Shown one piece after another: positions 1-64,000 of a DNA stretch of 64,000 nt. Numbering within the stretch: the first letter of the stretch is position 1; each line of letters opens with the position of its first letter. Origin of the DNA: Mustelus asterias (taxonomy: Eukaryota); NCBI RefSeq assembly GCF_964213995.1, contig NW_027590137.1, forward strand, positions 248,001 to 312,000, read 5' to 3'. Made by a program: the position numbers and the translations under genes. The notes beneath the pieces are model-generated. The model was not told the DNA's origin and made no database searches. It saw only the letters and a program-made list of their open reading frames with translations.

Positions 1-165
1 AGTGAGCGGGGATGAGTGAGTGGGGATGAGTGAGTGGGGATGAGTGAGTGAGAGTGTGTCAGCGAGGGAAGTTGGGTAAGTGAAGGTGAGTGAGTGAAGT
101 TCTTTGAGTGAGGATGAGAGATTGAGGGTGAGTGAGGAAGTGTGGGCGGGGGTGAGAGAGTCAGT
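1..165. repeat. GAGT/GGGGAT-type low-complexity simple repeat
   Basis: Iterated agtgagtggggatgagtg units from the window start. Confidence 0.8.
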
Positions 166-469
166 GGGCCACCTCCTCCTCTTCCTCTCCATCGATCTTT
201 TCCCGATTGTCTACATTGATCAGCTTTCTGTAACAGGGCTGTGTAAAGTCAGACAGCAGTGTAGATCACCGGGCAGCTGCTTTAATGTCGGTGCCTTTCT
301 TTAAGAAACGCGTATCAGTTAATAAATAGACAGACTGAGGGAGCTGGAAGGGAAGCTTACAGCGAAACCAGAATGGGTCGCACAGGAATCAAACAGCAGG
401 TTTACACCAGTATTGGGGAGCCAGGCGGCCTTGGTCTCAGCCAAGTCCCTTCTTACTTATTGCGTCTTT

Positions 470-735
470 GTGTCCGGTGTAACACATGGAAATCTCTACT
501 TCTGACCTCATGTTGGATGGAATGTCTTTGATGAAGCAGTAGAAGATTGTTGGTCCCAGAACAATCCCCTGCCGAACTTTTGCAGTGAAATCTGAACTTA
601 GATGTTTGACCTCCAACAACCAACACCATCTTGCTTTGTGCTAAGTATGACTCCGAACAGAGAAGAATTTCCCGCCGATTCTTATTGACTTGAGTTTTAC
701 TCGGGCTCCTCGATCCCACCCTCATTCAAATGCTA
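470..735 (-). mobile_element. Old degenerate CR1-like LINE RT fragment
   Basis: Minus translation ...VRQGIVLGPTIFYCFIKDIPSNMRSEV resembles the RT motif [16 protein letters not shown]; the same family recurs at about 15560-16500 and 34500-35700. Confidence 0.7.
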
Positions 736-752
736 GCGGGGGTTGGGGGGGT

Positions 753-1065
753 GGGCGGTGGCACGGTGATTAGCACTGCTGCCTCACAGTTCGATTCCCG
801 ACTTGGCTCACTGTCTGTGTGGAGTTTGCAAGTTCACCCCGTGTCTGCTTGGGTTTCCTACGGGTGCTCCTGTTTCCCCCCCACAGTCCAAACATGTGCG
901 GGTTCGTTGGATTGGCCGTGCTAAATTGCCCCGTAGTGTCAGAGGGACTAGTTAGGGTAAATACATGTGGTTATGGGGATAGGGCTTTGGTGGGACTGCT
1001 GTTGGTGCAGACTCAATGGGCTGATTGGCCCCTTCTGCACTGGAGGATCCTATGCTTCAATTTAT
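753..1065 (+). mobile_element. tRNA-derived V-SINE (HE1-like), CR1-type tail
   Basis: Head tggcacggtgattagcactgctgcctcacag..gttcgattcc (A/B boxes), core tgtggagtttgca..gggtttcct..cccacagtccaaa, tail gactcaatgggc..cttctgcactg. Confidence 0.85.
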
Positions 1066-1094
1066 GATGTCAAGGACAATTACTCTGACGTATG

Positions 1095-2329
1095 TGAGAT
1101 GGAAAGTGGAGAGGGTGTTTGGCTGTGTGAGAGAGATAGAGGGTGAATGTATGTGTGAGGGTGCCTGTGTGTGATAGACTGCGTTTGCACGTGTGTGAGA
1201 CAGTGGGCTGTGTGTGCAAGAGGGGAGAGTGTGTGTGAGAGAAAGGGTGTGTGAGATAACGTGTGTGTGTGAGAGAGAGAATGTGTGTTTGAAAAGTTAT
1301 TCTTTGTGTGTGAGAGTGTGTCTCTTCTTGAAAGTGTGTGTGTGGGCAGTCTGTGTGAGAGAGTACTTCGGTGTGTGATTGAGTGTGTGTTTATGTGAAA
1401 AGAAGTGTGTCTATATGAGATACAGGGTGTCTATGAAAGTGAGTGTGTGTGCTTGAGGGAGGGTGTGTGTGTGTGGGAGAGAGTGTTGTGTTCATGTGAA
1501 AGACAGTATGTGTGAGAGGGAGTGCCTATTGGAAAGCAAAATAATATGTTCATGAGTGTGTGAAAGTGTGCATGGGATGGCGTGTGAGTGAGAACGATAT
1601 GTGCAATGTGTGTGGGTGATAGAAGCGATGTGTTTGAGTGTGTGTGTGTGTGTGTGCGTGTGTGAGACAGAGAGAGAGAATTTTTGTGAGAGAGAGAGAC
1701 GTTGTGTTGGTTTATGTGTGTGAGAGTGTGTCAGACACATGAGTGTTTTGCACGTGTTTGAGAAAGTGGTCTGTGTGTGCAAGAGGAGAGAGTGTGCGTG
1801 AGAGAAAGGATATGTGAGATAGAGAATGCGTGTGTGCGAGAGAGTGTGTGTATGTTTGAAGAGTTATTTTTTATGTGTGTGAGAGTATTTTTCTGTTCTT
1901 CAAAGTATATGTGTGTGCGTGTGTGTGTGTGGAGGGGCGGGGAGAGTGTGTGTGAGTGAGAAAAACTGTGAAAATGATGCAGAATGGATGCGTGAGTGTG
2001 TGTGAGTGAAATAACGGTTGAGAGGACATGTGTCTGTGATAGGTGGAGTGTTTAAGAGAGATACATTGTGTATACATGTGTGTTCGTGTGTGAGAGACGG
2101 AGAGACTGTGTGCGTGTGAGAGAGAGAGGGTGTTTGTGAGATACAGTGTTTGAGAGCAAGATTGTGCGTGTGTGAGATAATGTGTAAGGGAGTGAGCGTG
2201 TGAAAGAGAGATAAAAACGTACCTGTGTGAGAGATTGCGTGTGCAAGTGTTCGTATGAGAGAGAGCGAGCATGCAAATGAGTGTGAGACGGAGTGAGAGC
2301 ACGGAAGAGGGAATGTGAGAGGGATAGTG

Positions 2330-2392
<63 letters not shown>

Positions 2393-2995
2393 GAGAATGT
2401 GTGCGCGAGACTGTGCTTATGTGAGAGACTGTGTCTGTGTGTAAGAGTGTGTGTTAGAGTGTGTGCGTGGGTCTATGTTTGTGAGAGAGTGTGTTTATGA
2501 GAGAGCCAGTGTGTGAGAGCAAGAATGTACAGGTGTGAGATAGTGTGTGCAAGAGCTTTAGAAATATATGCGTGTGTGTATGCGTGAGTGAGAGAGAGAG
2601 ATGCGTGCGCAAGAGGAATTGTGAGAGAGCGTGTGTGAATAAATGTGAGACAGCTTGAGCGTGTGTGACAGAGTGTGGGAGAGAGAGTGCATGTGAGAGT
2701 GTGAGACTGTGCTTATGTGAGAGTGTGTGTCTGTGTGTAAGAGAGAATGTGTGTCGGGGGTGTGCGTGTGAGTGCTTTTGTGTATGGTGGTATGAGAGAG
2801 CGAGAGTATGTGTGTATTTGTATTTGAGAGAATGTATGTAGAACGTGAGAGAGAGAATGTGTATGGGTGTGTGAGAGAGATCGGATGAGAGACAAAGTAA
2901 GTGTGAATATATATGTGTGCATGTGTGAGAGACTATGAGAATGTGTATGTGTGTATTTATGTGTGTGAGAGTGTGTGATGTGTGTAAGTCTCTCT
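1095..2995. repeat. About 1.9 kb degenerate (GT)n/(GA)n microsatellite tract
   Basis: Continuous gtgtgt/gagaga composition with a pure (GT)n run at about 2332-2389. Confidence 0.95.
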
Positions 2996-3179
2996 CTGGC
3001 TGATTCAGTCTGGAAAAACACCCTCACTCCACATACACACTCACCCACTCACACAGTAAATGGGACTGACAAGTGAGCACAATACGGAGCGCGGGCCAAG
3101 GGTTGGAAAAACATTTAAATCTTTCACAAGTCAGTTCACAATTGAATAATTTCCTCTTTCCTCAATGAGCGAAACTTGT

Positions 3180-3640
3180 AAAAACTCAAGGAATTTGACA
3201 CAATCCAGGACAAAGCCACCCACAAGATTACCCAACCCCCTCAGTCACCCTATTCACTCTCTCTATCACTAACAAGCAGTTACAGCAGTGTATAATATAC
3301 AAGATGCACTGCAGCAACTCACCAAGACTCCATAGAAAGCACTGTCCAAACCCGCTGCCTTTACAGCCTAACAGGACAAGGGCAGAAGCCACATATGAAC
3401 ACTATCACCTGCAAGCTCCCCAACAAGACACACACCATCTTGACTTGAAACAATATCTCAGTTCCTTCACAGTCGCTGGGTCAAAATCCTGGAACATCCT
3501 GCCTAACCGCACGGCGGACGCCTGCAGCATATGCACTGCAGTTATTCAAGGATACTTAATATCAATTCTTTCCCAAGGAACAATTATGTAGGGACATATT
3601 TAAAATTCTTGCTTTGCAAGCGACTCTAAATTGCCTTTAG
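3180..3640 (+). mobile_element. Degenerate 3' end of the old CR1-like LINE family
   Basis: Motifs ttgacacaatccaggacaaagc and ttccttcacagtcgctgggtcaaaatcctggaac recur at about 14330, 31315, 32540 and 35545. Confidence 0.65.
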
Positions 3641-6600
3641 AAATTAAGAATAAGATGCAAACGAATTTGACCCTGTAACTGTTCTACTAAACAGGTCAGG
3701 GACCGCTATAGTATACAGTACAATATAGTAAATCTCCCTTTGCATTTGCTCATCCAAAGTTCCCAAAGCCGGTATATCACTGGTTAAAAATCAACCAAAT
3801 CTCTCTCTACAGCCTGACGTTTCTGCTCTCTCTAACGGTCACAGTGTGCTTTAGGGATCTCATTTCTGAGACTCCGAGTCAAACATCAGATCAACCTGTC
3901 ACGTTTCTCACAGATACAAGTTTATTGAAGAAATAAATCAATTTTCACTCCCGGAAATACAGGGGAAGGAACCAAAAGGTTTATAACCAGTCAGGCAGAT
4001 TCTTGGTGCCAACACAGTGACCACGCGCACAGAAACAGAACAGACACAAACGGTGCAACAATCGAGTGCCCAGCAGATAGATCTGTTCAATCTGTCAATT
4101 TCATTCAAATTGTTGGATTCTAATTGATCAATGGTCAACTTACAACAACAGAAAATCAATAACCTACTTTAAATTAAACTGATATTCATTTCAGAACTCC
4201 TTTCGACTTTTAATTATTTCTCTGTCTCACTTCTCGAAAACTATGTAAAAATGTAATTTTGCTGAAAATGAGCAATCAAAAATAACAGGTTCAGGACAGT
4301 TCAATGTCCCTAACAGAGATGCAGTGACACAGTCAGAATTAAACAAATCAGGAAACATTTACATTGAAAATCATTATCTGATTCGAGTTAATTTCTTAAT
4401 TAAATTAATGAACAAAATAATCAAGGCAAAATACTTTATCGAGCTGAGCATAGCTGAGTAAAAAAATGTTTTGTTTCTGAATTCATTTTCGATACAATTA
4501 AATATTCTCTAAAACTAATTGTATTTTGCACGCCTGTACAATATTCAAGTTCTTTTGTTTTAAATTAATCAGCAGCAATATTATATTTTAAGTTATTGTT
4601 AATTGCCAGTTAGTTCTCTTATCAGCTGATTTGAACTCTGTAATAAAATGAGTTTTCAATCATTCAAAACGTGCTTCTACCTCCAGCATTGTTAAATAAT
4701 TAGGTTACAATTAAACCTTATACAATGTTAAACAATAATTTTAAATTACTGAATGGAAACATTCAGAATCTGTCATTCATTTACTTAAATCCAATCACAT
4801 TGTAATATTTTACTTTTCCACTTTTACTACAAATGTCGTATTATAACCTAGAAACGTGTTAAAAATGCATACTTCTGAATTTGTATAGGCTGTAACGGCC
4901 TGGCAGTTTGAAATCAATAATAATGCATTCTAGATGTAAAAAGTTAGCCCATCCATATAACTTAATTACTGAACACATTGTTTAATTAAAGAAAATCTGA
5001 ATTAAACAGTGCAAACACAAAGAGGACAATTGATTCAAATCCTCTAAAGCACGATGCAGAATATAAGTCCAGACTTTTTCTTCATTATAATATTTAACAA
5101 GTATTAAACATAAGGTTCAGATATAATCAATTCTTCTATTCTGTCATTTATTCTTCCCATAATTCTATCCTGAGTTCAGCAGTAATGGGAGACATGATGT
5201 TATTATTAAGTGCAGAGCTAATATTATTTTTATAGTATCAGAATATTTTTACATAAATTAATTTTTTTGAATTTCAAGCATTAACTTGTCCATCTCTAGC
5301 CAGTTTGTGTTGACACTTTACTACAATTCAAACACAATCATATGAACAATTGCTTGAGTGTCAGCGAATTCCACCTGTCAGAAAACTCTGTTCACTCTGT
5401 CAAATTTATACAAACTCTTTGATTCTAATTGATCAAAGGTCAAATTACAACAACAAAAAAATCAATACATATTTTAAATTAACCTGATGTTCATTTCAAA
5501 ACTCCCTTCGCCTTTTAACTATCTCTCCCTGTCTGTCTCAAATCCCGAAAACTGGGCAAAAATGTATTTTTTCTGAAAATGAGCACATCAAATATAAAAG
5601 ATTCAGGGTAGTGTAATGTCCCTGAAGAGATACGGTGACACAGTAAGAATTGTAATTCATGATTTATTTTACTCTGTAAGCATCAGTTAACATGAATAAA
5701 AGTCCTAACATATATTTATTTTATTTTTCCGAAACCTGTTTACTTTACCCCTCCAAGAATTTTCAAACGCAGTTTTATTTTCATTTAGCCAGAAAACGTG
5801 TAACCGTTCAGTATCACTGAGTTGAACCAATACAGAAACAATTGAGAAACACCAAACCATTTCACAAATTTTGAGATGAGATTAGTAATTAATTATCTCG
5901 GTATCCAATTACAAATTACTTGGAAGGAATAATCTGGTTGCGACTGCACAGGAAAAAAATGTAGTATTCGGATACAAACATAGCCAAAAAGCAACGTCTT
6001 ATTCTGCAAAACTCGTATTCCAGTGAATGCGAACTTAATCTGGGATATAACGACTAATGCCAAGTATCGTGTTCAGCTGAGAGCTGCTGTGGAAACAGCA
6101 TGTTATCATTGAAATAATTTCTGGAATTGTCACAAAATATTTGCAGTCTGGAAATTTTTCTGGTCATGTTAATTGTGTGAAAAGCACAACAGAACTATTA
6201 AAGGGGATGACTGCTAAATTATATCAATACAAAGTAATCTTTGGTGAATATGGAGTTATATTACCGATTAATAATTGTTTGATTTATATTAATTTTACTA
6301 TTAAACTTGTTAATGAGAAGTTTGTGATTGCAGCAACGACGTAGTGTCCGAATGAGCGTTGTACGTCATGATGTATTTTAATTTGTAAGCGTTAGTTAAA
6401 ATTTATAAAAATGCTGTAATATCTTTATTTTAGTTTTTTTTCCAAAACCTGCTCGTTTTCTCCCTACAAGGATTTTCAAACTCAAAGATTGTTTGCATTC
6501 AACCAGAAAACGTCTAACCGCTCAGTGGCACCGAGTTTGAACAATGCAGAAATAATGCAGCAAAGCCAAACTATTTCACAAATTTTAAACATTCATAGTG

Positions 6601-7845
6601 ACCAAACCACAGAATCTCCTCAACGGAAACACCCCAAAACACATCAATGAGGGAATGAATCCGTTTCATGGAGAAACAGCTCAATTATCCATTGAACAGA
6701 ATCAAATGTAACATTGCAAGAAAATCTCAATATCGAATCTAGCAAACCAGCTCTGAACCAATTGTTAAAGGAAACATAAATCTGGAATAATAACAATAGC
6801 ATTGCGAGGAGATGGAATATGCCCAACAAATTAGTATTGAAACGCTATCACATTTTATTCAGATTGGAATATATTTCAAACATATTTAAACATTTGGATG
6901 GTAAAAGCTCCAGCCATCAAATGCCACCGAGATTAAACATTGCAGGTACCTCAGATTGTGAATGCCGTGACAAACTATGTTCTGAGCGAGCGGCGTAAAC
7001 CGTGGTTTAGTTTAACCTGCTTAAAATTTAAAAAATACAAACACACTAAAGCCTGTCTGATTTCTGCCTGCAGTCATGCGTCAAGCAATTGTAAACCCGC
7101 AGACTGTTCATATTCAATCACAAAGCGTGTAACAGCTGTGTCACCGAGTTTAAACAATGCAGAAACACCAAACTATTTCACAAATTTTACTTACTTAAAG
7201 TCACCCAGATACATAATCTCCTCACCAGAAAAAACGCACCACTGAGAGTCTGAACCCCGCTTCCTGCAGAAGCAGCTCAATTCTACAAACACTTGCAACA
7301 GAATCAAATGTAACATTGACAGAAATTTTTAATATAAATTCCAGCCAATCCACCCATCACCAAAGTAATTAATGTTTATAATAAGCAGAAATATTGCATA
7401 GCAGCACCAGCACTGCTAGTGAGTGGAACATGTTCACTGGATTAATCTAGAAATTATAGAACCTTTTTAAAATATTGGGTTAGATTTCAAACACTTGTGC
7501 AGTTGATGGTACAACCCGCAGCCACTAGATGTCACCGAGATTAAACATGACCGACACGCTGAATTGTTTAACAGACGTCAGGTTTTTAAAGTAACCCAGC
7601 CACACAGTAGCCTCAAAAGATAAACACAAAATCACAATAATTAGGGATTGAATTGCTCAGCTGCCTCTATTGTCAAGAAACAGCGGAATTCTAGAACCCC
7701 TTTGCATCAGAATCACAGGAAACATTGTAAAAATTCTCAATCCACCAAACCCACATTTAAGTAAACGAATTGATTATTAGCATAGACAAAAATATGAAAC
7801 AAAGACACATGTAAACCAATTATTCAATAAGTGCATCGTTCTTAC

Positions 7846-7893
7846 CTGCAGTCACCGTCACCATGGTACCTTGTCCCCAGTAGTCGAAGTAGT
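7846..7893 (-). CDS. IGHJ: Immunoglobulin heavy-chain J segment (YFDYWGQGTMVTVTA)
   Basis: Minus strand ACTACTTCGACTACTGGGGACAAGGTACCATGGTGACGGTGACTGCAG|gtaag: WGxG motif and canonical splice donor. Confidence 0.97.
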
Positions 7894-7932
7894 CACAGTG
7901 TCACATTCCCTGGGCTGTGTCATACAATAACC
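7894..7932 (+). other. JH recombination signal sequence, 23-bp spacer
   Basis: CACAGTG (7894-7900) + 23 bp + ACAATAACC (7924-7932). Confidence 0.95.
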
Positions 7933-8259
7933 GTCCCTGCACAAAATAGACACAAAACCACCATTAATTTAAATATTCACAAACCAGAGGAAAAGCAAAG
8001 TCAATTAATGTTCATTAAATTATAATTGTATTTCTGGATACCATTCTCCATTTATAAATGACCCGAATGTTTTATATTTCACAGCGGAACACATGAACAT
8101 GTTATTGATAAACACCAACCGATAATTGAGTAATTATCACGTATTTTCCATGTTCATTCTCATCATGTGGTCAGTGCTGGACATAAATAATACTGTCCTG
8201 TGATTAAAGTTGGAATTTAAAAGTGACACTGATCCAGCCTCAATCAATTAGTGCTGAGG

Positions 8260-8328
8260 TGTTTTTGTATTGACAGTAACTGCTGTGCCATTCCAGTTAT
8301 CACAGTGAGACACAGCATGACAAATACT
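8260..8328 (-). other. IGHD: IgH D2 segment (coding 8288-8300, ATAACTGGAATGG) flanked by 12/12 RSSs
   Basis: Plus strand: TGTTTTTGT (8260-8268)-12-TGCTGTG (8281-8287) [D] CACAGTG (8301-8307)-12-ACAAATACT (8320-8328). Confidence 0.95.
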
Positions 8329-8638
8329 GCGGCAGATTATTAACTGTAAAATGCAGATAGGTCATTTCACTGCTATTTCAAAAGTCTGTTTCCATGTCGT
8401 TTAAGAATGAGTCAGTGAGATATTTCAATTTTTACTGGTCATGATATTGATAAAGGGGAATTAGAAACTTTTACACTCTCCGTGCACATTCAGCATGTAA
8501 ATCAATAACAATAAAGTTGAAGTATTTTATATCTTTTAAAAAACAATGCTGCTTCTACCTATTATTTTGTCTATTCCTCATTTTGTTTAGCATTCGGCAG
8601 TGGCACTGATCACATATTTAAGCAAAGTCTTTCTCTGA

Positions 8639-8718
8639 GGTTTTTGTATGAGGATGTCGCTGTGCTCAGCACTGTGACCCACTGCTGTATCACTGTGACA
8701 CACACCCACACAAAAACT
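8639..8718 (-). other. IGHD: IgH D1 segment (coding 8677-8690, ATACAGCAGTGGGT) flanked by a V-facing 12 RSS and a D2-facing 22 RSS
   Basis: Plus strand: GGTTTTTGT (8639-8647)-22-CACTGTG (8670-8676) [D] CACTGTG (8691-8697)-12-ACAAAAACT (8710-8718). Confidence 0.95.
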
Positions 8719-9065
8719 GCACTCATTCTATTCAGTACTGCCGCTCAATATTCACTTCAAATGGACCATTAGTTCTGCTCTCATTTAAAATGTATGCAAC
8801 TGTTTATATAACACAATCTATCAGAAATATTAAAATGAGTAATATGTCCAGTGATGTACTTGCTGAAACTACAACAAATATAAAGTCAGTGAAAAGCTCA
8901 CCCCGTTACAGTGGTGAGTTTGTTATATTTTACTGTTAAATGCTTTCTTTGTTACTTCTTTTGAACACGATTATGGTTTGGTTCTGACCACTGTCGTTAA
9001 TATTACATTTAAAACAGATATTTACCTTCAGGTTATGATGGAAGTTGCTGAATTCCCTCTCGAGC

Positions 9066-9104
9066 TGTTCTTGTTCGGGTGCAGACCTGGTTCCTCTCGC
9101 TGTG
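9066..9104 (-). other. VH recombination signal sequence, 23-bp spacer
   Basis: Minus strand: CACAGCG (9104-9098) + 23 bp + ACAAGAACA (9074-9066), directly after TGT GCA AGA GAC. Confidence 0.93.
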
Positions 9105-9412
9105 GTCTCTTGCACAGTAATAGATGGCGGTGTCTTCAATCTTCAGGCTCATCATGTCCAAAACGAAGATGCTCTTTGAAATGTCTTTGGACGGAGTAAA
9201 TCGATTCTGAATCCCTGGGGCGTAGTAGATGGTGTTAGATGAATCGTAGTAGAGAGTCAGCCACTCCAGCCCCTGTCCGGGAACCTGCCGGATCCAGCCC
9301 ATCCAGTAGCTGCCAAGATTGAAGCCGCTGGTTTTACAGGTCAGTTTGAGGGAGCCTCCTGGACGCCCGGTCTCTGCCTCTGGCTGAGTCAACACAACCT
9401 CCGACTGAACAC
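9105..9412 (-). CDS. IGHV: Immunoglobulin heavy-chain V exon, shark IgM-type, open and apparently functional
   Basis: Acceptor ttttacag|GT; translation (G)[51 protein letters not shown]...[11 protein letters not shown] with both canonical Cys, the FR2 Trp and YYC; no stops. Confidence 0.97.
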
Positions 9413-9543
9413 CTGTAAAAATATATCAAAAACCCCGAGGATTAATCCGGGTGAAATGATTGCTGATTCTGCAACAATCCAGAGATAGACTAACACTGAG
9501 ACAGTAGCAGTCAGACTTGCACAATAAAAAAAAATCTACTCAC

Positions 9544-9589
9544 CGGATAAGAAAGTCAGCAAGAAACTGAGAGAAATCGCCGACCTCAT
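9544..9589 (-). CDS. IGHV: VH leader exon (MRSAISLSFLLTFLS-G)
   Basis: ATG at 9589, 46 nt, hydrophobic signal peptide, phase-1 donor G|gtgagt; a 131-bp intron splices in frame to the V exon. Confidence 0.95.
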
Positions 9590-9674
9590 CCTTCTGGTAA
9601 ATTGGGGGAAATGGTTGTGTCAGAAACTCAGTGAACAAACCAGCTCCCGGACTGTTGGATTCCGGTCCCAGTGA

Positions 9675-9735
9675 GCGGCATTTAAATACCCGGCAGAAGG
9701 GGGCGGCTTTCCAGGCGCCGCCTGTTGATTCCCTG
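9675..9735 (-). promoter_or_regulatory. VH promoter: TATA-like box plus GC-rich upstream motifs
   Basis: TATTTAAA on minus (9688-9681) about 90 bp upstream of the ATG; GGGCGG and GGCTTTCC at about 9701-9712; no ATGCAAAT nearby. Confidence 0.65.
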
Positions 9736-11489
9736 CTGGAGGCGGCGACAGGGTCCAGGTCCCACCTTCCACACCCCCAACAGAATGGACTTCCAGATTT
9801 ACAATGGGTTAATATTAAAATGGACATTTTATCTGTATCGGGATATTTGTTTGGCTGAAAATGTTCAATGTATTGTCTCCATTATTTCTGATGGTGATAT
9901 TGCAATTCATCATTTCTTTATTTGAAATAACTGATTCCATTGTAAATATGGTGATTTTATTACCACGCCCCCAAGAAGAACACAAATCTAAAAATGATTA
10001 AATAACATTTTTGGAAAATAAAGAGACCGTCAGTCTGTGTTGCAACAATTCCGGGTCTCTGTCACATTACAATAATAAAGCATCATTTATCAGAAGAATT
10101 GTTATCGATTTCTGTAACTAAATGCGGAGTATGAACAAAGTGATTGCATTTACAGTGCGGATGGCTATCACTGTACAATTTGGGTTTGGTGATGAGAAGA
10201 AACTCTCACACAATACAATGTTTCTCCTTATATTTGTCAAACTGCCCAATCTCGAAGACAGCCCTTTGAAAATAATAAGAATCCCGCCTTCCTGATAATT
10301 AAGTAGTGAGTTGACAGAGAAACATAAATTTAACATCGACTTTTGACAGAGAAGTTAATGAATCGGAACGGACACGGAGATCATTAAAGTTCTCCTTCAG
10401 CATCCAAATCGTGGCAGCTCGCTCTATTGGCCACCGGCTGTCTAATATTCATTGGTATTGGGAACACAGTGTATCAGGCCTTTGCTGCACATTGCACAAC
10501 ATCACAAGAATAAATGTTTTACCTTCCATTGAATCAGGTTATGAACTGATCATTTCTCCACTCATTAGCAGCTATGAGAGGAACTCTTCAATAATGGAAA
10601 TCAGATTATACTGTACAATAGAACACGGTGTAAATCAGGTACAAGAGACGCTGCTGTTTAAATAGGGTGCAAAACTTTCAGTATATTCCAGGAATCCCTG
10701 TTGTTCGTGTCAGTTTTATGATGTTCTTTTAATATTATTTCGATGCATTTTTGCCATTACAGTGATCTCAATTGACTGGGGAAATGGGACCATCAACATC
10801 TCTCTCTCGCATTTCATGAAGTGGTTAATAAACAGCCTTTAATTATTGGAATGACATTTACTTGGAAGTTATACAAATGAAAAATCATCCGGTCACTTTA
10901 CTGTTTTGCGATGCTATTTACTCACATAATGAACAGGACATTGAATGAAAATATTTGATTAGAATGATTCCGAATTAACATGTGTCATTCTTGTGGGAAT
11001 GAAACATTTATTCTTTAAATGGCTGAATCCCAATTTGTCCATTCAGGTTCACGCTAATCTGCCCCACACAGTATTTGGCAGCAATCCAGCCCGCTGTCAA
11101 ATGCTCAAAGTTATTGACAGGAAGCATCTGGGGGTGTTTGTGCAGTAGATCTGTTTTCTCAGTACTGACCGCTTGGCTGCAAGCCAACTTCAAACCCTTC
11201 ACATTGTCAATGAGCCCTATTTGTAAAGAAATCTACCCAGCAACAGTACTGGAGGCAATTTAATATTTTAAGTTGTAAGTCTATATGGATTTGACCCATC
11301 TCTCAAGAAAGACAATTTATGCAGCTTCTCTGACACCCTGTTAGCAACAATGATGATTTTTCCAACACATCAGGATATTGTCATGGATGGATCGAAAGAA
11401 TTACAGGCAGACTGAGAGATGACTCAGGGAGACGATACATGTTGTAATACATGAACATATATGCTTGTGTATTCTTTCCCTATCTCGTT

Positions 11490-11822
11490 CCATGAGATGT
11501 TTGAGTTGTTGGAACGACGAGTACATTATGCCTGTCCCAAATTCACTTGAACTGAATGGTTTTCTAGGCCACTTCTGAAGAGTCAGCCATTTTGTGTCCG
11601 TCTGTAGTCACATTCTTGTGAGACCAGGTAGCGATGGCAGATTTCCCTCATTGGGGGATCAGAGAGGGTTCTATGGTCGCCATTAGAATGTATTCCATAT
11701 TTATTAATTGAATTCAAATTCCACCAGCTTCCTCCGATTTAAATCCCTGTCCCTGTCCCATCATTGTCCTGGGTCTCTGGATCACTGGGCCAATTAAATT
11801 AATATTACGTCACCATCTGCGC
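11490..11822 (-). mobile_element. Second tRNA-derived SINE family (degenerate)
   Basis: agaccaggtagcgatggcagatttcc..attgaattcaaattccaccagc; related copies at about 24420-24745 (+), 26320-26670, 39760-40070 and 58500-58850. Confidence 0.65.
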
Positions 11823-12110
11823 AAACAATAAATGAATGACTGTCTTGATGCAGGAATGAATGACAGTTGAATGAATGACAGTTGAATGAATGATAGTTGG
11901 ATGAATGACAGTTGGATGCCTGAATATTTTGATTGAGGAATCAGTGAATAAATTGATAGATGCATTGTTAAATGGTACTGAAAGATGTTGTTCTACATTC
12001 CCATATTTGTACTTGACTGGTCCATAAATTGAAACAGCTCCTTTATCCCATTTCTGTCAGTCTAATAACGTCAATACTGCCAGAGGTTCTGGGAGAAATC
12101 CAACCCTAGT

Positions 12111-12191
12111 TGGACCAAGGAGCGGCACAGGCTTGGAGGGCCGAAGGGCCTGTTTCCTGTGCTGTACTGTTCTTTGTTCTTTGTTCTTTGT
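12111..12191 (+). mobile_element. Severely 5'-truncated CR1 3' end
   Basis: ggcttggagggccgaagggcctgtt..(TTCTTTG)n tail, flanked by the direct repeat CCTAGTT. Confidence 0.7.
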
Positions 12192-12749
12192 CCTAGTTTC
12201 TAGGGAGCGTGCAAGCTGATCCTCACGAAAATAAGAGGGGATTTTCCTGCGGCACGGATGGTTCCTTTCTCTGCTGATGCTGAATATTCATATCCAAGAT
12301 CGAAAGAGGGAACATGATTTGGCTGAGGAGGGAGGATTGTAATATTTGAAACATGTGCAGCAAATCACTCAACATGCCCTCACCCAAATTAGTGAAGGTA
12401 ACAAGCTGTAAAATAAATAATGTGGCAACAGATATATTGTGAAACTCACTGGAAAACTACAAGTGTTACATTATTTCCCAAAACTGTGTAATAATGAATC
12501 GGGATTTAAAGAATCAGCAAAATCATATTTGGTGCAGGTAGTTTAATTTGTATGATTACTTTGGAAATCATCACACCAGTTATGATTCAGGAGTTTAAAG
12601 CGCAGAGACTGCTGGGTAGCTACTCATGATCCTCGGTCTGTATTCATTCAATTTCCAACTGAATTCTGGGACAGATTTTATCCTTGGTGACAAAAAGTTG
12701 TCAATAAATGTTAATATCAATAAATTATTCAAAGCAAAGTTGTATCGAA

Positions 12750-12860
12750 GGAAATACTGGTAACAAACAGAAAATGCTGGAAAATCTCAGCAGGTCTGAC
12801 AGCATCTGTGGAGACAGAATAGAGCCAACGTTTCGAGTCTGGGTGACGCTTCGGCAGAGT
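12750..12860 (-). mobile_element. Penelope-like terminal-repeat fragment
   Basis: aaaatgctggaaaatctcagcaggtctgacagcatctgtggag..cgtttcgagtctgggtgacgcttcggcag; same family at about 14065-14190, 23190-23422, 49155-49235 and 62113-62247. Confidence 0.6.
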
Positions 12861-13105
12861 ATTCCTGATGCGTTGGAGAGATCATCATTGTTTCTAACAA
12901 GCTGTCAGAGAAGCTGCATAACTTTCCTGTGAAATGGGAATAGTTCAAATAGATACTGTTTAATTATATGCACTATTTCGCGCCACACACAAGTTGCATC
13001 AATTTACATACCGATCCCAAAAATCATCAACTTCTCCATGCTAACTAACCTAATCAACATCTCAATCGCTAACTATATCCTAATCCCTTTCCACCTCATC
13101 ATTTA

Positions 13106-14026
13106 CATAAGAACATAAGAACATAAGAAATAGGAGCAGGAGTAGGCCATCTAGCCCCTCGAGCCTGCCCCGCCATTCAATAAGATCATGGCTGATCTGA
13201 CGTGGATCAGTACCACTTACCCGCCTGATCCCCATAACCCTTAATTCCCTTACCGATCAGGAATCCATCCATCCGCGCTTTAAACATATTCAGCGAGGTA
13301 GCCTCCACCACCTCAGTGGGCAGAGAATTCCAGAGATTCACCACCCTCTGGGAGAAGAAGCTCCTCCTCAACTCTGTCTTAAACCGACCCCCCTTTATTT
13401 TGAGGCTGTGTCCTCTAGTTTTAACTTCCTTACTAAGTGGAAAGAATCTCTCCGCCTCCACCCTATCCAGCCCTCGCATTATCTTATAAGTCTCCATAAG
13501 ATCCCCCCTCATCCTTCTAAACTCCAACGAGTACAAACCCAATCTCCTCAGCCTCTCCTCATAATCCAAACCCCTCATCTCCGGTATCAACCTGGTGAAC
13601 CTTCTCTGCACTCCCTCCAATGCCAATATATCCTTCCTCATATAAGGGGACCAATACTGCACACAGTATTCCAGCTGCGGCCTCACCAATGCCCTGTACA
13701 GGTGCATCAAGACATCCCTGCTTTTATATTCTATCCCCCTCGCGATATAGGCCAACATCCCATTTGCCTTCTTGATCACCTGTTGTACCTGCAGACTGGG
13801 CTTTTGCGTCTCATGCACAAGGACCCCCAGGTCCCTTTGCACGGTAGCATGTTTTAATTTGTTTCCATTGAGATAGTAATCCCATTTGTTATTATTTCCT
13901 CCAAAGTGTATAACCTCGCATTTCTCAACGTTATACTCCATTTGCCATATCCTCGCCCACTCACTCAGCCTGTCCAAATCTCTCTGCAGATCTTCTCCGT
14001 CCTCCACACGATTCACTTTTCCACTT
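13106..14026 (-). mobile_element. Young 5'-truncated CR1 LINE (RT C-terminus and 3' UTR)
   Basis: ORF 13207-14049 (LQRDLDRLSEWA..WQM..LEYCVQYWSP..RRMRGDL); tail (TTCTTATG)n; near-identical to 46570-47482. Confidence 0.95.
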
Positions 14027-14064
14027 CCCAATGTCATCACCCTCTTCAATTTCCCCCAAATAAA

Positions 14065-14190
14065 AAGAAAGGGTCATCCCGACTCGAAACTTTGACTCTA
14101 TTCTCTTTCCACAGATGCTATCTGACCTGTTGAGATTTTCGGAATTTATTGCTTTTGTTTCAGTTTCTAGAATCCACAGTATTTTCCAAT
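14065..14190 (+). mobile_element. Penelope-like terminal-repeat fragment
   Basis: gggtcatcccgactcgaaac..ccacagatgctatctgacctgttgagatttt, the reverse-complement counterpart of 12750-12860. Confidence 0.6.
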
Positions 14191-14640
14191 TATCAAAATG
14201 CTGAATACAATTGGTGAAATAATTGTTTATCTGTATGAATTGATGTTCATTGGTGAATTGGAACAACCCCGCTTGGATATTCCCCTCCAAGACGCTTATA
14301 AACCTGACTTGGACATATATTACCGCTCCTTTACTGTCGCTGGGTCGGAATCCATGAGAACCCTTCCTAACAGCACTGTGGGTGTACCTACACTGCAGAT
14401 TGTGCAGCGGTTCAAGAAGGCGGCTAACCACCAGCAACTAGCAATGTGAAACAAATTATAGCTTAGGCAGTCGCCCACCTTCCATAAAGTAATTTTAAAT
14501 AGACTAACCTTTGTGAATGAATGAGAACTGCTGAATGCATTTATTAAATTGCGAATGGATGGTCATTGGTGAAAATAATTACTATCTTTCTGAACATTTA
14601 TGACATTCTCCTTATTTGCTGGAAGATTTAAGGTTTGTAG

Positions 14641-14940
14641 TTCATTTATTAATGTCACAAGTAGGCTTACATTAACACGGCAATGAAGTCACTATAAAAT
14701 CCCTGAGTCGCCACACTGTAGCGTCTGTTCGGGTACACTGAGGGAGAATTTAGCCTGACCAGTGCACATTACCAGCATGCCTTTTCGGACTGTGCAGGAA
14801 ACTGGACCACCCAGAAGAAATCCACGCATAAACGGGTAGAATGTACAGACTCCGCACAGACACTGACCCACGCCGGGAACCAAACCAGTGGCCCTGGCAC
14901 TGTGAGGCAACAGAGCTAACCACTGTGCCACCATGGCACC
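14641..14940 (-). mobile_element. V-SINE, alternative-tail subfamily
   Basis: Minus head tggcacagtggttagctctgttgcctcacagtgccaggg; tail ctccctcagtgtacccgaacag..cttcattgccgtgttaatgtaagcctacttgtgac. Absent from the paralogous site near 31635. Confidence 0.85.
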
Positions 14941-15559
14941 CACAATTCCATAAGACATGCATGATTCAAATTTATCACACTTTTTGCAAACTAAACCGAT
15001 GGAAGAGGCTGTTACAACTACAGGCATATCTCAGTCATAACATCACGGGAAAGATCTTTGCTGGGGTCACACTTGAAATACATCATCTGCTTGCAGACCG
15101 GGTATATCTGATGTACAGTTTAGTGATTGTATTGGAAGATTTACTCCAGCCAACAACTTCTCCATGCTCCATATATGTCCATATCTTTAACGTACTTCGG
15201 TCAATCTCGCTAAGACATGCAACACCGTCAGCAGGGCAAGGAATACAGGATTTTGGTGATAACTGGTTTTACACCAAAGCTCCTAATGTCCATTCATGAC
15301 ACAGAAACAATAACACACAATGACGAATGGTAGCTTAATGGGCAGCACTTGTGGCCGAACTAACTTTTCAAACATTGGCCTCCTCAATCATCAGAAAAGG
15401 TGACATATGTAAAGGAAGCCAATCTGAATTGGATGTGTTTATTGTGTGTCCGTCATGTGGTGTAAATGGAACGATGCACGTGATCATTGTGGAATTAATT
15501 TGTATCAAGCACGATGTATTTCACACAACACACACACACACCAAGATGCTCAATTTGGG

Positions 15560-16520
15560 TCCCGCACGGAGCACTCGATTCCAGAAATGATTTGGAAAGA
15601 GTCCAAACATAGATTTTTAAAAATAAATTAAAAAGGTGAATAGAGAGTGCCTGCCCTTGACATCGACGCAGCGTCTGACCGTTTGTGGCATCAAGGAGCC
15701 CGAGCGAAACTGCAGTCAATGGGAATCAGGGGGAACAGAGTCCACTGCCTGAGTCATGCTGAGCACAAAGGAAGATGGTTGTTGATGGTCAATCGTGCCA
15801 TCATGCCAATCATGCAGGATTTCTTCAGGTAGTGACCTCGCCCCAAGCTTCATCTTTCATCAAAGTTCAGAAGTGGGATTTTCACAGGTGATTGCACAAA
15901 GTTCCGCACCAGTTGCGACTCCTCAGTTACTGACACAGTCTGTGCCCATATGCAGTAAGACTTAGAAAACATTCAGTCTTTGGCGAATGAATGGCAAGGA
16001 ACATTAATGCACCACAAGTGGCAAGCAATGACAGTCTCCAATGAGGGAGATTCCAAACCACTCCCAATGACATTAAATGGCATTACCCATCGCTGAATTC
16101 GCCCACTATCAACATCCTATGAATTATAATTCTTGAAAATCTGAACGGAGACAGTCGTTTAAATCATGTGGCCACAGGAGCAGGTCAGACGCTCGGAGTT
16201 CTGCTGTGAACAACGCACCTCCTGAATTCCCAACTCCTATCCATCATCTACAAGGCAAAAGGCTGGAGTATGAACAGATATCACAGAACAGTAAAGCACA
16301 GGAACAGGCTCTTCAGCCCACCAAATATGTGCCGACACAAATGATTGAATATTCCCTACTTGCCTGACTTGTGCCACTCAAAAGCTCAATGTCATTCTGG
16401 AGAAAGTAGCTGGCTCGAAGAATACCCCACCCACCAGCTTCCCAAAGCCTGCCACCACATTCTCAAAGGAAATCATGGTTTGACAACAAAAGCTGACTTT
16501 CCCAGTGACATCAAAATCAC
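15560..16520 (+). mobile_element. Old CR1-like LINE RT/3' fragment predating the duplication
   Basis: gcccttgacatcgacgcagcgtctgaccgtttgtggcatcaagg (ALDI.AAFD.VWH); paralogous copy at about 34500-35720. Confidence 0.7.
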
Positions 16521-16559
16521 ATGAAACAATTTTAAACATACCATATCTCTGCCTATATT

Positions 16560-17600
16560 CAGCTAGCTTCTGCGTCTGTCTATATTACAGTAGGCTGCGC
16601 CTGGATCACATTCCAGGAGGTCATGTCTAAGCTTTTTCCTGCACTTGGCTCAATATCAGGTGTTCGTATATGAGACACAGGCCCTGTTTATATTATAATT
16701 TCTAAGTTATGGCTGTACTGAGCCATGCTTCTGCTGATCCGACAAGAGGCCGTGTCTCAATTCTTACTGCCTCAGAACATTTGCCACTGCATACTAAACT
16801 GGAGCAACTGTTTCATGCATGACACATGGTTCTGTCACAGTTATTTTGCTAATAGTTCATGAGATTTTGATAAACTCGATCCTGTTTGCGTTAATGCTGC
16901 ACCAGTCCATGTATTTATTTATTTCAGACTATATCACGTCTGAGCTATAATTGCATTTTGCAATACCTCCTAATTGCTGCATTGTCCGTATCTCAGTGTG
17001 TATCAGTCTAGGCCCTGTACCAGTAATTGTTACAAATAAACTGGGCTCTGTCTCAGTTTACATCAGTCTAGGTGCTGTATCAGTAATCATTACTAATACA
17101 CTGGACTCTGTCTCAGTTTACATCTGTCACTGTCCTGTATCTATTAGTAATTATTACTAATGCACTTGACTCCGTCTCGCTCTAAAGACATTTAGGTCCT
17201 GTATCATTAATTACTGGGCTCTGTCTCAGTTTATATGCATAAGCTCCTATGTCCAGTAAAACTGCACTAGACACTGTCTCAGTTTTATTTTCCTCGACAT
17301 TGTCATATATATTTGTAATGTTTGTTTCATGGGATGTGGGTGTCACTGAAAAGATCAGCATTTGGCCTTTGACCATCCCCACATGGCACTCGGAAAGAAA
17401 CCCATTTCTATTTTGCTGGATCAGGGTTTATGTTAAATTAGAGTCTGTCTCTGTTAATACACTGCTAGACTAGAAATCAGTTTATATTGCACTAGCCATA
17501 CTCTCTGGTTAAGTAATATTTGATCCTGACCCTGTGCATATTTCACTCGACTGTGTTAATGTTATGCCTGCACTTAACTTTGCCTCTATTTGAATGATGT
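16560..17600 (+). repeat. Degenerate ~27-bp minisatellite (locally a 60-bp higher-order unit)
   Basis: Consensus approximately ACTAGACCCTGTCTCTGTTTATATTAC; ctctgtctcagtttacatc at 17046 and 17106 (60-bp period). Confidence 0.7.
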
Positions 17601-17889
17601 CTGCATTTCCCCGCGGTTCTACGAGAAGAAGAGATATTATGTTGGATGAAAAACAGTGGTCTCTGGCAGGATTCTGAAACAGGCAGTATTGGATCGACAG
17701 TATTTGGTCGGTGCGGGCTTCCAGTGCCGAAGGGCCTGTTCCTCTACAGTAAATTTCCTTGTTCTTTGTTCTGTGTTGACAGTGCATGCTATAGAGGTCT
17801 TAGTATCCATTTTCAATGCAGTCAGCAGAAGTAGATTTCAGATAACACAGCTTCTTTTCCTTGTTTAAGAGGATGTTCCTTGTTTAAGA

Positions 17890-20105
17890 AGATGGTCCTC
17901 GGGTTGAAGTTCTGAACTGGAAAAAGGCCAAATTTGATGAAATGAGAAGGGATCTGGGAAGTGTGGATTGGCACAGGCTGTTCTCTGGTAAGGATGTAAA
18001 TGGAAAGTGGGAGGCCTTCAAAGGAGAAATTTTGAGAGTGCAGAGTTTGTATGTTCCTGTCAGGATTAAAGGCAAAGTAAATAGGAACAAGGAACCTTGG
18101 TTCTCGAGGGAGATTGTAACACTGATTAAGAGGAAGAGAGAGTTGTATGAAATGTACAGGCAGCAAGGAACACATCAGATGCACGAGGAGTATAAAAAGT
18201 GCAAGAAGCTCCTTAAGAGGGAAATCAGGAGGGCTAAAAGAAGACATGAGGTTGCTTTGGCAGACAGAGTGAAGGAAAATCCAAAGAGCTTCTATAGGTA
18301 TGTTAGGAGCAAAAGGATAGTGAGAGATAAAATTGGTCCCCTTGAAGACCAGAGTGGTAGACTGTGTATGGAACCAAAAGAGATGGGGGAGATACTAATT
18401 GGTTTTTTTGCATCCGTATTTACTGAGGAAACGGGCATGGAGTCTACGGAAATAGGGCAAACTGGTAGGGAGGCCATGGAACCGTTACAGATTAAAGGGG
18501 AGGAGGTGCTTGCTGTCTTGAGGCAAATCAGAGTGGATAAAACCCCAGGACCGGACAGGGTATTCCCACGGACCTTGAGGGAAGTGTTGAACTTGCAGGG
18601 GCCCTGGCAGACATATTTAAAATGTCAGTATTCACGGGGGAGGTGCCGGATGATTGGAGGGTGGCTCATGTTGTTTCGTTGTTTAAAAAAGGTTCCAAAA
18701 GAAATCCAGGAAATTATCAGCCAGTAAGTTTGACGTCGGTGGTGGGCAAGTTATTGGAAGGTGTGATACGGGATAGGATCTACAAATATTTGGATAGACA
18801 GGGACTTATTAGGTAGAGTCAACATGGCTTTGTGCGTGGTAGGTCATGTTTGACCAATCTATTAGAGTCTTTCGAGGAGGTTACCAGGAAAGTGGATGAA
18901 GGGAAGGCGGTGGAAGTTGTCTACCTGGATTTCAGCAAGGCCTTTGACAAGGTCCCTCATGGGAGGTTAGTTAGGAAGGTTCAGTCGCTAGGTATACATG
19001 GGGAGGTAGTAAATTGGATTAGACACTGGCTCAATGGAAGAAGCCAGAGAGTGGTTGTGGAGGATTGCTTCTCTGAGTGGAGGCCTGTGACTAGTGGTGT
19101 GCCGCAGGGATCGGTGTTGGGTCCATTGTTGTTTGTCATCTATATCAATGATCTGGATGATAATGTGGTCAATTGGATCAGCAAGTTTGCTGATGATACA
19201 AAGATTGGAGGTGTAGTGGACAGTGAGGAAGGTTTTCAAAGCTTGCAGAGGGATTTGGACCAACTAGAAAAATGGGCTGAAAAATGGCAAATGGAATTTA
19301 ACGCAGACAAGTGTGAGATATTGCACTTTGGAAGGACAAATCAAAGTAGAACGTACAGGGTAAATGGTAGGACTCTGAAGAGTGCAGTTGAACAGAGGGA
19401 TCTGGGAATACAGGTACAGAATTCCCTAAAAGTGACGTCACAGGTGGATAGGGTCGTAAAGAGTGCCTTTGGTACATTGGCCTTTATAAATCGGAGTATC
19501 GAGTATAAAAGTTGGAGTGTTATGGTAAGGTTACATAAGGCATTGGTGAGGCCGAATTTGGAGTATTGTGTACAGTTTTGGTCACCTAGTTACAGGAAGG
19601 ATGTAAATAAGATTGAAAGAGTGCAGAGAAGGTTCACAAGGATGTTGCCGGGACTTGAGAAGCTGAGTTACAGAGAGAGCTTGAATAGGTTGGGACTTTA
19701 TTCCCTGGAGCGTAGAAGATTGAGGGGAGATTTGATCGAGGTGTATAAGATTTTGATGGGTATAGATCGAGTGAATGCAAGCAGGCTTTTTCCGCTGAGG
19801 CTAGGGGAGAAAAAAAACCAGAGGGCATGGGTTAAGGGTGAAAGGAGGAAAGTTTAAAGGGTATTAGGGGGGGCTTCTTCACGCAGAGAGTGGTGGGAGT
19901 GTGGAATGAGCTGCCGGATAAAGTGGTAAATGCGGGGACACTTTTAACATTTAAGAAAAACTTGGACGGGTTCATGGATGAGAGGGGTGTGGAGGGATAT
20001 GGTCCAAGTGCAGGTCAGTGGGACTAGGCATAAAATGGTTCGGCACAGACAAGAAGGGCCAAGAGGCCTGTTTCTGAGCTGTAATTTTCTATGGTTCTAT
20101 GGTTC
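17890..20105 (+). mobile_element. CR1 LINE ORF2 (RT), 5'-truncated, frameshifted
   Basis: ORFs 17942-18727 and 18832-19857 with [25 protein letters not shown]; tail (TTCTATGG)n; near-identical to 54070-56282. Confidence 0.96.
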
Positions 20106-20159
20106 AGAGAATTGTGTCCCCCTAAACACTTTCCTCATTACTGGCATTGTCCAGTGCAG

Positions 20160-20500
20160 TAAAAACTGAGACCATGTTCAATGCAATATAAACGTGGATA
20201 GGGTCAAATGCAGAAATAAGACTCCATCTAGTTTAATACAAACAGACAGGTCTAAATTAATACAAACCGATGCAGCGTCTAGTGGTATGAACTGAAACAT
20301 GTTGATGCATAATATAAACAGGGAGACGGTCTAATTTAGTATAATCAGAGAAAGCATCTCGTTTATTATGTGTAGAGATAGGGTTGAGTGCAACATGAAC
20401 CGAGGCACGACCTTATATAATAGAAGCTGACACAGGGTAAATTTACTGTCTAATAAAGAGACTGGTTCAATCCCCATGAAATCTGGAGAGACGGCCTACT
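20160..20500 (-). repeat. ~27-bp minisatellite, inverted relative to 16560-17600
   Basis: Units such as aatataaacagggagacggtctaat and tgtagagatagggttgagtgcaac are reverse complements of the upstream array. Confidence 0.6.
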
Positions 20501-21140
20501 GCCCCATCAAAAATTCACAGGACAGGAGTAACATGGGGTTAGCTGTAAAGTTCCCCCATGCATTGCCAAATTTAACACTCCCAAGTCAGGAATAGCATGA
20601 TTTCGATACAAAGTGAACCTTCATCACACTATCAAAATAAAACATTCCTGGAAAAGGGAGACTGTCTAGAAACAGAGTGAAACTCCCTCTACAAAGTCTG
20701 CTCAAACACAATGAAGGCATACAGACCAGAGGCTCTCTTCGAGGTAAAACCACTTCTGCATTTTTCCTTCAGAGAATCGGGAGGCAAGTTTGAATTGGTG
20801 TTCGGTAGAGGGGGAAGATCCCTCGACACAGTCCCATAAAATACACCCAGGTCAGGTACAGCAGAGATTAGATACGGATTAAATATCCCTCTACAAGTAA
20901 TATCAAACATTCAAAGGGCAGGTATGTGAGTTTAGATGCAGACTAAATATTCCTCTCCACTGTCCAGTCAAACAGTCCAAGGGCAGGGATAAATACAGGG
21001 AAAATTTCTTTGGTACTGCCACATCGAATCCTTGTTACGAGGTACAACACAGGTTCGATACAGAGGGAAATGTATAAAATATCCCAAGATCATAGAATGC
21101 TCAAGAGATCTTTTAGAGTAAATCTCTCTCATGGATTCCA
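20500..21140 (+). repeat. ~65-bp degenerate tandem repeat
   Basis: Unit approximately ccctctacactgtcccatcaaacactcccagggcaggtacagcacgggttagatacagagtaaa; ccctc anchors at about 20820, 20888 and 20952; also at about 3670-3810 and 38045-38330. Confidence 0.75.
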
Positions 21141-21954
21141 ATTCATTGCGTTGCATTCCTTACTACTCTGGCAGAGAGAATACATTGGGCAACATTGAAT
21201 TCAGATTGTGGAGGGAAGACGATGAACTATCGTGAAGAGACAAGACACAGAACCAGAAGGAGAAAGACAGAGAGAGAGAGATGAAACACAGGGAATTTCC
21301 ACGAACACATTTGCCGTGTTACGACATTTCGGGATCAGAGGGATTATTTGCTAATTCTTAACATAGATATTGTCATGATATTTTTTCTTCATATAATTGA
21401 TGAATAACTAATGTATAAAAACAATCATTTCTGGAATCCGTTGATCAATTTGCATGTTTGTCTATTTTTCTGTGCTGTGTTGGTGGGGAAATATTTGTTG
21501 TCTCTTTGTCAGTCAACAATCTAATCTGGGATTTCTATTTCTGTGTTTATTTACATAAGCACCTCACTGTTTACAATGAAATGTTCATGGCAGCAAAAAC
21601 AGATAAACCGTCACTTATTCATTCGTTTCAACTCAAAATAGCGGTTATTTTAAGAATATTAACAGTTGGTTCAAAATGAATAGAAACCTTTTTAACATAC
21701 ATTACACCAGATGCTATTTAATTAAATGAATAAATACATTCTATTTAAGAATTTGTTCTGAAAGTTCTGATGTCACAATAAATAAAGTATCTGTGAGCAG
21801 GCTGGTATTCCACTGAATGTTAATTTGAGTGATGATCTAAATTGCTTCAACTAGACAAGTTAAAACAAAGAGAACTGATGTGTGAAATATTCCTGTCATA
21901 ATTAGTGATCAGACTCACACGAGGGAAGAATAAAAAATCCAGTGTGGTTATCAC

Positions 21955-22450
21955 TAAGTGATACAAGTAGCATTGCTGCGTCACAGTGACAGGGAAGCGG
22001 GTTCGATTCCAACCTTGGGTGACTGTGTGTGGTTTTTCACATTCGACCATGTCCATGTGAGTTTCCTCCGGTGCTCCGGTTTCCTTCCACAGTCCAAGGA
22101 TGTACGGGTTAGGTGGATTGGTACGATAAATTGCTCCTTTGAGTCCAAGGATGAGCAACGTAGAATCACAAAATCCCTACAGTGCAGAAGGAGACCATCG
22201 ATTTATCAAGTCTGAACCAGCTGTCCAGCAGAGCATCATTCCCAGGCCCAAGGTGGATTGGCGATTCTAAATTGCCCCTTAGTGTGCAACGATGTGTAGG
22301 TTAGAGACATTAGCCTCTGAATATGTGAGGTTGTCGGGATAGGGTGAAGGCTGGGCCTGGATAGGATGCTCTGCTGGAGAGCAGCTGCAGACTTGATGGA
22401 CCGAATGGCCTCCTACTGCACTGCACTGGATTCTATGATTCTATGCTGCT
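21955..22450 (+). mobile_element. V-SINE with an internal inverted SINE piece
   Basis: gggttcgattccaaccttgggtgactgt..tttcctccggtgctccggtttccttccacagtccaagg; tail (ATTCTATG)n; inverted tail fragment at about 22160-22250. Confidence 0.75.
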
Positions 22451-23140
22451 ATGATCAGCAGAGGAATGAATATATTCGCATTAATCTCTCAGCACTTCCA
22501 ACGTATTACAACTTTCATTTTGGTAGAGCTTACATTTATAGAACCCTTTACCCGACTTCATGTAGTCCCAAAGTTCTTAAAACTCACTGATGTACCTTTG
22601 CTGAATTTAGTCACTGCTATCATGTTGCAAATACAACAGGTAATGTACGTACAACAAACTCCCACAAACCGAGATGTGATAAATTGCCAGTAAATTTGTG
22701 ATTTTGTTTGAAGAATCAGTATTAAGGTAGGATATTGGGGAGAGCAGCCTTGCTCTTTAGAACTATATCAATGAGATTTTGCATCCTGGCATCGATTTTA
22801 AATGTGAATCTGGTTCTCTATCTGCTGATGTACACTGACCTGCTGAGTAGCATTTGTGTTACTTTAGTTTTAGATTTCCAGAATCGGCAGCACTTTACAC
22901 TGTTGTTATTGATCCTCTGGATGTGAGCATCACTGACAAAGCCAACAGTTAGTTGTCCCTGCTGAGAAGGCTGTTGTGAACCAGCTTGTTGAAACCTGCC
23001 CTCTGGATGATTTTATTATTTGTTTTTCCATAGCAGCTTTGATACAACAGGATGGCCTGCCCGGCAATTTCAGTAGTGGCTAAGAGTCATTTTCATCATA
23101 GTGGAATTGGTGTCTAGGCAGAACAGACAGGGTAAAGATA

Positions 23141-23663
23141 GGAATCTTCGGTTTTCAGTTATTTCCAAAGAGACGATTTCGTTTGAAGTATAAAAGCAAA
23201 TTACTACGGATTCTGGAATTGAAACAAAAAGAGAAAATGTTGGAAAATCTCAGCAGGCCTGGCAATATCTGTGAGGAGAGAAAATAGCTGACATTTCGAA
23301 TCCAGATGACCTTTTGACAAAGTTTTGACAAAGGGTCATCTTTAATCGAAAAGTAAGCTCTTCTCTCTCCTTCCAGGTGCTGCCAGACTTGCTGAGATTT
23401 TCCAGCATTTTCTCTTTACTTTGTTTGAAGTGTCTTCGGGTGGAGTAAATTGATTCTGTATCCTGGGGCGGAGGAATTGTAGGCTGACTCAAGACTATCG
23501 TCCTGAAGAAGAGACTTTAAACACTGTTCAGGGACCTGTCGGACCCAGACCATCCAGTTACTGCCAACATTGAACGCGTTGGCTTTGCAGGTCAGTCTCA
23601 AAGAGTTTCAGGGACACCCAGTTTCTGCCTCTCGCTGAGTCAACACAACCTCCGATTCGACAC
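23141..23663 (-). pseudogene. IGHV: Pseudo-VH (paralogue of 9105-9412), interrupted and 3'-truncated
   Basis: [43 protein letters not shown]; acceptor AG->AA, TGA at 23610-23608, frameshift after CDR2, insertion at 23190-23422. FR3 resumes at 23189-23141 (SNEIVSLEI..LKTEDS); no YYC or RSS. Confidence 0.92.
23190..23422. mobile_element. Palindromic Penelope-like insertion with a 9-bp TSD inside the pseudo-VH
   Basis: Arms gagaaaatgttggaaaatctcagcaggcctggca / tgccagacttgctgagattttccagcattttctc; GTTTGAAGT at both 23181-23189 and 23423-23431. Confidence 0.85.
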
Positions 23664-23687
23664 TTGTAAAAATATCTAAAATCCTAT

Positions 23688-24001
23688 GAAAATAAAACGC
23701 CACGCACTCCGGACATACTCGCTCACCTTTTTCCATCGGGAACAAGATACAAAAGTCTGAGGATACGTATAAACCGACTCAAAAACAATTTCTCTCCTGC
23801 TGCAATCGGACGTTTGAATGGACCTACGTCGCATTAAGTTCATCTTTCTCTACACCCCACCTATGACTGCAAAATTACATTATTCACTCTCTCCCTTCCT
23901 TCCCTATATACGTTATGCTCTGACTGTATCGTGAGCAAGAAACAATATTTTGCACTGTGCACTAATATGTGCGATAATAATAAGTCAAATGAAATCAAAT
24001 G
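23688..24001 (+). mobile_element. Rex1/Babar-type LINE 3' fragment in the pseudo-VH intron
   Basis: Decayed coding HSGHT..L.PSGTRYKSLRIRINRLKNNFSPAAIGRLNG followed by a (AAATC/G)n tail; VH intron homology resumes at about 24002. Confidence 0.6.
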
Positions 24002-24419
24002 AAATATATCAAAAACACCAAGGATTATTCCCGGTGAATTGATTGCTGGCAATGGAACATTCCAGAGACAGACTAACACCGAGGGAGTAACAGTGAAATC
24101 CATTGTCATGTCTCTGCTAGTCCAAGAGGTGAAATTGCATTTGAGCATCTGTTAGAGAAAAGAAACAATTTCATTGTAAATTAAGTGCCTTTATTTCGTC
24201 ACCCCTTCACAAGGGAATGGACATAAACAGATGACATTACATTATCAGGGTAAAGATGTCAGTCTGATTTGCAATAATTCTGTGTCTCTAACACATTACA
24301 GCGAAATATAATTCATTAGAAGAATTATTATCGATTTATGTAACTTAATGCTGGGATGATTGTGTTTCAGGTGTGGATAGCTATCATTGTAATTTGGGAC
24401 TGGATATAAGAAGAAGGGA

Positions 24420-25028
24420 AGCAGTGGCCTCGCGTTATTATCGCTAGACAATTAATCCACAAACTCAACTAATGTTCTCAGGACCCGGCTTCGAGTCCCG
24501 CCACGGCAGATGGTGGAATTTAAATTCAGTAAAAACGTCTGGAATTAAGAATCTACTTATGACCATGATATCATTGTCGATTGTGTAAAAACCTATCTGG
24601 TTCATTAATGTCCTTTCAAGCAGGAAATATTCCGTCCTTACCTCATCTAGCCGACATGTGATTACAGAGCCACAGCAATGTGTTTAGCTCTCAACTGCCC
24701 TCGACAATGAGTGGGCAATAAATATTTATCAGCCAGAGGCACCCATATCCATAGAATCCCTGCAGTGCATTAGGAGCATCTCGGGCCCACACCGACAACG
24801 CTCCCACCCAGGCCCTGTTCCCATCCCTGCTAATTAACTTGATTCTATGGGACAATTCATCATCGCCAATCAACCTAATTGGCATATCTTTGGACAATGG
24901 GAATAAACAGGCAGACAATTGGAGAATGTGCAGACTACACACAGACAGTGATCCATTCCGGGAATTGAAGCACGGTCCCTGATGCTGTGAAGCAGCAATG
25001 GTAACCACTATGCCACCGTGCCGCCCAC
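24420..25028. mobile_element. Adjacent SINEs: family-2 SINE (+, about 24420-24745) and V-SINE (-, about 24745-25028)
   Basis: ttcgagtcccgccacggcagatggtggaattt head; reverse gggcggcacggtggcatagtggttacc head. Both are absent from copy A. Confidence 0.75.
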
Positions 25029-26861
25029 TAATAAATTAACAAAATAAACTCCTTATCTGATACAATGTTACACCATATATTTTCCCAACAGCTCCTTAAC
25101 CCTGTGAAAATTAACGGTGAAAGAAAACTTCTTGACTTACAATTAAGCATTGAGTTGACAGAGAAACACAAATTTGACATTGACTTTTGACAAAGAAGCT
25201 AATGAATTAGAACGGACACGGCAATCAGGAAAGTTCTCCTTCAGCATCCAAATCATGACAGTTCATTTTATTGGCGAGCAGCTGGTATTGGGAACACAAG
25301 ATATCAGGACTTTGCGGCATAATGCACAATATCACAAGAATAAATATTTTATCTTTCACTGAACCAGGTTATGAACTGGTCATTTCTTCGCTCATTGGCA
25401 GTTATGAGAGGGACTGTTAAATAATCGAAATCAGATTATGCTGGACAAAAGAACACGTTATACATCAGGTATAAGTTTTTAATTAGGTTCAGAACATTGA
25501 GAATATTCCAGAAATTCCCGCAGTTCAAGGCAGATATATGATTTTCTTTTACTTTTAATTATTTTCATTTTTGTGCCTTTACACTGATCTCATGGGACTG
25601 AGGGATTGGGGACATCAGCATATTTTTCTTGCACTTCATGAAGTTGTTCATAAAGAGGCTTTAATTGTTGGAAGGACATTTCTTTGGAAGCTATACAAAT
25701 GAAATAGCATCAAGTCAATTGACTAGTTTCCGATACATTTTAATCACATAATGAAAAGTGCATTCATTTAAAATATTTGTTTCGAAGGAAAAACATTTAA
25801 AATGTGCCTTCCTTTTGGGAATAAAACATTTATTGTATAACTGACGAAGTCCCATGTTATCCTTACAGATTCACGTTAATCTGTCCTACGCAGTATTTGG
25901 CAACTGTCCAGGCTGCTGCCAAATACCCAAAAATATTTACAGGAAGCATCTGAGGGTGTTTGTTCAGTAAATCAAAAACCTGTTTCCTCAGTACTGAACA
26001 CTTGGCTGCAAGCCAACTTCAAACTCTCAGCATTGTCAATGGGGCCTATTTATAAACAAATCTACCCAGCAACAGTACTGGAGGCAATTTAATTATTTTT
26101 AAGTTGCAAACATCTATGAATGTTTCCCATTTCTTCGGAAAAGAAAGTATTCAGCTTCTCTGGCACCTTGTTAGCAACAATAATGATCTCTCCAACACAA
26201 CAAAACATTGATGGATGGATATTAAAAAAATACCGGCAGATTATGAGAGGTGATTCAGAGAGGTGATATATTTTATACTAGATAAACATCTATGCTTGTG
26301 TTTTCTTTCACTTCATTCTTCCATGGGACGTGAGAATCTCTGGAAAGGCCAACATTTATTCCCTTTGCCTAATTTCTTTTGAACTGAGTGGTATGCTAGT
26401 GCATCTCAGAAGGCATTGCCCAGTTAGTTATATTGCTGTCCGTCTGCAGTCACATCCTGATCAGACCAGGTAGGGATGGCAGATTTCCTTCATTGGGGAA
26501 TCAGAGAGGTTTATCTGGTCGCTGTCAGGACGTATTCCAGATTTATTGATTGAATTCAAATTCCAACAGCTGCCAGGGTCGGATTTAATCTCGTGTCTCC
26601 ACATCATTGGCCTGGGCTTCTGGATTACTGGTACACTGGCATTAATATTACGCCACCATCTACTCAGCAATAAAGGAATACTTGCGTTGATGCAGGGATG
26701 AACGATAGTTGGATGCCTGAATGTTTTGCTTGAGAAATCAGAGAGTGGAGGGATGGATGGGACGATAGCTGGTCCAAATATTTGCTGTTCTACATTCGCA
26801 TATTTGTGATTTACTACTTCAAAAATCGAAGCAGGTCCTTTATTCCAAGTGTGTCAGTATA

Positions 26862-28870
26862 TAAGACCATAAGTCCATAAGACATAAGAAATAGGAGCAG
26901 AATGAGGCCACTCGGTCCATCGAGTCTGCTCCCGCCATTCAATGATGGCTGATATTTTTCTCATCTATATTCTCTTGCCTTTTCCCCATAACCACTGATC
27001 CTCTTATTAATCACGAACCCATCTATCTCTGTCTTAAAAACACCCAATGACCTGGCCTCCAACCTTATACGGCAAGAGATCCACAGATCCACCACACTCT
27101 GGCCGAAGAAATTCCTCCTCAGCTCTGTTTTAAACGATCGTCCCTTTAGTCTGAGGTTGTGCCCTCTGGTTCTAGTTGTTCCTACGAGTGGAAACATCCT
27201 CCCCACGCCCACTCTATCCAGGCCTTGCAGTATCCTGAAAGATTCAATAAGATCTCCCCTCATCTTTCAAAACTCCAACGAGTACAGATCCAGAGGACTC
27301 AACCGTTCCTCATACAGCAAGCCCTTCATTCCAGGCATCATTCTTGTGAAACTCCACTGGACCCTTTCCATGGCCAGCACATCCTTCCGAAGATATGGGG
27401 CCCAAAACTGCTCACAATACTCCAATTGGGTCTGACCAGAGCCTTGTACAGCCTCAGAAGTATATCCCTGCTCTTGCATTCTAGCCCTCTCGACATGAAT
27501 GCTAACATTGCATTTGCCTTCCTGAACCTGCACTTTAACCTTAAGAGAATCTTGAACAATGACTCCCACGTCCCTTCGTATTTTTGATTTCCTCAGCATT
27601 TTCCCATTTAGAAAATAGTCTATGCCTCCATTCCTCCTTCCAAGAGCATAACCTCACATTTTAATTGTATTCGAGCTGCCACATCTTTGCCGACTCTGCT
27701 AACCTGTCCAAGCCCTTCTGCAGCCCCCCTGCTTCCTCAATACTACCTGTCCCTCTACATATCTTTGTATCATCTGCAACCTTAGCAACAGTGCCTTCAG
27801 TTCCTTCCTCCAAATCGTTAATGCATACTGTGAAAAGTTGTGGTCCCAGCACTGACCCCTGAGGCACACCACTAGTCACCGGCTGCCATCCTGAGAAAGA
27901 CCCCTTTATTCCCACTCTCTGCCTTCTGCTAATCAACCAATCCTCTATCCATGACAGGATCTTACCCTTAACACCATGTGCACTTAACTTATTTAACAGT
28001 CTCTTTTTCGGCACCATGTCAAAGGCCTTCTGGAAATCTAAATAAATCATGTCCACTGGCTCTCATTTATCTAACTTCCTTGTTACCTCCTCAAATAACT
28101 CTAACAGATTTGTCAGATATTACCTCCCCTTCAGAAAACTGTGCTGACTCAGTCCTTCTTTATCATGCACTTCCATGGACTCTGCGATCTCATCTTTAAT
28201 AATGGAATTTAAAGTCTTGCCAATGACCGAAGCCAGGCTAACCGGCCTATAAATTCTCGTCTGCTGCCTGCCTCCCATCTTAAACAGTGGTGTTGCATTC
28301 GCTACTTTCCAGTCCTCTGGTACAGTCCCTGCCTCCAGTGATTTCTGAAAGACCACCACCAATGCTTCCACAATTTCCTCAGTTATCTCTTTTAGAAACC
28401 TGTGGTGTAGTCCTTCCGGTCCAGGTGAATTATCCACCTTCAGACCTTTCATTTTCCCCAGAACCTTCTCCTTAGTGATGGCCACTGCAGTTACCTGTGC
28501 CCCCGGACTCTCCTGGAGCTCTGGAATTCCACTGGTGTCTTCCACCGTGAAGACTGATGCAAAGTAACTATTCAGTTCCTCTGCCATTGCTTTGTTTCCT
28601 ATTATTACTTCTCCAGTCTAATTTTCCAGTGGTCCAATGTCAATGTTTGCGTCTTTCTTACCTTTTTTTAGATTGAAAAGAACTCTCCCTGTCTTATTTG
28701 ATATTACTAGCTCGCTTACACTCATATTGCATCTTCTCCCCCCTTATTGCTTTTTTAGTTGTCCTCTGCTCGCTTATAAATACGTCCCAATCCTCTGGCT
28801 TCCCACTAATCTTTGCCGCTTTGTATGCTTTAACTTTTGCTTTAATGCTGTGCTTGACCTTTATGCTGTG
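26862..28870 (-). mobile_element. CR1 LINE ORF2 fragment (frameshifted)
   Basis: ORFs 28120-28587, 27661-28056 ([22 protein letters not shown]) and 26961-27263; (TCTTATGG)n tail. Confidence 0.93.
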
Positions 28871-28979
28871 CGACAACCTTTAGTCCTTCCAGATTTTCTC
28901 GGTGAATTCAATCCCCGAGATATCGGGAACAAATGAACTAAGAGCAGTCTGATTTTTTTTCCATCTGCTGATGGTGACT

Positions 28980-29555
28980 CGAGTCATAGAGTCATAGAGG
29001 TTGAGAGCATGGACACAAGCATTTCGGCCCTACTTGTCCATACCGCCCTTTTTATTAACCGTTAAGCTTGTCCCAATTTCCCGCGTTTGGCCCATAACCC
29101 TCTGTACCCATCCTACCCATGTAACTGTCTAAACCCTTTTTAAAAGACAAAATTGTACCCGCCTCTACCACTACCCCTGGCAGCCTGTTCCAGACACTTG
29201 CCACACTCTGTGTGAAACAATATCCCCTCTGAACCATTTTGTATCTCTCCACTCTCATCTTAAACCTATGCCCTCTCGTTTTAGACTCCTCTACCATTGG
29301 GAAAACATATTGACTATCGAGCTGATCTATGCACCTCATTATTTTATAGACTTCTATAAGATTCCCCCCAAGCCTCCTACGCTCCGGAGAAAAAGTCCCA
29401 GTCTATCCAGCCTCTCCCTACAACTCAAACCATCAAGGCCTCGTAGCATTCTAGTAAAACTTTTCTGCATTCTTTCTAGTTTAATAATATCCGTTCTATA
29501 ATAGGGTAACCAGAACTGTACACAGCATTCCAAGTGTAGCCTCACTGATGTCTTC
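28980..29555 (-). mobile_element. CR1 LINE 3' fragment
   Basis: ORFs 29354-29572 and 29055-29339 (LECCVQFWLP, KTRGH, WNRLP); (TCTATGAC)n tail. Confidence 0.9.
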
Positions 29556-29777
29556 AAAATCTTCAAATCCAAGATGGAAAGAGGGATTAGGTTGAGGGGG
29601 AGGATTGTAATGTTTGTAACATATGGCCCTTTCTAGCGCAATAAATCACTCAACATATCATCACCTAAATTAGCGAAGGTAACAGGCTAAAAAACTAATG
29701 AGGCAATTGAAATGTTGTGAAACTCACTGGACAGATCCAAGTGGTAAATGACTTTCCAGTACTGTGTAAGTGTGCAA

Positions 29778-30103
29778 GGGCGGCACGGTGTCATATTGGC
29801 TAGCCCTGCTGCCTCACAACGCCAGGGACCCGGGTTCAATTCCGTCCTCAGGTCACTGTCTTTGTGGAGTTTGCAGTTTCTCTCCTTGTCTGTGTGGATT
29901 TCCTCCGGGTACTCTAGTACCCTCCTGCAGCCCGAACATGTGCAGCTCAGGTTGATTGGCCATGCTGAATTAACCCTTGTGTCAGGGGCATTAGTGGGGT
30001 TAATATGAGGGGTCACGGGAATAGGGCCTGGATAGGATTGAGGTCGTTCCAGACTCGATGGGCCCAATGGTCTCACTCTGCACTGTGGATTCTTTGTTCT
30101 ATG
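29778..30103 (+). mobile_element. V-SINE, CR1-type tail
   Basis: gggcggcacggtg..gccagggacccgggttcaattcc..gactcgatgggcccaatgg. Confidence 0.85.
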
Positions 30104-30911
30104 AATAATTAATCTGCATCTTAAGATTCTATACCGTCAGATTAGATATTATAAATTATATATAACATTAGATACAGGTCCTTTCAGTTATACAGTCACT
30201 TTAAAAATGGTTACACACTCCAGTTATATATCAGGGGTTTATGTGTGATGATGAGGTGATTACGTGTCAATAAAGCGCAGAGGCTGCTGGGTAGCTGCTC
30301 ATTATCCTCGGTCTGATTTAATTCAACTTCCCAGTGAATTCTGGGACAGATTTGATTCTTTGGTGACGGAAAGGCCAAAGTGACCTCAATAAATTTGAAT
30401 CTCAATAAACTACAATAAATAAACTGCAATTATATTTGTACCAAATAAAATGCTGAAAATAATTTGTTGAATATTTATTTATTTTTGTGATTTGCATATT
30501 ATTAGTAATATTAGCGCCAGGAAATGACCATCTCCAAAAAGAGAGAATCTACCCATTGCTCCTTGTCATTCAATGATATTACGATACTGAATCACCCACT
30601 ATAAACATCGTCGGGGTTACCATTGGCTAATCGCTGAATTGACTAGATATATAAATGCTCCGGCTGGAATATCAGGTCGCTTGCTGTGAGTAACTCACCT
30701 TCTGACTTCCCAACCCTGTCCACCACCTACAAAAAAACAACTCAGGAGTGTAATAGAGTTCTTTCCACTTGCTTGAATGAGTGCAGCTCAAACAACATTC
30801 AAGAAGCTTTATAGCATTCAGGAAAACGCAGGCGGCTTGACCAACATAGCATTTGCAAATGCTCACTCCCTCCACCACCGACAAACAACAGCAGCATTAT
30901 ACACCATCTAC

Positions 30912-31147
30912 GGTTTCCTCCGGGTGCTCCCGTTTCCTCCCACAGTCCAAAGATGTGCGGGTTAAGTTGATTGGCCATGCTAAAAATTGCCCTTAGTGTC
31001 CCGGGATGCGTAGGTTAGAGGGATTAGTGGGGAAATATGTAGGGATATGGGGGTAGGGCCTGGGTGGGATTGTGGTCGGTGCAGACTCGATGGGCCGAAT
31101 GGCCTCTTTCTGTGCTGTAGGGTTTCTAAGTTTCTAAGTTTCTAAGT
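30912..31147 (+). mobile_element. Young 5'-truncated V-SINE inserted in an old LINE
   Basis: Near-consensus core, (TTTCTAAG)3 tail, ATCTAC direct repeat at 30906-30911 and 31148-31153. Confidence 0.85.
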
Positions 31148-32724
31148 ATCTACAAGTTTCACTTCAGGAACTCACCAAGACTCATTAGGCAGCACCTTCC
31201 AACCACAGGACTGTTACCATTTGGAAGGACAGGGGTAAAAGTTACCTGGGAATATCACCTGTAAATTCCACTCCAAATCAGTCATACAACTGACTTGGAA
31301 AAATATCGCCCTTCCTTCACTGTCGCTCGATTGAAATCCTGGAACACCCTCTGTAACAGCACTGTGTGAGTACATACGCCACAGGCTTCGCAGCAATTCA
31401 CGAGGGTAGCTCACCACCAGCTTACTAAGGGCAATTAGAGATAGGCAGCAAATGTTGACCGAGCCAGCAACGATCACATCACTTAAATTAAAACGTAAAT
31501 ATATTAATGTCTATGAATGGTTGATAACTGGTGAACAAAATTATGCAACTTCGTGAATGGATGGCAATTGGTGAAAATAAATACCAATTCTGTGAGCATT
31601 TATGATCTTCTCTTTCTTAATGGAAGATAGGATGCGCTCCACAGGAGATGCATGATTCAAAAGCACAACACGACCGGGGAAAAAAGCCGCCGGAGGACAC
31701 TGCAACAACTACAGATATATATACATCATTGCCAGTGACACATCTGAAAACATTCATCTGTTTGAAGATCCGGATTATCCTGAAGCACAATGTTGTGTTT
31801 TTAATGGAAGATTGACTCTGGAAAATATCTGCTTTATATGCCCTATGTACTTATCTTTACCTTCGTCAATCTCATCAAGACATTCAACACCGGTAGCAGA
31901 GCAGGGACTACCATACTTGGGAAAAAGTCGCACTCCATCAAAACTCCTCGGTCTCATTCATGACACAGAAAACGACAACATAAAACCACAATTGTAGCTT
32001 CATGGGCAGCATTTGTAACAGAGCCAACCTCTCAAAAATTGTCCTTCTCAGTCATCAACAAAGGTGACATTTGGAAAAGAAACCATTCTGAAATTGATGT
32101 GTTTACTCTGCGTCTATTTTTTTATTTTAAATGGAAGGACGCCGGTTATCATTGTGAAATTGATTTGTAAACAATATGACGTTTTTCAGAAAACGCACAC
32201 ACTCACACATACACACACACACACACACATTTTCCTTCAACTTAAGACTCCATCTTTGCTTCCTGGGGGGCTTAAGAGACAATTACCCCAGCTATCTTTC
32301 AGATGGAATGAAGAACAATTACATTTTCCCCAGCACCATGTTTGCTGAGCTGAACATTAAAGGCCCCATTGTCTCCAACAGCGCTCTGGTCAGCATTCCT
32401 CCTTCTAACCAAAATGAACAAATATACATTACCATGGATTGAGGCATTATGCTCTGATGCTGACCTGGCATCATAGGAACAGAGGAGCAGAATTTCCCCT
32501 CCAAGTCACTCACCATCCTGACTTGGAAATATGTCGCCGTTCCTTCACAATCGCTGAGTCAAAATCCTTAAATTTCCTCCCTAACGGCATTGTGGGTCTG
32601 CCCACAGAACATGTGCTGCAGCGATTCAAGAAGGCAACTCACCATAACCTTCTCAAGGGCAACTAGGTATGGGGAATAAATGTTGACCAGCCAGCGAAGC
32701 CCATGTCCCAAGCATGAATAAAAA

Positions 32725-33480
32725 AAGCAGACGCAGGCCATTCAGCTTCTCGAACTCGCCCCCCCCCCCCCCATTCATAAGATCATCGCTGATCTGTGGC
32801 CAAACCCTATGTACCTGCCCTTGGCCCATATCCCTTGATACCCCTGTTCAATAAAAAAATCGATCTCATACATAAATCTAACAATTGAACCAGCACCCAC
32901 TGGCCTTTGCGGAAGAGAGTTCCAAAAGTCCACCACTCTCTGTGTGTAGAAATACTTTCCATCAACTCTCCTGAACGGCTTGGCCCTGTTTTTTTTTAAA
33001 ATTATGGCCCTTTATTCTAGAGTCTGCAACTGTTGGAAAAAATTATTGATCCGCCCGATCCTACCCGTAAAAATGTTGTAGATTTCTGTAGGAGCACCCC
33101 TCAACCTTCTGAATTCGAGAGAAAAATTCCCAATTTGTCTAATTTCTCCTCGCAACTTAACCCCTGAAGGCCAGGTCTAATTCTTGTGAACCTGCGTTCA
33201 ACTCCCTCCAGGACCAAAATCTTTGCAAAGGTGTGGTGCCCAAACCTGTGCACAGTACTCCAGGTGGGCTCTAACCAGGATTTTGCATAATTGCAGCATA
33301 ACATCTGCATCCCTATACTCCAGTCCTTTAGATACAAAGGCCAGAATTCCGTTGACCTGCTTGACTATTTTCTGCATCAGTTCGTGGCATTTTAAGAAGC
33401 TATTCACTTGAACACCCAAATCTCGCTGGGCATCCACTAAATTTTACTTTGTGCCTTCTAAAAACTACCTTGATCTATTA
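32725..33480 (-). mobile_element. Degenerate CR1 3' fragment
   Basis: ORFs 33198-33437 and 33101-33337 (QRDLGVQV, LEYCAQVWAP, LEGVERRFTR). Confidence 0.85.
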
Positions 33481-35929
33481 TTTGGATTATTTGACTTTTT
33501 GTGTCATTATCTAAGCCGTTATGAATATTGTAAATAATTGAGACCTCAAGACAGACTCCTGCGGGACACAACTTAACCTGTATTATTCAGCAACGTACAT
33601 CTAATCTATAATTCGTTGCACCTTAAATTTGGGGAGTTTCCGCAGAAGGGGATATGGTATTACATTTATGAATGTGAATTATTTGTATATTACTATCATA
33701 AATCATACCTGACAGCGATATATTTACACTAACTGTAATTGCAGAATTTTGCCAGCAGATGGAATTGGCATCTTGATGGTTTACATTACATGAAGAAGGC
33801 ACTGCCTCAATAAATACTACACTGGACCCTAACTTTGCAGTTCTGCCACATACAGTCCTGGATGGTGATGGACATTTAAACAAGTAACTGCAGCAGGAGC
33901 CTCAAACGAAAGCCCCATTTTTAATGATGGGGGAGCTCTGCAAAAGGTAAAAGAAACAAGACTGAAACAATTGCTGCCATCTTCAGCCAGAAGATGTTCC
34001 ATCTCGGCCTCTCCCTGATGCCCCGAACATCACAGATGCCAGTCTCCAAGGAGGTCAACTCATTCAACATGATAACATGGAGGATAGGAATAGGAGTAGA
34101 AAATTCAGCCCCTGGAGCCCGCTCCGCCATGCAATATGATCATGATTGATCTGTGGCCTAACCCTGTGCTGAAAGCATTGGATACTGCAAAGATTATGGA
34201 TCCTGACAATATTTCAGCAATAATAATAACGATTTGTGCTCTGGAGCTAGCTGAGCCTCAGCCAATCTCTTCAAGTACAGCTACATCACGGTCACATACA
34301 CAACAGTGTGAGAATTGGCAGACATGACCTGTTTCAGAAGGTAGGACAAACCCAACCCGACCAAATATCCCCCAATGCGTCCTCACTCGATCAACGTAAT
34401 GGGAACTATGAAGGATCATCTAAAAAACTAATAATAATATAATAATAGCAATGCTGCTACAACTACAAATACTAGAATTCTGCTGAATGATGCTCTGTTT
34501 GGGTCCCACTCGGAGCACTCAGTTCCAGAAATCACTTAAGCTTAGTCCAAATCTAGTGGAAATAGCTGCTTTAATGAGGTGAGGTGAGAGTGCCGGCCCT
34601 CGACATCAACGCAGCACTTGACCGATTGTGGCATCAATAAGCCCGAGCAAAGCTGCAGTCAATGGGCATCCGGGGAAAAAAACATTCCACTGGCTTCAGT
34701 CATACCGAGCACAGAGTAAGATGGTTGTGGCTGTTGAAAGCCAATCATCTCAGTCACAGTGCATTTGCTGAAGGAACTCCTCAGGATAGTGCCCTCGGCC
34801 TAATATTCACGCTTCAATACAAGATCAGAAGTCGGATGTTCACTGATGATTGCACGATGTTCAGCACATTAACAACTTCTCAGATACTGAAGCTATCCGT
34901 GTCCGTAAGCAGAAAGACTTAGAAAACATTCAGGTTTTGGCTGTGAAGTGGCATGTGAAATTCGCGCCACCCAAGTGACAGGCAATGACCCTTTCAGGTA
35001 AGGGAGATTGCAATCATCTCCGCTTGCCATTAATGGAATGACTACAGCCGAAACCCCACTATCATCATTCTGGGAATTGCCATTGATGGAAAATTGAACT
35101 GGGACAGCCATGTAAATAATATTGCTACAAAAGCAGGTCAGATGCTGGGAATTGTGCGCTAAGTAACTCACCTCCAGATTTCCCAAACCTATCCATCATA
35201 TAAAGGCAAAAGTCAGGATTGTGATTGAATATTCTCCACTTGCCTGGCGTATGGTCCTGAACCAACCCCCAAAAAGCTCGAAACCACCCAGTAAAAAGCA
35301 GGCGGCTGGATGGACACCCCACCAACCACTTTAAACATTCACTCTCTGCATCACAGATGTACAACTCTAGTCGTGTGACCCATATACAACTTGTGTAGCA
35401 GCAACATAATCCTTTGGTAGCAACTTCCAAACACATTAACTCTGACACTAAAATGGCAAGGGCAGCAGATGCATGAGAACACAATCATCTGCAAATGCCC
35501 ATAAAACCTCCACACCGTCTTGACTGGGATCTATATCACTATTTTTTCAGTGTCAATGGATGAAAATCTTGCAACTCCTTTCCTATCAGCACTGTATGTG
35601 TACTTACTCATATGGAATGCAATGATTTAAGAAGAGGGCTCACCAGCACATTCTCAAAGGAAAAATTATAAGTGGCAACAAATCCTACTTTACCAGTGAC
35701 ACCAAAACCTCATGAAATGATTTTGAACATGTCATATCTCTGATTACGTTCAACTGGCCCCCACGTCTGTTTGTATTGCAACAGGCCATGTCCCAATCAC
35801 ATTACAGCATGTCCTGTCTCTGTTGTTTCTCTACTCGGCTCATTATCAGTTGTTCATAAGTGAAGCCAAGGCCTGTTTTAACGATGGTTTCTGAATTATG
35901 ACTGTGCTGAAATATGTTTCAGTTAATCA

Positions 35930-36215
35930 GGGCGGCACGATGGCACAGTGCCAGGGACCCGGGTTCAATTCCCAACTTGGGTGACTGTCTGTGTGGAGTC
36001 GGCACGTTATCCTTGTGTCTGCGTGGGTTTCCTCCGTGTGCTCCGGTTCCCACTCACCGTCCGAAGGAGGTGCTGGTTTGGTGCATTTGGGCCATGATAA
36101 ATTCTCCCTCAGTGTACTCAAACAGGCGCCGGAGTGTGACCACTCGGGGTTCTTCACAGTAACTTCATTGCAGTGTGAATGTAAGCCTACTTATGACACC
36201 AATAAATAAGCTTTA
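35930..36215 (+). mobile_element. V-SINE, alternative-tail subfamily
   Basis: gggcggcacgatggcacagtgccagggacccgggttc..cacagtaacttcattgcagtgtgaatgtaagcctac. Confidence 0.85.
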
Positions 36216-37469
36216 AATCTTCAATCTGGGAAGAGACTGTGTCTCAATTCCGACTGCATCAGAACCTGTATCTGTCACTCCTATACTGGAGCAACATCCT
36301 TCTTGCGTTACACAAGTTTCGGTCACTGTCATTACTCTAATGGTTCATTAGATCTAATAAACTCGACACTGTTTTAGTTAATGCTGCACGAGTGCATGTA
36401 TTTGTTTATTCAACACTGTGCCCTGCCTCTGTTATTATTGCATCATGTGATCCTTCTAATTTGCTGCATTGTCCATATCTCAGTGTATGCCAGTCTAGAT
36501 CACATATTAATAATTATTACCAATGCACTATCCTTTTTCTGAGTTCATATCAGTCTAAATATCGTATCTCTAATCATTAACAACACAGTAAATTCTGTCT
36601 CAGTTTTTATCAGTCTAGGTACTGCTTCAGTAATGACCATTAACACGCTGGCCTCTGTCTCAGTTTATGTCAGTCCAGAATCTGTATCAGTAATTACTGC
36701 TAATGCGCTAAGCTCTGCCTCAGTTAATATCGGTTCAGGCCTGTATCAGTAATTGACACGATGTGTCTCAGTTTATATCGCGCAAGTTCCTGCATTCGGT
36801 TAAATTGCACTAGACACCATCTCAGTTTTTCTTGTACTCGTTGATGTCATCCATATTTTTTAAATATTTCTTTCATGGGATGTGGGTGTCTCTGGAAAGG
36901 CCAGTGTTTTGCCTTTAACTTCCCACAAAGCACTCGGCACGACCTCATTTCTATTTCACTGCATAAGGCCTCTGTTTATATTAAAATAGATCCTGTCTCT
37001 GTTAATACTCCGCTTGACCGGAGCTTAGTTTATGATGCACTAGACCCAATCCCTGTTTATATGACATTTGACCCTGACTCTGTCTATATTTCGCGAGACC
37101 AGGTCACTGTTGATACTGCAGTATAGTATGCCTCTGTCTGAACTATGGCTCCATTAACATTACTCCACGGTTCTGTGAGGTAGAGAGATAATATAATGCA
37201 TAAATATGCTGGGCTAAAAAATCTGAATTGAAACGGAAAGTATTGGATCGAGAGTGTATGCTGCGCAGGATTTGATATCGATTTTCAATGCAGTCAGTAG
37301 AATGAGCTTTCAAATATCACTTCTTCTTTTCCAGTTCCCAAGACTAGTCTCCATCCGTCAGAGTTGTACCTATAGGAGGATGCAGAGTATCATGTTCCCA
37401 TAGCCACTTTTCACATTATTGCGCATTATCCAGTACAGTAATAACTGAGTCCGTGCCCAATATAAAATG

Positions 37470-37755
37470 AACAAAGAACAACAAAGAACAAAGAACAATA
37501 CAGCACAGGAACAGGCCCTTCAGCCCTCCAAGCCCGCGCCGCTCCCCGGTCCAGGATTGAATCCTGAATCCAGGATCCCCGCCCAATTTTCCAGCCTATC
37601 TACATACCAATATCCTATCCACCGAGCTGTCCCTCACAGCTACGATGCTTTGTTCATTACAACCTATTAACTCACCCCCACCCCCCCATTCCAGACCATG
37701 TGATCTCCAGGGAGAGGCGAAAACCCAGAGTGAAAAACCCCAGGGCCAATATGGT
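37470..37755 (-). mobile_element. CR1-type 3' end/UTR insertion specific to copy B
   Basis: Minus-strand end ggcttggagggctgaagggcctgttcctgtgctgtatt(GTTCTTT)n; absent at the paralogous position near 20190. Confidence 0.65.
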
Positions 37756-40074
37756 CAACATGAACATGAACATGGTCAAGTGCAGAACTAAGACCGCATC
37801 CAGTTTAGTACAGAGACAGGTCTACATTAATAAAAGCAGAGTCATTGTCGATCTCAATATGAACAGAGACATGGTGACGTGTAATATTAACAGAGACAGC
37901 ATCTAGTTTATTATAAACAGAAAGTACGTCTAGTGTAATGTGAACAGAGACAAAATCTTCTTTAATATAAACCGAAACAGGGATTAGTTAATTTAACATC
38001 AGCAGAGACAGGTCACAGATGAGTGCAATATAGAGACAGGGCCTAGTGTCCCATCAAACATTCCAAGGTCAGGTGTAGCATGTGGTTAGGCTCCGAATGT
38101 AAAGCTCCCTCCACAGTGCAACATTAAACACTCCCAAGCAGGTGTAGCGCGGGATAGATAAAAAGTGAAACTCCATCCACACTATCTCAATCAAGCATTT
38201 CCAGCAAATGAAGACTGTTTAGAAACAGTAAAAACCTCTCTACACTGTCCATTGAAACAATTGGACGCTGGGACAGAAAGGGTTAGATACAGGGAATGAT
38301 CAGGAGAAAAGCTCCCTCTGTAGATTGAATTAAATCCATTTAGTTAGAGACCTGAAAATAGGCCTGAGAGAATACATTAGCTGGAGTTTGACTTGAAGTT
38401 GTTGAGTAAAAACAATGACCCATCATGGAGAGACAAAACAAGACACAGAATCAGAGAGGAGAAAGACAAAGAGAGATAAAGCACATTAAATCGCCGCAAA
38501 TATATTTGCCGTGTCCTTATATTTTGTGATTAGAGGGAATCTTTCTTAATTTTGAACATAGATAATCATAGCTTGTTTTGCGTATATAACTGATGAAAAA
38601 ATATGTCCAAAAACAATCACGACTGAAATCCAATGATTGATTTGCATGTTTGTCTCTATTTCTGTGCTGTGTTGATGGGGAAATATTTGTTGTGTTTTTG
38701 TCAATCAATAAATCTAATCTGGGATTTCTATTTCTGTGTTTATTAACATAAACACCTCACTGGTTACAATGAGATGTTCATGGCAGCAAAACCAGATAAA
38801 CCGTCATTTATTCATTAGTTTCAATTCAAAATAGCGGTTTCTTTAAAGTATATTGACAGCAGGTTCAAAATCAATAGAAGCTTCGTGAATACCCATTTGA
38901 CCAGACGCTATTTAATTCAAATAAAAAAATACCCTCTAATCAAGAATTTGTTCTGAAAGTTCTGATGTCAGAATAAATAAAACATGTTTGAAAAGGCTGG
39001 TATTCCACTGAATGTCAATTTCATTGATGATTTAATCTACTAAAACTAGACATGTTAAAACATCAGGCAGAGGAGTGACGATAATCGCATTAATCGCAGA
39101 GCTTTTAACATATCAATTCTTGCATTTTATAATAACATTTGGAAAGGCCTTGCATTTTTATAACGCTTTACCTGACCTTAGGTCGTCCCAAACCATTTAA
39201 AACTCACTGATATATTTTGCTGAAGTTATTCACTGCTGTAATATTGGACAGACAGCAAGTATTTGGTGCACAGCAAGCTCCCACAAAGCGAGATGTGGTA
39301 AACGAACAGTCATTTTGTGATTTTAGTTGAGGAATGAGTGGCCAGGATACTGGGCAGGACAGTCCTGTTATATTGAATTTTATCAATGAGATTTTACGTT
39401 CTGTCATCGGCCTGAAATAAGAATCTGTTTCACCCACTGCTAATGCCCGCTGACCTGCCTTTTTTGTTGTTTTACTTTTAGATTTCCGGAATTCGCAGCA
39501 GTTTGCACTGTTCTATTCATTCTCTGGATATGGGCATCACTGACAAAGCCAGCATTTATTGCCCATCCTGAGAAGGCGGTTGCGAACTACCGTTTTGAAA
39601 TTATTGCCCTCTGGTCGGTTTTATTTGTGTTTGACTTTCTGCAGCAGCTTTGAAACACCTGAATGGCTGTTTTGACAATTTCAGAGGCACGTAAGGGTCA
39701 GCTTCATCACTGTGGAACTGGAGTCACATGTAGGACAGACAGGCTAAACATAGCTTTTTTTATTGATTCGTGGGCCTTGCACATTACTGGCTGGCCACCA
39801 TTTGTTGCCCATCTCTAGTTGCCCGTGGAGGGCAGTTGAGAGTCAACCACATTGCTGTGACTCTGGAGTCACATGGAGGTCAAACAAGGTAAGAACGGCA
39901 GATGTCGTTCCCTAAAGAGGCATGAATAAACTAGATGGGTTTTTACAACTATCAACAATGGTCTCATAGTCATCAATAGATTCTTAATTCCAGATAGTTT
40001 TAATTGATTTCAAGTTCCACCATCTGCCGTGGCGGGATTTGAACTCAGGTCCTCAGAACATTGACTGAACATTA

Positions 40075-43000
40075 GGTACATAGAAATTAGGAGCCGGAGG
40101 AGGCCAGTCGAGCCTGATCCACCAGTCTTCATGATTATGGGTTATTTCCTATCTCAAGGCCACATTATTGGATTCTGCCCACACCCCCTGATACCATTAA
40201 GATCTAATCACAGATCGATTTATTTCTTGAATCTATTCAGTGGCATGACATCCAAAGCCTTCAGTGCTACAGGACTCCGTATGTTCACTAGCCTCTGAAG
40301 TGAATAAATATTTCCCCATTTCTGTCCTAAATTGGCTACCCTATGTCTTGAGACTGCATCCCTGGTTTGAGACTACCTAACCAGCGAAAACGTCCTTCCT
40401 TCATCTTGCCTGCCCAGCCCTGTTAGAATTCGTTTAATTATTCATAACTTCATTTATTATTAATGCACAAGTAGACATACACTGCAATGAAGTTACTTTG
40501 AAAAGGCCCTATGGCCACACTCCAGCGCCTGTTCAGGTACGCTGAGGGAAAATTTAGCATGGCCAATGCACCGAATCAGCACGTCTTTCGGACTGTGGGA
40601 GGAAAACGGAGCACCCGAAGGAAACCCACGCAGATAATGTGCAGTCTCTGCACAGACAGTGACCCAAGGTGGGAATCGAACCCAGGTCCCTGGCATTGTA
40701 AAGCAGCCATGCTAGCCACTGTGCCACTGCATCGCCCTCATTTTTTATGCTTTGAATGTTGCAATCACAATTTTATGTATTTCAATCAGATCTCCTCTCA
40801 TCCTTCTAAACTCGAGTGAATACATGAGGTGGAGATGCTCGCGTTGCACTTGGGTGTGCACAGTAAGAAGTCTCGCAACGCCAGGTTAAAGTCCAACAGG
40901 TTCATTTGGAATCACGAGCTTTCCAAGCGCTGCTCGTTCATCACGTCAGTCAAGTGAATGCAGGTCCGGTCGATGCAAGTTCGCCTTATAGGACAGTCCC
41001 ACCAATGCGTGTATCAGCTGCACTCGCCAGAGACCCTTTCTTAGGTCGGGAGATCAAATCTACACGCATTACTCCAGATGTGGTCTTCTGAAGACCCGGC
41101 ATTACTTCAGTAAGACTTCACTAATTCCGAACTCAAATCTTCTTGCAACGAAGGCCTTCCAAATTGCTTGCTGTACATACCTCTCCGATTTCATTGGTTG
41201 GTGTACAAGGATACCCAGATCCATTTGTACATCACACTTCCAAATATATATTGTTTTGTTCTTTGCACACGCATATAACTGTACATTTAGCCACGTTGTA
41301 TTGCATCTGCCACATGTTCACCCATTCACACAACTTGTCCAGATCACATTGAACACCCTTGCATCCTCCTCACAGCTCACAAGTCACTGCATCCTCCTCA
41401 TTGCTCACAGTTATATATCGCCAGCCGCTTAGGACATGTTACATTTGATTTCCTTATCCAGATCCCACGGTGGCACGGGGTCGGGGACCGGGTTCGCTTC
41501 CCGGCTTGGGTCATTTTCTGTACGGAGTCTGCACGTTCTCCCCGTGCTTACATGGACTTCTTCTGGGTGCCCCGGTTTCCTCCAACAATCCGAAGGACGT
41601 GCAGCTCAGGGACATTGGCCATGCTGAACTTTCCCTCAGTGTACCCGAACAGGCGCTGGAGTGTGGTGACTCGAGGTTTTTCACAGTAACTTCATTGCAG
41701 TGTTACCGTAAGCCGACATGTGACTAATAAATAAATAATATAAGTTGGGATCATGAAGTACCCCACCAGTCGCTGACTGCCACTCGGAAAAAGACCCATG
41801 TATTTCCATTCTCTGTTTCTTGTCTGTCAACGAATTCTACACAAATGTCAATACATTATTCCCTATCCCACGTGCTTTAATTTGACCTACTAATATTTTA
41901 CGAGGAACCGTCTCAAATGTCTTCTGAAAGTGCAAATGCACCACGTACATGCACGCTGACATAGGTAGGAAGACGGAAGGTGTAATGAAAAGAGAATATA
42001 GGGAGTTAGGTAGACAGTTGGGAAGGAGGAACGCAAAGGTAGTAATCTCAGGATTGTTGCCTGTGCCACGGGAAAGTGAGAGCAGGAATGGAGTGAGGTG
42101 GAGGATGAATGCGTGGCTGAGGGACTGGAGCGGAGGGCAGGGATTCAGTTTCCTGGATTATTGGGACCTCTTTAGGGGAAGGTGTGACCTGTACAAAAAA
42201 GACGGGTGGCACTTGAATCCCAGGGGGACAAATATCCTGGCAGGAAGGTTGGCTAAGGCTACTGGGGAGGCTTTAAACTAGAAAGGTTGGGGGGAGGGAA
42301 TCGTGATGAGGTGACTGAGAGCGAGGAGGCTAGCTCGCAAATAGAGAAGGATTGTACACAGTGTAAGAGGGAGAATAGACGGGTGATGGGGAAGGGGAGA
42401 GCTCAAACCAAAGGTTTGAGATATGTCTATTTTAATGCCAGGAGTGTAGTGAATAAAGTGGATGAGCTTAGAGTGTGGATCGATGCTTGGAAGTGTGATG
42501 TGGTGGCCATTACGGAGACTTGGGGACAGGGACAGGACTGGATACTTCAGGTGCCGGGTTTCAGACGTTTCAGAAAGGACAGACAGGGAGGCAAAAGAGG
42601 GGGGTGGGGAGTGGCACTGCTGATCAGGAATAGTGTCAGAGCTGCAGAGAATGTGGAAGCCATGGAGGGATTGTCTACGGAGTCTCTGTGGGTGGAAGTT
42701 CGGAGCGGGAAGGGGTCGATAACTTTGCTGGGTGTTTTGTACAGGCCGCCCAATAGTAACAGGGATGTTGAGGAGCAGATAGGAAACAGATCCTGGAGAG
42801 ATGTAGGAATAACAGGGTTGTCGTGATGGGAGACTTTAATTTCCCAAACATCGATTGGAATATCCATAGAGTAAGGGGTTTGGATGGGGAGGGGGTTGTT
42901 AGGTGTGTTCAGGAGGGTTGCCTGACACAGCATGTGGATAAGCCTACAAGAGGAGAGGCTGTACTCGACCTGGTACTGGCTAATGAGCCAGTACCAGATG

Positions 43001-46000
43001 TCGGATCTCTCAGTGGGAGAGCATCTTGGGGATAGTGATCATTACTCTATCTCCTTTACGCAAGCATTGGAAAGAGATAGGATCAGGCAAGCTAGGAAAG
43101 TGTTTATCTGGAGTAAGGGGAAATATGAAGCCATCAGGCAGGAGATTAGATGTGTAAATTGGAAGGAGGCATTCTCGAGGAAAAGTACTGAAGTAAGGTG
43201 GCAGATTTTCAAGGAATGTTTGCCTCGAGTTCTGCATGACAACGTTCCGATGAGAGAGGGAGGTGTTGGTAGGTTACGGGAACCATGGTGCACGAAAGGT
43301 GCGCTGAACCTAGTGAGAAAGAAAAGGAAAGCGTACAAAAGCTTCAGAGCGCTAGGCGATGATAGGGATCTAGATGAGTAGACGGCTTGTCGGAACGAAA
43401 GAAATTAGGAGAGCCAGAAGGGGTCACGAGAAGGCCTTGGCAGGTAAGATTAAGGAGAACCCGAAGGCGTTCTATAAATATGTGAAGAGTAAAAGGATGA
43501 GATGTGATGGAATAGGAATTATAAAAGGTGTAGGTGAGATAGTCTGTACAGAACCGGAAGAAATAGCAGAGGTGCTTAATGAATATTTTACCTCGGTATT
43601 CACGGTGGAAAAAGACCTGGGTGGTTGTACTACAGGACTGAGGTGGGCTGAAAAGATTGAGTATGTGGACATTAAGAAAGAGGATGTGTTGGAAATTTTG
43701 AATAGCATCAAGATAGATAAGTCGCCGGGACCGGATGGGATGTACCCCAGGTTACTGTGGGAGGTGAGGGAAGAGATTACAGAGCCTCTGGTGATGATCT
43801 TTGCGTCGTCGATGGAGACGGGAGAGGTTCTGGAGGATTGGAGGATTGCGGATGTGTTTCCTATATTCAAGGAAGGGAATAGGGATCGCCCAGGAAATTA
43901 CCGACCGGTGAGTCTAACCTCAGTGGTTGGTAAGTTGATGGAGAAGATCCTGGGGGACAGGATTTATGAACATTTAGAGGAGTTTCGTATGCTCAAACGT
44001 AGTCAGCACGGCCTTGTCAAAAGCAAATCGTGCCTTACGAGACTGGTGGAGTTCTTTGAAAATGTGACTAAACACATTGATGAAGGAAAAGCGGTAGATG
44101 TGGTTTATATGGACTTCAGCAAGGCGTTCGATAAGGTACCCCATGCAAGACTTCTCAAGAAAGTGAGAGGGCATGGGATGCAAGGGGCTGTTGCCTTGTG
44201 GATTCAGAAGTGGCTTGCCTGCAGAAGGCAGAGAGTGGTTGTAGACGGGTAATTTTCTGAACGGAGGTCGGTCACCAGTGGAGTGCCCCAGGGATCTGTT
44301 CTGGGACCCTTGCTGTCTGTCATTTTCATAAATGACCTGGATGAGGAAGTGGAGGGAAGGGTTGGTAAGTTTGCCGACGACACGAAGGTTGGTGGTGTTG
44401 TGGATAGGTTGGACGCATGTCAGAAGCTGTAGTGTGACATTGATAGGATGCAAGACTGGGGAGAGAAGTGGCAGATGGACTTCAAACAGGATAAATGTGT
44501 AGTGGTCCATTTTGGCATGTCGAATGGGATGAAGGAGTATAATATCAAGTGTACGACTCTTAGCAGTGTAGAGGATCAGAAGGACCTTGGGGCCCAGGTC
44601 CATAGGACTCTTAAATCGGCCTCGCAGGTAGAGGGGGTGGTTAAGAAGGTGTATGGTGTGCTGACCTTCATCAATCGAGGGATTGAGTTTAGAAGTCAGG
44701 AGATAATAATGCAGCTTTATAAGACCCTCGTCAGACCCCACTTGGAGTACTGTGCTCAGTTCTAGTCGCCTCATTACAGGAGGGATGTGGAAATGATTGA
44801 AAAGGTGCAGAGAAGATTTACAAGGCTGTTGCCTGGATTGGTTGGCATGCCTTATGAGGATAGGCTGAGGGAGCTCGGTCTTTTCTCCTTGGAGAGATGA
44901 AGGCTGAGAGGTGACCTGAAAGAGGTGTACAAGATGTTGAGAGGTATAGATCGGGTGGATTCTCGGAGGCTTTTTTCCAGGGCTGAAATGGCTGCTACGA
45001 GAGGACACGTGTTTAAGGTGCTGGGGAGTAGGTACAGAGGAGATGTCAGGGGTAGGTTTTTCACTCAGAGGGTGGTGGGCGAATGGAATCGGCTGCCATC
45101 AGTGGTGGTGGAGGCAAACTCGATAGGGTCTTTTAAGAGACTTCTGGATGAGTACATGGGACTTAACAGGATTGAGGGTTATAGATAAGCCTATATATAA
45201 GCCTAGGTAGGTAGCGGCATGACCGGCGCAACTTGTGGGCCGAAGGGCCTGTTTGTACTGTATTTATTTCTATGTTTCTATGTTCTATGTACCCTGGTTC
45301 CCTCCCCCCTCCCTCCATCCCCCCCCCCCCCCGCCCCCCCCCCCTCACTATTCTATGACTTACAGCCTCAGAAAACGCAAGTAGGTTTGTTAAGAATGAC
45401 ATATCTTCCTTAAGCCCATGCTGGCTTCATCAAATTCCGTTAATGCTTTCCAAATATTTTGCTATCATGTCTTTGATAACAGTCTCTAACATCTTCGCTT
45501 ATGCTAAAGTCAGGCTGTAATTCAACATTTTTACTCTCCCTTCCTTTGTACATATTGGGATTTCATTTGTCACCCTCCAATCTATAGGAACTGATCCAGA
45601 GTGTATAGAATTTTAGAGGATGACACCAATGCACCCAATATTTTCAGGGCCATTTTCATTCATACTCTGGGATGTAGATTCTCAGGCCTTAGTGATTTAT
45701 CAGCATTTCACCCCATTAATTTCCCCAGCATAATTTTGCTACTAACACTGGTGTTCTTCAATGCCAACTAGCTCTTGGTTCCCTAACATTTCTGGGAGGA
45801 TATTTGTGTCCCCTTTTGTGAAGATGGAGTCAAACTTTGTGTTCTATTCATCCAACATTTCTTTGTTCCCCATTATAATTTCCCTGGATTGTGACTGGAA
45901 GCTACCTAATTTGTCTTAAATAATCTTTGTCTCTTCAGATATTCAGAGAAGCTTGTACAATTAGTTTCTCTGCTTCCTGCCATTATACTTTCATTCTCTC

Positions 46001-46090
46001 TTTCCCCCCTCGCACATTGTGTCTTCTTTTGTTGAATTTTAAAACATTCCAAACCCTCAGGCTTGTTGCTTCTTCTGGCAATTTTATATG
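40075..46090 (-). mobile_element. Old minus-strand CR1 acting as host for nested insertions
   Basis: Decayed CR1 3' end at 40075-40430 and RT pieces at 40780-41950 and 45290-46090, interrupted by SINEs (about 40450-40737 minus, 41467-41740 plus), a Penelope-like piece (40825-40952) and a long plus-strand CR1. Confidence 0.65.
41955..45288 (+). mobile_element. Long CR1 LINE: ORF1 C-terminus (SGNH esterase-like) plus ORF2 (APE endonuclease and RT), disabled
   Basis: 41949-42281 ends ..DLYKKDGWHLNPRG (DGxH); 42287-43035 FNARS, ITETW, YRPP, GDFN, LDL..SDH; 43374-45188 RT with stops and frameshifts; (TTCTATG)n tail. Confidence 0.95.
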
Positions 46091-46255
46091 TCTTACAAGT
46101 AAGAAGTAAAATTTCCTCTCCTAAAATACATCAGAGAAGAAGATGAACTTTGCCGAAATATGATTGTTATTAATTAGACAACGATGTTTGATTCAGCTTA
46201 ATCAATTAATTGAATTGAAATTCCCCAGTTGCTGGGGTGGAATTTGAACCCTTGC

Positions 46256-47482
46256 GGTTGATGGAGGAGAACCGGTGGATGCGGTGTTTTTGGATTTCCA
46301 AAAGGCGTTTGATAAGGTGCCCCATAAAAGGCTGCTGAAGAAGATTAGGGCACACGGAGTTGGGGGTAGTGTGTTAAAGTGGATCGGGGACTGGCTATCC
46401 GACAGGAAGCAAAGAGTCGGAATAAATGGGTGTTTTTCCGGTTGGAGGAAGGTAACTAGTGGCGAGCCGCAGGGATCGGTACTTGGGCCGCAACTGTTTA
46501 CCATTTATATAGATGATCTGGAGGAGGGGACGGAGTGTAGGGTAACGAAGTTTGCAGACGACACAAAGATAAGTGGAAAAGTGAATCGTGTGGAGGACGG
46601 AGAAGATCTGCAGAGAGATTTGGACAGGCTGAGTGAGTGGGCGAGGATATGGCAAATGGAGTATAACGTTGATAAATGCGAGGTTATACACTTTGGAGGA
46701 AATAATAACAAATGGGATTACTATCTCAATGGAAACAAATTAAAACATGCTACCGTGCAAAGGGACGTGGGGGTCCTTGTGCATGAGACGCAAAAGCCCA
46801 GTCTGCAGGTACAACAGGTGATCAAGAAGGCAAATGGGATGTTGGCCTATATTGCGAGGGGGATAGAATATAAAAGCAGGGATGTCTTGATGCACCTGTA
46901 CAGGGCATTGGTGAGGCCGCAGCTGGAATACTGTGTGCAGTATTGGTCCCCTTATATGAGGAAGGATATATTGGCATTGGAGGGAGTGCAGAGAAGGTTC
47001 ACCAGGTTGATACCGGAGATGAGGGGTTTGGATTATGAGGAGAGGCTGAGGAGATTGGGTTTGTACCCGTTGGAGTTTAGAAGGATGAGGGGGGATCTTA
47101 TGGAGACTTATAAGATAATGCGGGGGCTGGACAGGGTGGAGGCGGAGAGATTCTTTCCACTTAGCAAGGAAGTTAAAACTAGAGGACACAGCCTCAAAAT
47201 AAAGGGGGGGGGGGTCGGTTTAAGACAGAGTTGAGGAGGAACTTCTTCTCCCAGAGGGTGGTGAATCTCTGGAATTCTCTGCCCACTGAGGTGGTGGAGG
47301 CTACCTCGCTGAATATGTTTAAAGCGCGGATGGATGGATTCCTGATCGGTAAGGGAATTAAGGGTTATGGGGATCAGGCGGGTAAGTGGTACTGATCCAC
47401 GTCAGATCAGCCATGATCTTATTGAATGGCGGGGCAGGCTCGAGGGGCTAGATGGCCTACTCCTGCTCCTATTTCTTATGTT
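46256..47482 (+). mobile_element. Young CR1 LINE RT fragment (319-aa uninterrupted ORF) inserted in a SINE
   Basis: ORF 46275-47234 [23 protein letters not shown]; CTTGC direct repeat at 46251-46255 and 47483-47487; SINE sequence on both sides. Confidence 0.95.
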
Positions 47483-48149
47483 CTTGCCCGCAGAGCATTA
47501 CTTCAAGCTTCTGGAATACAAGCTTAATAATAATATTGTATGCTACACCTTGGACTGAAATATCATCACATCCAATAATGGAACAACTGAACATTCAGCA
47601 CTTTGTCACAGGTTGTATCATGAGCTCAGGTATCTGTTGTGGGAATTGAGCACATTAGCATTTGACTCAAAAATGATGTTGATTCCACTGGGATAAGACT
47701 GTTAACCGATCACAGTTCTGTGTTTTGACATAACATTGAGCTCAGTGTGTCTAAACTCTGAGATCTGTGTCCAATATTTCACTGATGCATTTAATTGTCA
47801 GAAGCAAGTCTTTTCTTAGCCTTGAATCTTATTCTGACACGATGCCATTGATTAATGAGAATCCATGTGAAAGTTCCATCAATTCCTAACATGACATCGG
47901 GAAACATGCGAGGCAGAAGGTGGTGTGGAGCTTGACGTTCATCATGCATGAGCTGCACTATCAGAACAGCTGAACGCGGAGTTTCTTTCCTTTAGAACAG
48001 TGCAGTTTATGGGAGATTTAGTACAGAAGTTCAAAGTTATGAATGAGCATGTTTTGCTCATTAGGAAGAAAACGCTATCCATTGGCAATAGGGCCAGTAT
48101 GTAGAAGACCCTGCTTTATTAGTTATTAATTAACTGAATCAATCCTCTG

Positions 48150-50020
48150 ATTACATTACACTGGTCCATACTTCTATTTATGTTGTACCAGACCCAGTCT
48201 TTAATGATATGGTAGTGGACCCTGTCTCTCTTTATACTACATTCGGTCGTTTTTCTCGTTATGCTACACTCAGCCATTTCTCTATTTATGCGACATTAGG
48301 TCCTCTCAATTAGTCCTACAGTGGACCACAGATCTGATTATATTACGTCGGATCCCACCTCTTTTTATATTACACAGGATTTGTCTCTTTACATTACATC
48401 AGAGCCTGTCTCTGTTAATCCAACATGCGACCATGAATATGTTGCCTGTCGAGATATTATCAATCATGATATATGTGGGTGTGCCTGTCCGATACCAATC
48501 ATTCTTGTTTGAAACAGTCGGTTTATTTTTTGCTAATATTTATAAGTAGCTGTGAGAAACGTCTAATCACTCTGCTATTGTGTGGGTAATATTTAGCGTG
48601 AACGTTATAACATTTTCTCAGTGATAAACTGGCATTGAGGGACAGGTCAATATGAACAATAGTGCAGTGCTCTTTGCAATATATTTAGGAATCTCTGTTA
48701 TGATGCCTTTTATTCGTTGTAGATTGTGCTGCACTATGTCAATTTGCTGCAGATTTTAGCGATAAAGATTGTTTCGCCTGTCGTATTTTATTAATAGCAT
48801 TCAACTGATACACTGGCGGTATGAGACAGAATTTTGTACTCGCGCCAGATGGGCTCCCACAGGCCAATTTTCTAACCAATGGTTCATTGTTCATCTGTTT
48901 CAGAAAGAAATAAAACGAAATGGCCACAGAACAAGTTATGTTTGAATAGAATTTAAATATATATATTTTCTGCAATTTCCATTCTTATCTTCAAAATTAT
49001 TTTTCAGTTTGGGATGTGTTAATCTGCCCAGGCCCGAAGCTCTGTTATTCCCTCCCTAAATCTCCTTATCTCACTTTCCTCGTCTAAATCAAGGCATAAA
49101 ACTGTCCCTGTATTGATCGTCCTTTTAGTAATCTGTTCAAATATCTCCTTGCTCAAAAACAAGATACTGCGGATGCATGGGATCTGAAAAATGAACTGCC
49201 AGAAACACTCAGCAGATCATTCATCATAAATGGAGTGATATTAGTGCACTTGTCCATCTGTCTCTCTCTCTCTCTCTCCTCCCTCAGTCAACACTGCAGT
49301 TCATCCTCCAGGATTCATAGCATTTTATTACTGAATTAGGTTATGATTCCGAGGAACATATTAATGGCCATTTTTGTTCTATTGCTTACTATGGTACGAC
49401 GATGTATCTGCTTAAATTTCACTATATATTGAGTTTAGTTTTATTACACTGCCCCTCCTTCTGTTATTACTGCATTTAACCATGTAATTTTTTTTATTGC
49501 ACAGGAGTTGTCTCAGTCATGTCTGTACGCCACCATATCTCGTTTTATCTTTCTTTCTGCACTATATAACGCAACCTGAAGTTTAATTTATTAACGGACT
49601 GGGCCTTGATCTATTAGGGCTACAATTAACCCTGTCTCAGTTAGTACTGTACTTGACGATGTTCGCTGCAATAACCCATTTGGTGCAGTCGTATACAGTA
49701 ATGCACTAGGCCATGCCTCTTTATATACTGCATTTGATTCATTTGAATCATTATTGCAATAGACCTTGTATCTGTTTACATTACATTACGTACCGCTTCC
49801 TTTATATTACATGAAGACATGCCGTGATATATGCTACAATTAATCATTTCTGAGCTGTTGTTGCTCAGTCAATAGTCCACATATGTTACATTAGGTTCCA
49901 TCTCAGATATTATTTTTGGTAGGTTGTATGTCATGCACTACTGAGCACACCCGTACCTCACGTTGCATTACATTGGGTCCGAATAAAAAAGCAGGCACTG
50001 CCTCAGTTACTAATTTTCTA
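48150..50020 (+). repeat. Patches of degenerate ~27-bp minisatellite
   Basis: e.g. gtggaccctgtctctctttatactac (about 48215) and aatagaccttgtatctgtttacattac (about 49758); inverse-orientation patch at about 57680-58350. Confidence 0.55.
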
Positions 50021-50067
50021 TGAAATGCGTCTGATGGATGGAAAAAGAGGAAGACCAAGCTAGCTGG

Positions 50068-50350
50068 ATGGCGCAGTGGTTAGCAGCGGTTAGCACTGCT
50101 GCCTCACAGTGCTGGGGACTCGAGTTCGATTCCTGGCTTGGTCACTTTCTGTGTGGAGTTTGTACGTTCTCCCTCTGTCTGTGTCGGTTTCCTTCCACAT
50201 TCCAAAGCTGTGCTAGTTAGGTGCATTGGGAATGTCAAATTCTCCCTCAGTGTACCCGAACAGCTGCCAGAGTGTGGCGACTGGGGGATTCTCAGAGCCG
50301 CTTCATTGCAGTGCTAATGCAAGCCGACATGTGACTAATAAATTAACTTT
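50068..50350 (+). mobile_element. V-SINE, alternative-tail subfamily
   Basis: tggcgcagtggttagca..gttcgattcctggcttggtcac..ctccctcagtgtacccgaacag..atgtgactaataaa. Confidence 0.85.
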
Positions 50351-51430
50351 AAATAAATAGATACTAACTTAAGAAATGAAACGTATTCGTGTGGATGAAA
50401 GCGGTTGGAAGTATGCATTTCATCTTGTTAATAAATATTCGGTGTTGCACATCATATCTAGTTGCTCACGTATTGTGTGCAATAATTTGTTGAAAGCATG
50501 GGATGAATCTTGTAACATCCTCTTGTTCAAAAGAAATTGAGGAATACAGTAAACGTATGCCACGTTGGACTGCAAATGGATTCTCAGGGACAATTCAGCA
50601 TGACCACTCCTCCTAACCTGCACATCTTTGGACTGCAGGAGGAAAGCGGTAAACCTGGCGGAAACCCACGCACACAATTTGCAAAAACCAGACAGACAGT
50701 TACACAAGCCCGAAGTGGACCCTATGCCCATAACAATGTGATGTACCAGTCATAAATCCTATGTAAATAATTGCAATTAGTTTTAAGAATTTTATGGTAA
50801 TTTGTTCAGTATTTACTTGCACATTCTTTGCCTCAGTCAATGCCTAAAGTTAATGAACTGCTCTGGACGCTCTTGAATGTGATATACAGCTGGCCATTCC
50901 ACTGCCAAGGCATTGCATCTTTCAAATGACTCACTGAACTTCTCTCCTATCTTTCTCTGTCTCAGACAAGACCTAAATCGGAAAACCTCTCTTCTCTCTC
51001 TCAATCTCCTTTAGCTCACTTACACAGGTACCCATGAGCCGGATCTGGCTACTCGTTCAAAAATGTTTAACTTTCATGCTTAAGGCAACTTGTGACTGAA
51101 AAGATGAAACAGAACAATCTCAACAGAGGAAAATTCAGTGCCGGAAACAGACCAGTTCATTCTTTTATACGCTCTCCTCGATTTCACTCACACAACACCT
51201 AACACACTTAAACTTTCTATTTTAGAACACCTGTGCGGGGAAAAATGTTGCTTTAATTTTCCATCTTTTCTCTCAGCGATAATTTTCAATCCATCTTCCT
51301 TTCAATTAACCTACCTAAACCCCAAATATGATCATTTTCTTGATTCATTAACATGGCAATCGAAGTGAATGTAATGCTGCGACCGGCAGCAATTCTGTGA
51401 CTGTTCTTGAAGCTTTCAGAGTGAGTTCAC

Positions 51431-52319
51431 CCTCGCAGGCAGGAAGACTGTTCACGGTGATAACATTAAACTGGCCCCGTTTGTTTCATTCTCAGGTAAT
51501 ATAACTTCCTGATTCTTGTTGCCAGTTCCAAACCACACATCTCACTTCTGAGCAGAAAATAAATCCAGGGGCCACAATCTGACGAGAACATCTGTCAGTG
51601 CGGCCTATATCTGTCCACAGAGCCAGGGCAGAGACACACAGATCACATTGTGGTGACATTTACAAATGAGTCTGTTGTGATCTGTTCAGAGTTTCCATTC
51701 CAGGACATAACTGGATGGTCAGTGGATCAGTCACTGAGCTCTCCCAGGTTTCGTGAAGAAAGGAAATGATAGCTGTTATCTTGCATTGTTCGATCATTTT
51801 CTCTCCATCTGCTATTTATTTTTTGTTCTTCAGCTTTTATCTGTCAGCACCCCGTTTTTCTTTCTCCTAACTCTCCCGGTGTCTCTCTCTCTCTATCTCC
51901 TTGCCAGTGTTTTGAACACTTTTATTCGTGTTCAAAATCATGACGTTTTGAGTGGGGTAATTAAAGAGAGGATATTTCAACTGGGAGGACGGTCAGCAAC
52001 CAGTGGGCACAGATTTATTTTATTGAGCAGAGAGACAGAAATGTGATTGTTTACTTTTACACAAAAGTTGTTGTGGACTGGAATGAACAGCTTCAGAGGG
52101 TGATCGAATCAGATTTCACAGTAACTTTGAAAATAAATGAGATATATCCTTCATGGAGTTAAATGTGAAGGATTTTCGAGAACAGGTCCATTTTAATGGT
52201 TCTTATGCACCATTGTCCTAGCATCGTTTTTGAGTCTCCCCCTGTCCTTCATTGAGACTGAATAAGATGCAATATTTATACAGCTGTCGTCTTGTGCTAA
52301 TCTTATCTTTTGGCAACAC

Positions 52320-52350
<31 letters not shown>

Positions 52351-53625
52351 CGTGTGTGTGCGCGGTGGGGGAGGGGGGGATGGGAGGGTTGGTGGTGGAC
52401 ATTTGCCAGGAACGATGCCGAAATTTAATTATTCAATTCTATTTACAAGCCATCACTTTGAACAAATTAGCATTGGATCGAACTTGTTTCGGAAAAGTGC
52501 AATAATCCTTAACAGTTATTGCACTATTCGTTTTGCCTCCGATGATATTTTCATACTTCGTCTTTTCAGTCTTCACATGTTCCAATTCTGACTGGAAATG
52601 TGGAACTGTTTGTAAGAATGAGAAGGAGCATGTTATTTTCTGTTCCTCTAACAGATTCACCATTGTTACCTCAGATGACAGAATTTTTTGGAGTCCACCA
52701 TGATTGATCCACCCCCCCCCCCCCCCCCCCATGGGAATAACAGCTCTTTGTCAGGTGGAGTCAGTCATTCTTGCGGCTGTCATCGGTTTCCAATCCGTGT
52801 TTGCCACACAAATCACTGCATCACTCGTCATGACAAGGAAACCTGCACAAGGCCCTCGAAAAGATATGCTTCCTTATATCAGGTCCCAGTCTGACTCCGG
52901 GCCCAGCTGTCTCTGTTAGTGAAACACCGGGGCCGGCCATTCAAATTATAATATTCTAATTCTCTATGATTATTTTTCGAAACCGTTACCCAATCAGTTG
53001 TGAATTGGAACCTATATCTGGTTTTGCTACGTTTGACGCCTGCCAATTATTATTGGACAATTTACTTTTTTCTAGAATGATCACACGGAACAAACTGTTT
53101 ATTTAAATGTTATATCATGTTCTGTCTCTCTTATTCTATATATCTAATGCATTAGCTTACATGACTCTCCCGGCCAGTTTATGTTATCATTGCGCCAGCA
53201 TATCTGTCTATATTAGATTAGATTCTGTCTCTGTTGTTACTGCATAATTTTTAATCATTTATGGGATGTGGGCATCACTGGCATCTGTTGCCCTTCCCTA
53301 ATTGCCCTGACAAAGTGATGATGAGCTGCCATCTTGAACAGCTACTGTCCATGTTCACCAGGCAATATCACTGTTTGTATCACACAAGGTCTGGCCACCC
53401 TCATAATATACCTGATCCTGATTCGTCGTGTTACCGAGATTGTACAACCTTTCCACAGTAGAAAATACTTAGGATGGTTACCATGGAATTGGCGAATGTA
53501 ACGGTTAAACAGATCTCTGGAGAACAGCAGATGTTTCAATCCTTTGCATTAATAGGAATAAGAAGTCTGAGAATTACAGATGTAATTATCTCCTGTCGGC
53601 TATATATCCACGGTCACTTCCGCCA
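51431..53625 (-). pseudogene. Possible decayed SRCR-domain receptor gene (promoter, leader-like exon, two SRCR-like exons)
   Basis: ETS site and TATA at 53622-53601; ATG 53484 to donor 53435; splice-bounded blocks 52912-52670 and about 51751-51431 with frame-broken VRL..EGLVQV..IC..DW and ELR.TD..VC.AL.CG..ACE|G motifs. Reconstructed by eye across frameshifts. Confidence 0.33.
52318..52362. repeat. (GT)n microsatellite
   Basis: Direct run of gtgtgt. Confidence 0.9.
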
Positions 53626-53789
53626 TCATTTTCACAAATCAGCACATAATTGAGTCGAAAATCAGGAACTTTAGTGAGATCAATTTCCAGTAATCTCCTC
53701 GTCATTCGAGATGCGATTTATCCATTTTCCAACAGATTTTTAAAGACAGATAAGTCAATGTTGGCAGCAAAATAGTCAGATTGAAACAG

Positions 53790-56282
53790 CAAGAAACACA
53801 AAGCTGTGATAGTAGGGGATTTTAATTTTCCACATATAGATTGGGACTCGCATACTGTTAAAGGTTTAGACGGGGTAAAGTTTGTAAAATGTGTTCAGGA
53901 GAATTTTCTACATCAGTATATAGAGGTGCCAACTAGAGAGGATGCGATACTGGATCTCCTATTGGGAAATGAGTTAGGGCAGGTGATGGATGTGAGTGCG
54001 AAGGAACACTTTGGATCCAGTGATCATAATGCCATTAGTTTCAACCTGATCGTGGATAAGGATAGATCTGGTCCTCGGGTTGAAGTTCTGAACTGGAAAA
54101 AGGCCAATTTTGATGAAATGAGAAGGGATCTGGGAAGTGTGGATTGGCACAGGCTGTTCTCTGGTAAGGATGTAAATGGAAAGTGGGAGGCCTTCAAAGG
54201 AGAAATTTTGAGAGTGCAGAGTTTGTATGTTCCTGCCAGGATTAAAGGCAAAGTAAATAGGAATAAGGAACCTTGGGTCTCGAGGGAGATTGTAACACTG
54301 ATTAAGAGGAAGAGAGAGTTGTACGAAATGTACAGGCAGCAAGGAACAGATCAGATGCTCGAGGAGTATAAAAAGTGCAAGAAGCGACTTAAGAGGGAAA
54401 TCAGGAGGGCTAAAAAAAGACATGAGGGTTGCTTTGGCAGACAGAGTGAAGGCAAATCCATAGAGCTTCTATAGGTATGTTAGGAGCAAAAGGATAGTGA
54501 GGGATGAAATTGGTCCTCTTGAAGACCAGAGTGGTAGACTGTGTATGGAACCAAAAGAGATGGGGGAGATACTAAATGGTTTTTTTGCATCCGTATTTAC
54601 TGAGGAAACGGGCATGGAGTCTACGGAAATAGGGCAAACTGGTAGGGAGGTCATGGAACCTTTACAGATTAAAGGGGAGGAGGTTCTCGCTGTCTTGAGG
54701 CAAATCGGAGTGGATAAATCCCCAGGACCGGACAGGGTATTCCCACGGACCTTGAGGGAAGCTAGTGTTGAACTTGCAGGGGCCCTGGCAGACATATTTA
54801 AAATGTCAGTATTTACGGGGGAGGTGCCGGATGATTGGAGGGTGGCTCATGTTGTTCTGTTGTTTAAAAAAGGTTCCAAAAGAAATCCGGGAAATTATAG
54901 GCCAGTAAGTTTGACGTCGGTGGTGGGCAAGGTATTGGAAGGTGTGATAAGGGATAGGATCTACAAATATCTGGATAGACAGGGACTTATTAGGGAGAGT
55001 CAACATGGCTTTGTGCGTGGTAGGTCATGTTTGACCAATCTATTAGAGTTTTTCGAGGAGGTTACCAGGAAAGTGGATGAAGGGAAGGCGGTGGATGTTG
55101 TCTCCCTGGATTTCAGCAAGGCTTTTGACAAGGTCCCTCATGGGAGGTTAGTTAGGAAGGTTCAGTCGCTAGGTATACATGGGGAGGTAGTAAATTGGAT
55201 TAGACACTGGCTCAATGGAAGAAGCCAGAGAGTGGTTGTGGAGGATTGCTTCTCTGAGTGGAGGCCTGTGACTAGTGGTGTGCCGCAGGGATCGGTGTTG
55301 GGTCCATTGTTGTTTGTCATCTATATCAATGATCTGGATGATAATGTGGTAAATTGGATCAGCAGTTTGCTGATGATACAAAGATTGGAGGTGTAGTGGA
55401 CAGTGAGGAAGGTTTTCAAAGCCTGCAGAGGGATTTGGACCAACTAGAAAAATGGGCTGAAAAATGGCAAATGGAATTTAACGCAGACAAGTGTGAGATA
55501 TTGCACTTTGGAAGGACAAACCAAAGAATAACGTACAGGGTAAATGGTAGGACTCTGAAGAGTGCATTTGAACAGAGGGATCTGGGAATACAGGTACAGA
55601 ATTCCCTAAAAGTGACGTCACAGGTGGATAGGGTCGTAAAGAGTGCCTTTGGTACATTGGCCTTTATAAATCGGAGTATCGAGTATAAAAGTTGGAGTGT
55701 TATGGTAAGGTTATATAAGGCATGGTGAGGCCGAATTTGGAGTATTGTGTACAGTTTTGGTCACCTAGTTACAGGAAGGATGTAAATAAGGTTGAAAGAG
55801 TGCAAAGAAGGTTCACAAGGATGTTTCCGGGACTTGAGAAGCTGAGTTACAGAGAGAGATTGAATAGGTTTGGACTTTATTCCCTGGAGCGTAGAAGATT
55901 GAGGGGAGATTTGATAGAGGTGTATAAGATTTTGATGGGTATAGATAGAGTGAATGCAAGTAGGCTTTTTCCGCTGAGGCTCGGGGAGAAAAAAACCAGA
56001 GGGCATGGGTTAAGGGTGAAAGGAGAAAAGTTTAAAGGGAATATTAGGTGGGGCTTCTTCACGCAGAGAGTGGTGGGAGTGTGGAATGAGCTGCCGGATA
56101 AAGGGGTAAATGATTTTAACATTTAAGAAAAACTTGGACGTGTTCATGGATGAGAGGGGTGTGGAGGGATATGGTCCAAGTGCAGGTCAGTGGGACGAGG
56201 CAAAAAATGGTTCGGCACAGACAAGAAGGGCCAAAAGGCCTGTTTCTGAGCTGTAATTTTCTATGGTTCTATGGTTCTATGG
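53790..56282 (+). mobile_element. CR1 LINE ORF2 (end of endonuclease plus RT), 5'-truncated, frameshifted
   Basis: ORFs 53806-54474 (GDFN, LDL, SDH), 54497-55396, 55354-55728 and 55722-56126; (TTCTATGG)n tail; sister of 17890-20105. Confidence 0.96.
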
Positions 56283-56862
56283 AAATCGTTTTGTGTGCAA
56301 GAGCACACAGCAGAATGGTTGTCAATAAATAGTTGCATATTAAATGTTCTTCAGTTGAAATACAGGACTGTCTGGTGTTTTCATACACTCATGGAAGGCA
56401 GAGATGGACTGAAGGTTATCACTTGGAAAGCTGAAGGGAAATTGCTGAAAGAAATCATTTCTCCAAAGGGGGTAATCGGAAAAAAGAATATTTAAAAGAA
56501 ATAAGCACTCGTATGTCTAAGCAAGGTATGATATGATAATTCTTAGACATCGAACTATAGAATCCCTGGAGTTCAGAAAAAGACCATCTGGCTCTCCGAG
56601 TTTGCATCCCACCCAGGCCCTCCCCTCTGCCCTATCCCCGTTAGCCCCACACATTTACCATGGCGAATCCACATACCCTATGGACAATAACGGGTAATTT
56701 TGCATAGCCAATCCATCTAATACAATCTGTTCTATTATGAACGAAGGACGGGTTTTGTGCAGTAATACAGAGACAGTGTCGAGTGCACCAATTATTGATA
56801 CAGCACTTGTACTAATATGAATGCAGACTGGGTCCAGTTCAATGATTACTGAGAGCGGGTAT

Positions 56863-57648
56863 GGAACAAAGAGAAATTACAGCACAGGCCATCCAAGCCT
56901 GCACCGACCATGCTGCCCGACTTAACTAAAACCCCCTACGCTTCCGAAGACCATATCCCTCTATTCCCATCTCATTCATGTACTTTCCTAGACGCCCCTT
57001 AAAAGTCACTACCGTGTCGGCTTCCATTACCTCCCCCGGCAAGAGTTCCAGGCACCCACCACTCTCTGTGTAAAAAATCTGCCTCGTACATCTCTTTTAA
57101 AATTTGCCCCTCGCACCATGAACCTATGCCCCCCAGTAATTGACTCTTCCACCCTGGGAAAAAGCTTCTGACTATCCACTCTGTCCATGCCTCTTATAAT
57201 CTTGTAGACTTCTATCAGGTCTCCCCTCAACCTCCGTCGCTCCAGTGAGAACAAACCAAGTTTCTCCAACCTCTCCTCATAGCTAATGCCCTCCATACCA
57301 GGCAACATCCTGGTAAATCTTTTCTGTACCCTCTCCAGAGCCTCCACATCCTTCTGGTAGTGTGGCGACCAGAATTGACCGTACATTCCAAGTGCGGCCT
57401 CACTAAGATTCTATAAAGCGTCAACATGACTTGCCAATTTTTAAACTCAATACACCGGCCGATGAAGGCAAGCATGCCGTATGCCTTCTTGACGACATTC
57501 TCCACCTGCATTGACACTTTCAGTGACCTGTGTACCTGTACACCCAGATCCCTTTGCCTATCAATAGTCCTAAGGGTTCTGCCATTTACTGTAAGTTTCC
57601 TATCTGTACGAGACCTTCCAAAATGCATTACCTCACATTTGTCCGGAA
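56863..57648 (-). mobile_element. CR1 LINE 3' fragment
   Basis: ORFs 57227-57628 and 57027-57386 (QRDLGVQV, ERVQKRFTRM, RRLRGDLIE). Confidence 0.92.
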
Positions 57649-58889
57649 TTTCTATAGCGTAGTACTAACCAGCGTGATGTTTTCTCAAATAGACAGAAAC
57701 ATGAATTACGCAACTGTAACAAAGTCAAGGTTCATTCCAATGTAAGCAGAGACAATGTGCACTATAATTTAAACTGAGACAGGTTCTAGTGTAATGTAGT
57801 CTCACATGGACGCTATTAGAATATAGGGATATAATCTAGTGTGATATAAAGTGTGGCAATGCAGAGTAAAGCAAAAACTGAGAGAGGATAATGTGTAAAA
57901 TGAACAGTGGTATGGTTTGACGCATTAATAAAGGACACAGCAGCTAGCGCAATTAAACTCCACCTGTTCAATCGGTTCAAGTACTGTTGAATCTGATTCT
58001 GGGCATTGTATGATATAAACTGAGACAAAGCTGATGCAATAATTTCAAACTAAGGCTTCAGATTGATAAAAGATTTGACAGGGACATTAGAGCAATAAAC
58101 GAGTCATGAAATAGAACAATAATTAGAGACAGGATATTATTCGGTATAAGCAGGGAGGTGGACTGGTGCAGCAGTGATTGAGGTATCGTCGAGGTTTCTT
58201 TACACGTTGCAGATTCCAGCAATGTAATATCAAATTAGGCTTGGTGCGGTATAGTGACAACTGGGATTTTGCTGAGTAGAGAATCAATTGAGAATTATTG
58301 TCACGTAATCAGAAATATGATTTTGTGTCACATAAACTGGGTCTAGTTTAGGATGAATAAAGACTACATCGATTGCAGCAATAACTGAGACGTTCTGTTT
58401 CGCGTCGTGCCAAAGAGCACGGTTTCACTGCCATCTCCTGGACGTCCTTTGATATTGCAGATGTTATGAAATGCTGATTTTCGTTGCTGTTTCTTATTCT
58501 TTCATGGGGTGTATACACAGCTGGCAAGGCCAGCATAATTTGGCAATCGCGAGTACTCTGAATTCATTGGTTTCCTAGATCATCACAGAAGTCATGTAAA
58601 CGCCAAACACGTGTGGGCCTTGAGTCAGCTATGGGCCAAACTGGGAAATGATGGATGGTTTCCTTTTCTGCTGGGCATTAGAGGATCTGCTATATTACTT
58701 GTATTGGCCGCAATTACGGAACGAGGTTTAAATTCAAAATTGCAATTGCATTTTAAAACCCACGTTCTTTTGCAGTTAGATTTGAACATATACCTTGAGC
58801 AAACTGCCTCCCCTCAGAAATCCTCTCCCAGTGATATTACCACTTTGCCACTGACTTCATTTTCCACACTGATAGACTATTTACAGGAG

Positions 58890-60480
58890 AGAAGCAGGCC
58901 ATTTTGAAGCATCATGTATGTGCTGGTCCTCTAAAGGAGCAATTCATCCAATAACACTCTATAGCCCACAGTCCAGCATTTTTTTCAATTCCAGACAATA
59001 ATCCAATCCCATTTTGAAACCATCAATTGGCGCTCCCTGAACCGTACTCTGAAACAGCAGATTGCAGGTCTGAATCAGTCACTGTCCGAAAATGTTTTTC
59101 GTTATGACTCCATGCTTCTTTCACCAATTAACTTCAACCCGCGCCCTCTGTTACAAAATCCATCTGCTATTGAACAATTACTCTCTATCTACTCTGTCAA
59201 GACCCCTCAGGATTTTGAAGGCCTCAATGGGATCACATCAGCAACTTCCTGTCAAGGAAATCAGTCCGAACCTCACCAATATATTTTCGGAACTGAAGTT
59301 TCTGATCTCTGGAACTAATCTCGTATTTTCCCCCTGCATCCAGCCTATTGGCTTTACATTTCTCCTTACGTTTGGTGCCCAGAATTTGACGCAATTTTTC
59401 AGTTGACTATTTTCCAGTGCTTTTTACAAATTTAGCATAACTTCCTTGCTTCTGTATTCTTTTCCCCAACAAAGACTGTTAACTATTTTCTTTTCCGCTC
59501 TTTCAAACTATCTTCCACCATGAATGATCTATGCACATATTCACTCAGGTCCCTCGGCGTCTTACCGCCACATTCATAGCGTTTTCATAATTTCCCTTTG
59601 TCTCTTCACATTCTGCTTAACAAAACTAATCATGTAACTTTACATGCAATCAATTAAATCTCCCAATTGCAGGACAATTCCACAAATTAGTTTTTTTTTC
59701 GTTCTGAAGTTCTGCTCGGTCTTCTGATGGTTGGCAATGTTTCCATGTTTTGCATTATACACAGATTTTGAAAGTCTGACCTCCATACCAAGCTCTCGGC
59801 CATTACTATGCCGGGAAGATCAAGAGTCATATAACCTGTTCCTGGCACCTTCACTGCAAACTTTGTTCCAGTCCGAAAAACAGCTATGAGTTGTTTCCTG
59901 GCACTCAGCCAATTTCCTATCCGTGTTGCTCCTATCCATTTTATTCTCTGATCTCCACATTTACTCACAAGCTGTGATGTAGCACCATATCACATGACCT
60001 TTGGACGCCCATTAAGAGAAATACCCTCACAAACCATCTCTGTTGTTCAGCATTAAACTCAAGCAAGTTGACGAAAAACGATTTGATCTGAACAAATACA
60101 TTCTGGCTGAATTTGTCAAAAAGCATTAAAGTGGGATGATTTCTGCAGTGATGAAGGCAGTGAAGATATGGATGTTATATCTGCTGGCGACACAAGGATA
60201 GATCGTAAAATTGGGCATTGGCGAGGGCATTGGATATATATCAAATATTGTGCACACTACTTGTCTCCTTATCTTAAGAAATATGTTAATGCATGAGAAA
60301 AAGTTCAGAGGAGTTTTACGAAACCATCACCAGCTCTGAGCGGGTGATCTGATGAGGAAAGGATGTTGACGCCAGGTTTGTATCCACGGGAGTTCAGAAG
60401 AGTAAGAGGCAAATTGACTGAAAGCTTTAAAACGCGAAGGGGTGCCAACAGTGTGGATGTTGAGCGGATGATTCCTCTTG
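58890..60480. mobile_element. Highly decayed CR1 fragments (minus about 58890-60070; plus about 60230-60480)
   Basis: Residual motifs ctactctgtcaagacccctcaggattttgaag and agttcagaagagtaagaggcaaattgactgaaagctttaaa. Confidence 0.55.
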
Positions 60481-61409
60481 TCCAATGTTGTAGCTGCACT
60501 GGATATGTCTCTGAGTGTACATTTGTGGGCTCTTGGTATTCCGTCTGTTTCCAATGCTGTTGTACTGTCCACGGAGGGCGCTCTCTGATCGCTTACCGAA
60601 AATCATGGCATCTTTTTGCAGAAAGTGAATATTTGCCGATATGCAAATGGGCGGAGAAAATAAATCCCATCCCATCACATTGTATCTTCCCGGTTCTTTT
60701 GATTCAACCTTTAACTTCAATACATTTATTTAACACAAATGTCCTCATTCTGAATTGAATATCTCTGAAATAGACAACATTGAATTGCAAGCATGGCTAA
60801 TCAACAAAAGAGCGCGAGTCACTGGGAAATACACATCCCATGGTACTTTTTGAAATTGACCACAGTCAGCTTTCAAACAAAAGCAAATATCTTTCAAGGG
60901 AAGAGATTTAAGAATGATCTGTTAGTTATACGTGATCCTTCTTTATTCGGTGTGTGAAACATTCTGGCACTTAAATCTCTTTCATCGACAGGAGGCCCAG
61001 CAGTTCCGCACTGATCCTCGATTTCCTCATCTGTCTGAGTGGTTTTTCCTCTTTCTTTATTCGGAAGAACAATTTTAAAAACAAGCTTCGAAGCAATGTG
61101 TGCCATTTCCTCTAGCTCAGTTACAGTTTCACTAGTGTCTGTCTTTATGAGCCCGCACTACTGGTAGACATGTTTCAGATGGTGATTAAATCTGTTTGTC
61201 TGCACCGGTAAAAGCATTAAATTTTGTTGCGGACTGAACGAGTTGCGAATATATGTACAAACAATACAAACATTTATTTCCTGCCATTGCATCCTAAATA
61301 ACAGCATTTCTGATTTTCCGAAAGGCAATTGAATTAATGTAAGATCCGATTTTCCGAAAAGCATTTGAGTTGATGTAACATCGAGATTCACATAATGGTG
61401 AGCAATGAT

Positions 61410-61722
61410 GGTGGCACAGTGGGACGGCACAGTGACACATTGGTAAGCACTGCGGCCTCACAGACACCTGGGTTCGACTCAAGGCTTGGGTCACTGTCTG
61501 TGTTGAGTTTGCACGTTCTACCCGTGTTCCCCGGGTCCTGGTTTCCTCCCACAGTCCAAAGATGTGCAGGCGAGGTGGATAGGCCATGCTAAATTTCCCC
61601 TTAGTGCCAGGGGGCGAGGTAGGTAAATACATGGGGTCATGGGGATAGGGCCTGGGTGGGATTGTGTTCGATGCAGTCTCGATGGGCCGAATGGCCTCCC
61701 TCTTCACTGCATGATTCTATGA
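61410..61722 (+). mobile_element. V-SINE, CR1-type tail
   Basis: gggttcgactcaaggcttgggtcactgtctgtg..cctcccacagtccaaagatgtgcagg..gatgggccgaatggcctcc. Confidence 0.88.
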
Positions 61723-61771
61723 AGGTAAACCATGCAGGCTTCGCACTCCCTTAATAAGGAAGGTCCGAAAG

Positions 61772-61844
61772 TGCTTCTGCCGGGTTTTGATCCGGGGATC
61801 TTTCACGTGTGAGGCGAACGTGATAACCATGACATTACATGAAC
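61772..61844 (-). tRNA. tRNA-Val(CAC) pseudogene
   Basis: GTTCATGTAATGTCATGGTTATCACGTTCGCCT-CAC-ACGTGAAAGATCCCCGGATCAAAACCCGGCAGAAGCA, 73 nt, aligns to vertebrate tRNA-Val; B box damaged (GGATCAAA) and acceptor-stem mismatches. Confidence 0.85.
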
Positions 61845-62927
61845 AGCTGACAGCATATTTTAGCTAATCGGCCTGTCTGCAATGTCCAACTGCGCTGCGT
61901 TGCTCCAGGTTCCAATGGATAGACTGAGAGCCCATGTCACTGAATTCAAGAAGAAAACCGGTACTTTTAACCTGATTTCAGAATTTATCTTGAACATCAA
62001 AATTTAAAAGCTTTCGTTTGGCAAATATCTAAGTGAGCATTGATTTCTGCCCATTCATTAATGCATCATTTTCATCTTCCTTCGAATGATCTCAACAAAT
62101 TGTAATCAGTAATAAAAGTAAATTACTGCGGATGCTGGAATCGGAAACCAAAAGAGAAAATGCTCGAAAATCTCGCAATGTCTGACAGCTCCTGTAAGGA
62201 GAGAAAAGGGCTGACCTTTCGAGTCCAGATGACATTTTGTGAAAGCTCATTGAGCAATTGTACTCAGTATTTGTTTTATTATTCAATATTTAGTATCAAT
62301 ACATTATTTAACACATATGTCTTCATTATGAATTGAATATCTCTGGAATTGAATATCACTGAATTGCAAACATAACTGACCAACAGAACGAATCGAATCA
62401 CCGGGTAATACAGATCGCAATTTTGAGATTGATCATAACCAGCTTTTAAACAAAGTCAACTACGTTTTAAATGGAAGTGATTCAAGAATTAACTGTTCGT
62501 GACAATTGAGCCTTTTTTTATTATGGGCGTGAAATATTCAGGCGCATAAATTCCGGCCATTTATAGGAAGGTCCAGAAGATCTGCACTGAGTCCCGATTC
62601 TCTCATCTGTTTGAGTGTTTTTTTTTTCTATTTCTTTGTTGTGAAGAACGATTTTTTAAAAGAATCGTCTGGGAAATGAACGCCATTTCTGATAGATCAC
62701 TTACAATATCACTTGTGTCAGTCTTCTGGAGCAGACGCTACTATTAGAAACGTTTCATTCTTGTCAGTGCATCAAAAAAAAGTCAGCATTTCTTATTTTA
62801 CAGAAAACATTGGAGGCCGATGTCAGAGCAACAATAATATGCCTGTAATATTGAGGTTCAGATAATGTTGAGAAACGAACTGAAATCATGCAATTTTCCT
62901 TCACGCGACATGAGAAAGCTTAATGAA

Positions 62928-63000
62928 TGTTTCTGCTCCGTTTCGAACCAGGACCTTTCCGCGTGTCAGACGAACATAATAACCACTACACTGGAGAAAC
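62928..63000 (-). tRNA. tRNA-Val-derived gene or pseudogene, anticodon reads GAC
   Basis: GTTTCTCCAGTGTAGTGGTTATTATGTTCGTCT-GAC-ACGCGGAAAGGTCCTGGTTCGAAACGGAGCAGAAACA, 73 nt; B box GGTTCGAAAC intact, several stem mismatches. Confidence 0.85.
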
Positions 63001-63218
63001 AGCTGGACGCAAACTGCAGCAAATCGGACTGTCCGCAATGTTCAACAGCTGCAGGTTCCAATGGTCAGACTGAGAGCCCATGCTTCTTAATTCAGGAAGA
63101 TAACCGTTGCTTTCAATCTGATTGCTCAACTTATTTTGAACATCAAAATTTAAAAGCGTTCTTCTGGCAAATATCTAAGGGAACAATGATTTCTAGTCTT
63201 TCATTAATGCATCATTCT

Positions 63219-63951
63219 ATAGCTATACGATAAATGGCAGAACCATAAAGGGTGTAGATACGCAGAGGGACCTGGGTGTGCAAGTCCACAGATCCTTGAA
63301 GGTGACGTCACAGGTGGAGAAGGTAGTGAATAAGGCATATGGCATGCTTGCCTTTATAGGGCGGGGCATAGAGTATAAGGTTGGAGTCTGATGTTGCAGA
63401 TGTACAGAACGTTGGTTCGGCCGCATTTGGAATACTGCGTCCAGTTCTGGTCGCCACACTACCAGAAGGACGTGGAGGCTTTGGAGAGAGTGCAGAGGAG
63501 GTTGACCTGGATGTTGTCTGGTATGGAGGGGCTTAGTTATGAGGAGAGATTGGGTAAACTGGGGTTGTTCTCCCTGGAAAAACGGAGGATGAGGGGAGAC
63601 TTAATAGAGATGTATAAAGTTATGAAAGGCATAGATAGGATGAACGGTGGGAAGCTTTTCCCCAGGTCGGTGGTGACGTTCACGAGGGGTCATGGGTTCA
63701 AGGTGAACGGGGGGAGGTTTAACACAGATATCAGAAGGACATATTTTACACAGAGGGTGGTGGGGGCCTGGAATGCGCTACCAGGCAAGGTGGTGGAGGC
63801 GGACACACTGGGAACGTTTAAGACTTATCTAGATAGCCACATGAACGGAGTGGGAATGGAGGGATACAAAAGAATGGTCTAGTTTGGACCAGGGAGCAGC
63901 ACGGGCTTGGGCTAGTTCCTGTGCTGTATTGTTCTTTGTTCTTTGTTCTTT
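63219..63951 (+). mobile_element. CR1 LINE 3' fragment inserted in the tRNA array
   Basis: ORF 63391-63882 (LEYCVQFWSP, RRMRGDLIE); (TTCTTTG)n tail; ATTCT direct repeat at 63214-63218 and 63952-63956. Confidence 0.93.
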
Positions 63952-64000
63952 ATTCTCATCTTCCTTCGAATAATCTCAACCAATTGTTCTCAGCAATAAA

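What the first reader, a model, noticed from the sequence alone, without database searches (positions are those of the whole stretch)
7846..9589. Complete unrearranged shark IgM minicluster with an RSS grammar that wires V-D1-D2-J
Seen: L-V(23) | (12)D1(22) | (12)D2(12) | (23)J within 1.75 kb, segments about 375-415 bp apart, all splice sites intact. Known: cluster-type IgH organisation of cartilaginous fish and the RAG 12/23 rule. Consequences: D1 cannot join J by deletion without D2, V can skip D1 and join D2, and D2 can invert. D1 is open in all three frames (IQQW, YSSG, TAVG); D2 has a TAA in one frame; neither encodes Cys. This is a known system, but the ORF track shows only the V part, so the D, J and leader are easily missed.
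Basis: partly seen in the sequence, partly recalled or inferred. Interest (0 to 1): 0.7.

Follow-up and report, generated by a model that had tools for sequence, protein, structure and literature searches.

The report
Ordinary intact shark IgM gene cluster
This is a complete, unrearranged shark antibody (IgM) heavy-chain gene, one of dozens of similar copies in this genome, whose four pieces are likely stitched together by the usual recombinase in B cells; the layout is textbook for sharks.

Summary
On the minus strand lie leader 9589-9544, V 9412-9105 (23-RSS), D1 8690-8677 (12/22), D2 8300-8288 (12/12) and J 7893-7846 (23), 414, 376 and 394 bp apart. Six RSS fall within 1.3 kb; 200 shuffles gave at most 2. 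The missing half lies 11 kb past J, beyond the window start: four open C1-set exons, a mu-type secretory tail and a TM exon. So it is IgM, not IgW or IgNAR. All 30 paralogues fetched keep the same spacers. Contigs of a related shark show V-J joins carrying D1 and D2 cores. Pre-joined paralogues show V-D1, D1-D2 and D2-J joins. V-to-D2 skipping and D2 inversion are allowed by the 12/23 rule but were not shown. The V-D1-D2-J-Cmu minilocus is published (PMC2435157), so the finding is ordinary. One side lead lies on another contig (C138): an IgM V-D1 fused without N bases to a TCR-delta D-J-C unit, in an assembly with 19 delta-type C exons. This scan had already noted both on other DNA.

The parts
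9698..9745 (-). 48-nt block upstream of a TATA-like site (9688-9681); likely core promoter element (inferred)
   Evidence: identical in at least 12 of 13 divergent paralogues; function not tested
9544..9589 (-). Leader exon (MRSAISLSFLLTFLS, phase 1), GT donor at 9543
   Evidence: spliced leader-V joint 9544/9411 in contigs X1 and X2 of a related shark
9105..9412 (-). VH exon, open, both Cys and the Trp present
   Evidence: Pfam V-set E 1e-14; antibody VH domains are the PDB hits
9066..9104 (-). V 3' RSS, 23-bp spacer
   Evidence: spacer 23 in 30 of 30 loci
8691..8718 (+). D1 5' RSS, 12-bp spacer (heptamer CACTGTG)
8677..8690 (-). D1, 14 nt, open in three forward frames
8639..8676 (-). D1 3' RSS, consensus heptamer and nonamer, 22-bp spacer (inferred to act as a 23-class signal)
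   Evidence: spacer 22 in 30 of 30 loci; D1-D2 joined paralogues L037 and L038
8301..8328 (+). D2 5' RSS, 12-bp spacer
8288..8300 (-). D2, 13 nt, TAA in one frame
8260..8287 (-). D2 3' RSS, 12-bp spacer (heptamer CACAGCA)
7894..7932 (+). J 5' RSS, 23-bp spacer
7846..7893 (-). JH, 48 nt, WGQG motif, GT donor at 7845
   Evidence: J spliced to a CH1-like start in X1 and X2 loose ends
1..7845 (-). First 7.8 kb of the 11,087-bp J-Cmu intron. Beyond the window on G000:C105 lie CH1 244758-244459, CH2 243486-243175, CH3 242251-241943, CH4 plus secretory tail 241449-241058 and TM 237907-237780
   Evidence: four Pfam C1-set hits above cut-off

Best explanation
This is an intact, unrearranged IgM heavy-chain minilocus (leader, V, D1, D2, J, four C-mu exons, secretory tail, TM exon) that RAG likely assembles in lymphocytes by three short deletions, V to D1 (23 with 12), D1 to D2 (22 with 12) and D2 to J (12 with 23). 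Shown here: the anatomy, the open exons, the splice sites, and the invariance of the spacers across paralogues. Shown in relatives or paralogues only: the three joins, and spliced leader-V and J-CH1 products. Inferred: that the 22-bp spacer works as a 23-class signal, so D1 bridges V and D2 and cannot delete to J; that the joins happen in any order, as in nurse shark; and that this particular copy is expressed. Three trimmed, N-filled junctions give CDR3 diversity although the cluster has one V and one J.
For: Six correctly oriented RSS in 1.3 kb against at most 2 in 200 shuffles. Spacers 23|12-22|12-12|23 in 30 of 30 loci, 28 of them distinct sequences. The two 5' D spacers were fixed at 12 in that pattern, and the unconstrained scan found 12 for both in all 30. 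Against 13 divergent paralogues, RSS-containing bins are 86-96% identical while D1-D2 intervening bins are 66-73%, which points to selection on the signals. L+V is open in all 30 loci. Four C1-set exons are open with AG/GT phase-1 boundaries (CH4 runs on into the tail), plus a tail ending CQ-stop and a TM exon. The best full-length PDB hits of CH4 plus tail are mu chains. Pre-joined paralogues: V-D1 (L035, L036), D1-D2 (L037, L038), D2-J (L040). In run X1, 12 of 24 junction inserts were printed; read by eye, 8 carry a forward D2 core, 5 a clear D1-type core, and 3 both in D1-D2 order. Nurse shark miniloci have the same layout, about 400 bp spacing, and all single-join intermediates (PMC2435157).
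Against: No read was tied to this copy: X1 and X2 are 90-99% alike, come from another organism label, are one study, and are only guessed to be RNA. TM2 was not found within 6 kb by my pattern; read-through of the TM donor would end KVR-stop. Three of the six RSS carry 2-3 mismatches. The L037 single D could also come from homologous deletion between similar D segments, as L029 has a D1-like D2. I could not open a paper that states the 22-bp spacer for IgM D1; that point is recalled from horn shark work, and I read it only for IgNAR (PMC8692893).
Confidence: 0.92

Rival explanations
1. Structurally intact but silent or rarely used copy (a pseudogene by regulation or by weak RSS).
For: No run holds this copy as RNA-confirmed sequence. 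The D1 5' heptamer is CACTGTG where most paralogues have CACAGTG, and the D2 3' nonamer is ACAAAAACA.
Against: All exons open, splice sites intact, promoter block conserved. L035, a paralogue 97-100% identical, has undergone a V-D1 join.
Confidence: 0.05
2. The V-D-D-J belongs to another isotype (IgW or IgNAR) or has no C gene.
Against: Four C1-set exons, mu-type tail and TM on the same strand 11 kb downstream; two D segments; top full-length PDB hits are mu. No other V or J lies between J and CH1.
Confidence: 0.01
3. The copy is a redundant haplotig of a near-identical cluster, so copy counts are inflated.
For: L002 is 98-100% identical in every region tested; several loci are pairwise identical over V-D-D-J (30 loci, 28 distinct); many hits are on 1-Mb contigs.
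Against: L002 differs in D2 length and one V codon. One 20-Mb contig (C71) carries at least 7 different clusters. This would change the count, not the mechanism.
Confidence: 0.02

Closest known systems
Nurse shark IgM miniloci (Malecek et al. 2008, PMC2435157; read: introduction and passages)
   Same: One VH, two D, one JH within 2 kb, about 400 bp apart, one C-mu gene; rearrangement inside the cluster; VD, DD and DJ intermediates all occur.
   Different: J-C intron is 11.1 kb here against 6.3-6.8 kb there. This assembly has at least 40 matching places against about 15 loci, and has pre-joined paralogues, which the review PMC5192425 (passages) says nurse shark lacks for canonical IgM.
Horn shark (Heterodontus) IgH clusters with 23 | 12-22 | 12-12 | 23 signals (Kokubu and Litman 1988; recalled, paper not held)
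   Same: By recall, the same spacer pattern, and a mix of split and germline-joined clusters. The mix is also stated in PMC2193156 (passages).
   Different: No difference found; the spacer values could not be checked against the paper.
Bamboo shark IgNAR clusters (PMC8692893; passages)
   Same: Cluster layout, with 12-, 22- and 23-bp spacer RSS all drawn in the figure legend.
   Different: IgNAR has its own V and C types (three D and five C domains, recalled); this locus has two D and four C-mu exons.
Ig-TCR-delta transrearrangement in the elasmobranch antigen receptor complex (Flajnik et al. 2025, PMC12227049; read: abstract, section 6, passages)
   Same: IgM clusters lie near TCR-delta segments, and VH can join TCR-delta D segments; relevant to the side lead on C138 and C71.
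   Different: That paper describes TCR alpha/delta as a translocon and the joins as somatic. Here 19 delta-type C exons were found, and one IgM V-D1/D-delta join is in the assembly itself. The window's own contig C105 had no delta C hit.

Membership tests
Elasmobranch IgM heavy-chain minilocus | One V, two D, one J within about 2 kb, about 400 bp apart | tested here: met
   no second V or J motif on C105:208001-312000 and no further RSS cluster in the window
Elasmobranch IgM heavy-chain minilocus | RSS compatible with V-D1-D2-J joining under the 12/23 rule | tested here: met
   23|12-22|12-12|23; shuffle control
Elasmobranch IgM heavy-chain minilocus | Own C-mu gene: four C1-set exons, secretory tail with penultimate Cys, TM exon | tested here: met
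   TM2 not located
Elasmobranch IgM heavy-chain minilocus | Multi-copy cluster family | tested here: met
   47 matches from 40 scored of 221 candidates, 32 covering nearly the whole query
Elasmobranch IgM heavy-chain minilocus | This copy rearranges somatically and is expressed | tested here: inconclusive
   Joins and splices seen only in contigs of a related organism
IgW cluster | IgW-type C exons (two or six and more domains; recalled) | tested here: not met
   four C exons with mu-type CH4 and tail
IgNAR cluster | Three D segments, five C exons, short V (recalled) | tested here: not met
   two D, four C, full-length VH
Germline-joined IgH cluster | V, D or J fused in the genome with RSS lost | tested here: not met
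   all six RSS present in the window; joins occur only in paralogues L035-L040

The most novel reading that the evidence does not exclude
The 22-spacer signal on D1 is also the hook by which IgM variable genes are grafted onto T-cell receptor delta. On contig C138 an intact IgM leader-V-D1 of this same family is joined, without N bases, to a 5'-trimmed TCR-delta D, followed by delta J segments, an open C exon and a TM exon. That would be an inherited, still rearrangeable antibody/TCR hybrid gene made by RAG in the germline, most simply by a deletion within one of many IgM-plus-TCR-delta repeat units such as the one on C71.
Probability: 0.55. Interest if true: 0.6.

Novelty: new member of a known kind. 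Interest (0 to 1): 0.2.

Why it matters
The cluster itself matters only as annotation: it gives exact germline V, D, J and C coordinates for repertoire work in this shark, which ORF-based annotation misses. The side lead matters more. A fixed IgM-V/TCR-delta join would be a direct example of the step proposed for the origin of antibody-type V genes in TCR-delta loci, and many separate delta D-J-C units would depart from the single-locus picture. Both lie off this window and need read-level proof.

Tried and rejected
No RNA holder of the window stretch was listed; this says nothing on expression. D2 inversion: none of 12 printed junctions needed it (12 more were not shown); one C-rich stretch resembles an inverted D2 core but sits beside a forward D2 core, so it was read as N bases. 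V-D2 skipping: cannot be told from D1 trimming in 3 of 12 junctions; none of 6 deviant paralogues shows it. PMC2435157 has 0 occurrences of 'inversion' or 'skipp'. A CTCF-like motif at 7522-7535 (recalled consensus, 1 mismatch) is conserved in paralogues, but 13 matches at 2 mismatches against 7.4 expected is weak (3 of 100 shuffles reach it); one paper search gave nothing on it. Extra RSS-like hits (8670, 8664, 8080, 7714, 2166) have off-size spacers or poor nonamers and were rejected. Upstream window ORFs are retroelement fragments only: 7 of 32 ORFs hit Pfam, all reverse transcriptase or endonuclease. TM2 search found nothing. Eight paper look-ups were not held, among them my attempts at Kokubu 1988, Lee 2008, Criscitiello 2010, Deiss 2019 and Ott 2021. 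Searches listed no paper that gave the IgM 22-bp spacer in its title or abstract start. Searches listed nothing by title or abstract start on an inherited IgM/TCR-delta join, but the unheld papers may cover it. No supplements were read.

Full report
Observation. The signals are V-23, 12-D1-22, 12-D2-12 and 23-J, and the gaps are 414, 376 and 394 bp. With at most 3 mismatches to the recalled RSS consensus, the window has 7 sites, 6 of them here. 200 dinucleotide shuffles gave 0.97 per window and at most 2 in any 1.3 kb. The V is an antibody VH-type domain.

The constant region. The window is G000:C105:248001-312000. I fetched 40 kb below it. On the same strand, 11,087 bp after J, come CH1 (244758-244459), CH2 (243486-243175), CH3 (242251-241943), CH4 with a secretory tail ending VNSCQ-stop (241449-241058), and a TM exon (237907-237780). 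All are open with canonical boundaries. All four pass the Pfam C1-set cut-off. After one engineered IgG hybrid, the top PDB hits of CH4 plus tail are mu chains aligned over the whole tail. The protein search gave 5 hits, 62-97% identical, one named IgH of Callorhinchus. So this is IgM. A second TM exon was not found by my pattern. The rest of the window holds no other V or J; 7 of 32 longer ORFs hit Pfam, all retroelement domains.

The family. A DNA search of the genome returned 47 matches from 40 scored of 221 candidates, 32 of them covering nearly the whole query. All 30 loci fetched have an open leader plus V and the spacers 23|12-22|12-12|23; 28 are distinct sequences. In that script the two 5' D spacers were fixed at 12; the free scan found 12 for both in all 30. 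Against 13 divergent paralogues, the bins holding RSS are 86-96% identical and the D1-D2 interval 66-73%. None of the 30 D1 or D2 segments encodes Cys, and D1 is open in three frames in all 30. Counts may be inflated by redundant contigs.

Evidence that the grammar is used. I fetched 6 of the places that matched only in part. L035 and L036 have V joined to D1 with the V-D1 interval gone and no clear N bases; the L036 join recurs on C872 and C122. L037 and L038 have a single D between D1's 5' signal and D2's 3' signal. L040 has D2 joined to J. L039 is the side lead below. None is a D1-J or V-D2 join or an inversion. Lack of N bases is what PMC2193156 (passages) reports for germline joins, so these are likely inherited, but that is inferred. 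Contigs of runs X1 and X2 (one study, RNA only guessed, mostly 90-99% alike) cover leader, V and J at very high depth and the intervals at almost none. They show joints from J to V that skip about 1,215 bp, a leader-V splice, and J running into a CH1-like start. Of 24 junction inserts in X1, 12 were printed. Read by eye, 8 have a forward D2 core, 5 a clear D1-type core, 3 both in order, 3 a D2 core with no visible D1, and none needs an inverted D2. These come from homologous clusters of a relative, not from this copy.

Mechanism. RAG likely pairs each 12-signal with a 22/23-signal and deletes about 400 bp three times; trimming and N addition at three junctions build CDR3; the VDDJ exon splices to C-mu, with secreted or membrane ends. 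In nurse shark all single-join intermediates occur, with no strict order and almost always within one cluster (PMC2435157; introduction and passages). The other two, V-D2 skipping and D2 inversion, are allowed but unproven.

Comparison and novelty. The layout matches the published nurse shark minilocus. The 12/22 signal on D1 I recall from horn shark work that was not held; I read 22-bp spacers only for bamboo shark IgNAR (PMC8692893). It is a new member of a known kind, with low interest.

Side lead, off the window. L039 (C138, minus strand) has an open IgM leader-V, a 23-RSS and a 12-RSS. Then come the full 17-nt D1 of its nearest unjoined relatives (6-17 mismatches over 2,014 bp upstream in four loci) and, directly after, the last 10 nt of an 18-nt D seen unjoined in L052-L054, with one shared T and no N bases. 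A 23-RSS, four TCR-type J motifs (three with a 12-RSS passing the strict scan), an open C1-like exon and a TCR-type TM exon follow. That C exon scored 20.3 bits against Pfam's cut-off of 21. Database relatives of it are auto-named TCR alpha-like in sharks. I call it delta because of the 12/23 D; that label is inference. It has 19 matches in the genome at 83-100% identity. The 1.85 kb after the joint differs at 59-79 places from all 9 other copies tested, so no unjoined twin was found, which argues against a somatic event; only 40 of 92 candidates were scored. Against it: L052-L056 are nearly identical to each other (0-5 differences), so the assembly may hold redundant or lymphocyte-derived contigs, and no reads were laid on the joint. 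On C71 a closely related IgM cluster lies 55 kb upstream of a same-strand delta D-J-C unit, so one D1(22) to D(12) deletion would give the C138 form. PMC12227049 (abstract, section 6, passages) reports IgH near TCR alpha/delta and somatic transrearrangement, and in what I read no inherited join or multiple delta units. The key nurse shark papers were not held. After I found this, one search showed that other reports of this scan noted the same join and the 19 C exons; they are unchecked AI notes on the same assembly and add no support.

Verdict. Observation confirmed, interpretation supported, interest 0.2.

Noticed in passing
L039 / G000:C138:217700-218500 (minus), with J and C down to about 193700: IgM leader-V-D1 fused without N bases to a trimmed TCR-delta-type D, followed by J segments, C and TM exons; a 12/23-compliant Ig/TCR hybrid in the assembly.
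   Followed up: partly
G000, 19 places listed (three on C71): Many TCR-delta-type C exons at 83-100% identity, some with D-J units behind IgM clusters; none on the window's contig C105.
   Followed up: partly
G000:C71:7061000-7142000 (L067-L075): Same-strand series: IgM cluster, a V-D-J cassette resembling NAR-TCR (label recalled) with a supporting V, then D, five J, and delta-type C and TM exons.
   Followed up: partly
L035, L036, L081, L082 (V-D1); L037, L038 (D1-D2); L040 (D2-J): Partly pre-joined IgM paralogues of all three adjacent kinds; the L036 join recurs on three contigs.
   Followed up: partly
L055 (C850), L056 (C401): TCR V joined to the delta D; the DNA after the D differs at only 1-4 of 1,850 bases from unjoined copies, so these are recent germline joins or somatic contigs. 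The L056 V is broken.
   Followed up: partly
window 9650-11100: The 5' flank is 90-99% identical across all clusters, even those only 70% identical between D1 and D2 and 84-87% in V: a constrained or homogenised promoter region.
   Followed up: partly
window 7517-7539: A 23-nt block 310 bp after J, conserved in at least 12 of 13 divergent paralogues, holds a CTCF-like motif pointing back at the V-D-D-J; statistically weak on its own.
   Followed up: partly
window about 5600-7600: The J-C intron seems to hold three diverged repeats of roughly 600-700 bp (seen by eye), then CA-rich simple repeats below 3000.
   Followed up: no
window 18817-19854, 27664-28062, 42257-44249, 46248-47231, 53785-55393: Retroelement fragments (reverse transcriptase, endonuclease) fill the 54 kb upstream of the cluster; no other gene found.
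   Followed up: yes
L029: D2 has been replaced by a D1-like sequence while keeping D2's 12/12 signals, which suggests conversion between D segments.
   Followed up: no
L021, L038: J has one extra base before the WGQG codons compared with other paralogues.
   Followed up: no
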